Positions 1 through 64,000 of a stretch of DNA of 64,000 nucleotides are shown here, piece after piece. Source of the stretch: Azolla caroliniana. Its lineage: Eukaryota; Plantae; Polypodiophyta. How positions within the stretch are numbered: position 1 is the stretch's first letter; each line of letters opens with the position of its first letter. Position numbers and translations under genes: made by a program. The stretch is from positions 20,522,001 to 20,586,000 of the forward strand of contig JBHGNT010000009.1 of assembly GCA_043228905.1 (NCBI GenBank). The letters run 5' to 3'. A model generated the notes under the pieces. The model ran no database searches and was not told the origin of the DNA. It worked only from the letters and a program-made list of their open reading frames with translations.

Positions 1-490
1 TATGCGTATGTGCATATGCGTATGCATATGCGCATATGCGTATGCGTGTGTGTATGTGTATGTGATTATGCGTATGCGTATGCGTATGTGATTATGTGTA
101 TGCGTATGCGACTATGCGTATGTGTATGCGTATGTGACTATGCGTATGTGACTATGCGTATGCGTATGTGTATGCGTATGTGTATATGCGAATGCGTATA
201 TGCGTATGTGTATGCGAATGCGTATATGCGTATGTGCATATGTATGTGACTATGCGTATGTGCGTATGCATATGCGCATATGCGTATGCGTATATGCGAA
301 TGCGTATATGCGTATGCGTATGCGTATGCATATAATGTATATGGATATAATGCATACGTATATAATGTATATGTATATGCATATGCATATAATGTATATG
401 TATAATGTATATGCATATGGATATGGATATGTATATGCGTATGTATATCCATATTTATATTATGTATATGTATATGTATTTGTATATTCA
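1..490. repeat. Compound microsatellite (TATGCG)n/(TATG)n/(TA)n, probably intronic
   Basis: Near-continuous alternating purine-pyrimidine repeats, upstream of a pyrimidine tract and AG acceptor at 540-541. Confidence 0.95.
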
Positions 491-502
491 ATGGAAACTT
501 AA

Positions 503-3915
<3,413 letters not shown>

Positions 3916-3917
<2 letters not shown>

Positions 3918-4238
3918 TTTGCCTCTTCCAAGGTCAAATCAGTATTTGTTGTGAGCCGGAAGTTAAGAGGCAATAATAGCTTTAAACATCTGTCCCAATT
4001 TAATTCTTCTTGATAAGGTGTGTTTGATTACATTTCTTGATATCAACCTGTATACCATTGCATTTCTTCTCTCAATTTGCCTCTTCCAAGGTCAAATCAA
4101 TATTTGTTGTGAACCGGAAGTTAAGAGGCAATAATAGCTTTAAACATCTGTCCCAATTTAATTCTTCTTGATAAGGTGTGTTTGACTTACATTTCTTGAT
4201 ATCAACCTGTATACCATTGCATTTCTTCTCTCAATTTG
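3916..4238 (+). repeat. Tandem duplication (2 x ~158 bp) in the purB 3' UTR
   Basis: GCCTCTTCCAAGGTCAAATC...CATTTCTTCTCTC occurs twice; AATTTG at 3916, 4074 and 4233 marks the junctions. Confidence 0.93.
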
Positions 4239-7200
4239 TAAGCTCCGACCATTGTGGTCTGGTAAAGATATATGTTCTTTCGCTACGTGTTCTTAAATAA
4301 AAGAGAGCATGTAGCTATATAAGCTTTGAAGACGAAATGATTATTTTGTACCAAAGGGTCTTGATAGAGAAAGCTGGAGAATCGAGGTGGGAATTCTTCC
4401 ATCGGAGGCAATATGAATGAACATTCTTCTTGTGAATAGTTCATTGATTGAATAGATTTCCTAATCATTATTTTATGTACACTGTCAAGATTGTGTTGAT
4501 TGAATAGTTGTAACTTGAGTATCATTCTCTTATGAGGATTTTCATACCTTGAAAAAGGGTAAGAGAATGTTTCAAATACTGAAGATTTCTCTTACAATAG
4601 TGATTAGATGCTGCAGAGATTTATGGCATTTCTTGTTGTAGTCATTTGCAGGATATGTCTAATCATTTTGATGAGTAAATAAATAAAGATACTTCAAAGG
4701 TGCATGAAAATCTATGGAGAAATAAGCATCAAGATGCAATATTATGAAGGTGCAAAGTTTTGGACTAAGCTGCAATGCCACCAGCCTCTTTTGTATTATT
4801 ACATATAAAATTTTTGTCATATATGCTAATGAAATTTCATGCAAACAAAATGATTTAGATGTGGTAGGCATGCAATCTACAAGGGTCATATTTGGAACTG
4901 ACATATTCATACTCACACCCCACACATGACAATACTTTGGATTTGCATTTTGTATGGTTGATGTTTTACCCATTAGATGATCCTAAACCTTGTTGCCCTA
5001 ACGATACGACACGCCCATAATATGTTTGGTTGGAAGGATCATCCTTTGAAAGGTAATCTTCTACATTCATGCTTGGCACATGTGCATTATTGTACATGGC
5101 TTATTTGATTCTTCACCTTCCAGCCACACCTAAACCTATTCGTTCAATTTAGTTCTTCATCTTCACCCTCAAATATATTCTTATTCAATTTGATTCTTCA
5201 CCTTTCAATGTTTTACTTGTTCAATTATATTGAATTCAAACCATGGTTAAGGATACAATGTGCCCATGACATAATTTGGTTGGATGGATCATCTTTTGAA
5301 ATGTAATATTGTGCATTCACCCATCCCACATGTGCATTGTGTCATACTTGGCTTATTTCAACCCTTTGCTATTATGTACTTAAACTATTTCTAAAGCCAT
5401 ATTTTAAGGAAAGTTGTCTAGAAAGTCATAAGGCCATATTGGAAGTGTGGGATTTGGAAGTGTGTGGGGAGCTACTAATAATTCTTGTGAAATATTGAAC
5501 ATAGCTCCTCTTTTCACACCAATTTGTGGCTTTCGACTCATAGATATTGTGCCAGTATATAAGTTCTTGTGAAATGTTGACCTTGTGAAAATTTAAGTAA
5601 AGTCTTGACCTCTCAAATGCATGATTAAGCATTAAATTTGGAGTTTGTTTAGTGCTCATTTATTGGTGTTGGTGAGTAGATTGCATTGACTGTTTAGACT
5701 CAAGTGAAACCCACACCTAAAAGGCAATAAGTAAAAAGGTAAGGGCTACTTGTGTAATTACTGCACTACTTTTTACTTATTGTTCATATGCCATGACCGA
5801 GGGGTGGAGTACGAAAAAACCAAAAAAATAAGAAAAAACTGAGAGAGTGAAAGACAACGTGGAAAAATAGAGATTATGAGAGAGAGAGAGAGAGAGAGAT
5901 TAAAAAAAGGCACAAGAGATAAGAATTGGATACAATTAGCACCACAATTTGCTTCAATCATCTTTGGAAGAATCTCTTCTCCATCAATCTCACACTACTC
6001 ATACATAAAGGTAAATGTTCCCTTTTCTTTTTTGGAAGAAAGAATTAGGGTTTATTTTCCGTATTTTTCGCGAGGACTCCTCTTAGTTCTTCTCCCTTTG
6101 GGGTTTCTTATTCTTATTCTTCTTTTGCGACTTCTTCATTTTTCAAGGTATTGACCTACTTATGTCTACTACGGAGGTTTGGACTTCTTCTCCGCAATAG
6201 AGAATGCTACACGTCGGCGATTTCGAGAACACTACACCGTCATCTGAGCACGGTAGGCAATGGTGGTAGTTGCGGTTCCGTCGGCTCACTTGACTCACCT
6301 TCACCGGAAATTGCATTACCCCCTTTCATTTTGTAAATGACTATTTTGTATTTAAATGACTATTTTGTAAAAACCATCGAAATCGTGATACATTTGCAAA
6401 GAGATGACTTGTATATTTTCACCACATTTCTGCCTTAATCTAGTGTACATTCGCGTAATTGTGTGCTTCAATCCTAATCGCGCATTTATCATAATTTGGG
6501 TTGTCTTTCCCTTCGTGTTTGAAGAGCCATCGACTCTTAGCTCCCTTCGAGTCTAGGCTCCCTTTGACTCTAAGTTCCCTTTGACATGGGACCTAGGAAG
6601 TCATAGATTTAAAAATAACTGCATACATACAATGTTTCATTGACATGAGTTTATATAGTAACTCCAGTGATGAAGCCAAAGCATAATATGTGTTGTGGAA
6701 GAAAATCGCGAGTATGTTTGCAACAAAGAATGCCTTGAATAAAGTTTCGTTATTAAGAAAGATAGTAAGATTGAGATATTAGGATGGCTCTAGTATGGTA
6801 GAGCATCTGAATGTATTTTAAGGGTTGATTAATCAAATTGTCTCTCTAGACATACCTCTAACAGATGAGGTATTGGCCTTATTATTGCTACTGGCTCTCT
6901 CCCAAATAGTTGGAAAACACTTGTGGTGACACTTAAGAATTCAACACAAGGAAAGCTGACATTGGATACATTTAAGTCTAGTCTTCTTAATGAAGAAGCA
7001 AAACGAAAGGAGCGTGATCCTTAATTTGAGCATAAAGCCCTAGTCATGTAAACCACCTCGAATAGAGGAAGAAGCTATACCCACAAAAAATAGAAATAAC
7101 TTTAAGGAGAGGTTTAAATCCAAAAACAAAAAGGATTTTAAGAAAGATTTTTCATGCCAGTATTATGATGGTCCAAATCATTATGAAAGAGATTGTAGAA

Positions 7201-8315
7201 AGAGGAGAGACCAAAAGAATGGAACAACCAACAACAAAAAAAATGACCTAACAACAACCACACGTTATAGTGAAATTATCATTGTTTGTGGTGATGCTTG
7301 TGTAAGTTAAGCGCGCCAACTAACTGATTAGATCATTGACTCGGGAGCCTTGTATCATACTACCCAATATCGGGAGATGTTTACATCATATGCTAGTTGA
7401 AACTTTGGTAGAGTCAAAATGACCAACAAGGGTGTGATTGAAGTGGTTGGCATAGGGATGTCATTTTGGTGATAGACACAGATCGTGAGCTTGTAGTTAA
7501 GGATCTTAGACATGTTTCGGATATTCGACTAAATATAATTTCTGTAGGTAAGCTTGATAATGAGGGTTATTCAAATTACTTTGAAGGAAGATAGAAGCTC
7601 ACCAAAGGCTCTTTAATCATTGCCAAATGTCAAAAAAACGAATTCCCTATACCTTATGCATGTTGTGATGTCTAACGGAGAGGTAAATGTAGCTGACAAG
7701 TATGTCTTTGCTTTTTAGCTTTACCCACCCAAAGAAAATCTCATCCATTGGATTTGGTGCATATTGATTTGTGTTATATGAAAGATAAAACGCTTGGTGG
7801 TGCACTATACTTCGCTACATTCATTGATGATTTCCCGAGGAAATTGTGGTGCTTTGCATTGAAATCTAAAGATAAAGTATTTGAGATATTTGAGAGCTTC
7901 CAAGTAAGTGTTGAAAGAGAAACTAGAAAGAATCTGAAATTTATTCGTGCAGATAACGGTCGTGAATATCAGGGTCAATTTGAGCAATATTGTTGTGATT
8001 ATGGTATTAGGCTTACGAGAAGTGTTCCAAAAATACCTCAACTCAAAGGTGTGATTGAAAGAATGAATAGAACAATTTGTGCGCGGTGTATGTTATCTTA
8101 CTTTAAATTGCCTAAACCTTTTTGGGGTGAAGCAATAAGGACTATAGTTGATCTTATAAACTTGTTTGCGTTATCCCCTTTGGATGGTGATGTTCCCGAG
8201 AGATTTTGGACAAGAAAAGATGTTTCACACAAGCATTTAGGATTGTGAGGCTGTAGGGCTTTTGTTCACATTCCAATTTAAGGTGAAAGATCCAAGCTTG
8301 ATGATAAGTGCAAAT

Positions 8316-8954
8316 TGTTACGAAACAAGTCCCTCCGGATGGGAAGAGAAGAGCCAAGTCTATCAACCTATGCCGAAACCGAAATCGTGTAGACAACCAA
8401 CTCGGAAGACTACACTTGTAAGTAGTCGAAATATGCCCTTATGGGCTACAAGTCGGCCGAGGCCAAAACCGAAATCGTGTAGACAGCCAACTCGGAAGAC
8501 TATACTTGTAAATAGTCTAAATATGCCCTTATGGGCTATACCTATAAATAACCCAAAAGGTGTACTAGTATATAAGTACTTAGGGCAATCATATAATATG
8601 ATGAGCGATTGTCAAAAGGTGAATCAGAAGGTTGTTGCCTCTGTAATTGTGTAACAGTAAGTGGGTGAGAGTGAGAGTGTGTGTAACTCTGTAGCCGTCT
8701 GTTGACGAAGTTGAATCTCGAGGTCGTTGCCTTGGAGCTTCTACTTGTACTCCTTTTAGTATAGTGATTCTGTTTCTCGGAGTTTGTGGACCCCCGTGGT
8801 TTTTCCCATTTCGGGTTTCCACGTTAAATTCACGTGCTTCTGTCTCTTGTGCTATTTCTATTTTCGTACTATGTCTGAGTGCATTCTATTTTACGTTCCC
8901 TGCACCCGAACATCCGAACGAGAAGCCGGTTGTGGCCGGTCACGATTCTCGACA
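8316..8954 (+). mobile_element. Solo LTR (639 bp) inserted in the Copia relic
   Basis: TG...CA ends, TSD CAAAT/CAAAC (1 mismatch). Removing it restores LDDKCKLYIFLGY. Contains a ~90-bp internal tandem repeat and TATAAATA. Confidence 0.82.
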
Positions 8955-9886
8955 CAAACTATACATATTCTTGGGATATTGTCATGAAGAATTTGGCTAT
9001 AGATTATATGACCCAACAAATAAAAAGGTTCTTCAAAGCAGGGTTGTAGTATTCCTTGAGGATCAAACTTTACAAGACCTAAAGCTTAGTGAAATATTGA
9101 ATACATTCCTGATTTAGGGTCACGAGGGATGTGGAGGAATATGATGATGCAACTAATGATGTAGTTGATGATGATGATGAGCAAAATCATGATCATTGTA
9201 TTCCAGGTGACTAGATTGATCACATTTCAGTAGTTCCACTGCAAGTGGAAGAGGCTAGAAGGTTTATGGGACAGGCAACCTGCTACTAGATGTAGTCCAC
9301 ATAAATATGTGATGCTCACAGATGGGAGAGAGAAAGAAAGCTTTAGAGAAGTCATGGAACATGATCAGAAAGAGAAATGGTTTGAGGTCATGACTGATGA
9401 GGTGAAGTACTTGCAACATAATCACACCTATGACTTGGTAAAGCTACCCAGGGACAAGAGAGCACTGAAAAACAAATGGGTTTAGAGGCTCAAGACTAAG
9501 GAACATTGGTCACAACTAAGATACAAGGCAAGATTGGTTGTGAAAGGGTTCAATAAGACAAAGGATGTTGTTTTCGAGGAGTTTTTTTCATTAATGGTGA
9601 AGATGTGCTCAAACAAAGCTGTACTTGGGATTGCATCCAGTCTTAATTTAGAAATTGAACAAGTTGATGTAAAGACCACCTACCTTCATGGTGATCTAGA
9701 AGAAGAAATTTACATGGAACAACCTGAGGGGTTTGGAGTCAAAGTAAAAGAAAACCGTGTGTGTAGGTTAAAGAAGAGGTTGTATGGTCTAGAACAAGCT
9801 TCTAGACTTTGATATAATAAATTTGACTCATTCATGTTAGACCACAGGTATAATAGGACTAACTCAGATCACTCAATGTGTTTTCT

Positions 9887-10137
9887 TGAAGAAATAAACT
9901 CAACTTCCCTAGTGTGTGAACATCCCACCTCGTATCATAAACTAAGTGTCATAGAAGTTAAGTCCTATGACACATATTTAGTAGGTAGTTAAGTCTCCAC
10001 CTCTTTTCCAAGTGGTGGTTGTAGTGAGTGAACATAGAGAGAAGGTGATAACATAAGCACCTTCTCCTCCTCTTTGTAGTTGTTGGCTCATCTTGCTCCT
10101 TGTTAATACAATTTTCTTGATTTTCTGTATACCTTGT

Positions 10138-10179
<42 letters not shown>

Positions 10180-10230
10180 GCATACACGTAGATCACTTCC
10201 GCTGCACAAAATCACACCCGATTCTTTACA
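9887..10230 (+). mobile_element. Degenerate Copia solo LTR related to the LTR at 11795-12246 (opposite orientation)
   Basis: Ends GATTCTTTACA; its reverse complement TGTAAAGAATCG matches 11795 TATAAAGAATCG. Both carry a TGTCATAG...CTATGACA hairpin. It interrupts RT just before FSDCDLIILLLYVDD. Left boundary approximate. Confidence 0.65.
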
Positions 10231-10550
10231 TTCTCCGATTGTGATCTCATCATTCTACTATTGTATGTGGATGATATGTTGATTATTGGTCAAGATACCA
10301 ACAAGATTGAGAAATTGAAGAGAGAGCTTAACATGTCTTTTGTTATGAAGGACTTGGGACCATCTAAGCAAATCCTTGGGATGAAGATAACCAGGGATAG
10401 AGCAAACAAAAAACTTTTGGTTGTCACAAGAAAAATATATCAAGTTCTTGAGAGATTTGACATGGCTAAGTGTAAGCTAGTCAACAGTCCACTTGCATGC
10501 CACTTTAAACTCAACTTTGAATAGTGCCCTACAAGTGAGAAAGAAAGATA

Positions 10551-11317
10551 TATTAACGTCTTCTAAGGCCAAAATTGGCCCATGAGACAAATGGATTACA
10601 ACAAAAAATGGGATATTTACCCATTCATCAAAAGAAAAAAGAAAAAAGAAAAAAGAGATAAAAATAGAGTTTTAAGCTAAATAGTTCTAGTAAAATAACA
10701 AACATGTTCTATATAAAAACATGTTCTACAATGAAAATGATGTTATACTAGGCCTAATTTCATTTCCATCCAAGTCTCTAGAAGAGAAGCGGGATGTCAA
10801 AGGGTTTCAATGTGGATGTGGCCCATGGTCCCAATGTAAAAGGTACCCCAACCATAGCTTCTAGTCGACGTAGCTCATGTTCCCTTATCTTCTTAATATT
10901 TTCTACTCCGTGTCGACTTGTTTTGAAGCCCAAGATCCGAGGGCGTTTGATTGTTCTTTGCATTTCGGCCTCTCAAGATGAATGTATCCACATTCATCGT
11001 TTCCCCTTGTTCCTGAAAAATTACACTAATTACATGTTGATGAATAGTAGAAGGGTTATGGTTAACACTTTGTAATTTATTCTCCCTATGTTGTTTTAGC
11101 TCTAATATATACCTACCTAGTCTCTTTACATCCGGGGTATCTAATAGTTTGGAGAGATATGTCTTGGTATTCCGCCCGTATCTCGCCATAAGTTGGGCAC
11201 TTGCATGTGAAGTGATACTCATCCTCTATCTCTATGTGGCATAACCTACATAGTCTTTCCTCTCTAGGGACTCTATTAGCCCGACCATTCTCAATCTCAA
11301 GTTGGTGAGAGACAACA
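10551..11317. mobile_element. Unclassified ~770-bp insertion, possibly an old solo LTR
   Basis: Interrupts the RT-RNase H tether CPTSEKE|EEIKQIPYTSAV; ends in ACAACA; no clean TSD. Confidence 0.45.
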
Positions 11318-11340
11318 AGAAGAAATCAAACAAATACCAT

Positions 11341-11726
11341 ATACTTCTGCAGTGTAGTTTGTTTTATGTTATGATATGCACAAGGCTTGAAATTGCTCAT
11401 CTAGTTGGTGTAGTAAGTCGTTTTCTCTTGAATCCTAGAAAAGATAGTTGGGAAGCAATGAAACACATTCTCCAATATCTTAGGGACACTTTGGACGTTT
11501 GTCTGAATTTTTTTGGTGATAACCAAACTGTTATGATACTTCTGTAGTGTAGTTTGTTTTATGTTATGATATGCACAAGGCTTGAAATTGCTCATCTAGT
11601 TGGTGCAGTAAGTTGTTTTCTCTTGAATCCTAGAAAAGATAGTTGGGAAGCATTGAAACGCATTCTCCAATATCTTAGGGACACTTTGGGCGTTTGTCTG
11701 AATTTTTTTGGTGATAACCAAACTGT
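11341..11726 (+). repeat. Tandem duplication (195-bp period) inside the Copia relic
   Basis: ICTRLEIAHLVG...LNFFGDNQTV is encoded twice (ORFs 11302 and 11554). Confidence 0.9.
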
Positions 11727-11794
11727 GTTAGATGGGTATACATATGCAAACGTGGTTGGTGACATTGACCCTAGAAAATCCACATCATGGTATT

Positions 11795-13290
11795 TATAAA
11801 GAATCGCGTATGATTCTTGTGTAGTGGAAGAGATGTGTGTTATGTGTATGTGTGAGAGGAATTAGAGGAGAGAAGAGAGAACACAAGATAGATAGATAAA
11901 GGAATACTCAAGAAGAAGATGTATATTCACAAGTAAAGTAAGAGATACAAAAATGTAGCATTACAAGGAGTCACAACCGACTTAATATGAAGTATGAGGA
12001 GGGTGCTTTATATATAGTCACCCTCTCTCTTCATTAACTAACTACAAAAACCACTCTCTCTTGGGGAATGTGAAGACTGGTAGTCATGGGGAATATGTAA
12101 CTCATTAGTTATGTGTCATAGAATATGATTCTATGACACATAGTTAATGTGTAGAGAGTAGTGGTGTGACTCTTGACCTTTGAGCAATCATAGATTCTCA
12201 AAAGGTGTGTTCACACGTTGCACTATGTTGAGCTTGATTCTCAACACCCCCCCTTAAGCTCAACTCGGGTCGGTTCCTTTCGATTGATGTCCGCTTCGGC
12301 TGGTATCCGGTACATGCTTGAGCTCGTACCCAGTTCGGACGATATCCGGTTCTCGCTTGTACTCCCCCTCAAGCTTGGCAAGTCAAGGATCGTCAATCCA
12401 AGGTCTGACATGAATTGCCGAAGCTTTTCGGCTCCTAGGGCCTTGGCGAAGATGTCAGCTGTTTGAAAATTCGTGTTGATGTGTAGAAGATCGACATCTT
12501 CGGCTTGAACATGCTCTCGAATGAAGTGGTAGTGCACTTCGATATGCTTTGTGCGTGCGTGGAACACCGGGTTCCGAGCCAGATATATACTGCTCATGTT
12601 GTCGCAGTAAATGAGAGTCGGATCCTTCAAAATCCTCTTGAGCCATACGACTTCACATGAAGCTACGGTTGTGCCCATGTATTCGGCCTCCGTACTCGAA
12701 AGTACAATGGTAGGCTGCTTCTTACTACTCCAAGATATTCCGCCGCTACTGAGCGAGAACACAAATCCGGAGGTCGATCGTCGATAAGGTCTATAGCCGG
12801 CCCAATCGGCGTCCGTGTACCCTTCGAGTTGAATTGGTGTTGCCGACGCGTAAAGGATGCCGTAATCCATTGTGCCGCTCACGTATCGTAATACTCGCTT
12901 AGCGCAATGGAAATCGATATCTTGTGGAGTTTGCATGAATTGGCTAAGGAGACCAACCCGATAGTTGAGGTCGGGTCGTGTGATTGTGAGATAGATGAGG
13001 CACTCGATCAGTTGTCGATATTGAGTCGGCTTGTACTCGTCTGTGCCAGAGTCGACATCTAGTTTGAGGTTTCGATCAAGAGGGGTTGACACAAATTTGT
13101 ACTCTGTCATCCTGAACTTGTATAATAAGCTGAGAATGTAGTGCCGTTGAGAGATCATAATGTCGGTCGGAATCCGAATTACTTCGATGCCTAGGAAGTA
13201 ATGAAGTTCCTTCATGTCTGTCATCTCGAATTTATTGGAGAGGAGGGATTTCACCTTGTTGATGTCAACTAAACTTTCTCCTCCAATGAC
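11795..13290 (-). mobile_element. 3' part of a Ty1/Copia element: 3' LTR 11795-12246, PPT, and RT/RNase H end
   Basis: On the minus strand GAGCTTAAGGGGGGG abuts TGTTGAGAATCAAGC. ORF has YTDADWAG, RRSTSG, SSTEAEY and HARTKHIEVHYHF. Cut at 13290 by element G. Confidence 0.9.
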
Positions 13291-13864
13291 TGTTAAGCGC
13301 TGGAATAACAACACAACCAGTCACGAATAAGAATGCATCAACAAGGAGGTAGTACGAAGAGGAAACGACAAGAGGAAAGGAAAGCAAAGAGACGGTCAAG
13401 TGTGAAAGGCCCATACCCTAAACATGAAAGCTATATAAACCACATAATAGTGGCTTTGTGGGGGTTCTCCCATTTGTAAAGATCTCCTATTGATGAGAGC
13501 TAGAGCTTCCTCTCCTCCTTCTTGTAACCTTTGAGCTTAAGAGAGATTAGTGAAGTGTTTAGTTAGAGAACACTAATCTCTCTCCTTGTTGGTGCTAGAC
13601 CTCTTAGCAAAGAGGGTTAATAATAGACGTACTCTTCCTTCTTATTGTCTATATCTATTAATCTATTGTCTATGAGAGAGAGCTTGAGAGAGTGAGAGAG
13701 ATATCATGCTCAATCATTTACTGATTGTTGAGTGAGTGTGAGGCTCTGAGGTATCTGACAACCATCTCTGCCTGATTCACCATCAAGAGGGTATACGCTG
13801 GTCCGAATCCCGCCACGATATCGAGGAGCTTACTCCATCGATACATAGATCCTTAACATCTATT

Positions 13865-13882
13865 TGGTGCCGATGTCGGGGA
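13865..13882 (+). promoter_or_regulatory. Primer binding site of G, tRNA-Asp-like
   Basis: TGGTGCCGATGTCGGGGA, 3 mismatches from the Athila-type TGGCGCCGTTGCCGGGGA, 6 nt after the LTR. Confidence 0.7.
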
Positions 13883-13969
13883 TACGACCGACGCTTGAAG
13901 CCTATTTTCGAGTAGCCGAAAACTCGGAGGCAAACCACTCAATGGAGGAAGAAATCGCACGAGAACCAC

Positions 13970-14190
13970 CATTTTCTGTTTTTTTTTCATTATTTCATAG
14001 TTTAATTAAGTCCATTTTCTGTTTTTTCTCATTATTGCATAGTTTAATTAAGTCCATTTTCTGTTTTTTTCATTATTGCATAGTTTAATTAAGTCCATTT
14101 TTTGTTTTTTTCATTATTTCATAGTTTAATTAAGTACATTTTCTGTTTTTTCCATTATTTCATAGTTTAATTAAGTCTATTTTCTGTTTA
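13970..14190. repeat. ~42-bp AT-rich tandem repeat, about 5 copies, in the G leader
   Basis: CATTTTCTGTTTTTTTTCATTATTTCATAGTTTAATTAAGTC repeated. Confidence 0.92.
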
Positions 14191-14344
14191 TTCGCTTGGT
14201 TAACATTAAGCATTGCGGAGATTGAGCCGCTACAAGGCAAGCATAATCACCGTGAGTCTCACGGCTTACGATCACCCCACGGGTCACGAAACGACCGTTG
14301 GCGCCAAAAAGTTTGAATTTCCCACGCAAAGTTCATCGAAAGAA

Positions 14345-14665
14345 CAACCTTCGACGAAGATTCAACCTTCAACGAAGATTAAATCTCTGACGAAGATTTA
14401 ACCTTCGACGAAGATTAAATCTCCGACGAAGATTTAACCTTCGACGAATATACAATCTTCGACGAAGATTCAATCTCCGACGAAGATCCAACCTTCGATG
14501 AATCTTCACCCTCTGACGAAGATTCAACCTTTGACGAAGGCTCAACCTTCGACGAAGATTCAATCCATCTTGAAGATCCAACCTTCGACGTAGACTCACC
14601 CTTTGACGAAGGTTCAACGTTCGACGAAGATTCGACCTTCAACGAATATTCATCCTTCGATGAAC
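14345..14665. repeat. 18-bp tandem repeat (AACCTTCGACGAAGATTC), about 17 copies, in the G leader
   Basis: Direct reading; ORF translations show a 6-aa period. Confidence 0.92.
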
Positions 14666-14689
14666 CTATAAAAGCTTGACCAGAAAACA

Positions 14690-16767
14690 TGGCCGGATCC
14701 TGATGGATAGAGATGTTCAAAACCCGACCCGCACCCCAGGAGGAGTCCACACAAACCAACCAAACCCACGATGTCGTACCACCTAACCCGACTCGGTACC
14801 ACGGAGGGTGGCTAACTCCAGGGATACTACCAAACATGAACCTCCCATTGAGCCCAGGAGCTAAAGCACTTCTCAACATACGCCCACTATAGGAAAGCCC
14901 AATGGCAGACCCACTCAGTGTAGAGCGACACATATGAGACGCAACGCAAGAGTTACGGGTGATAGAACACGAAATCAATCTATGGACGGTACAACTTGTG
15001 AAAGGAGGACAACCGGAAAACACCACTCGAGATATCGAAGCTGCTTTGGTAGAAAGGAAGGATAGATTCGCACAAGTGCAACAAAAACTTCACCTCCTAG
15101 AAACAATGTCGCACATGCACCGCCAAGGTCAAGAGCACAACCCTGTACCACATTCAAGCACAACGGGCGACAGCCCGAACGAAGCCCGCACACAACGACA
15201 CCCGACACCACCACGCATTGGCACAATCCCTATACCTAACTAAGCTACCCCTACACCTCCAAACGCCGAACTCACACTAGCGATACAATCCATCCAAACT
15301 CTTGTAGCATTGATGGAAAAAGAGCGAGCACCCACAGCCCATCCGAGAAACCTTACAAATGACAGTGGGAAGAGTGCTTCAATCTCTAAACTAGTACCCC
15401 GTTTCCTCGGTTTCGGCGATACCTATGACCATGTCGAGAGGTTCAAACAGATTTGTCGCGCTTATGAACCCCTCACAGAGATCACCAAAGTAGCCGCGTT
15501 TGGACTTACACTTGATGACCAAGCCGGAATTTGGTTTCGAACCTTGAATGAAGACATCGCCGCCGATTTCGAGTATGTCATCGAGGATTTCTTGATAAAC
15601 TTCGCTCGCAGAGGGAATAAATGGAACCCGATTGACCAACTTTTCGCCCTCAAGCAAGAAGAGAACGAAACGGTTAGGGACTACATACGTTGCACGAAAA
15701 GCTTGCATCATCATTGTAGTCCGGGCGACAAGATGTCAGATGACAAGTTGATGAGTCGTTTCATCAATGGGTTGTTTGATCCGACACTCCAAAATTTCCT
15801 AATTGCCAGGATGTGTCGATGGTTCGCTGAAGCCTGCACAATAGTGATGACCTTTGAAGATTCAATGAGCGGGTTACAAATACCCACTCAAGCACCTACG
15901 AACAACCGCGAGAAATCCTCAGACCCCACCCCTGCTCTAGCCACACCACTGCGAACACCCCGAATAGAAAGACCCCAAGCATACACCCAACGAGAAAATG
16001 TAAGGTGCACGGTATGCCTCGGCCACCACACTGGACATGAGTGTCCCCTCCTTCATCAATGATGACCGCAATACTGTAAGTGGTGCAAAGCTTTCGTGAT
16101 GCATACACAAGAGAATTGATGGCAAGCCCCCACTTGAAGGTACATGCAAATGCCAATGGTGGAACACCCATGCTCACCTCCACCAGTTAGCCGCCCACCA
16201 CTACCAACAATACTCCCTCAACAACCCCCACTACCGCGCATCGACGCCCACCTCGCCGAACTGGAATATACCACAGATAACCAAACCCAGGTCGGGGCGA
16301 GCACCCCCGAATATGAAGACTCGTACCGAGAGTATGGCATTGAAGAAGAGATGTTGTCCCACTTCGTGGACTTCGAAGGTGACCAAATACCAGTGTACGT
16401 CCTGAGTGGGGAACAACGTGGACCCCCTATGGGATACCGCAACAACAATGGTCTAAGGAGGTCAGAATTGAAATGCTTTAACTGCCAAGGCCCACATATG
16501 GTTAGCGAGTGCCCAACCAAACATGAATACTACAACCGGATGGCCCAACGACCACGACACCTCCCACTCGACACACCCCCACAACCACTGGCGCAAGGTC
16601 TCACCCAACAGTCGCAAGACCTTATCGAATGGTTCCAAAGAGAAGCATCATGCCCAGGGTGCGGTAAAGAACACCTAGTACCTGATTGCCTAGAGAAGAA
16701 GAAAAGGGTCGGCACAAATATGTTGTCCATTGTACCATCCACAATCGGTGCCAATGTCATCACATGA
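14690..16767 (+). pseudogene. gag: G gag, with stops: capsid-like domain plus several CX2CX3HX4C knuckles
   Basis: FGLTLDDQAGIWF...LKQEENETVRDY; CTVCLGHHTGHEC, CFNCQGPHMVSEC, CPGCGKEHLVPDC. Confidence 0.8.
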
Positions 16768-17181
16768 GCCCAACGAGTAGTGCACAATTTAAAATACTAA
16801 TATCAAGGTCTCCCCATGACCGCACGTAAGAGACGAAAATCTAGAAAGAATAATTCCACGCAGACCTCAAAGCAAGATCAAGAACAAGAGGGAGACACAG
16901 AAACATTACTTGTCAATCCGAATCAAGAACTACCGGCACACCTAACAGCATACCCAAACCCAGTAGCTGAGAAACAAAAGGTAGAAGAATACATCAAGAT
17001 CATACACCACGAACAGTTTGAAAAATCACTTAGCCTCCCCAACTTAAACTTCGACCAACTAGAAGAATGGGTAAACCCCTCACCTCCCCCTGTCGTCACA
17101 CCAACCGACACCCCCACTTGCCATCCTACCCCAATCAAAGAGGTCAACACAACCCTACTCTAGAAAATCTTAAATTTAAGA

Positions 17182-20100
17182 TTGCGACTCACATTACGCA
17201 AAGTGCAAAGCTACACTGGCACCTTCGCCGCTGACAACCCCCTGCTACGACCTCTACTCGCCAAGGAAATAGAGTTCACGCTCGAAGAACTACTCAAACT
17301 CGACATTCAACCGTGGCACGACGTCCTCCGATGCTTGAATGGTGGCCTATCAGCAGGATATGGTGAAGGGATACACACCCACACTCCTCACATGTCCACA
17401 ATCCTCAAACAACCCGAAGGACCGCTAGTCGACGTCCACGAAGCTCACTTCGAGAGCGACGATACTAGTTTCACTCTACCAGTCTGCATCAATGGTAAGA
17501 CGTGTGACACAATCATTGACACTGGAGCAGGGATAAGTATCGTTAGTTACGAATGTTGGTGTAAGTGGGGGAGCCCAAGAATGCTTCCTTCCGATGTCAA
17601 ACTACGAATGGCAGATGGGTCCATCCAAAGACTAGAAGGCATGATTCCTGCGCATCACTTCACTATCCACGGAGTGGAGTTCAATCTCACCTTCGTCGTC
17701 ACAAGATCGTCCAACCATGTAGCCTACGAGTGCTTACTAGGAAGACCATTCCTACGTATAAGCCGCCTGGTAATGGATTTCGGGAACGATATAATCTATA
17801 TGCGTAAGGACAACAAAACCTTCCGCATCAAAGCATACACGCAAAAAGTGCATGAACAAGAAGGCAACCCTCTCGTAGACGATTGGTCAGAAACCACTGA
17901 GTTCGAGACCAACCTCCTAGCGTGCAACCCCACAAAGACATTTCAACTCTTGACCAGAGGCCAACACTTTCCTCAAAGCCTCACCACTTCCAAAGAGGAG
18001 AACACACGTGAGAGAGACGACCAATCCATCGCTTCCAAGACGTCACAGATGAATTGGGTGCACACTCTCGTTAAAGTGTTGTGAAGAGGACGGAGAAACA
18101 ATCTCGTGCTTCAACGTCACCACCTTGGGACCCCGGCGAAAAGAAGTAGACGGAAAGGACGAAGAACTGGTACAACGAGTCACACGTCCAGGTGATGTCA
18201 TGACCACTCAGAAGACTGTGACGGAAGCGAACTTCCCAGAGCATTTCAAACTCTATGAACAAGGGAATAGGGCAGTGGCTTGTAAGAGACCACAATGCAC
18301 CCCCCAAGGCCTAAGAGAAATCAACCTCAGGAAAGGGATAGACTCCAAACCGGTGTTCATAGCCGCAGATCTCCGACCCGACGAGGAGGCGTCCTTGATC
18401 ACCCTCCTCACGGAATTTAGCGACGTGTTTGCATGGTCGTACGTTGACATGAAGGGAGTCCCAGCTGAGGTCGTCACCCATAGTATCCCCATGCGAGCCG
18501 ACGCCCGCCTGATCTAGCAAAGGCCACGTCCAATGAACCCTAACTGCGCCCAACAAGTAAAAGCCGAAATCAACAAAATGTTGGCTGTAGGCATTATCTA
18601 CCCAATCGAACGAACTACTTGGGTCTCCCCGATTGTAGTCATCCCAAGGAAAAACGACCAGATCCACATATGTGTCGACTACCGCCATGTTAACAAAGCC
18701 ACTATCAAGGACAATTACCCGATACCCTACATCGAGCATCTACTCGAAAGAACTGCGGGAGCACAAGCTTATAGCTTCATCGACAGGTTCTCCGGGTACA
18801 ACCAAATCTTGGTGGTCCCTGAGGATCAACACAAGTCAACCTTCGCCACGGAATTTGGTACGTTCGTGTATAAACAGATGCCTTTCGGACTCACAAGTGC
18901 CTTGAGCACCTACCAAAGAGTGGCAGACCATATCTTTGCAACAAGGTTACGACAAGGGGTGGAGTCTTATGTTGAGGACTTATGTTGCAATTCGAAATGG
19001 CATGACCACTTGGGGCTACTCCATTTGACGTTTGAAAAATGCAGGACCTATCAACTCTCTCTCAACCCGCTCAAGTGTCAGTTCTGGGTCAAGCACATAA
19101 TAATATTAGGACACCTCGTGTCCCGCCATGGGATCTCGACCGATGAGGCAAAAGTAAAACTCATCCTCGACATGCCACCCCCCACGAATGAGAAACAACT
19201 ACAAGGGTTCATGGGATACGCGGATTACTATAGATGCTTCATTAAGATGTTCGCGGACAAGGCTAGACCACTCTACACCCTATTAAAGCAATTCGTGTGG
19301 ACAGAAGAATGCACACACTCCTTCAAGCTCTTGAAAGAGTGCCTAACTAAGGCCCCCATCCTCTGGCCTCCCGATTGGACCAAAGAATTCCACGTTCACA
19401 CCGACGCTTCCGCCTTCGCGATTGGTGTAGTGCTAGCTCAACCGAGTGAAGGGGCACTCGACCTACCGGTCACCTTCGCTAGTCACCAACTAAATGCTGC
19501 GGAACAAAATTACTCCACGACGGAACGGGAGGCTTTGGCCATGGTTTACAGCATAAAGAAATTCCGCCACTACCTTTTGGCGTCCCGGTTCTCATTTTTT
19601 GTAGATCATCAGGCCCTACTCTACTTAGTTACGCCACCGGACACATCTCACGATGGATCGTAACGTTACTCGAGTTCGACTTCAAGGTAGTAGTGAGAAA
19701 AGGGAAAGACCATGTACTCGCCGATCATTTCTCCTGGATTCCCAACGGAGAAGAAGCCACTGGGGTTGACGATGAAACACCAGATGCAGCATTATTCGCG
19801 ATCGACACCGTACTAGCATGGGCATCAGACATTGTTCGTGTCCTAACTAAGGGAGCGTCCTTCCTAAAACAACTACCACGGACACACGCGCATGTCTTGC
19901 TAAAGAAATGTGCCCCCTTCATGATGCTTCGTGGCAATTTGTACCGTTGGGGTAACGACGATCTACTTCGGAGGTGTGTAACAGACCATGACGTCGTCGC
20001 CACCCTCGAACAAGCTCATTGCGGGAGCGGAAGTGGTCATTTCAATCACGAGACCACTACGCGCAAGATCCTCCAGCTTGGCCTATGGTGGCCAACACTC

Positions 20101-21129
20101 TTCAAAGACGCATACGCGTACGTACGCCGCTGTGATGAGTGCCAACGTTTCAAACACCTGCTAAAAGCGGATTTCAATATGTTAAACTCGGTGGTGGCAT
20201 GGCAACCATTCGAGAAATGGGGTATCGACTTTATCGGCCCAATCAGCCCAGCTTCCAACCTCAACTGATACATAATAACCGCCACCGACTACGCCACCAA
20301 GTGGGTCGAAGCTAAAGCTTGTGTTAACACCGACGCGCGTAGTACTGCCAAATTCCTATATGAAAATTTCATAGTACGGTTTGGATGTCCGCTCGAAATC
20401 ATTAGTGACCAAGGCTCTCATTTCCTGAACGAGGTGATAGCACATTTACTAGGCGAATATATGGTGACACACTGCAAAAGTTCTCCTTATTACCCTCGAT
20501 GCAACGGACAAGCGGAAAGCACGAATAAGGTGCTATGTGCAGTGCTCACAAAGATAGTCGCTGCCTCACGATCTGATTGGAGCACCAAACTCCAAGCAGC
20601 ATTATGGGCTTTCCGTACTTCCTACAAAGTTGCAACTCGCCACACACTATTCAAACTAGTGTACGGGCAAGAAACAGTATTACCCATCGAGTTCCTTGTC
20701 CCTAGCCTCAGGATCGCCATACAAGAACGATGGGACGGGGACCCCCTCTTGTCACGCCTAGAGAACCTAGAACGACTGATAGAAACCCGCCTTCTCGCAT
20801 TCCAAGCACTCTTGGCAGAGAAAGCCAATAGAAAGGTGTGGCACGACAATAAAGTCAAGAACAAAGACCTCGCTGAAGGCGACATGGCCCTCAGATTCTC
20901 CTCTCAACGACACAAGAAGAAGCTTAAGTTACGGGGTGAAGGCCCGTATGTGGTTTCAAAGATTACCAAGACAGGAGCATGTCGCCTACGCACGCTCGAA
21001 GGTTTTGACATCCCCGGGTTCATCAATGGGAGCAAGCTCAAATGTTACTATGGACCCCTCACACTCGAGGTTCTACTCACGGCTCGGCAACGAGAGGTAG
21101 AGGCCAAACTTAAAGCCTCCGAAGGCTGA
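17182..21129 (+). pseudogene. pol: G pol (PR-RT-RNase H-INT), disrupted
   Basis: IIDTGAG; WVSPIVVIP, SGYNQI, MPFGL, YVED (for YVDD); VHTDAS, YSTTEREAL; HCGSGSGHF...CDEC, WGIDFIGP, SDQG, NGQAES, GPY. Confidence 0.9.
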
Positions 21130-21204
21130 ATGGCCCGGCTTGAAACCGACCTGCGCAATACGCTAGCGAAATTGAAGCGATAGGGACACACCCATCCGGC
21201 AACC

Positions 21205-21600
21205 ATGGCTCAGGCGGCCAACTCTAATGACAGAACAATACAACTACGATGTTGCGTCGACGACATGCCTTTGACGGCGGTAATCGACACCGGAGCATCG
21301 CTAACCCTTTTCTCCTTCAAAACATGGAGACGTCTAGGTTTCCCAGACCTCGAAGTGTGCAACGACAACTTCCGTGGCTTCGATGGGTCCACATCATGCT
21401 GCTTGGGAACTTTCGGGTGTAGCATCAAGACAAAATACGGTGCGCACTCAATCCAAGTTCGGTACTCCCACCCGGAGTGATGTACACACAATACCTCCTC
21501 GGTTTAGATTGGTGTCGCATAAGCGAATGTCTCCTATCACCTAGCAAACACATCGTCTCCTTCCAAACAGGAGATGGACTGAAGTCCGAGGACCTCATCG
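21205..21600 (+). pseudogene. Second retropepsin-like aspartic protease domain downstream of G integrase
   Basis: AVIDTGASLTLFS...WRRLG...GFDGS...LG, then after a frameshift near 21478 the C-terminal motif YLLGLDW. Confidence 0.75.
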
Positions 21601-21669
21601 CAACAACACTCGAATCACATCCTGCTGACCTCGTTGATCCCCAAAGCGTGGAGTTACCCAAACAAACAA

Positions 21670-22240
21670 CACACCAACACCCACGGGCCATCCATGGCCA
21701 GCGCGACACTACCATTAGAACACAGACACCCAAACCACGGGAATGGGTGAACGTCCACACAGTTTTCGCTGACGGCCCACGCTACGGAGAACGTGCGGTG
21801 TGGCGAGTCAAAAAAATACTCACAACCGCACAAGGTTGGCACAATGGCGCCACTAGCTTTTGGGTTCCGAAACAAAACCAACTCCCCGCTCGCGATCGAA
21901 CCACCCCTACATGGGACATCGATGAACCCCAAGGCGCGGAGTCGCTCAACCAAACCAAATGCCAACACCCACTGGCCACCTAGGATCAGCGCGACGCTAA
22001 CGTCAGAACGCAAACACCCAAACCACAGGAATGGGTGAACGTTCACGCTGTTTTTGCGGACGGACAACGCTGTGGAGAATTAGCGAGTCAAAAAGACACT
22101 CACAACCGCACAAGGTTGGCACAAAGGCGCCACTAGCTTTTGGGTCCCGAAACGAAGTCGGCTCCCCCGTCACGATCCTACCACGCCCGCACGGGACACC
22201 CGAAAAGCACACACATCAGTCCGATATCCTGCCCAGGTTA
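21670..22240 (+). repeat. Diverged direct repeat, 2 x ~290 bp
   Basis: CACCCAAACCAC(G/A)GGAATGGGTGAACG and CTCACAACCGCACAAGGTTGGCACAA each occur twice. Confidence 0.8.
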
Positions 22241-25200
22241 AAGCCACAAGAATCGACAAGCCTAAACAACTGAGAGGCCGAACACCCCGTAGAAAGACTT
22301 CACAAATCCTCCCCATCCCCTTAACAAACATGCCGCAGGTCTGGGTCCTCAAAAGTCACGGGCCCGGAACCTCACACGATACCCGCGTGACACTCCTTCC
22401 ACATTTGCACCCTCAAGGTTTCTCAAAAGCTCTTAATCTCCCTAATCCCTCACCACGTTCCCCGTAGACCCCCGTTCAGACCTCCCGCCCGTACGCCAAC
22501 CTTAGCCACCTCGCAGTTTCTTAACTATCGTCGGTACTCCTTGCCCTTCTGGCCTCACGTTGTCGTGTTATTGCGCAAGTGCGTATAGAAACGAGACGGG
22601 ACCACGGGGGTCTTGAACCGAAGAGCAAGGGAGGGTGGAAAGAGAGAGGACCGGTTACGCAGGACCGGGGATGCACAGGGACACGGCCCTACAACACAGA
22701 GAACGCGAATAGACGCCGACACAGGTAGACGCAAACAAATGAATATATATATATATAAATGAGCAAATGTCTGATCAAGAAGCTACAACCCGCGATGGGG
22801 CACAGGATGGTTACAACCGAACAGGCCGGCGAACAGATGCCGATGCCTGTTCGCTGCGTCGCACAAAAGGGACCAGGTCGGAGGTGCTGCCGGAAGCACT
22901 CGGGCGTTCCTCGAAACAGCGCGAGCCTCCTCGAAAGCCTGCACAGGAAAGCTATGGAAAAGAAGAAGGAGAACAGAGAGAGAAGCGCCCAGGATCGGTC
23001 CGACAGCACTTCGTCCTCTCTGCGCGTGATCCTCGGTTCCTTCCCGTCCTCCTCCTTTTATCGGTCAAGAAGGAGCCGTTTCGTATTAAATTCCCACCTA
23101 CCGTATCTAACCACTTCGATCCTCCTAGGTACCTAATTCGCCTCTATGTACAACTTGGCGCGCACGTGCGTGAAGAGCCGGTTCCCACGTCTTGGTGCCC
23201 CAATTCCACCCTTGGACGGTTTTCTTCACGACATCCGCCCCCACCTAACCGCGCATCCACAGGCATGCGCCAAATTAAGTTGGGACGGAGAAAACCGGCC
23301 CGCCTTCACTCTTCGCCCATCAGTCCTTCCTCGGTCTCGGACCGGTCGTCGCTGCTGTCTAGGAGAACCGGGTCTGGCTCGTCGTCGTGTCGCTTCTTGA
23401 AGGCTTTGATCCTCTTTCCAGCCACGGGTATCGCCATTCTCGTGCCGTCGAGTTCCGCCAGGTGATACGTCCCGTTGTCGTTGGCGCTTTGTACCGCGTA
23501 CGACCCAAACCATCTCCGCGCGAACTTCCGTGTAGCCCTGTGCTGGTTGTCGAGGCTGCTGTCGTAGACGAGCACCCAGTCACCTTCCTAGATCTTCTTC
23601 GGTCGGAGCCGGTGCGTTTGGTCGAACCTGGCTTTGTTCTTTGTCCTCGCCACCCGGAGCTTCTCCGCAGCCAGCTCCACGTCCTCCGGTCTCCGCTCGA
23701 GTTGTCGTATACGCGCGGCCAACAACTCCTCCCGGCTCATCTCGTCCCTCCAGTCGACCGTTGCCCATGAGGAGATCGTCCGTTCCATCGGCATGATCGG
23801 CTTCTGGCCGAACATGAGCTCCGTCGGCATGTACCCGGTTACCGAACTGTCCGTAGTCCGGTCTGCCCACAAAGCATAAGGTAGCAGCCGCGGCCAGTTA
23901 CCGACTTGGCCTCCGCATGCCCGAACCAGCGCCTTGACGATCGGCCCGTGTTCGCGCTCCACCTTTCCATTCGCCTCCGGATTGTACGCAGTGGTGAGCG
24001 AGAGCTTAACTCCCAGCCGGTCGAACAGCTCCGCGGCTTCTTCGGCGTCCAACTCCCCTCGGTCAGCCACGATCTTCCTGACGCACCCGTACCGGCATAT
24101 CACGTCCTCGATTAGGAACCGACATATGGCCGCGGTCGTTTTGTTCTGAAGGGCTCGGCCTTCCACCTGGTTCGTCAGGTCCTCCCGCGCTAGGACCAGA
24201 TACCGCATCTGTCCTACCCCCATTGGCATCGTCACCAGATCTACCATCCATTTGAAATGGATGGTCGGAGGGTACGTAGGGTGAAGCTCGTCCCGGTGTC
24301 GGACTACGGAGTGCATCTGACAGTTTTCGCAAGTCGTCACGAACCGATGCACGTCCCGGTACAATCCCGGCCACCAGTACTTCCCCTTTAGTTTCTCGAA
24401 CGTGGCCCACGTTCCACGATGTCCAGCCCAAGGGCTGTCGTGGTAGGCCGCCAGCAGCTCCTCCTGTTCTTCCTTCATCGCCACCACCCGGAGCGGGACG
24501 CCGCTCCCCTTCTTCGGGTGTTTCCATAGATAGCCATCCCGGAGAAAGAACCGGTACGCTTTCTTCCAGATCCGGTTGGCCTCGTCTTTCGTCCATGACG
24601 CATCCGGCACCATTGTCCTCAAGAACCCGCCGATCTGCAGCCACTCCCCGTCGTACTTGCTCGCGTCGAAGTCGTTAAGCGCCGGAGTGCTCGTCCCGTC
24701 GGTTGTTACGTATGCTGCTTCGAAGAAGTCCACGCCGACCTCTTCGTCCTCCGAAACCATGCCGCCCTCGTCATCGAACCTCGCCCTCGAAAGCATGTCG
24801 GCCATGGCGTTGTCCTTTCCGGAAATGTGTCGTATCTCTGGGTCCAGGGACTTGATGTACGCTATCCACCTGAGCATTGCCAGGTCCGGTGTCGCGCATC
24901 CGGAAACCATGCCAAGAATTGGCAGGCAATCCGTCTTGATAATCACTTCTGCCCCGATCAGATAGTCTTTGTCGGCCTTTACCGCCGAAACGATACCCCA
25001 GAGTTCGCGTTTAACCTGGGCGTATCCTCGCTGCCGCTCACTGAGGACTTTCGCGCCGAATCGGATTGGAAACCGATTGCCGTCCTCGTCTTGTTGGTTG
25101 ACGACCCACCCGATTCCGGTCGGACTCGTGTCAACCGTTATGTATACTGGGGTGCCTTTCTCGTAGACGGCCTTCCGGAGCGCCGGTGCTGCCGAAAGAG

Positions 25201-25669
25201 CCTCCTTCAGCTTCCGGACCGACTCCGTGTGCTCATCAAGCCATTCGAACCTTCACCCTTTCTTCAGCAACCCGTACAACGGCTCCGCGACGTGTGCGTA
25301 ATGCGGGATCCATATGTGGTAGAACGCGCATGCTCCCAAGAATCTTCGTACTTCCGTGACCGAGCTGCAGTCGGGCTTCATCGCGGAGATGGCTTCTACC
25401 TTTGCCGGAGACAGTTTCCGGCCATATGGCCCACATAAGTGTCCGACCACCATGATTTCCGACTGCCCGAAGGCTGATTTCTCCCCCGAGAAGGTGAGCC
25501 TTGCATCCTCTAGCCTTTGCAGCACCTTTTCGCAGTCGTCGATGTGTGTCGCCACGAATCGTCGGCATCCGTCCGGCCCGATCGTCTCGTCCTTCTCTGC
25601 TACCGGGCATCCCTTGATCGGGATGTCGTCCAGAAACGGCATGGTGATGTCCGGGATGCAGTCCCTCAG

Positions 25670-28600
25670 TGTTAAGAAAACGTGAAGAAGGCACTCGGGC
25701 TCTTCTTATGTGCGCGGCGGATCGTAGTGTGCTGGATCGTTAGCGTGCTCTAAACAGACAGAGAAAGGAAAGGGGACTTACCTCTGTAGTAGCAAAATGG
25801 TTTTCTTCTATTACATGTAGAGCTCAACTTGCTCTCGTCAGTCTTCTGGTCTCACACTCTCTCTCAGAGTTCTCTACTCACTACTCTCTGTTTTTTCTCT
25901 TACTTCTTACTTCCTATTCACTCTCACTTACTTTTACCTAAGTCATAAGTTATTACACATGCAGCTAATTAGCTGCCAGTAGCTAATTAGCTGTCAGTCG
26001 CTAAATAGCTGTTCACTAGCTAATTAGCTGTCACTAGCTAAATAGCTGTTTTACCTTTTTGTTCACTAGTAGCTAAATAGCTACTATAGCTTATTTCTCA
26101 TAAGCATCACATACCATGTTGAGCTTGCTTCTCAACACTCCCCCTCAAGCTCAACTTATTCTTGCTTGAGGTTCTCTTCAATCTTCTTTTCCATTTTGCT
26201 TTTTAGCCATCTCATCAATGTTTACAACTCCCATCATGTTCCGAAACTGTGTATGCTTTTCCACACTCAATCCCTTTGTGAGAATATCAGCAACCTGCTG
26301 ATTTGTATTCACATACACCAGATCAACTTCTCCTTCAATCACTTTTTCTCTAACAAAGTGATAATGCACTTCAATGTGCTTTGTTCTTGCATGGAACACA
26401 GGGTTCTTTGCAAGTTGAATGCTGCTCATGTTGTCACACCAGATTGTGACAGTACCGTCTATATACTCTCAGATCAGCAAACAGTCTTCTGATCCATACT
26501 TCTTCACATGTGGCTATTGCAGCCCCTCTATACTCAGCTTCTGTACTGGACAATGCAACAGTAGCCTGTTTCTTGCTACTCCATGAAATTCCTGCACTTC
26601 CCAAGGTAAACATGTATCCACTTGTGGATCTCCTGTCTGTTTGGCTTCCAGCCCAATCAGCATCTGTATATCCTTCCAGATTTATGTCTAGATCAGCCCT
26701 GTAAAATAGTCCAAAGTTCTGAGTTGCTTTTACATACCTCAGAATCCTTCTGATGCAGTCCAAATGTGGCTTTGTTGGCTGTTGCATAAACTGGCTGACT
26801 AATCCAACAGCATAGCTCAAATCAGTTCTTGTTATAGTCAAATAAATAAGGCTGCCCACCATAGACCTGTACATGTTTACATCTTCTATCTTGGCTCCCA
26901 AATCAGCCCTCAACTTGCAGTTTTTATCAAGTGGTACTCCAATAGGTTTGCATCCAAGCATACCATACTTTTTCAACATAGTTGTTGCATACTGTTTTTG
27001 CAGCATACATATACCACTTTCAGATCTGATGATTTCAATACCAAGAAAATATCTCAGATCTCCCAAATCTTTCATATGAAACTGCATTTCCAGATTTTTT
27101 TTCAACTTTCTTATTTCATCCACGGAATCTCCTCCAATAATCAAATCATCTACATAAATCAGAATAATAACAATGCAATCATTTTCACTTTTTACATACA
27201 AAGAAGGATCAGCTTTTGACATTTTGAAACCAAGATTTTTCAGAGAATCTGAAAGTTCTCTGTGCCATGCTCTTGGTGCCTGTTTCAGTCCATAGAGAGC
27301 TTTTTTTAGCTTACATACATAATCAGGATGTTTCTTGTCTTCAAAACCTGGTGGTTGACTCATATACACTTCTTCTTCCAAGTTACCATGTAAAAAAGCA
27401 TTTTTTACATCCATGTGATGCAAAATCCATTTTCTGGCTGCTCCTACAGCAAGTAGTGTTCTCAAGGTTGCCATCTTTGCAACCGGTGCAAAAGTCTCAT
27501 CATAATCAATCCCTTGCATCTGAGCATATCCTTTTGCAACCAATCTTGCTTTATGTCTACTTACATTCCCATTGGAGTCATGCTTTGTCTTGTATACCCA
27601 TTTGCAGCCTACCACATTTTTCTCTTTTGGTAACTTCACTAAATCCCACGTTTTGTTCTCAGCCAATGCATCAATCTCTTCTTGCATTGCATCCATCCAT
27701 TTCTTCTCAGATTTTGCTTCTTCAAAGCTGTTTGGGTCAGGGATCTGTACCACCTTAGACATATATGCATAGTGCATAGCCATATATGTATCATACCCAA
27801 ATCTTTCCACAGTCTTTTTCTCTCTATCTGATCTTCTCAGTTTCTGATTTGCATTCTTTATTGCCTTTTCCATACCAGGGATTTTCATTTCTTGTATTCC
27901 AAGGAAATCATCCAAAGACATATCTGAATCTTCATCTTCCATGTTTTTTGATAGATCATCCGGGATTTCATACTCTGGCATTTTCTGTTTTCCTTTTTTG
28001 TCATCAGATTTTTTCTGTCCAGTTTTTCCACTCCATGAATTTGAATCAGATTTACCATCTGAGCTTTTTGATGGTCCAGAACATTCTGTTGATGTTGGAC
28101 TTTGCTGTCCAACCTTGTCTCCATCTCTGTGACAGTCTTCTACATTTTCTGATCTGTCTTTGTCTTCATTTTGACAGTCTTCATCAGTCTCTAGATTCTG
28201 TTTTGGGCTGTACCAACTAGCCAACTCATCAAATATCACATCTCGACTTGTCACAATCTTTTTAGTCACAGGGTTATAACATCTGTACCCTTTTTGTTCT
28301 TCTGAATATCCAACAAAGATACATTTTTCTGCTTTTGGATCCAACTTACTTCTTACTTCTGCAGGCACATGTACATATGCAAGGCATCCAAACACTTTCA
28401 AGTGTTGTAAGCTAGGCTTCCTGCCATAAAAACACTCTTCAGGAGTTGCCTCATGTACTCCTGATGTAATACATCTATTTAAAATGTAATTTGCTGTATT
28501 TACAGCTTCTGCCCAATAGTATAATGGCATGTTCTTCTCAGTCATCATTGCCCTTGCTATGTTCACCAAAGTTCTGTTTTTCCTCTCAGCAACTCCATTT

Positions 28601-31111
28601 TGCTGTGGAGTATATCGGCATGTGAACTGTCTTCTTATTCCCTAATTACACAAAAAATCAGAAAATTCATTGGAGAAATACTCTCCTCCTCCATCAGATC
28701 TCAAACATTTTATCCTTGTACCAGCCTGCTTTTCTACCATGCATTTAAACTTACGAAAACAGTCAAATACTTCACTTTTCTCCTTCATGAAGTACACCCA
28801 TGTCTTCCGTGAACAATCATCGATAAATGTAACATAAAATCTGCATCCACCAATAGATGCATTCTTTGTTGGTCCCCATACATCTGTATGTACCAAATCC
28901 AACAGATTTTTGCTTACATGTCTCTCATGAGGGAATGGCAACCTGTTTTGCTTACCATATTGACATGCTTCACATACTTTTCCCATTTCACACTTTTTCA
29001 AGTTCGGCAGTCCAGCCACTGCATCTTTTCTCAACATATTCTTTAATGTTTGCATACTTATATGGCCAATCCTTTTATGCCACATTTCCACATCTGAGAT
29101 TACACTCGTTCCATTTGCAAACATGGCTGAAATCTGTTTGGGCATTTCGACATCCAAGATAAACATTCTTCCTTGTCTCTTCCCTTTTGCAATGAGCTTC
29201 CCATTCTTTTCTATGTAGCATCCACTTTGCTTAAACTTCACTTGCATACCTTGCTCTACTATCTGTCCAACAGAAATCAGATTCTTAGCAAGGTTTGGAA
29301 CATGCATCACATTCAACATATACTTGGTTTTTCCTCTTTCTTCCCACAATGGGATATCTCCAACATGTTTTATTTGGTGAGTTGTGTCATCACCTGTTTG
29401 TACATAACCAGGAACCTCTGGTTCTCTTAAACTCTCAAACCAATTTGCATGTCCAGTCATATGGTTAGATGCCCCCGAGTCTACATACCACGTAAACTCT
29501 TCATTACATTTCTGTGAGCTTTCAGCCACTGCTGCTATCTCATGTTGCACTACAAAAACACCTTCCTTTTCACAATCTTCACTAGTAGAGGCATAGTTAC
29601 TCTGTTGTCCTTTTCCTCTTTTCTCATCATTTTGTTTCTTGTAACATTCAGCCTGTGTATGGCCTGGTTTACCACAATACCAGCAGCCATCATCATTTAC
29701 ATAAGTTTGCTTACCTCTACCTCGGTTGCTCCCCCTGCCTCTGTTGTTGTTTCCTCCTCTATGAGCTTGTTGTCCTCTTCCTTGAAAGCCATTATTATTG
29801 GTTCTTCCTGAGCCAAATCTTCCATGGCCTCTTCCTCGGCCTCTTCCGGCATTATTATAGAGGGCTTGCCCCTCGTTCTCTGAGTTTCCTTTATTTGCAT
29901 CATCCATCTGATTCATTTCCTCTACCACAAGCATTGAGACCAGATCTGAAAAACTTGGGATACTATCCCTTGTGAGCATAGAAGTTTTAAAACTCTTGTA
30001 TTTAGGTCCTAAGCCTCTTAAGCATATTTCCACTTTGTCATCATCTTCTATCTTCACATTGATAGAAGCAAGTGATTCACATATACTCTTGATTTTTAGG
30101 GCATATTCATTTATTGAAATCTTACCTTTCTCCAAGGTATTTAGCTCAGTCTTTAACTGGAGCTTTCTAGCCTTTGTGTTCACAGCAAACAGTTTTACCA
30201 AGTTGTCCCAAGCTTCTTTTGGGAGCATAGCATCTTGTATATGCCCAAGCATTGAATCTGAGATGTTGAGTGATAGCCAATGCATTACTTTCCTTGCCCT
30301 TTGATTCCAATCTTTAAATGCCTTAATATGTGCAGCTGTTGCATTCTCTTCTGGGATCTCTGGAGCCTTTTCTAGGTCTCCTTCAATGTAATCCCAGTAT
30401 CCTTTCCCCATCAGAAAGTTTGTCATTCTGAATTTCCACGCCGGGAAATTGTTTTTATCTAATTTCTCTGTGACCATTTGGCCTACATTCTCTGCAGCCA
30501 TTTTTTCCTTCCAAAAACCAGGGTTTTGCTTTAGTTACTTCAACAAGTAACTTTCTGATTTCTGATCAGCAACCAGAGAAATAACTTTCTCAGATTAAGG
30601 CACTGCTATACTCTTCCTTACGAGCTACTCTGCTCTGATACCATGTTAAGAAAACGTGAAGAAGGCACTCGGGCTCTTCTTATGTGCGCGGCGGATCGTA
30701 GTGTGCTGGATCGTTAGCGTGCTCTAAACAGACAGAGAAAGGAAAGGGGACTTACCTCTGTAGTAGCAAAATGGTTTTCTTCTATTACATGTAGAGCTCA
30801 ACTTGCTCTCGTCAGTCTTCTGGTCTCACACTCTCTCTCAGAGTTCTCTACTCACTACTCTCTGTTTTTTCTCTTACTTCTTACTTCCTATTCACTCTCA
30901 CTTACTTTTACCTAAGTCATAAGTTATTACACATGCAGCTAATTAGCTGCCAGTAGCTAATTAGCTGTCAGTCGCTAAATAGCTGTTCACTAGCTAATTA
31001 GCTGTCACTAGCTAAATAGCTGTTTTACCTTTTTGTTCACTAGTAGCTAAATAGCTACTATAGCTTATTTCTCATAAGCATCACATACCATGTTGAGCTT
31101 GCTTCTCAACA
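25670..31111 (-). mobile_element. Element D: full-length Ty1/Copia, 5442 bp. LTRs 25670-26137 and 30644-31111 (468 bp); TSD CTCAG.
   Basis: TG..CA LTRs identical by eye; iMet PBS TGGTATCAGAGCA (30631-30643); PPT GCTTGAGGGGGAG; TSD at 25665-25669 and 31112-31116. Confidence 0.97.
26178..30501 (-). pseudogene. D gag-pol with an in-frame TAG (28642-28644) and a frameshift near 26460
   Basis: CWYCGKPGHTQAEC, WYVDSGASNHM, WHKRIGH...CEAC, SDGGGEY, YVDDL, YTDADWAG, HARTKHIEV. Confidence 0.93.
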
Positions 31112-32231
31112 CTCAGAACCTTGTTCATCGCATTCACCATGTGGGCCACCGAGTTGGTCCCTCCTTGCGGCAGCGTACACATCCGCACTAGGCCGAGGGG
31201 AGTTCGCATCGTCGTAATGTCTCTGCTCTCCACGGCTAGCTGGAACTGGTCGTACCCTGAGTATAGATCACCGACCGAGTAAATCGACCTTCCGGCGAAG
31301 GCCTCCGCGAACTCGTCTATGGTCGGTCCGATCCCTGCGTTCCGAATGGTCACCCTATTGACCGGTTGCAGGTCTTGAATGAAGCGCAATGATCCGTTTT
31401 TCTTTGGTACGGTAAACCATCGGTTTGAATACGGGGCGCTCGACGGCTCGAGAATGCCCATATCAACTTTCTGCTTCAACAGCTCCATCAACTTCGGGAT
31501 GTGAGCTCTCGGTACCGGAATCGGCTTGAGATTCCACGGCACATGCGGTACCGTGAATATCACCATCGGCTCCACGATCGTCGGGTCTACGCACCCGATC
31601 TCTTCCGGTGAGAACGCGAAGGCTTTCCCGTGCCTTCCGAGCATTCTCCGAAATCGGTCTTCCTCCGCCGGCAGTAGGAACCCGCCCCCACCGATTTTGA
31701 GCTCCCGGAGCGTCTCGTTGGTGAAGGTGTGTCCTATGCAGGCCGGATCTCGTAAGCTGGGGTCCGATGCAACCCCTTTGATTCGCGACTCGCTGCCCTC
31801 CGGTAAGGGTACCGCGACTGGCCTTACCTTCCGGTCCACAGTCTTGTACTTGGTGCTTACTCGGGCCGTCCGATCCGACTCTAGCCCCCGACCAAAGTCC
31901 GCGATGACTTCGTACATCTCTTCGGAACATACCGGTATCGTCCGGTCTTCGTTAAGGTCTTCTTCGATTACCTTTCCCAGCATTCCCAAGGTGTCGTCGA
32001 AGGAGACCGCCTCCACGGCTCCGTTGATTTCCTCGTCAGGGCCGAGAACTCCGCACGCTCGAAATCTCCCCTCCGTCTTTGTCTTTTCTCGGCCTACGAT
32101 GCCGACCGTCATACACCCTCCGTTGTCGGAGAAGCAAAATCTCCTACCTATTGTACACGGTTTTATCATACAGATGTGGGGTTTTCCCGGAGCATCCGGA
32201 CTGTCGCGGCCCCACGCCTTGGCAGTCCTCT

Positions 32232-34385
32232 CTAAAAATCCTCTCGGTTTTCGGAACCGAGGGAGTCGCGGTTACGTTCGTGGTTCGGCCGTACCGTCAG
32301 AAACTGGACCGAATGGCGCCCGTCCTGGCTTTTGACCCTTGCATAGGCCGAGCCATTATTCAGCACCTTGGTCTCCATTCGCGCCGCCGTGATGTACGGC
32401 TCTCCCAATATTACCGGATGCGAGGACGTCTCCTGTACGAAGAAGTGCTGGTCAATCTCGACGTCGCCGATCTTGACCCGTACATTCGGGCAGGCCCCGT
32501 GCAGTTCCTCGGTGGCGCGCGTCGCCGCCCGTATCTTCCACCCGTGCTTGGTGTTGATTGGCCATTTGCCCTTCTTGTAGAAGTCCATGGACATTAGGTT
32601 GATCTTCGAACCGTGGTCCACCAAAGCTACCACCGGCTCCTGGACATCTCCGATCTTCACCGGGGTTTCCGTGGTCGCTCGGGCCCAGTGTGGCCTCGAA
32701 TAGTGGCTCTCCGTCCACTCATCTTCCAGCGCCATGTCGTCTAGGTGCGTCGTCCTCACCTCTACCGGTCTTTCCGCATCCGTCTCCGTTGACAGCCTCT
32801 TCCGTTTCACCAGGTCCACAATGGAGTCGTGGAATTCCTTCTTGGCGATCCCTAGCACCTCTCGCAATGACAGCTCCACTTTGCCGTCGAGGATCCGTTC
32901 CTCTAGGACCTTCCGTAGGTCCGTAGTCCTTTCTATTTCTGTCCCCAGTCGGTACCCGCCCTTCCTGGGGTTATCTTGCGGGCCGGGTCCACCGGCATCG
33001 TTCCGTTGTTGTCCGAATCGGGTCTCGTACCGTTGTGAGGGCCCGGTCGCTCCGGCTTTCCCCACTCGTTTCTCTTCTACCAAAGCCTCGTAGTTCCGGC
33101 AAGCGGCTTCTACGAAGCCCGTCTTCTCCTCGACCGGATCGCTCCACCCGGTTATTTCCCGGACCCGTCTCTCAGCGTGGTCCGTTTCATCTTTCCTCAG
33201 TCGCGTGCCGGCGAGGCCTTCCAGCATTGCCGACCAGAATCCGTCTTGGCTCTCCTTTCGGGCCTCGCTGCCCCCGACCCGAATGCCGGCCGATGCCGAG
33301 TAGTGGATGGCCTCCACGTGTCAGGCCGCTGCCTCTTCCATCAGTCTCTTCATACCACCTCGCCCGTCGTTTCGGCTCAGGGCCCTCCTAGTGTCGCCAG
33401 CGTGCACCCGGCCTTCCCACAGGTACACCACCTGGTTTCTCAGCGCCTCTGCGAAATCGCCGCAGTCCTTCCGAATGTGGCCGACCTCGTCGCACCACAT
33501 GCACCTGTTCCCCGCTGCCGGCCGTCGGTCACGAGCCGGATCACCGCCTTCCCTTCGAGTCTGGGCGATCTGGAGATCCTTTATCGCCCGCGTTAACTCC
33601 TCTATCGCTGCTCCTCCGGACGAGCCATTGACCATGCTGGTCGAAGCCGGATCGGTTTCGAGCCATTCCCGGGTTTCTTCCCTTCGCACTTGCGGCGCCG
33701 GTTCAAGCCTCCTTGCCGTAACAGAGCCCGCACCGGCCGCCCCGTTGTCAGCCCATTCTCGCCGTTTGTCGAAACGGCCACAGACTCTCTTAACCGCAGC
33801 CCAGAGGGTCGTCAACCCGTCTTCAGTTTCCAGCAAGGAGCCGACTTGATCCCGGTCCCGCTCGTCCACCGACTTGACGAACAGTAGGACCCGGCTCGTA
33901 TCCAGGATAGTTCGGACAAGCGCCGAAAGGCGCGCAAAGCGTTCTTCGAACTCCCGGAGGAGTGCCGACGCGTTTCTTCCTTTGCCGGGGGACTCCACCC
34001 ATTCCATGATGTCCCGTTTCGAAAGCCGGAGCGCGTCGTCCAGCCCATATTTCTCTAGGAGTCGGCCTTCGAACTCCTCCCAGGTACGGCTCTCCGCCCG
34101 TACCTCGAGCACCTCCGCATGGATGCTCGGCATCGCCACCCGAGGGAAACCGGCAAGACGCCTCTCTTCCGGAATGTCCCGCATCAGCATTTCCGCCCCG
34201 TAGGACGTCAAATACCTCGTGGCATCCTTTCCGCTGAAACGGCCGATCGTACCGACGACCGCCTCAATGGCTCTGTCGAGGGCACCGGTGCCCTCGCGTG
34301 TGCTCAATATTCGATCCACGGCCGAAGCCATGGCCTCTGCAAGATCCGACCCCCTCATCTTCTGCTCTTCTGCCGCCTCTTTCAC
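32232..34385 (-). pseudogene. gag: A gag-protease with one nonsense codon (33321-33323, CGA>TGA relative to B)
   Basis: The two ORFs are in frame and collinear with B's 717-aa ORF; CMWCDEVGHIRKDC; VDHGSKIN. Confidence 0.92.
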
Positions 34386-34900
34386 GTCGGGTTCACCAAG
34401 ATGTCGTGTTATTGCGCAAGTGCGTATAGAAACGAGACGGGACCACGGGTATTAGAGATTAGGTACTAAAGTAAGCATAAAATAAGGATATATCAATGAT
34501 AGATCTAGAAAGAATAGAGAGAAAAGAGAGAAAGAAGGGTGCCGATCCACCCGACCACCCCCGAGCGAAGGGATCGAGACGGACTCGAGCCTCGATCAGC
34601 GTCCCATACCACCGCCTTGGCGTCGAGTCGTACCTGGACGATAGCGCGCTTGCTACAAGAGTCGTTCCACTCACGGACAGAGTCTCGACGTAGTCAATGC
34701 ATGATGAAATGAGGATAGCTAGGCCTCTTATTTATAGTAATTCTCAAGGCCCCCAGCCATGTTCACACTTGGCCTCATGGGTTGTCTCAATCCCGAGGAT
34801 TAAAAGTAATCCTCCCCTTCTTTAGACTCTTTGTTTAACCCTCACACTTATCCACGTGTATAGAATACTACGACAATTCTCACCACGGGATATTATATGG

Positions 34901-37900
34901 TCATGCCCGTAACATACTCCCCCTCTTTAAAACATTGCACTCTTGCAATGGAAAGTTAGGAAAGTTAGTTGTTAGAGTCGTTTCGCGTTCCCATGTGGCA
35001 TCTTTGATTGATTTATCCATCCATTTTATTTTAAATTCTCGGATTTCCTTAGTACGTAATTTTTTTGTTTTAACATCGAGAATTCTTTCTGGTACATGTG
35101 GTTTAGAAGATAAATCTTCAGAAGTAACCAGAGTTTCAGTTGTAACTGTATTGTCGCCAGAACCTAGAAGTTCTTTTAGACGACTTACATGAAAGACTGG
35201 ATGGATTCCAACACCATCGGGAAGAGCGAGACGATAGGCTAATGATCCAATGCGTTTGAGGACTGTAAAAGGTCCACAAAACCGTGGGGCTAACTTAGCG
35301 CACTTACCCGTAGACAATGTCTTAGAATTGTGAGGTACACGTAAAAATACCTTCTGTCCAGGGCTGAATACACGAGGTTGCCTATGATGATCGGCATAAA
35401 AACGCGCTCTATCCTGAGCTGTTTTTATATTATCCCGTGCAATATGCAACATATCTTGCATATCCCGAAGAAAGTTTTGCGTACTTCGCAACTCATCATG
35501 ATGTATATTAACATCAATCGGGGCTCGTGGCTGAAATCCATACATCAACATAAAAGGACTATATCCCGTCGACGTATGCTTGGAGCTGTTATAAGCAAAC
35601 TCCAAAATTGGGAGGTAACGTTCCCATTTTGTTGGTTTTGCACCAACGTATGCTCGAAGCATGTCCTCAATAATTTGATTTACTCGTTCTGTCTGTCCAT
35701 CGGATTGAGGATGATCCGTGGAGCTCATGCTCAACGTAGTTTCTAACTTCTTAAAGACTTGCGTCCAGAAGTCACTAGTAAACTTTGGATCTCGGTCACT
35801 CACGATATCCATCGGTAACCCGTAAAAACGAAATAACTCATCAACGAATTGGTAAGCCAATTCAGGAGCTGTTACCGTGGTTTTAGTAGCAATAAATCTG
35901 GCCATTTTAGTTAGTCTGTCAACCACAACCCATATGGCATCATGACCTTTTTGGGTGCGAGGAAGGCTAACAATAAAATCCATGGATATACTTTCCCACT
36001 TATTATTGGGAATGTCCAAGGGATGTAAAAGTCCTGCGGCTTTAAGTCGCTCGGCTTTGTTAACCTGACATTGGTGACATTTAGTCACATAGCTATGTAT
36101 GTCAGGACGCATCTTAGGCCAATAAAATTGAGTGGAGATGAGAACGAGTGTACGATGTATTCCAGGGTGCCCTGCTGAGGGTGCATCATGGCATTCAAAA
36201 AGAATTCTCTTTTTGACCTCAGGTAAATCTGGAACACAAACCTTCCCATTACGGTAGAGCAGACCGTTAGCAATGTGGAAGTATTCCTTCGAGGGTGTGG
36301 TGGTGTCTGTTCCAGACTCGACTCTTGCCCAGTATTTTGCAAAATAATTGTCATCAGGATACTTTCCTCGAAGGTGATCATAAAGATCTGATGTTATTTC
36401 AGTGAAGCTAAGCATGTTAACTTCACGGATGCGACTTAGTGCATCAGCGACAGTATTCATGGAACCTTTACGATATCGTATGGAAAAATCAAAGTCCTGG
36501 ATGAGATCAGCCCATCGTGCCTTACGACCTTTCAGGTCTTGTTGGTCACAAAAATATTTCAAGGACTCGTGGTCCGTAGTTACCACAAAGCGATTTCCAT
36601 AAAGATAATGGCGCCATGTTTTGAGCGCATGTATAACCGCAAATAATTCCTTTTCTTGAACGGTATACCGACATTGAGCAGAATCAAGTTTCTTACTCTC
36701 GAATGCTATTGGTTTACCATCTTGATACAAGACAGCACCTATAGCATAATCGCTTGCGTCGGTTTCAACCTCAAAAGGTTTTGAAGGATCGGGTAAAAGA
36801 AGTGAAGGAGCCTTGCATACCAAGTCCTTGAGTTCCTTAAAGGCGAGGTCTAGTGTAGCATTCCACACAATAGGTTTTGTAGACTTACGCGTTTGACCTT
36901 TTAGAAGATCAGTAAACGGCGTCGTCAATTGTGAGTAATTACGAAGAGATTTTCGCAAAAATCCGACAAAACCAAGGAATGATCGAACTTCTCGAATATT
37001 CCGAAGAGTGGGCCAAAGCTTGATTTTCTCGATGCGAGAAGGATCAATTTCAACTCCTCGTTCGGTTATGAGATGTCCAAGATAAGTAATTGATTTCTTG
37101 AAGAACTCACATTTTGAGATCTTCGCGTAAAATTGTTTGTCACACAATATTTGTAAAACAAAGCGGACATGTCTAGCATGTTCTTGTAATGTACGGCTAT
37201 AAACTAAAATATCATCTAAGAAGATGACGACAAATTTTCCAAGTTGTTCTCGGAAAATGTCATTCATTTCTTGTTGAAATGTAGCCGGAGCATTGGTCAA
37301 ACCAAAAGGCATAACCAAAAACTCATAATGGCCGTAGCGCGTACGAAATGCTGTTTTAGGAACATCGTCCTCACTTATTCGTATTTGATGGTAGACAGTA
37401 CGGAGATCAAGTTTCGTAAAATACCGAGCTCCCTGGAGACGGTCAATTAGATCGTCAGCCCGGGGCAATGGGTACGAATTCTTGATCGTCACTTTATTAA
37501 AGCGTCGGTAATTAATACACATACGCCATGTGCCCTCTTTCTTTTTAACCAAGAGAACTGGTGCACCCCATGGAGATTTACTATAACGTATATAACCCAT
37601 TCGTAAATAGTCCTTAAGTTGCTTAGCTACCTCATCCTCTTCAGATCGACTTAGGCGATACGGAGGTATACTAATGGGTGCAATGCCAGGTACAATATCT
37701 ATACGATGGTCTATATTACGTTTAGGAGGTAAACCATTGGGTAGTTCACTCGGAAAAACATCACGAAAATCGTTTACGATTTCATCAAGTTGTTTTTGTT
37801 CAAAATATGTTAATTGACCCGAGACATTATCGATATTGTAAACGTGAATGTCCGGATCAAGTACACAATAAAATAACGTAGAACAAGACAACTCGGATAT

Positions 37901-39424
37901 TGATGGACACGAGGAAACAATCGAGAGGGATTGTTTTGTTACACATTGAATAAAATGCGTACAATCGTTGAGTACAAAAGAAATGGAATGGCGAACCCAA
38001 TCAATAAATAAAGAAGAGCTTTTATTATAAAACCTGGGATAACCCAGTATTACATCGGTGGTACTAAGATTCATTACATGGAAGTCTACTTCCTCTATAT
38101 AGGTATCAATAGAAATTCCTAAAGAATGAATCGCCCCGTTGATGTGTTGTACTCTTCCATCAGCCAAGTGCACCGTGTAGGTGTGATCACTTACGCTGGG
38201 TTGGATTCCCCATATCTGTACCAAACGATCATTCACAAAATTGTGTGAGCTTCCCGAATCAAATAAAAATTGTACGGGAGATCCATTGATATACCCGTTT
38301 GCACGTAGTAAATCATTGGGACCCAATACATAATGAGGGAAAGAACATTGACAATTACTCAAATGATGTGTATAGACCTGAAGGACATTAGGAATCTGAC
38401 CTTTATGGTCTGTAGCTTTAGGTTTGGCGTCGTGCTCTTTTCGTTGGAGCTTACGACATTGCTCTTTTGTATGGCCCTTCTTTTTGCAGAATACGCAAAA
38501 AGGATGTTGTCGCTTATAATCGCGATCCATGAATTCGTTGGGTGTCTTGCGTTTCCCAACGAATTGCGACTGCTTAGTCCCGGGCGCTTCGTTGGGTTTG
38601 TTATGGTCCTTCTTCGAAGTGCGTTGATAGCGAAGAACTATCTCAACGGCCTCTTCGAAGGATTTTGGATCCTTATCGTGCACTATCCAGTGATAGTCCG
38701 AATTGGGGATGCCATTGACAAAACAAGCTATTAACCAATTGTCCCCTTCTAGACCCGATTTTTGGATTTGGGTTCTAGCATGGTGGACATAATCTTCTAG
38801 CGAGGAAAACTTCCTGCTAGAGAGGTTCATTAAAGCTTGTGCTGCCTCGGTTCGAGAGGGAGGTTGTAGAAATTGTCCCTTGAAAACTGTGACAAAGTCT
38901 GTCCAGGTCTCGGGCAATCTCCCCAAAGTTCGGAGCCCACGCCACCAAGCGGCGGCCTTACCCCCTAGTTCTCGGCCGACATATGCAATCTTCGTACTAT
39001 CTGGCGTGGGATAGAGCTCAAAATGAGACTCCCATCGGCCCAACCACGTGCAGATTGCTTCTTCGGTTCTTTCCTTTTTATCTCCCGTAAATGGCTTTAC
39101 GACAAATGATGGTTCACCCTGACGCTCATCAGGTCTATTAATCTCATTTTGGAGACTAATGACTCGTGCCTCGAGAGCACTTTGAGATTGCCGAAATTCG
39201 GTCAACTGCTGCGCGGTTGAACTTAGGAAATGTTGTACTTGTAAAATATACGCCTCAATGGACATTGTCCCAGGAGGATTTCCTTGAGTTCTTTCCGCTT
39301 GAGCGGAGGGCATCGGGTCGTTATTCTGAGCCATTGAATGATTATTTCTGGCAAAGAAATAAGATAAGGTCAGACAAATAGTCATAACATCTTGTCGTGG
39401 TGTAAACATATCATGGGCAAACAT
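34901..39424 (-). CDS. C single-ORF Gag-Pol with C-terminal chromodomain (1507 aa)
   Basis: [52 protein letters not shown]...CHQC, GPF motif, PERILD...KIKW...DATWE. Confidence 0.95.
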
Positions 39425-41742
39425 TAATCGATATCATGATCTCACATCAATACCCCTCTAGACGTATGAGATGAGGTTCAAGATCAGGTTACTATGGTAA
39501 CACAGAGGTGTTTTAAAAACCATGGGGGTGACAAATGAATGCCTTTCCCTGATCTCTATATCGATTTTTTTCATGGCGGCTCCCCGAGGCTCAACCATGT
39601 ATGTTCGCGTCATGAATAGTTTATACACGAAAAAAATGTTAACAATAAACTATGTTTCTGTGCCCACGTATGTGGTTTCGGCTCTTTAAGTCCTATTACG
39701 AGGACCCCGAAGTGCACTTAGACCTAAAGTCTAAACATGTATTATAGTCATATGTATCAACGATGTTGTATGGTGTTGGTCATATTTGAACTCGAGACCT
39801 CGAGGACAAATACATTAAACACTTGAGCCAACCAAGTAGATTGCGCGTCTTGAATGTTTAATGTTTGAGGCGTATTCGAGATATGCGAGGCATTTGCCCC
39901 TATATGTTTTTTTTAAAAGAAACATATAGGTCAAGTGGCCTTATTTCTCCCTCATTTATTACCCACTATGGTTGTACGCTACCTACCCTCAAGCCTCGTA
40001 AGTACAATGGCATATGCCAAAGTGTAACCTAATGGTCAAGCCGAATGAGCCCTTGTGTCTTCGTAGGCTCATGTGGCCCATCACATGGTCACGTCATTAC
40101 GAATGCCACTCGTAAGAACGAGCTCATGGTGGCATCGTATCCATGTAACGAGGGGAGATGTTGGATACGTGTGTCATTAGAGCGACCCTACTTGATGTGG
40201 ATCAAGCCCGACGTATTCAACATCATTTTGGCTATACGAGGTTCGTTACGTAACGAAATATCAAAGTGACCAACGGGAATTTCAACAATAAAAATTGTTG
40301 ATAAAAGGGATGGTGACAACGCCATTCTCACAAAAATGTGAGGACGGCCACCAAAATCCTCTCCCCAAGTAGGAAAACATTTGATATGAATCACGTAATC
40401 TAAAATATACACATATGTCCATTTATCACATATATACGATCAGAGACGTATATAAGTGACCACATATGCGTATACTAAATGAATCGTTTTTTTTATATAG
40501 CCAACAATGATGTATTCGGGATACGTAATCGAGGCATATACCTCTACGCACACGAAACATCCGAAAATAAGGTTAAGCGTAATTCGCAATTGAGGTATTG
40601 ACCTCTTACGCATAGTAAATCCAACGCATATCATTTCGAACGAATCGAGGTGTTGACCTCGTACGCGAACGTAACATATGTTCGTGAACGTAATACGCAA
40701 TTGAGGTAGTAACCTCGTACGCATACGACACTCATCACATATGATTTATATGTCAAACGAGGTATTGACCTCGTGGACATATGTAAACGTTTAAGATAAC
40801 CAATTAAATACCACGTCAACATCATTGAATATATGAAAAAAAAACTACATATTAAGTATACACATGTATAGAAGGGAGAAGAAAAATTAGATAAAAAATT
40901 AAGGAAAATTTACCGAAGTTCTTTCGCTAATCCTTGTCTGCATGAAGGTGACCGCACAACGATCAATCGCCATCCCACGTTGTCGGGGTTGCTACGCCTT
41001 TGCGTGCAGAAAGGAGGAGGGACCACGGGGGTCTTGGACCGAAGAGCAAGAGAGAGCGGAGTAAGAGAGAGACCCGATTACACAGAACCGAAGATTGCAC
41101 AGGGACACGGCCCAACAAACAGAGATCACAAACAAACGTCGACACAGATGGACGCAACAACGAAAGATATGTACTTATGAATGCAAGAAAATAACAGACC
41201 AAAGTATTACAACCCACGGTGGGGCACGGAATAGATACTAACGAGAACGGACGGGGCGGCGAACAGATGCCGACCCCTGTATGTCGCGACGCACAGAAAG
41301 GGGAACAGGTCGGAGGTGCGGCAGGACGCACTCGGGGCGTTCCACGGAACAGCGCAAGCCTCCTCGAAACCTGCACAGGTACGCGATGGAGCAGAAGACA
41401 GAGAAAGCAGGAGTGAGAGAGAAGCTCCGGAGTCGGTTTGGCAGCACTTCGTCCTCTCCGCGCGAGATCCCCTTTTCTATCCTTCCTCTTCCCTTTTATA
41501 GCCCGTCAAGAGGCCGTTTGGCATTAACTGCATACCAACCGAATCTGCCCACCTAGGATCCTCGTATGTACCTACTTCGTTCCTAGGTACTTCTTGGCGC
41601 GCGTGTGTGTAGAGCCGTTTCCCACGCCTTGTTCCTCCGATTCCTCTTGTGGGCTGTTTTCTTCACGACATCCGCCCCCACCTAACCGCGCATCCACCGG
41701 TATGCGCCAAATTAAGTTGGCACGGAGAAAACCGGCCCGCCT

Positions 41743-44700
41743 TTACTCTTCGCCTGCCGGCCCTTCCTCGGCCTCGGATCGGTCGTCGCTGTTGTCCAGG
41801 AGAATCGGGTCGGGTTCGTCGTCGTGCCGCTTCTTGAAAGCTTTGATCCTCTTCCCGGCCACGGGTATCGCTATTCTCGTACCGTCGAGTTCCGCCAGAT
41901 GATACGTCCCGTTGTCGTTGGCGCTCTGTACCGTGTACGGCCCGAACCATCTCTGTGCGAACTTCCGCGTTGCTCGGTGCTGGTTGTCGAGGCTGCTGTC
42001 GTAGACGAGCACCCAGTCACCTTCGTCGATTTTCTTCGGTCGTAGCCGGTGCGTTCGGTCGAACCGGGCTTTGTTCTTTGTCCTCGCCACCCGGAGCTTC
42101 TCCGTAGCCAGTTCCACGTCCTCCGGTCTCCGCTCGAGCTGTCGTATACGCGCGGCCAACAACTCCTCCCGGCTCATCTCGTCCCTCCAGTCGACCGTTG
42201 CCCACGAGGAGATCGTCCGTTCAACCGGCATGATCGGCTTCTGGCCGAACATGAGCTCTGTCGGCATGTACCCGGTTACCGAACTGTGCGTGGTCCGGTC
42301 TGCCCACAAAGCATAAGGTAGGAGCCGCGGCCAGTTACCGACTTGGCCTCCGCATGCCCGAACCAGCGCTTTAACGATCGGCCCGTGTCCGCGCTCTACC
42401 TTTCCATTCGCCTCCGGGTTGTACGCAGTGGTGAGCGAGAGTTTGACTCCCAGCCGATCGAACAGCTCCGCAGCTTCCTCGGTGTCCAACTCCCCTCGGT
42501 CAGCCACGATCTTCCCGACGCACCCGTACCGGCATACCACGTCCTCGATCAGGAACCGACACACGGCCGCGGTCGTCTTGTTCTGAAGGGCTCGGCCTTC
42601 CACCTGGTTCGTCAGGTCTTCCCGTGCTAGGACCAGATACCGCATCTGTCCTACCCCCATCGGCATCGTCACCAGATCTACCATCCATTTGAAGTGGATA
42701 GTCGGAGGGTACGTAGGGCGAAGCCCGTCCCGGTGTCGGACTATCGAGTGCATCTGACAACTCTCGCAAGTTGACACGAACCGATGCACGTCCCGGTACA
42801 ATCCCGGCCACCAGTACTTCCCCTTCAGCTTCTCGAACGTGGCCCAAGTTCCACGGTGTCCGGCCCAAGGGCTGTCGTGGTAGGCCGTCAGCAGCTCCTC
42901 CTGTTCTTCCTTCATCGCCACCACCCGGAGCGGGATGCCGTTCCTCTTCTTCGGGTGCTTCCACAAATGCCCATCTCGGAGAAAGAATCGATATGCTTTC
43001 TTCCGGATCCGGTTGGCCTCGTCCTTCGTCCATGACGCATCGGGCGTCATTGTCTTCAAGAACCCGCCGATCTGCAGCCACTCCCCGTCGTACTTGCTCG
43101 CGTCGAACTCGTTAAGCGCCGGAGTGTTCATCCCGCCGGTCGTTATGTATGCTGCCTCGAAGAAATCCACGCCGACTTCTTCGTCTTCCGAAACCATGCC
43201 GCCCTCGTCGTCGAACCTCGCCCTCGAAAGCATGTCGGCCATGGCGTTGTCTTTTCCGGAAATGTGTCGTATTTCCGGGTCCAGGGACTTGATGTACGCT
43301 ATCCACCTGAGCATAGCCAGGTCCGGAGTCGCGCATCCGGAAACCATACCGAGAATCGGCAGGCAATCCGTCTCGATGATCACTTCTGTCCCTATCAGGT
43401 AGTCTTTGTCGGCCTTAACCGCCGAAACAATACCCCAGAGTTCGCGTTTAACCTGGGCGTATCCTCGCTGCCGTTCACTGAGGACTTTCGCGCCGAATCG
43501 GATCGGAAACCGATTGCCGTCCTCGTCTTCCTGGTTCACAACCCATCCGATCCCGGTCGGACTGGTATCCACCGTTATGAATACCGGGGTACCCTTCCCG
43601 TATACCGCCTTCCGGAGTGCCGGTGCCGCTGCAAGGGCCTCTTTCAGCTTCCGGACCGATTCCGCGTGCTCGTCCAGCCATTCGAACCTTCGCCCCCTTT
43701 TCAGCAACCCGTACAGTGGCTCCGCGACGTGTGCGTAATGCGGGACCCATATGTGGTAGAACGCGCATGCCCCCAGGAATCTCCGTACTTCCGTGACCGA
43801 GCTGCAGTCGGGCTTCATCGCGGAGATGGCTTCTACCTTTGCCGGAGACGGTTTCCGGCCATATGGTCCGCACAGGTGTCCGACCACCATGATTTCCGAC
43901 TGCCCGAAGGCCGACTTCTCCCCGGAGAAGGTGAGTCTCGCATCCTCTAGCCTTTGCAGCACCTTCTCGCAGTCGTCGATGTGCGTCGCCACGAATCGCC
44001 GGCATCCGTCCGGCCCGATCGTCTCGTCCTTTTCTTCCACCGGGCATCCCTTGATCGGGATGTCATCCAGAAACGGCATGGTGATGTCCGGGATACAGTC
44101 CCTCAGAACCTTGTTCATCGCATTCACCATGTGGGCCACCGAGTTGGTCCCTCCTTGCGGCAGTGTACACATCCGAACTAGGCCGAGGGGAGTTCGCATC
44201 GTCGTAATGTCTCTGCTATCCACGGCTAGCTGGAACTGGTCGTACCCTGAGTATAGATCCCCGACCGAGTAAATTGACCTTCCGGCGAAGGCCTCCGCGA
44301 ACTCGTCTATGGTCGGTCCGATCCCTGCGTTCCGAATGGTCACTCGATTGACCGGCTGCAGGTCCTGGATGAAGCGCAACGAACCGTTTTTCTTCGGTAC
44401 GGTAAACCATCGATTCGAGTATGGGGCGCTCGACGGCTCGAGAATTCCCATATCAACTTTCTGCCTCAGCAGCTCCATCAACTTCGGGATGTGAGCTCTC
44501 GGAACCGGGATTGGCTTGAGATTCCATGGTACATGCGGTACCGTGAATATCACCATCGGCTCCACGATCGTCGGGTCAACGCACCCGATTTCCTCCGGCG
44601 AGAATGCGAAGGCTTTCCCGTGCCTTCCGAGCATCCCCCGAAACCGGTCTTCCTCCGCCGGCAGTAGGAACCCGCCCCCACCGATTTTGAGCTCTCGGAG

Positions 44701-45240
44701 CGTCTCGTCGGTGAAGGTGTGTCCTATGCAGGCCGGATCTCGTAGACTAGGGTCCGATGCAACCCCTTTGATTCTCGACGCGCTGTCCTCCGGTAGGGGT
44801 GCCGCGACTGGCCTTACCTTCCGGTCCACAGTCTTGTACTTGGTGCCTACGTGGGCCGTCCGAACTGACTCGAGCCCTCGACCGAAGTCCGCGATGACTC
44901 CGTACATCCCCTCGGAACACACCGGTATCGTCCGGTCTTCGTTAAGGCCTTCTTCGACTACCTTCCCCAGCATTCCCAAGGTGTCGTCGAATGAGACCGC
45001 CTCCACGGCTCCGTTGATTTCCTCGTCAGGGCCGAGAACTCCGCACGCTCGAAGTCTCCCCTCCGCCTTTGTCTTCTCTCGGCCGCCGATGCCGACTATC
45101 GTACACGCTCCGCTGTCGGAGAACAAAAATTCCCTACCTATGGTACAAGGTTTCTTTGGTTTTATCGTACAGGTGTGGGGGTTTCCCGGGGTGTCCGGAC
45201 TGTCGCGGCCCCACGCCTTGGCAGCCCTCTCTAAAAATCC
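41743..45240 (-). CDS. pol: B Pol (RT-RNase H-INT), in the -1 frame relative to gag
   Basis: 1127-aa ORF, open upstream to the slippery site; FLDD, TVDTS, HHCC and DDE-type integrase, WFGPY. Confidence 0.94.
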   Translation of the reverse strand, partial: GFLERAAKAWGRDSPDTPGNPHTCTIKPKKPCTIGREFLFSDSGACTIVGIGGREKTKAEGRLRACGVLGPDEEINGAVEAVSFDDTLGMLGKVVEEGLNEDRTIPVCSEGMYGVIADFGRGLESVRTAHVGTKYKTVDRKVRPVAAPLPEDSASRIKGVASDPSLRDPACIGHTFTDETLRELKIGGGGFLLPAEEDRFRGMLGRHGKAFAFSPEEIGCVDPTIVEPMVIFTVPHVPWNLKPIPVPRAHIPKLMELLRQKVDMGILEPSSAPYSNRWFTVPKKNGSLRFIQDLQPVNRVTIRNAGIGPTIDEFAEAFAGRSIYSVGDLYSGYDQFQLAVDSRDITTMRTPLGLVRMCTLPQGGTNSVAHMVNAMNKVLRDCIPDITMPFLDDIPIKGCPVEEKDETIGPDGCRRFVATHIDDCEKVLQRLEDARLTFSGEKSAFGQSEIMVVGHLCGPYGRKPSPAKVEAISAMKPDCSSVTEVRRFLGACAFYHIWVPHYAHVAEPLYGLLKRGRRFEWLDEHAESVRKLKEALAAAPALRKAVYGKGTPVFITVDTSPTGIGWVVNQEDEDGNRFPIRFGAKVLSERQRGYAQVKRELWGIVSAVKADKDYLIGTEVIIETDCLPILGMVSGCATPDLAMLRWIAYIKSLDPEIRHISGKDNAMADMLSRARFDDEGGMVSEDEEVGVDFFEAAYITTGGMNTPALNEFDASKYDGEWLQIGGFLKTMTPDASWTKDEANRIRKKAYRFFLRDGHLWKHPKKRNGIPLRVVAMKEEQEELLTAYHDSPWAGHRGTWATFEKLKGKYWWPGLYRDVHRFVSTCESCQMHSIVRHRDGLRPTYPPTIHFKWMVDLVTMPMGVGQMRYLVLAREDLTNQVEGRALQNKTTAAVCRFLIEDVVCRYGCVGKIVADRGELDTEEAAELFDRLGVKLSLTTAYNPEANGKVERGHGPIVKALVRACGGQVGNWPRLLPYALWADRTTHSSVTGYMPTELMFGQKPIMPVERTISSWATVDWRDEMSREELLAARIRQLERRPEDVELATEKLRVARTKNKARFDRTHRLRPKKIDEGDWVLVYDSSLDNQHRATRKFAQRWFGPYTVQSANDNGTYHLAELDGTRIAIPVAGKRIKAFKKRHDDEPDPILLDNSDDRSEAEEGPAGEE
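45175..45240 (-). promoter_or_regulatory. Predicted -1 ribosomal frameshift signal of B (equivalent in A at 32176-32241)
   Basis: G GAT TTT immediately before the gag TAG, 6-nt spacer, stems GG(A/G)CTG/CAGTCC and GTGGGG/CCCCAC. Confidence 0.8.
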
Positions 45241-47384
45241 TCTCGGTTATCGGAACCGAGGGAGTCGCGGTTACGCTCGTGGTTCGGCCTAACCGTCAAA
45301 AACTGGACCGAATGGCGCCCGTCCTGGCTCTTGACCCGCGCATAGGCCGAACCATTGTCCAGCACCTTGGTCTCCATTCGCGCCGCCGTGATGTACGGCT
45401 CTCCCAGAATGACCGGATGCGAAGACGTCTCCTGCACGAAGAAGTGCTGGTCAATCTCGACGTCGCCGATCTTGACTCGCACATTCGGACAGGCCCCGTG
45501 CAGTTCCTCGGTGGCGCGCGTTGCTGCCCTTATTTTCCACCCGTGCTTGGTGTTGATCGGCCATTTGCCCTTCTTATAGAAGTCCATGGACATCAAATTG
45601 ATCTCCGATCCGTGGTCCACCAAAGCTATCACCGGTTCCTGGACATCGCCGATCTTCACCGGGGTTTCCGTGGTCGCTCGGGCCCAGTGCGGTCTCGAAT
45701 AGTGGCTTTCCGCCCACTCGTCTCCCAGCGCCATGTCGTCTAGGTGCGTCGTCCGCACTTCCACCAGTCTTTCCGGTTCTGTCTCCGTTGACAGCCTCTT
45801 CCGTTTCACCAAGTCCACGATGGAGTCGTGGAACTCCTTCTTGGCGATTCCCAGCACTTCCCGTAGCGACAGCTCCACCTTGCTGTCGAGGATCCGTTCC
45901 TCCAGGACCTTTCGTAAGTCCGTGGTTCTTTCTATCTCCGTCCCCAGACGGTACCCGCCCTTCTGGGGTTTATCTTGCGTACCGGCCCCGCCGGCTCCGT
46001 CCCGTCGTGGCCCGGACCGGGTCTCGTATCGTTGTGAGGGCCCGGTCGTCCCGGGTTTCCCCACCCGCTTCTCTTCTACCAGAGCCTCGTAGTTCCAGCA
46101 AGCGGCTTCCACGAAGCCCGTCTTTTCCTCGACCGGGTCGCTCCACCCGGTCATCTCCTGTACCCGTTTCTCCGCACGGTCCGATTCCTCCCCTTTAAGC
46201 CTTGCACCGGCAAGGCCTTCCAGCATCGTCGGCCAGAATCCGGCTTTGCTTTCCCTTCGGGCCTCGCCGCCCCCGACTCGAATGCCGGCCGACGCCGAGT
46301 AGTGAACGGTTTCCGCGTGTCGGGCCGCCGCCTCTTCCATCAACCTTTTCATACCACCCTTTCCGTCGTTTCGGCTCAGGGCCCTTCGGGTGTCGCTGGC
46401 ATGCACCCGTCCTTCCCACAGGTACACCACCCTGTTCCTCAGCGCCTCCGCGAAGTCGCCGCAGTCCTTCCGAATGTGGCCGACTTCATCGCACCACATG
46501 CACCTGTTTCCTGCCGCCGGCCGTCGGTCACGAGCCGGTTCGCCTCCTTCCCTTCGGGCCTGCGCGATTTGGAGGTCCTTTATCGCCTTCGTCAATTCCT
46601 CCAGCGCCGCTCCTCCGGTTGAGCCTGTGACTACGCCGGTCGAAGCCGAACCGGTTTCCAACCACTCTCCGGTCCCTTCCTTTCGCACCCGTGGCGCTGG
46701 TTCGAACTTCCTTGCTGCGACCGAGCCCGACCCGGTCGCACCGTCATCCGCCCATTCTCGCCGTTTGTCGAAACGGCCACAGACCTTCCTGACAGCCGCC
46801 CAGTCGGTAGTGAGCCCGTCTTCGGTTTCTAGCAGGGCGCCCACGTGACTCCGATCCCTCTCGTCAACCGATTTGACGAACAGCAGGACCCGGCTTGTAT
46901 CCAGGACCATCCTGTCAAGCGCCGAAAGGCGTGCGAAGTTCTCCTCGAACTCCCGGAGGAGTGCCGAAGCGTTTCTTCCCTTCCCCGGGGACTCCACCCA
47001 TTCCATAAAGCTTCGCTTCGAAAGCCGGAGCGCGTCGTCCAGTCCGTATTTTTCCAGGAGCCGACCTTCGAACTCCTCCCAGGTACGGCTCTCCGTCCGC
47101 ACCTCGAGCACCTCCGCATGGATGCTCGGCATCGCTACTCGGGGAAATCCGGCAAGACGCCTTTCTTCCGGAATGTCCCGCATCAGCATCTCTGCACCGT
47201 AGGACGCCAAATACTTCGTGGCATCCTTCCCATCGAACCGGCCGATCGTGCCGACGACCGCCTCAATAGCTCTGTCGAGGGCACCGGTGCTCTCGCGCGC
47301 GTTTACAATCCGATCCACGGCCGAAGCCATGGCCTCTGCGAGATCCGACCCCCTCATTTCCTGCTCTTCTGCCGCCTCTTTCAC
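45231..47384 (-). CDS. gag: B Gag-protease (717 aa from GTG; first ATG at 47357)
   Basis: CX2CX4HX4C knuckle; ALVDHGSEIN and VILGEPY retropepsin-like motifs. Confidence 0.92.
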   Translation of the reverse strand: MKEAAEEQEMRGSDLAEAMASAVDRIVNARESTGALDRAIEAVVGTIGRFDGKDATKYLASYGAEMLMRDIPEERRLAGFPRVAMPSIHAEVLEVRTESRTWEEFEGRLLEKYGLDDALRLSKRSFMEWVESPGKGRNASALLREFEENFARLSALDRMVLDTSRVLLFVKSVDERDRSHVGALLETEDGLTTDWAAVRKVCGRFDKRREWADDGATGSGSVAARKFEPAPRVRKEGTGEWLETGSASTGVVTGSTGGAALEELTKAIKDLQIAQARREGGEPARDRRPAAGNRCMWCDEVGHIRKDCGDFAEALRNRVVYLWEGRVHASDTRRALSRNDGKGGMKRLMEEAAARHAETVHYSASAGIRVGGGEARRESKAGFWPTMLEGLAGARLKGEESDRAEKRVQEMTGWSDPVEEKTGFVEAACWNYEALVEEKRVGKPGTTGPSQRYETRSGPRRDGAGGAGTQDKPQKGGYRLGTEIERTTDLRKVLEERILDSKVELSLREVLGIAKKEFHDSIVDLVKRKRLSTETEPERLVEVRTTHLDDMALGDEWAESHYSRPHWARATTETPVKIGDVQEPVIALVDHGSEINLMSMDFYKKGKWPINTKHGWKIRAATRATEELHGACPNVRVKIGDVEIDQHFFVQETSSHPVILGEPYITAARMETKVLDNGSAYARVKSQDGRHSVQFLTVRPNHERNRDSLGSDNREDF

Positions 47385-47397
47385 GTCGGGTTCACCA
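47380..47397 (-). promoter_or_regulatory. tRNA-Trp primer binding site of B (same 18-mer in A 34381-34398 and F 52578-52595)
   Basis: TGGTGAACCCGACGTGAA is complementary to the plant cytosolic tRNA-Trp 3' end UUCACGUCGGGUUCACCA (recalled sequence). Confidence 0.85.
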
Positions 47398-49838
47398 AGA
47401 TGTCGGGGTTGCTACGCCTTTGCGTGCAGAAAGGAGGAGGGACCACGGGGGTCTTGGACCGAAGAGCAAGAGAGAGCGGAGTAAGAGAGAGACCCGATTA
47501 CACAGAACCGAAGATTGCACAGGGACACGGCCCAACAAACAGAGATCACAAACAAACGTCGACACAGATGGACGCAACAACGAAAGATATGTACTTATGA
47601 ATGCAAGAAAATAACAGACCAAAGTATTACAACCCACGGTGGGGCACGGAATAGATACTAACGAGAACGGACGGGGCGGCGAACAGATGCCGACCCCTGT
47701 ATGTCGCGACGCACAGAAAGGGGAACAGGTCGGAGGTGCGGCAGGACGCACTCGGGGCGTTCCACGGAACAGCGCAAGCCTCCTCGAAACCTGCACAGGT
47801 ACGCGATGGAGCAGAAGACAGAGAAAGCAGGAGTGAGAGAGAAGCTCCGGAGTCGGTTTGGCAGCACTTCGTCCTCTCCGCGCGAGATCCCCTTTTCTAT
47901 CCTTCCTCTTCCCTTTTATAGCCCGTCAAGAGGCCGTTTGGCATTAACTGCATACCAACCGAATCTGCCCACCTAGGATCCTCGTATGTACCTACTTCGT
48001 TCCTAGGTACTTCTTGGCGCGCGTGTGTGTAGAGCCGTTTCCCACGCCTTGTTCCTCCGATTCCTCTTGTGGGCTGTTTTCTTCACGACAACGTGAAGAC
48101 AAAAAGAAAACCAAAAGAAACGTTAGTACATATGCTCTGATACCAAATATTAGAGATTAGGTACTAAAGTAAGCATAAAATAAGGATATATCAATGATAG
48201 ATCTAGAAAGAATAGAGAGAAAAGAGAGAAAGAAGGGTGCCGATCCACCCGACCACCCCCGAGCGAAGGGATCGAGACGGACTCGAGCCTCGATCGGCGT
48301 CCCATACCACCGCCTTGGCGTCGAGTCGTACCTGGACGATAGCGCGCTTGCTACAAGAGTGGTTCCACTCACGGACAGAGTCTCGACGTAGTCAATGCAT
48401 GATGAAATGAGGATAGCTAGGCCTCTTATTTATAGTAATTCTCAAGGCCCCCAGCCATGTTCACACTTGGCCTCATGGGTTGTCTCAATCCCGAGGATTA
48501 AAAGTAATCCTCCCCTTCTTTAGACTCTTTGTTTAACCCTCACACTTATCCACGTGTATAGAATACTACGACAATTCTCACCACGGGATATTATATGGTC
48601 ATGCCCGTAACAACGGGGGTCTTGAACCGAAGAGCAAGCGAGGGTGGAAAGAGAGAGGACCGGTTACGCAGGACCGGGGATGCATAGGGACACGGCCCTA
48701 CAACACAGAGAACGCGAATAGACGCCGACACAGGTAGACGCAAACAAATGAATATATATATATATAAATGAGCAAATGTCTGATCAAGAAGCTACAACCC
48801 GCGATGGGGCACAGGATGGTTACAACCGAACAGGCCGGCGAACAGATGCCGATGCCTGTTCGCTGCGTCGCACAAAAGGGACCAGGTCGGAGGTGCTGCC
48901 GGAAGCACTCGGGCGTTCCTCGAAACAGCGCGAGCCTCCTCGAAAGCCTGCACAGGAAAGCTATGGAAAAGAAGAAGGAGAACAGAGAGAGAAGCGCCCA
49001 GGATCGGTCCGACAACACTTCGTCCTCTCTGCGCGCGATCCTCTGTTCCTTCCCGTCCTTTTCCTTTTATCGGTCAAGAAGGAGCCGTTTCGTATTAAAT
49101 TCCCACCTACCGTATCTAACCACTTCGATCCTCCTAGGTACCTAATTCGCCTCTATGTACAACTTGGCGCGCACGCGCGTGAAGAGCCGGTTCCCACGTC
49201 TTGGTGCCCCAATTCCACCCTTGGACGGTTTTCTTCACGACAACGTTCCCTTCAATTGTCCCTCGTTCCCGTGGTTATTATTTTTATTATTTTATTATTT
49301 TATTAATTTAATTTATTTTTAATGTCGACCCCCTTTCCTCTCTCACACCATTCCTTCCCTCCACCCCCTTTCCCCATCTCTCTGTTAGGCACCCTTGGAT
49401 CGCCACCTCCGACGTTCCTGCTCCTACTCCATCGGTCACTTGCCCCGGCCGCCGGCTCGTCTCCTCCATACCCTGCTTTCCCACGCCTTAGGTAGGCCCT
49501 CCCTCACTCCTCTCGTTTTGCCATACTTGCATTTCGCCCCTCTGGGGCGGTCGTGGCCGCCGCCACATCGTTTTGCATTTCTCCCATGGCGGCCATAACC
49601 GCCGCCCCGTTGCTGCCCTCTCCTCCCGTCACCGGCCCATTACGAGCCACAACCACGTCGCCCCGTTGCCGTGGCGACCATAACCGTCGCCCCGTCGCCG
49701 CCTCCCCTCCCCATGGCGCTGCCCGTTAACGAGACCACACGGTCTCGACGTTTTTCGTTCCCCCCGAGGCGGCCGTTTCAGTAACCCCGTCCTTTTCAAA
49801 CCCCCACGTCACTGGCCGTTCACAGAACACTCCGCCTC

Positions 49839-50219
49839 GTGGTTCGAGGAGCCCAACCCCTTGAACCACACAGTGTTCGAGGAGCTCCACTCCTTGAACC
49901 ACACGCAACCCAACTCCTCGAACCACACAGTGTTCGAGGAGCTCCACTCCTTGAACCATACGTAGCCCAACTCCTCGAACCACACAATGTTCGAGGAGCC
50001 CAACCCCTCGAACCACACAATATTCGAGGAGCTCCACTCCTTGAACCACACGCAGCCCAACTCCTCGAACCACATAGTGTTCGAGGAGCTCCACTCCTTG
50101 AACCACACGCAACCCAACTCCTCGAACCACACAATGTTCGAGGAGCCCAACCCCTTGAACCACACGCAACCCAACTCCTTGAACCACACGTTGTTCGAGG
50201 AGCCCAACTCCTCGAACAC
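49839..50219. repeat. Tandem array of alternating inverted motifs in the G 3' region
   Basis: Repeated GTTCGAGGAG and CTCCT(C/T)GAACCACAC modules. Confidence 0.92.
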
Positions 50220-51895
50220 GTAACTCTTAGTTTTTGAGTTACTACGTAGTTATTTGACCTACTTGATTAGGACTCCACTTCCCGATCTGTTTAAAAAAAC
50301 AAAGAAAAAAAAAGAAAAAGAAAAAGAAAAGAGGAATCTATTAAAACTACCCGAACTTGTTGATTCATCACCAAAATTAACTATACTAATATTTTTCCTC
50401 GCAGGTTGCAAACGATGACGTCTCCCCAATTCATCAAACTCCTCCACGCATACTACCCCGACGCAGGGTGCGGTTCCTTAGTCATTCCAGCGGTGTTCAA
50501 CAACACCTGATGTACTTACCGGGTCCCCACGGCTGGCACGCAACTCAAGTACCTCGAACCCAACGTTGTCGAGTTGTTACGCTCTATGCGTGCGAAAGAG
50601 GCGGGACCGCGGGGGCCTTGAACCAAGGAGCGTGAGAAAGAAGAGAGAGAGAGAGAGAGAGAGAGCACAATTTGTAGAAACACAGAGGGCGAAAGAGAGA
50701 GAGAGAGAGAGCAAAGTCTTAATTACGATTACAACCAGCAAGCCGACAACGTACCCAACTCAGGCGAACACACACGCCACACGATGCGCCGTAAGCACAC
50801 GGGCTGTCCACGAAGCAGCGGCAACTCAGACCGAAATCTTGTAGAGAATGACAAATGATGGAGGAGAGAGCTCGGTCCCAGTCCGGCAGCACCTCGTCCT
50901 CGCTCTCCAAAACGCTATCTCTATACCTCACTTCTCCCTCTCTTTTATAGCCCAAGGAGGGAGGCCGTTACCACTTGTTACATCATGTTTATTCCCTGTC
51001 CTTTTGGACAGGGATACGCCTTGATTTCCTCCCTACCGAATGCGTATTGCATCGGATTTCGCCTCAGGCGTCTTGTACCTACCTACGTACTATACCACAA
51101 AACTTGTGCCCACGTGTAAGGGCCAGTTTACGCATGTTATACCCGGTTTCCGCCTAGGGACGGTTTTCTCCACGACATCCGCCCCCACCAAACTGTGCAT
51201 CCACCGGTATGCGCCAAAATTAGACTCCTGCCGGAGAAGACCGGCCCACATTTATCCTTCGTCTTCCGGGTCGGCATCCGTTCTGAGCCGGTCGTTGTCG
51301 CTATCTAGGTCGTCTGGGTCCGATTCAGCCTCATGCCGCTTTTTGAAGGCTTTGATCCTTTTCCCCGCCACCGGTACCTCCATCCTTGTCCCGTCGAGCT
51401 CTGTGAGATGGTAGGTCCCATTGTCGTTGGCGCTCGTCACCGCATAAGGCCCGAACCACCTTCTTGCAAACTTCCGCGTTGCCCGGTGCTAGTTGTCGAG
51501 GCTGCTGTCATACACTAGGACCCAGTCGCCTTCCTCGACCTTCTTCGGCCTCAATCGGTGAGTCCGGTCGAACCATCCTTTGTTCTTTACCCTCGCCACC
51601 CGTAGCTTCTCCGCGGCTTGGTCCACGTCCTCCGGTCTTCGTTCCAGCTGACAAATCTGTGCCGCTAACAGCTCCTCCCGGCTCATCTCGTTGTTCCAGT
51701 CCACCGTGGCCCATGAGGAGATTGTCTGCTCCGTTGGCATGATCGGCTTCTGCCCGTACATTAGCTCTGTCGGCATGAACCCGGTTACCGAACTGTGCGT
51801 AGTTTGGTCCGCCCACAACGCATAGGGTAAGAGCCGCAACCAGTTCCCGACATGGCCTCCACACGACCGTACCAACGCTTTGACGATCGGCCCGT

Positions 51896-54800
51896 TGTCG
51901 TGAAGATTTTCGTCCATAGGCGGAAAACCGAGCGAAGTAAGCAAACCCGCGATGTGCAACGTTGCACATCAAGATGTTGTATTTCTATTTGTCGATAGTG
52001 GTAAGTGTGGTGCTAGAAATGCACCTTAGGATTTGTAAAGTGTAAAGGTGATGTGCTTTTGCGCGCACATCCACGTGAGAGAGAGAGATAGGTACATAGT
52101 AGTTCGTGTAGAGGTGGGAGTTAAGACCCATCCTTCCCACCTCCCCTAAAATCAAGGGAAATATCCCCATTGATTGAAAGGGGATATTTTGTAGCACCTT
52201 TATGTAACGGTCTTCCCTCCTTGTGCTATAAAGGGAGAGGAAGAGCACCATTGTGGGGGTTGCCTTATTTTGAGTGTGAGTGAGGTATACCATTTCGTTT
52301 AGGGTTCCTTAGTTAGGGTTTCTTTTCTTCTTCGTCGGATTAGGGTTTTCGGGTTTATCATAGTCGTTCGGTGCGGCCTACGCGGCCGCCATTTTGTAAT
52401 CGGTTTCGTTTCTAATATATCTTGTTGAGCATTTGGCCTCCATCTTCCTCTTGTTCATTCTTCCTCTTCTTGTGCTAAGCTCCATTTCGAAGTCCTATTC
52501 CTTCTCCCCTTCTCCTTAGTCCGAGACCCCCGTGGTTCCGCCCTTCTCCACGCACGCGCGTAACAACGCGACATCTTTGGTGAACCCGACGTGAAGGGCG
52601 GCAAGGGAGAAAGAGATGGAGGAAGGCTTCGACTTCGAGGAGATGATGACAAAGATCTTGATGGACGCCGGACGGAAGAGGGCGAGGCGAGAGGCGGCTC
52701 AACAAGCGGTCGAAAGGGTGGTCCGTCTAGTCGGCCGGTTCGATGGGAAGGAGGTCCCAAATTTTTTGAGAGCCTACGATGCGGAAATGACGGGGATGGG
52801 CGTGGACGAAGCGACGAGGCTAGAGTTCTTTCGTCGAGCGGCGGCCGCATCAAAGTACGAGGAGGTCAAGGAGCTCCAAGAAGCTCACGAATCGTGGGAG
52901 TCCTTTGAAGGGGCTCTAATGGAGGCATACGGGTGCGCGGAATCGGAGGTAAGAGGTCGGCGAGAGTTCGATCGGTGGGTGGCGTCGGCGAGGCGCCATC
53001 GGAGCGCAATGGAGGCATTCCGAGAGTTCGAGCGTCGTTTCTCTCAACTCTCGGAGTGGGAACGAAGATCGGTGGGGGCGGACAAAGTCCTCCTATTTTT
53101 GAAGACGGTCCATCATGAGGAGAGGATGGACATCACGTTCGAGCTTCAAGACGATTATGGGGCGCATGGTCTCACCGAGGAGTGGCCCGAAGTGGAATGG
53201 GTGTGTCGGCAACATGAGGCGAGGCGGTCGGCCACAACACGGCCCGCGAGCGGGGGAGAAGAGAGAGCGACGACCAACTACGCCATGCCGCCGGACGAGA
53301 GCTCATCGCGAACCGGTTTGGAGGGGCTCGACCTACAAGCGCTAATACGGGAGGCGTGCGGGCTCGTAATAACGAAAATCGAAGCCGAAGAATGGCTTAT
53401 TGCGGGGTCGGGCCCGAGCGGATCGGAGGACGCGGAGGAAGGAGCTTCCTCACACATGGAGGACGGGGCCTATGCGGAGGCCGAAAGAGAATGGTACATC
53501 GGTACCACGGGAGAGGGTGCGGAGCGAGCCGCCCTCTCGACATGGGGGGAACGAACGACCGAGGACGAGGTCGGGGACGGTGAGGCGGCGATCGCCGATT
53601 CGAGCGGACATGGCGGATTCGGGACATGGTGGCCCGAATCATCGAGTACGGAGGAGACAAGCGGCGGTACCGCAACCTTCCACGCACCGGTTCAAGAGAC
53701 CCCGGCGGCCGGCCCGAGCGCCCGCGTGAGACCGAGGGAAAAGCACGGTGGCGGCGGCAAGGCGGGCAACCGAGACAACGGTAAGGAGACCGCGGAAGAG
53801 GCGGCGGCAAGCATAACCGATGCTTGCATATACGGAGGCGGGGTAGCCACGGACAACGACGTCCGAGCGGAGGTGGCTACGGACATTACATCGACGAGCG
53901 GCGGTCCCGCGACCTTACACGCGTCATTCCTAGAGATCACGGCGGCCGGCCCGAGTGCCCGCGTAAGACCTATGGTGAAAGGCGGTGGCGGTGGCAAGGC
54001 GGGCGACCACGGCGTCGACACGAGAGAAGGTGCGGAGCAAGCGACCGTCTCATCTCGGGGAAAAAGAACGGCCATGGACGAGGCCGATATCTACGGAGCG
54101 ATGGACGCCACTTCGAGAGTGGGCGGAAGTTTCGGGACGCGGTTGCCCGAAACGTTCTACGAGGATTTCGCGAGCATACTCGAGGCTTGCGAAATGGAGG
54201 AGGAAGACGAAACGAGCGATGGTGTCGCGACCTTCCACACACCGGCCCTAGAGGCTTCGGCGGTCGGCCCGAGTGCCGGCACGAGACTTAGAGCTACGGG
54301 TGGTGGCGGCGGCAAGGCGGACAACCGAGATGAGGACGAGACCGGCGAAGAAGAGGCGGCGGCAAGCATACTCGATGCTTGCGAAACCGAAGACGGGGTA
54401 GCCACGGACGACGATGTCCGAATGGAGGTGGCTACGGACGAGAGGAGTGGTGGTGTCGCGACCTTCCACACACCGGTCCTAGAGACTCCGGCACCCGGCC
54501 CGAGAGCCGGCGAGAGGCCTAGAGTGACGGACGGTGGCGGCGGCAAGGCGGGCAACCGAAACGACGACGACATGGGAGAGGGTGCGGAGCGAGCAACCCT
54601 CTCGTCTTGCGGCGAATGGACGGCCAAGGATGAGGCCGGTGACTACAAAGCGGAGAGCGCCACTTCGAAAGTGGGCGGAAGATTCGGGGCACGGCGGCCC
54701 AAAACATCGAGCGGAGAGGAGGCGAGAGGTGGTGCCGCGACCTTCCACGCACCGGCCCTAGAGGCTTCGGCGGTCGGCCCGAGTGCCGGCACGAGACCTA

Positions 54801-57548
54801 GAATGACGGGCGGTGGCGGCGGCAAGGCGGGCAAACAAGATGACGCGGAGAACGGCGAAGAAGAGGTGGTGGCAAGCATACTAGAGGCTTACGGAATCGG
54901 AGATGGGGGAGCCGCGGACAACGACGTCCGAACGAAAGCGGCTACGGAGACAACAAGCGGCGGTGCCGGGTCCTTACCCACACCAATCCTAGAGGCTCCA
55001 ATGGCCGGCCCGAGTGCCGGCATGAGGCTTAGTGTGACGGGAGGTGACGGCGGCAAGGCGGGCAACGGAAACGAGAAGGAAGATTGGAGCGGACGGAGGC
55101 AAGACCCCTTGACACCGGGGCCGGAGACTTCGGCGGTTGTGCTCGAATGCCAACGTGAGACCGGAGAGATGGGCGGTGACCGTGAGGAGGTGAGGCCCGG
55201 AGAGAGCGCATACGAAGACGAGTATGCGGGGCCCGGAATGGGCGTATACGGTGGGTCCGACGGAGAGGACCGGAGCGGAAACGAGGAGAGAGTCGGGAAC
55301 CGACCCGACCGGAATACGGCACGGAAGAAGAAGAGAGTAAGGGCCGGCGAACCGGGCCCAAACCGAAGGAAGCCGGCGAGACCGATTGGCCGGTTACGAT
55401 TACGACTACGGTTACGGTTACGGTGGGAGCCGGTAAGCGCGAGATGGAGGCTAACCGGGCACGAAGACCATGGTTCGGGGGAAAAACGGAAACAAACGAG
55501 ACCCTCCATACCCACTCTAGAGACTACGGCGGTTGCGGATCAACATAAGACCGGAGAGACGGCGGGTGGCGGCGAGGAGTCGGAGGCCGAAGCGTACGAG
55601 GTTACCGGAACGGATATCCGGTACGAGATGGTGGACGGGTGGGTCCAAGACGGCGAGCCCGTGTCGGGACGGGCTACGGCGACAAAGGAGGAGAAGACCG
55701 ACACGGAGGTCGGGTCTACGGCGGAAGAGCGAGACGAGATGCATGCAATACGGCCGATGGAGGGCCAAGACACAAGCATGCCTACGAAGGAGCCACATCG
55801 AGCGACCGAAGATGACGGTCGGATCACGCCTTCGAGAGGCGAATACGAGGAGGAAGGCGGCGACGAAAAGACCTGGCACGATGCTAGGGAAGATTGGTGG
55901 GAAGAGGTGGACTACGGAGAGGCTAAGACCGGCGGCCACGAAGATAAGGCCCGAGAGGGATCCTCCACACCGGCTATAGAGACTCCGGCGGTCGGCGCGA
56001 GTGCCGACGTGAGACCAAGAGTGGCAGACGGTGGCGGCGAGGGGACGAAGGCCACAACGGATGAAGGCACCGAGAGAGGCATACGGGAGGTCGCGGAGAA
56101 CGAAGATGTATGCGCCCAAAAGAACGAACACGACATCACGAAGGATGTGTGCGGTCGAGCGGGCCAAGAGGGCCAAGAGGGTGTTCCTCCGAGCGAAACG
56201 GAGGTCGGGGAAGAAAGGTACCTTTCCGAAAGGGTACGCGAAGAGGAGCGGAATGCGAAACGTGCAATGCGTCCGCATGAGGGCCAAGCAACGAGCACGG
56301 GAACGATGGTATGCTCTACGGCGAGAGAGCATGGCAAGCAAAGGGAAGGCGAAAAATGCGTGATGGGGTCATCGAAGGACCGAAGCACGAGCACGCATTC
56401 GGAAAGCCTACGGAAGGCAAGCGCGGAGCGAGAAGAGTCGGCACGACGAGGTGCGCAGCACGAAAAAGGCGGATCCGGAGGATATGCGAGGCGGACAAAG
56501 GGTCGGCAACGGCGTTCGGGAGGACCGATCGGGGAAGAAAGCGCGGGCATCGGAAACGGCGGTCCGGATGAAGACGGTGGTTCGAGGAAACACGGTGGAC
56601 GTGGCGGATCGGGTGGAGGCAACGACTCGGCGAACGTCGTCAAGTGTGGCGGATCGGATGGAGCCGACGGTTCGAGACCATTCGGCGGAGATGGTGGGCC
56701 GGAAGGCGACGGTGGTTCGTGTGGACGGGGTGGACTTGCTCGAAGTGGAAGACTAAGCCGGGCAAGCCCACGAGGATGTCAAGGGCTCGGTTGGCCGCCT
56801 TGGCCGAAAATCTCGCGTTTTGTTCCCCTTTTGGCACATACCGGTGGATGTGCGGTTAGGTGGGGGCGGATGTCGTGAAGATTTTCGTCCATAGGCGGAA
56901 AACCGAGCGAAGTAAGCAAACCCGCGATGTGCAACGTTGCACATCAAGATGTTGTATTTCTATTTGTCGATAGTGGTAAGTGTGGTGCTAGAAATGCACC
57001 TTAGGATTTGTAAAGTGTAAAGGTGATGTGCTTTTGCGCGCACATCCACGTGAGAGAGAGAGATAGGTACATAGTAGTTCGTGTAGAGGTGGGAGTTAAG
57101 ACCCATCCTTCCCACCTCCCCTAAAATCAAGGGAAATATCCCCATTGATTGAAAGGGGATATTTTGTAGCACCTTTATGTAACGGTCTTCCCTCCTTGTG
57201 CTATAAAGGGAGAGGAAGAGCACCATTGTGGGGGTTGCCTTATTTTGAGTGTGAGTGAGGTATACCATTTCGTTTAGGGTTCCTTAGTTAGGGTTTCTTT
57301 TCTTCTTCGTCGGATTAGGGTTTTCGGGTTTATCATAGTCGTTCGGTGCGGCCTACGCGGCCGCCATTTTGTAATCGGTTTCGTTTCTAATATATCTTGT
57401 TGAGCATTTGGCCTCCATCTTCCTCTTGTTCATTCTTCCTCTTCTTGTGCTAAGCTCCATTTCGAAGTCCTATTCCTTCTCCCCTTCTCCTTAGTCCGAG
57501 ACCCCCGTGGTTCCGCCCTTCTCCACGCACGCGCGTAACAACGCGACA
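51896..57548 (+). mobile_element. Element F: non-autonomous Gag-only LTR element, 5653 bp. LTRs 51896-52573 and 56871-57548 (678 bp); TSD CCGT.
   Basis: LTRs identical by eye; CCGT at 51892-51895 and 57549-57552; Trp PBS; PPT GGTTAGGTGGGGGCGGA as in A and B; no pol motifs. Confidence 0.95.
52616..56878 (+). CDS. 1420-aa protein: Gag N-terminal domain fused to an acidic Gly/Glu/Ala-rich repetitive tail
   Basis: AVERVVRLVGRFDGKEVPNFLRAYDAEM aligns with B Gag AIEAVVGTIGRFDGKDATKYLASYGAEM; FREFERRFSQLS aligns with LREFEENFARLS; about 7 ATFH...GPSA...GGGGKAG repeats. Confidence 0.88.
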   Translation: MEEGFDFEEMMTKILMDAGRKRARREAAQQAVERVVRLVGRFDGKEVPNFLRAYDAEMTGMGVDEATRLEFFRRAAAASKYEEVKELQEAHESWESFEGALMEAYGCAESEVRGRREFDRWVASARRHRSAMEAFREFERRFSQLSEWERRSVGADKVLLFLKTVHHEERMDITFELQDDYGAHGLTEEWPEVEWVCRQHEARRSATTRPASGGEERATTNYAMPPDESSSRTGLEGLDLQALIREACGLVITKIEAEEWLIAGSGPSGSEDAEEGASSHMEDGAYAEAEREWYIGTTGEGAERAALSTWGERTTEDEVGDGEAAIADSSGHGGFGTWWPESSSTEETSGGTATFHAPVQETPAAGPSARVRPREKHGGGGKAGNRDNGKETAEEAAASITDACIYGGGVATDNDVRAEVATDITSTSGGPATLHASFLEITAAGPSARVRPMVKGGGGGKAGDHGVDTREGAEQATVSSRGKRTAMDEADIYGAMDATSRVGGSFGTRLPETFYEDFASILEACEMEEEDETSDGVATFHTPALEASAVGPSAGTRLRATGGGGGKADNRDEDETGEEEAAASILDACETEDGVATDDDVRMEVATDERSGGVATFHTPVLETPAPGPRAGERPRVTDGGGGKAGNRNDDDMGEGAERATLSSCGEWTAKDEAGDYKAESATSKVGGRFGARRPKTSSGEEARGGAATFHAPALEASAVGPSAGTRPRMTGGGGGKAGKQDDAENGEEEVVASILEAYGIGDGGAADNDVRTKAATETTSGGAGSLPTPILEAPMAGPSAGMRLSVTGGDGGKAGNGNEKEDWSGRRQDPLTPGPETSAVVLECQRETGEMGGDREEVRPGESAYEDEYAGPGMGVYGGSDGEDRSGNEERVGNRPDRNTARKKKRVRAGEPGPNRRKPARPIGRLRLRLRLRLRWEPVSARWRLTGHEDHGSGEKRKQTRPSIPTLETTAVADQHKTGETAGGGEESEAEAYEVTGTDIRYEMVDGWVQDGEPVSGRATATKEEKTDTEVGSTAEERDEMHAIRPMEGQDTSMPTKEPHRATEDDGRITPSRGEYEEEGGDEKTWHDAREDWWEEVDYGEAKTGGHEDKAREGSSTPAIETPAVGASADVRPRVADGGGEGTKATTDEGTERGIREVAENEDVCAQKNEHDITKDVCGRAGQEGQEGVPPSETEVGEERYLSERVREEERNAKRAMRPHEGQATSTGTMVCSTAREHGKQREGEKCVMGSSKDRSTSTHSESLRKASAEREESARRGAQHEKGGSGGYARRTKGRQRRSGGPIGEESAGIGNGGPDEDGGSRKHGGRGGSGGGNDSANVVKCGGSDGADGSRPFGGDGGPEGDGGSCGRGGLARSGRLSRASPRGCQGLGWPPWPKISRFVPLLAHTGGCAVRWGRMS

Positions 57549-60099
57549 CCGTGCCCGCGCTCCACCTTTCTGTTAGCCTCCGGATTGTACGCCGTGGTGA
57601 GCGAGAGTTTAATTCCTAGTCGGTCAAACAACTCTTCCGCCTCTTGCACGTCCAATTCCCCGCGGTCGGCCACGATGTTACCTACGCACCCGTACCGGCA
57701 TACCACTTCTTCGATCAGAAATCGGCACACGGCCACAGTCATTTTGCTCTGCAACGCTCGGCCTTGCACCTAGTTCGTCAGGTCCTCTCGAGCCATCACC
57801 AGATACCGCATCTGCCCTACCCCCATCAACATCATCACCAGATCCACCATCCACTTGAAGTGGACGGTCAGAGGGTAGGTCAGGTGGAGCTCGTCCCTAT
57901 GTCGGACTATGGAGTGCACCTGACAGCTTTCGCAAGTTGTTAAGAACCGATGCACGTCCTGATATAATCCCGGCCATGAGTACTTCCCCTTTAGCCTAGG
58001 GACTCTCGTGGTATGCCGTCAACAACTCTTCATGTTCCTCTTTCTTCGCCACCACTTGGAGCGGGATGCCGTCTCTCTTCTTCGGGTGCTTCCATATGCT
58101 GCCGTGCCGTAGAAAGAATCAATACGCTTTCTTCCGAATCCGGTTGGCCTCTTCCTTCGTCCACGCCGCATCCGGTGTCATTGTCTTCAGGAACCCGCTG
58201 ATCTGGAGCCACTCCCCGTCGTACTTGCTTTTGTCGAATTCGTTAAGCGTTGGGGTGCTCCCCTTCCCTGTTGTTACGTTGGCTGACCCGAAGAAATCCT
58301 CGCCGACTTCCTCGTTATCCGAAACCATGCCATCCTCGTCACTGAACCGCACCCTTGAAAGCATATCGGCCATGGCATTATCTTTCCCGGAGATGTGTTG
58401 TATCTCCAGGTTCAGGGACTTGATGAACGCGATCCACCTGAGCATCGCCAAGTCTGGAGTCGTGCATCTAGAGACCATACCTAGAATCGGTAGGTAGTCC
58501 CTCTCGATGATCACTTCCGTCACGATCAGATAGTCCTTGTCGGCCTTGATTTCCGAAACGACACCCCACAGCTTGCGCTTAACTTGGGTATATCCTCGCT
58601 GCCGCTCGCTCAATACCTTCGCCCCAAGCCGTATCGGGAACCGTACGCGGTCCTTGTCCTCCTGACTGATCACCCACCCGATCCCAGTCGAGCTCGTGTC
58701 CACCGTCACATAGATGGGGACTTTCTTGCCGTAAACCGCTTTCTGGAGAGCCGGTGCCGCAACAAGCGCCTCCTTCAGCCTCCGGACCAACTCCGTGTGC
58801 TCCGTCCTCCACTCAAACCTACGCCCTTTCTTCAATAGCCCGTAGAGCGGTTCTGCAACATGTGCGTAGTGCGGAATCCAGATGTGGTAGAACGCGCACG
58901 CACCCAAGAACCTGCGGATCTCCGTAACCGACCCACAATCGTCCTTCATCACGGAGATGGCTTCTACCTTTGTCAGGGACGGTTTCCGGCCATAGGGCCC
59001 GCACAGGTGTCCGACTACTAGTATCTCCGACTGTCCGAATGCTGATTTTTCTCCGAGGAGGGTGAGCCGCGCGCTCTCGAGTCTTTGTAGCACCTTCTCA
59101 CAGTCGCGGATGTGATCCGTCACGAACCTCCGGCAACCGTTGGGCCTGACCGACTCGTCCTTGTCCTCCACAGTACATCCTTTGATCGGGATGTCGTCTA
59201 GAAACGACATGGTGATGTCCGGGATGCAGTCCCTCAACACCTTGTTCATCGCATTCACCATGTGCGCCACCGAGTTCGTTCCTCCTTGCGGCAGGGTACA
59301 CATCCGAACTAGGCCGAGAGGAGTCCGCATCGTCGTGACATCCCTGCTCTCTACGGCTAGCTGGAACTGATCGTAGCCTAAGTACAGGTCCCCGACCGAG
59401 TAGATCGACCTCCCTGCGAAGGCCTCCGCGAACTCATCGATGGTCGGTCCGATACCTGCGTTTCGAATGGTCACCTTGTTGACCGGCTGTAGGTTCTGTA
59501 TGAAGCGCAGTGTGCCGTAAACCACCAATTCGAATATGGGGCACTCGACGGCTCGAGGATGCCCATCTCCACCTTCAGTTTCAGCAGCTCCATCAGCTTC
59601 GGGATGTGAGCTCTGGGTACCGGAATCGGTTTGAGACTCCATGACACATGCGGTACCGTGAAGATCACCATTGGTTCCACAACCTTCGGGCCTATGCACC
59701 CAATCTCCTCCGGTGAGAATGCGAAAGCCTTCCCGTGCCTCCCGAGCATTCTCCTAAACCTCCGGTATCGGAGAACCAAAATTTTCTACCTATGGTACAA
59801 GTGTTTTTGCCTACAGTACATTTGTGGGGGGGTCGAAGCATGCTACGGTGTACCAACTTTTGGCCAAAAATTTAGTACTAAATCGAAGAAGAAAATAAAC
59901 ATTAAAAATTGTAAATAAGTTTCAAAAAACAAAAAACAAATTCATTACGTCACACTCGAATGCACAAAGATATTGTACGTCACACTCGAAATGTCCCTAG
60001 GCCATATTTAATACATTAATTGTTGCCCCAGTCTCCTAGGTAGAGTTGTACGAAAGCACACCTGGAGAAGGTATCCATTGTGACAGTTGGTCAGTCTCA

Positions 60100-60169
60100 G
60101 TATCTCTCTCTCTCTCTCTCTCTGGTATGGGTAGTCGAACGTGTCAAATGGTATGTCTCTCTCTCTCAC

Positions 60170-60220
<51 letters not shown>
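60100..60220. repeat. (CT)n microsatellites, possibly in a 5' UTR or promoter
   Basis: Direct reading. Confidence 0.9.
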
Positions 60221-60221
<1 letters not shown>

Positions 60222-60511
60222 GTCTCGAAGTTGTCAGACAGACAGTGGCAGAAAGTTAAAGAAAGACGACATATATATTACAGGTCTATCTCTCTGTTTC
60301 TTTCTTTCACTCCACCTTCGATTCTTTCTGTTTTTTTCTTTCAAAGCTCTGTTTCTTTCTTTCTTTCTGTTTCTCTCTCTCACTCCACCTTCGATGCTCT
60401 GTTTCCCCGCGTAGCTGTTCTTGTGTTCCCCTCTGTGCCAGGTTCGATCTCTGAACGCAGAGATTTTTGTTTCCCCTGCTCGTTGTATGTGTTGTTGATT
60501 TTCCTTCCTTG

Positions 60512-60803
60512 TGTATGCTCGTTTGTTTCCTCTGTCTATGCTCGTTTGTCTCCTCTGCAGCAGCCTCGTTTGTCGAAATCAACACGGTCTGGTACCTCTG
60601 CAAGTTGTACAACCTCCAGGTATTCTCTGTGTTGCATGCCCAATACTCAATGTTTTCTTTTTCTGAATGTTTCCTGTCTGTCTGTATGCTCGTTTGTTTC
60701 CTCTGTCTATGCTCGTTTGTCTCCTCTGCAGCAGCCTCGTTTGTCGAAATCAACACGGTCTGGTACCTCTGCAAGTTGTACAACCTCCAGGTATTCTCTG
60801 TGT
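60512..60803 (+). repeat. Direct duplication (171-bp period) containing a 59-bp exon-like unit
   Basis: CTGCAG|CAGCCTCG...CTCCAG|GTATTC at 60561-60619 and 60732-60790. Confidence 0.85.
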
Positions 60804-61341
60804 TTTTGTTTTCTCTGTGTTTCTCTGTGTTCCTTTTAAAAATGTATGAAAATATTTTGATCGAGGTGGTTGTGTGTTAGACATGTTTGTACATGCAACG
60901 TAAATGGAGTTGGCTATGATGAGTTGCTATGTTTTCGTTTTGTTCTTGTTTCTTGTCCATCTGTTTTATTTTGTGTGAGTTTGACATGGATGAGTGTTTT
61001 TCCGACTATTTTGGGTTTTTGTGTGTTTGACATGGCTTGTACGTGGGATGTGATGGAGTTGGCTATGATGATTTACAATGTTTTCGTTGGCTTGTGATGG
61101 AGTTGGCTTGTGTGTTTTACGATGTGATGGAGTTGGCTTGTACATGCGATGCGATGATTTACAATGATTTACAATGATGGAGTTGGCTATGATGATTTAC
61201 AATGATGGAGTTGGCTATGATGATTTACAATGGAGTTTTTTTCCGACTATTTAGGGTTATTGTGTGTTTGACATGGTTTGTACATGCAATGAGATGATTT
61301 GCTATGTGTTGATGGTAATTGCTTGAGTTTTCTTCTAGTAC

Positions 61342-62674
61342 ATGCATATTCATTCCCTGAGAATTGTGTTGACTAGGACAATGACGAGAAGGACACCCAT
61401 AAAGAAGACATTGATGAAAGAGAAAGTGAAGACACCAGTGAAGGAAGGAAGAAGGACACCCATGAAAGAAAGCAAGAAGACACCCACAAGAGAAAGGGTG
61501 ATGAATTCATCAACACAGAGAAAGAAGATGTACCACTCCATCAGTCGAGACACACCTCTTGGATGGAATTATTTCCTTCGAGCACGACCTGACGTGTATC
61601 CAGAGCTGAGAGAGTGGTTGTTGAAAACCTGGGGGTCAGCACATCCCGACACAAGGCGAGGATTCCACATAAGTGGTTTGAAGAGGGAATACATGAATTT
61701 ATTGAAGACGAGATACGAACATGTTTATGATACAAATCAAATCACTAACAATGAGGTGGGTACTGTTTTTGCACGTGCTTTTGCATGTGAAGTTCAAGGT
61801 GGCATTGACGTAAATTGGGAAGATTTTAATCGGCACCGGTCAGAACATTACAAAGGGTCCTCCAGTACCAACACTGGCTTGAAGTCATCTGGAACCTCTC
61901 ATGTGGATATTCTAGCTATAACACCTATCCACCAAGTTCTAGAGGCAAAGGTACGGGCCACAATGACTGAAAAGCATGAACAGATGATGGCCGGTTGCAT
62001 AGCTTCTATGAGCTCAAGAATACAAACACTACTTGCTGATTTGGAAGCAGTTAAATCAGCTGAGATACAGGCAGAAAAGAAATTTTCTTCAATAAAAACT
62101 ACATATGAATGGATTGCATCGACAATCCAAAATTCAGAAAGTGAGGTCTTGAAAGAGGAGTTGAAGAAAGAGCTAAACAATATGGGCACTCAATTAGGTT
62201 CACAGATGAGAGACCTTGATACTTGCAGGAATGCACATGAAGAAATAGATAATAAGTTGTCAGCCTTAAAGTTGCATTCTGAGAACCTTGCATGCTTGAT
62301 GCAGGATTTAAAACAAAATGGTTTTGATACTTTGTGTCCATCTGTAATTGAGCACCCAAGTGGTATAGAAAGTACCATTATTAGTATAGCTATATCACGG
62401 TATTGGCTTTACAAGTTATTTATTTCTACTTCTTTGGTATAAATAAGTGAGCAACTAATATATTATAACTTGTGTTTGCAATCTTCCAGGTGTATATTTT
62501 GTGGCCTTGGATTCAAGCTGGAGGCTATGGATGTTGTGATTACACCATGCTTGCACACATATCATGTGCTATGTGCTAAGTATCATTTTGAGAAAGAGAA
62601 TACATGTATGGACTGTAAAACTACAATTGCGGCTGAGTGGTACTATGCTTGGGGTTTAAAAGTACACCCGTACG
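61342..62674 (+). CDS. Putative coiled-coil + RING-H2 protein; exons ~61342-62399 and 62490-62674, probably continuing beyond
   Basis: 366-aa ORF with basic TPxK repeats and a heptad-rich region. Phase-2 intron CG|GTATTG...TTCCAG|G joins it to CIFC...PCLHTYHVLC...CMDC (C3H2C3). Next donor G|GTATGT at 62675. Confidence 0.6.
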
Positions 62675-63399
62675 GTATGTGGCTCTACTATTCTATTGTT
62701 TGTATTATATGATGTCAATTAACATTTGGACTAGAACTAGTGTATGCCACAATTCATACTTCAAATTTAGTGTAATCTCTAACAACTATTATGTGGAACC
62801 CTAATTATGTGGGTTAGTATTGGCAGTACTCTTAATATATAATTGGTATGTGTAGTTGAAGGGATATTTTCCACAATTAGTAGTACTAAAAGGGAACCAG
62901 GTACAACATCGTCCAATCTATATTGCAACTTGCCTAGTATTAGTTTAGTAAACACTATACTTATAGTACATTGTTGACTGTTAAGATTGTTTGTGTAACT
63001 TGGGAATTAGTACTAGTAATGTAATTTGGGAACAAGGTGTATAGTAAATTGTTGAATAATAGTACAATTATTGTAATTTGGAAATGAGGTGTGTCAAACA
63101 CATATCACGTTTAGTACTAATACTGTTCAAGATTAATACTGTTGGTGTAATTAGTACAAGTTATGTAACTAGGTGTGTAGAAGACATATCATGTTTAGTA
63201 TTACTTGTGTGCAAAATACCAATCTACATTTGTTGGATTAGTACTTAGTAAGTACTCCATGCTTCATGAATAGTACTAGTTCTGTACTTTGTGAACTAAG
63301 TTACTAGTACATTGCTCATGATTAATACTAGTTTTGTAATTTGGGAACTGAGTAGTACTTTGTTCCTTATTAGTACTAGTTTTGTACCTTATTAGTACT

Positions 63400-64000
63400 A
63401 GATCAGTAATCTAGAAAATAAGTGAGTAGTACGAAATGAGGATTAGTACTAATTGTGTAATTTGACTAAGTCAGTGGTACATTGTTGAGTAGTACATTGT
63501 TCAGGATTAGTACTAATTGTGTAATTTGACTAAGTCAGTGGTACAATGTTCGGGATTAGTACTCCTTGTGTAATTTGCTAACTAAGTGAGTAGTATATTG
63601 TGCATGATTAGTACTACTTGTGTAAATTGGGAACTAAGTGAGCATTACGTTGTTCGGGATTAGTACTCCTTGTGTAATTAGGTAACTAAGTGAGTAGTAT
63701 ATTGTGCATGATTAGTACTACTTGTGTAAATTGGGAACTAAGTGAGCAGTACATTGTTCGGGATTAGTACTCCTTGTGTAATTTGCTAACTAAGTGAGTA
63801 GTATATTGTGCATGATTAGTACTACTTGTGTAAATTGGGAACTAAGTGAGCATTACGTTGTTCGGCATTAGTACTCCTTGTGTAATTTGCTAACTAAGTA
63901 AGTAGTATATTGTGCATGATTAGTACTACTTGTGTAAATTGGGAACTAAGTGAGCATTACGTTGTTCGGGATTAGTACTAGTTCAGTGATTTAGGAAATA
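63400..64000. repeat. Tandem array, 104-bp dimer of two ~52-bp monomers; degenerate copies extend back to ~62750
   Basis: CGG(G/C)ATTAGTACT starts at 63551, 63655, 63759, 63863 and 63967. Confidence 0.92.

Follow-up and report, generated by a model that had tools for sequence, protein, structure and literature searches.

A pol-less LTR retrotransposon of Azolla caroliniana combines a capsid domain with a long open tail and shares its cis signals with neighbouring candidate helpers

Why a retrotransposon without its own polymerase should keep a gene is a question that the papers on Gag-only elements of the TR-GAG type leave open. The same question is raised by element F, a 5,653 bp long LTR element at 51896-57548 of the 64-kb stretch of Azolla caroliniana DNA that was analysed (in the following the window). 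The family to which F belongs allows possible answers to be separated, as it has a constrained capsid, a tail selected for its reading frame and a conserved end motif that matches no known family.

The features of F are collected in Table 1. The two LTRs (51896-52573 and 56871-57548) differ at none of their 678 positions, and both flanks carry the 4-bp target-site duplication (TSD) CCGT, which is of the NCGN type. F is inserted antisense into the integrase region of element C, which is older and 5′-truncated. The empty target was also found: the runs X8 and X16 have contigs in which 51891 is joined to 57549 over 4 shared letters, which corresponds to the uninterrupted target sequence. Identical LTRs and a TSD had been claimed by a model that read the letters alone (the sequence-only reading), and these data confirm both. 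One open reading frame (ORF) of 1420 aa at 52616-56878 fills the interior and has its stop codon at nt 6-8 of the 3′ LTR, as that reading had described. Its statement that zinc knuckle, protease, reverse transcriptase (RT), RNase H and integrase are absent held as well: no Pfam family was obtained for the F ORF at E ≤ 0.1, while the same search gave RT, RNase H and integrase in the elements A, B and C; tblastn, tblastx and HMM comparisons with the rest of the window provided no pol match, and no CCHC motif is present. F is a recently inserted, pol-less LTR retrotransposon. Leaf and plant metagenomes contain F-type sequence.

Table 1. Positions in the window of the parts of element F and of the candidate helper B.
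Feature	Positions	Strand	Remarks
Left TSD CCGT	51892..51895	+	within integrase region of element C; empty-site joint in X8, X16
5′ LTR, 678 bp	51896..52573	+	TATA-like box at LTR nt 332; U5 end common to A, B, C
Primer-binding site (PBS), 18 nt	52578..52595	+	same 18-mer in A and B
Capsid domain, aa 1-210	52616..53245	+	predicted two-lobe Ty3/Arc fold; dN/dS 0.39-0.57 vs L002
Linker without CCHC zinc knuckle	53246..53650	+	post-capsid helix predicted in relative P0018
Six acidic internal repeats	53651..55106	+	5/5 spacings multiples of 3; dN/dS ~1
Basic patch at about aa 851-960; the tail is otherwise again acidic and of low complexity	55107..56400	+	
Frameshifted end of the F copy	56401..56878	+	Gly/Arg-rich, ~158 aa, stop at LTR nt 6-8
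Polypurine tract (PPT)	56859..56870	+	PPT and ~50-70 nt around it common to A, B, C
3′ LTR	56871..57548	+	same sequence as 5′ LTR
Right TSD CCGT	57549..57552	+	
Element B, candidate helper	40981..48090	-	7,110 bp; identical LTRs (0/690); ACGT TSD

An element without pol depends on others for its movement, and the cis signals of F point to its neighbours. The PBS 18-mer, presumably a tRNA-Trp complement, is common to F, A and B; a literature search for this motif gave no match. The PPT-LTR junction is common to F, A, B and C. According to the sequence-only reading, the sharing comprised the PBS, the PPT and the LTR tips, while the LTR interiors differed. The former signals are indeed shared, but the sharing is wider than the tips: in U5 about 70-85 nt of F match A and B at 73%, and a 41-nt stretch of the TATA region in the F LTR (52204-52244) matches the C LTR (50933-50971) at 85% and not A or B. 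The promoter of F may be derived from the C branch. In the window all four elements of the group have 4-bp target flanks of the form NCGN, namely CCGT for F, ACGT on both sides of A and B, and ACGT at the one remaining flank of C. These signals occur in C too, a third candidate helper. With its identical LTRs B is as young as F, and its gag-protease ORF overlaps an ORF that encodes RT, RNase H and integrase. Since PBS, PPT, U5 and the NCGN TSD are shared, and since B is young with long gag and pol ORFs, mobilisation in trans, which had been proposed for the A/B family, is well supported. We regard it as very probable that F is a TR-GAG-like satellite moved by the A/B/C group.

The protein that F encodes starts with a capsid. 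Residues 27-204 match the Gag of B with 38% identity (E 7e-30); beyond this match the ORF has no similarity to A, B and C at DNA or protein level, and about 85% of it is unrelated to helper Gag. An AlphaFold2 model of the region (17-row alignment) reached a pLDDT of 89, with an N-lobe predicted at about aa 38-106 and a C-lobe at about aa 112-209. Foldseek gave no match for this model at E ≤ 0.001. Upon re-alignment the Arc N-lobe ranked first (Z 10.4, rmsd 1.6, 65 residues), followed by dArc1 (Z 10.3), the PEG10 C-lobe (Z 8.8, rmsd 2.4) and then Copia and Ty3 capsids, with best Z values over these structures of 7.5-10.4. By themselves such Z values are no more than modest for proteins made of helices, yet both the match to B Gag and the ESM Atlas, where neighbours of the F capsid are named retrotransposon gag (0.90), point the same way. 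From sequence match and predicted fold together, the N-terminus of F is a capsid of the Ty3/Arc type, and the earlier suggestion that the first ~200 aa are Gag-like finds support in both. Modelled pairing of the F capsid with the B capsid, for which alignments were not used, scored 0.21 against a mark of 0.34.

F is not alone in its design. A first database search returned five relatives among 2,004 candidates. The protein P0018 (618 aa, 48% identity to the F N-terminus) served as second query and provided 22 proteins among 7,996 candidates scored. About 25 database proteins have the same plan, i.e. a Ty3/Arc-type capsid, no zinc knuckle, an acidic and then basic tail and a Trp/Arg end. They come from collapsed metagenome assemblies, such that some may be composites, and they are called ORFs, such that open frames are over-sampled. 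A CCHC knuckle was found in none of the 20 relatives examined and not in F. The tails are 370-1,200 aa long; their first 60% is acidic in 18 of 19 proteins and their last 40% basic in 16 of 19 (for P0004 the beginning of the tail had been mis-set). The ~1200-aa tail of F had been described as acidic; it is not uniformly so, and in the family it turns basic and runs into the Trp/Arg end. Relatives in subfamilies with 31-50% identity keep the same frame and motifs. P0003-type proteins are Gly/Ala/Arg-rich and P0018-type proteins Lys/Asn/Ile-rich, suggesting branches with GC-rich and AT-rich DNA and perhaps different hosts or mutation regimes. A search for DNA of distant relatives found none in viral contigs and prokaryote genomes, and metagenome contigs gave three loci.

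For P0018 AlphaFold2 gave one post-capsid helix and a pLDDT under 50 from residue 294 on (shallow 18-row alignment), and the tail is thus predicted to be disordered after one helix. A folded domain within the tail was rejected on this model. Hidden pol domains were rejected as well, as none appeared with Pfam or when the remainder of the window was compared by blastn, tblastx, tblastn and the HMM of the family. Compared with autonomous-type Gags the tail scored 0.

The terminal Trp motif (IWWIGW..WFGWKEW...KW) is present in 14 of the 20 relatives examined and in all eight short hits. Its column identity of 0.54 is near that of the capsid C-lobe (0.59) and above that of the tail (0.37). A Gly column is invariant, two Trp columns are invariant among the rows having them, and IGW as well as FGW recur. 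The motif has no Pfam match, no usable ESM Atlas match and no PDB sequence match better than E 0.26, which in itself does not establish novelty. The motif DNA has no counterpart in A, B or C, and the RNA fold before the PPT is nothing unusual (z 0.2). For these reasons we lean towards a motif that is kept as protein rather than as a nucleic acid signal read by the helpers.

The family also varies at its capsid end. In a tree of 41 capsids, from which 8 near-copies, short rows and forms without N-lobe were left out, 11 of the 13 tail-bearing rows fall into one clade (98/100) apart from A and B. P0173 and P0180 constitute a second capsid group, but one common origin is not rejected (p-AU 0.20); capsid swapping is suggested by this grouping. 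In P0005, P0006 and P0185 the N-lobe is missing, such that only the first helix and the C-lobe of the capsid remain; most of the N-lobe is missing from P0177, too.

Which parts of the protein are held by selection was read from substitutions, gaps and stops. The capsid is under moderate purifying selection: between F and contig L002 its dN/dS is 0.50 (95% 0.32-0.79), with values of 0.39-0.57 over three transition weights. This constraint is much weaker than in the helpers, where the comparison of A and B yields 0.16. Between F and L002 no gap occurs in the 624 nt of the capsid, compared with 13 gaps (1 in frame) in 400 nt of the adjoining LTR. The capsid region of contig L003 is frameshifted, which shows that decayed family copies exist.

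The tail behaves differently at the level of the frame and at the level of the residues. Its 1,061 codons contain no stop, whereas the two other frames of the plus strand contain 21 and 28. The longest ORF in 400 Markov simulations had 527 codons, such that the open frame of F is beyond chance. All five spacings of the internal repeats and all three gaps between repeats are multiples of three. For one repeat pair with 125 differences ~3.8 stop-making changes would be expected and none was found (P 0.024). Among the joints listed in contigs, 12 of 12 and 10 of 12 are in frame, many of them mirroring internal repeats, while in the 3′ region two of four distinct net lengths are in frame. The residues drift: dN/dS between internal repeats is 1.0, 1.6 and 1.0, and between the window copy of F and contig L001 it is near neutral with 0.71 (95% 0.34-1.64). 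The idea that the large tail may be selected therefore stands for its frame and fails for most of its sequence, since dN/dS is about 1 yet stops are absent and duplications and variants are in frame. The charge pattern and the last ~25 residues are probably selected, too.

At the 3′ end the picture is less simple. Of the 106 variants in the last 695 nt, the 40 best-supported include only 4 that are synonymous in the family frame, where 9-11 are expected (P 0.004-0.02), a deficit that speaks against plain purifying selection in this part. That Trp codons show no changes is not significant (P 0.24-0.58). Selection on another frame at the 3′ end was considered and dismissed, as none of the other five frames has a significant excess of synonymous changes.

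The fusion in F had been taken to be intact, which proved wrong. Window F is 98.3% identical to the family contig L001 but lacks 22 nt near 56400, which shifts its frame; a second lesion, a stop in the family frame, lies near 56570. The last ~158 aa of F and the stop in the LTR are therefore derived. Relatives read the DNA of 56401..56878 in another frame, in which it encodes the Trp/Arg-rich basic end: P0003, P0005, P0006 and five of five full-length members of the P0003 cluster have this basic, Trp-rich other-frame end with a stop just before the PPT, while P0002 and P0004 end elsewhere. Family ORFs either stop near the PPT or continue into the LTR, and in other subfamilies (P0176, P0187, P0191-P0193) the read-through into the LTR occurs in the family frame. 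The lesion of F is rare, since the 22-nt deletion was not found at a level of at least 5% in four runs mapped to L001, among the joints listed, and a contig of run X18 shows a 22-letter gap against window F at the deletion site. As F has lost the Trp/Arg end yet carries identical LTRs, the motif would not be strictly needed in cis for the insertion of F, or else the deletion would have arisen during insertion.

F likely borrows RT and integrase from Phygy-like neighbours. To explain why a protein is kept we tentatively favour, with somewhat less than even confidence, that its capsid-plus-tail protein acts in cis by bringing its own RNA into helper particles. The basis of this model is that F has the PBS, PPT, U5 end and NCGN signature of the helpers and no pol, that the capsid is constrained, that the tail frame stays open as far as the PPT although its residues change, and that the family conserves the short end motif. 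The protein of a non-autonomous element would be kept by selection mainly if it favoured its own RNA. Folding of the capsid would come first, and it would enter the helper assembly site while the ribosome still ties the protein to its mRNA. The unstructured tail would be a tether that depends on frame and charge but not on residues, and RNA binding, the task of the lost zinc knuckle, would have passed to the basic, aromatic end. Translation up to the PPT would furthermore leave a 3′ UTR no longer than that of the helper, such that less nonsense-mediated decay (NMD) would occur.

Parts of this model have a precedent, and several observations count against it. Ty1 assembly sites are described as foci of RNA-ribosome-nascent-chain complexes, but Ty1 Gag shows no cis preference (PMC3945221), which makes this precedent only partial. 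NMD in plants is reported to act on 3′ UTRs over 300-350 nt (PMC4417159). Judged from the TATA position, the 3′ UTR of F would still contain several hundred nt of LTR, which counts against the step of decay avoidance. Further arguments against action in cis are that F moved without the Trp/Arg end, that its capsid constraint is so much weaker than that of the helpers (0.50 vs 0.16), that decayed copies such as L003 exist, and that the few synonymous changes among the best-supported 3′ variants are the opposite of ordinary purifying selection. If hitch-hiking in cis were true, it would show how a retrotransposon parasite gets packaged and may yield a new RNA-binding peptide. A more far-reaching version, which we consider fairly unlikely, would make the family an old satellite lineage with Gag as cis-acting boarding device: the capsid would serve as an "address" for different helpers, to be exchanged or trimmed down to its C-lobe, the disordered tether would be variable in length, and a new Trp/Arg RNA-binding (or Argonaute-binding) module would stand in for the zinc knuckle. 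Such a lineage would be the eukaryotic counterpart of capsid-hijacking phage satellites.

It is also conceivable, though unlikely, that the tail is nothing but a translation shield. F would then move in trans, the open tail would let ribosomes reach the PPT so that the RNA escapes NMD, the polypeptide would be idle and the Trp motif would be an RNA-level signal. A tail dN/dS of about 1, family ORFs that stop near the PPT or enter the LTR, and the scarcity of synonymous variants in the 3′ region are in line with such a shield. In addition, the frameshift of F landed in a frame that is also open to the LTR, with P 0.015-0.04 per frame at the stop density of the tail, a value weakened by the selection of F for study by its open ORF. 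The constraint on the capsid, the conserved order of charges and the retention of the long interior are left unexplained by a shield, and an RNA-level signal is at odds with motif DNA that is absent from the helpers and has no special structure. If the frame alone matters, F would plainly exemplify an ORF that is maintained to serve the RNA.

GW/WG motifs are known as Argonaute hooks, and Trp/Arg peptides as membrane-interface binders. The Trp/Arg end with its GW dipeptides might accordingly face the host, by binding Argonaute against silencing or by anchoring assembly to a membrane, while the capsid delivers it to retrotransposon RNA. The recurring IGW and FGW and the invariant Gly and Trp columns are in line with this, but each protein has only 1-3 GW, the database searches described above gave the motif no Pfam or ESM Atlas partner and no PDB hit better than the E value stated, and a diffusible suppressor would help cheaters equally and would be hard to keep by selection. 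We consider such an effector quite improbable.

Decidedly improbable is a poisoning of capsids, in which the protein would assemble together with the Gag of the helper and, like Ty1 p22/p18, block or degrade the resulting particles, to the gain of satellite or host. The reduced capsids of P0005, P0006, P0185 and P0177 would fit this function; Ty1 p18m, an Arc-like Gag fragment, is described as restricting by blocking assembly (PMC8458377), and a tail of 400-1,200 aa could hinder lattice closure. F depends on its helpers, however, and is itself abundant and young rather than a fixed host locus, and next to it the helpers B and A are still intact or of recent origin. Least credible is a neutral passenger, i.e. 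a decaying Gag ORF with a GC- and purine-rich tail open by composition and with cis signals alone of importance, since the near-neutral dN/dS of the tail and of window F vs L001, the frameshifted copies (window F, L003) and the preference of ORF databases for open frames are outweighed by the 21 and 28 stops in the other plus frames, by simulated ORFs of at most 527 codons, by a capsid dN/dS interval that excludes 1 and by the persistence of frame and motifs across subfamilies at 31-50% identity.

Natural variants of the family protein (N-lobe deleted, second capsid type, terminal motif lost) exist beside a young, apparently complete helper, and therefore cis preference, NMD avoidance and capsid interference are directly testable.

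Among known systems TR-GAGs come closest in operation. F resembles them by LTRs, PBS, PPT, TSD, a single Gag-derived ORF, the lack of pol and signs of recent movement in trans. The identical LTRs and the many variants in the runs may point to activity of F. TR-GAGs are described as being under 4 kb with a 5-bp TSD, and TR-GAG1 as encoding a 433-aa Gag with zinc finger and no internal duplication (PMC4350172, Chaparro et al. 2015); transposition of a TR-GAG has been shown in Arabidopsis (PMC8704663). In contrast, F is 5,653 bp long with a 4-bp TSD and, compared with TR-GAG1, has no zinc knuckle and a 1,200-aa tail built from repeats. The TR-GAG definition includes a Gag with capsid and nucleocapsid, whereas F has no CCHC. 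Relatives of F with 600-700-aa ORFs would be near or under 4 kb. The F capsid comes from its own clade (38% to B) and not from a helper by deletion. F thus works like a TR-GAG while being larger and without a full Gag, and it is not a simple helper deletion.

The 4-bp NCGN TSD of F, A, B and the 3′ flank of C is a feature of Phygy, a Ty3/gypsy non-chromovirus lineage, with which a tRNA-Trp complement in the PBS may also be shared, and B resembles Phygy further by a coding region that fills the interior and by the lack of a chromodomain (its pol ORF has no Chromo match in Pfam, unlike element E). Phygy is described as the only lineage with NCGN preference and as using mostly a tRNA-Trp primer (PMC6317226, Neumann et al. 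2019). Phygy is, however, defined on RT/RH/INT trees, while B is likened to it by TSD, chromodomain absence and, putatively, PBS, and F is without these domains; with 7,110 bp B is also below the 7,656-9,968 bp listed for Phygy (PMC6317226). Our literature searches found no Gag-only Phygy satellite.

TRIMs and LARDs, which are discussed in PMC13570524, are non-coding and keep only the cis signals of the helper. As non-autonomous LTR elements with helper cis signals they resemble F, whose interior differs in being a selected frame of 1420 codons with a capsid under purifying selection. The likeness to Ty1 p22/p18 (PMC8458377) lies in an Arc-like capsid fragment able to meet full Gag, some F relatives being C-lobe only. 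However, p22 is described as arising from a sub-genomic transcript of the autonomous element that it inhibits, whereas F and its relatives form a mobile lineage of their own, whose long tail is foreign. The literature searches, which extended to neither subscription papers nor repeat databases nor bioRxiv supplements, gave no Gag-only element carrying a tail of this type.

Several further observations concern the surroundings of F and the contigs. LTR elements are nested at 22561-49242: inside A (minus strand) lie a copia element (25670-31114), which has identical LTRs, and a gypsy element with chromodomain (34450-48612, 1507-aa ORF), and the latter in turn holds B. Several of the nested elements have LTRs that are 98.6-100% alike, which indicates recent activity. 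The gag-protease and pol ORFs of B overlap in different frames at 45231-45246, which suggests a programmed ribosomal frameshift. In run X8 the depth at the PPT-LTR junction (L001:4598-4644) is ~100-fold above that of the interior, such that very many different elements share this signal. At L002:844-911 an F-type LTR begins 48 nt inside a C-type LTR tip, after a CGCG-containing site, and is possibly another insertion of a satellite into a helper-type element. An ORF of 366 aa on the plus strand at 61342-62442 has no Pfam match at E ≤ 0.01; it begins with a short basic repeat, and its second half is likely coiled-coil. Tandem arrays of 57/33-nt and 52-nt units lie at 49842-50217 and 63264-63996, and others at 1-322 and 14291-14703.
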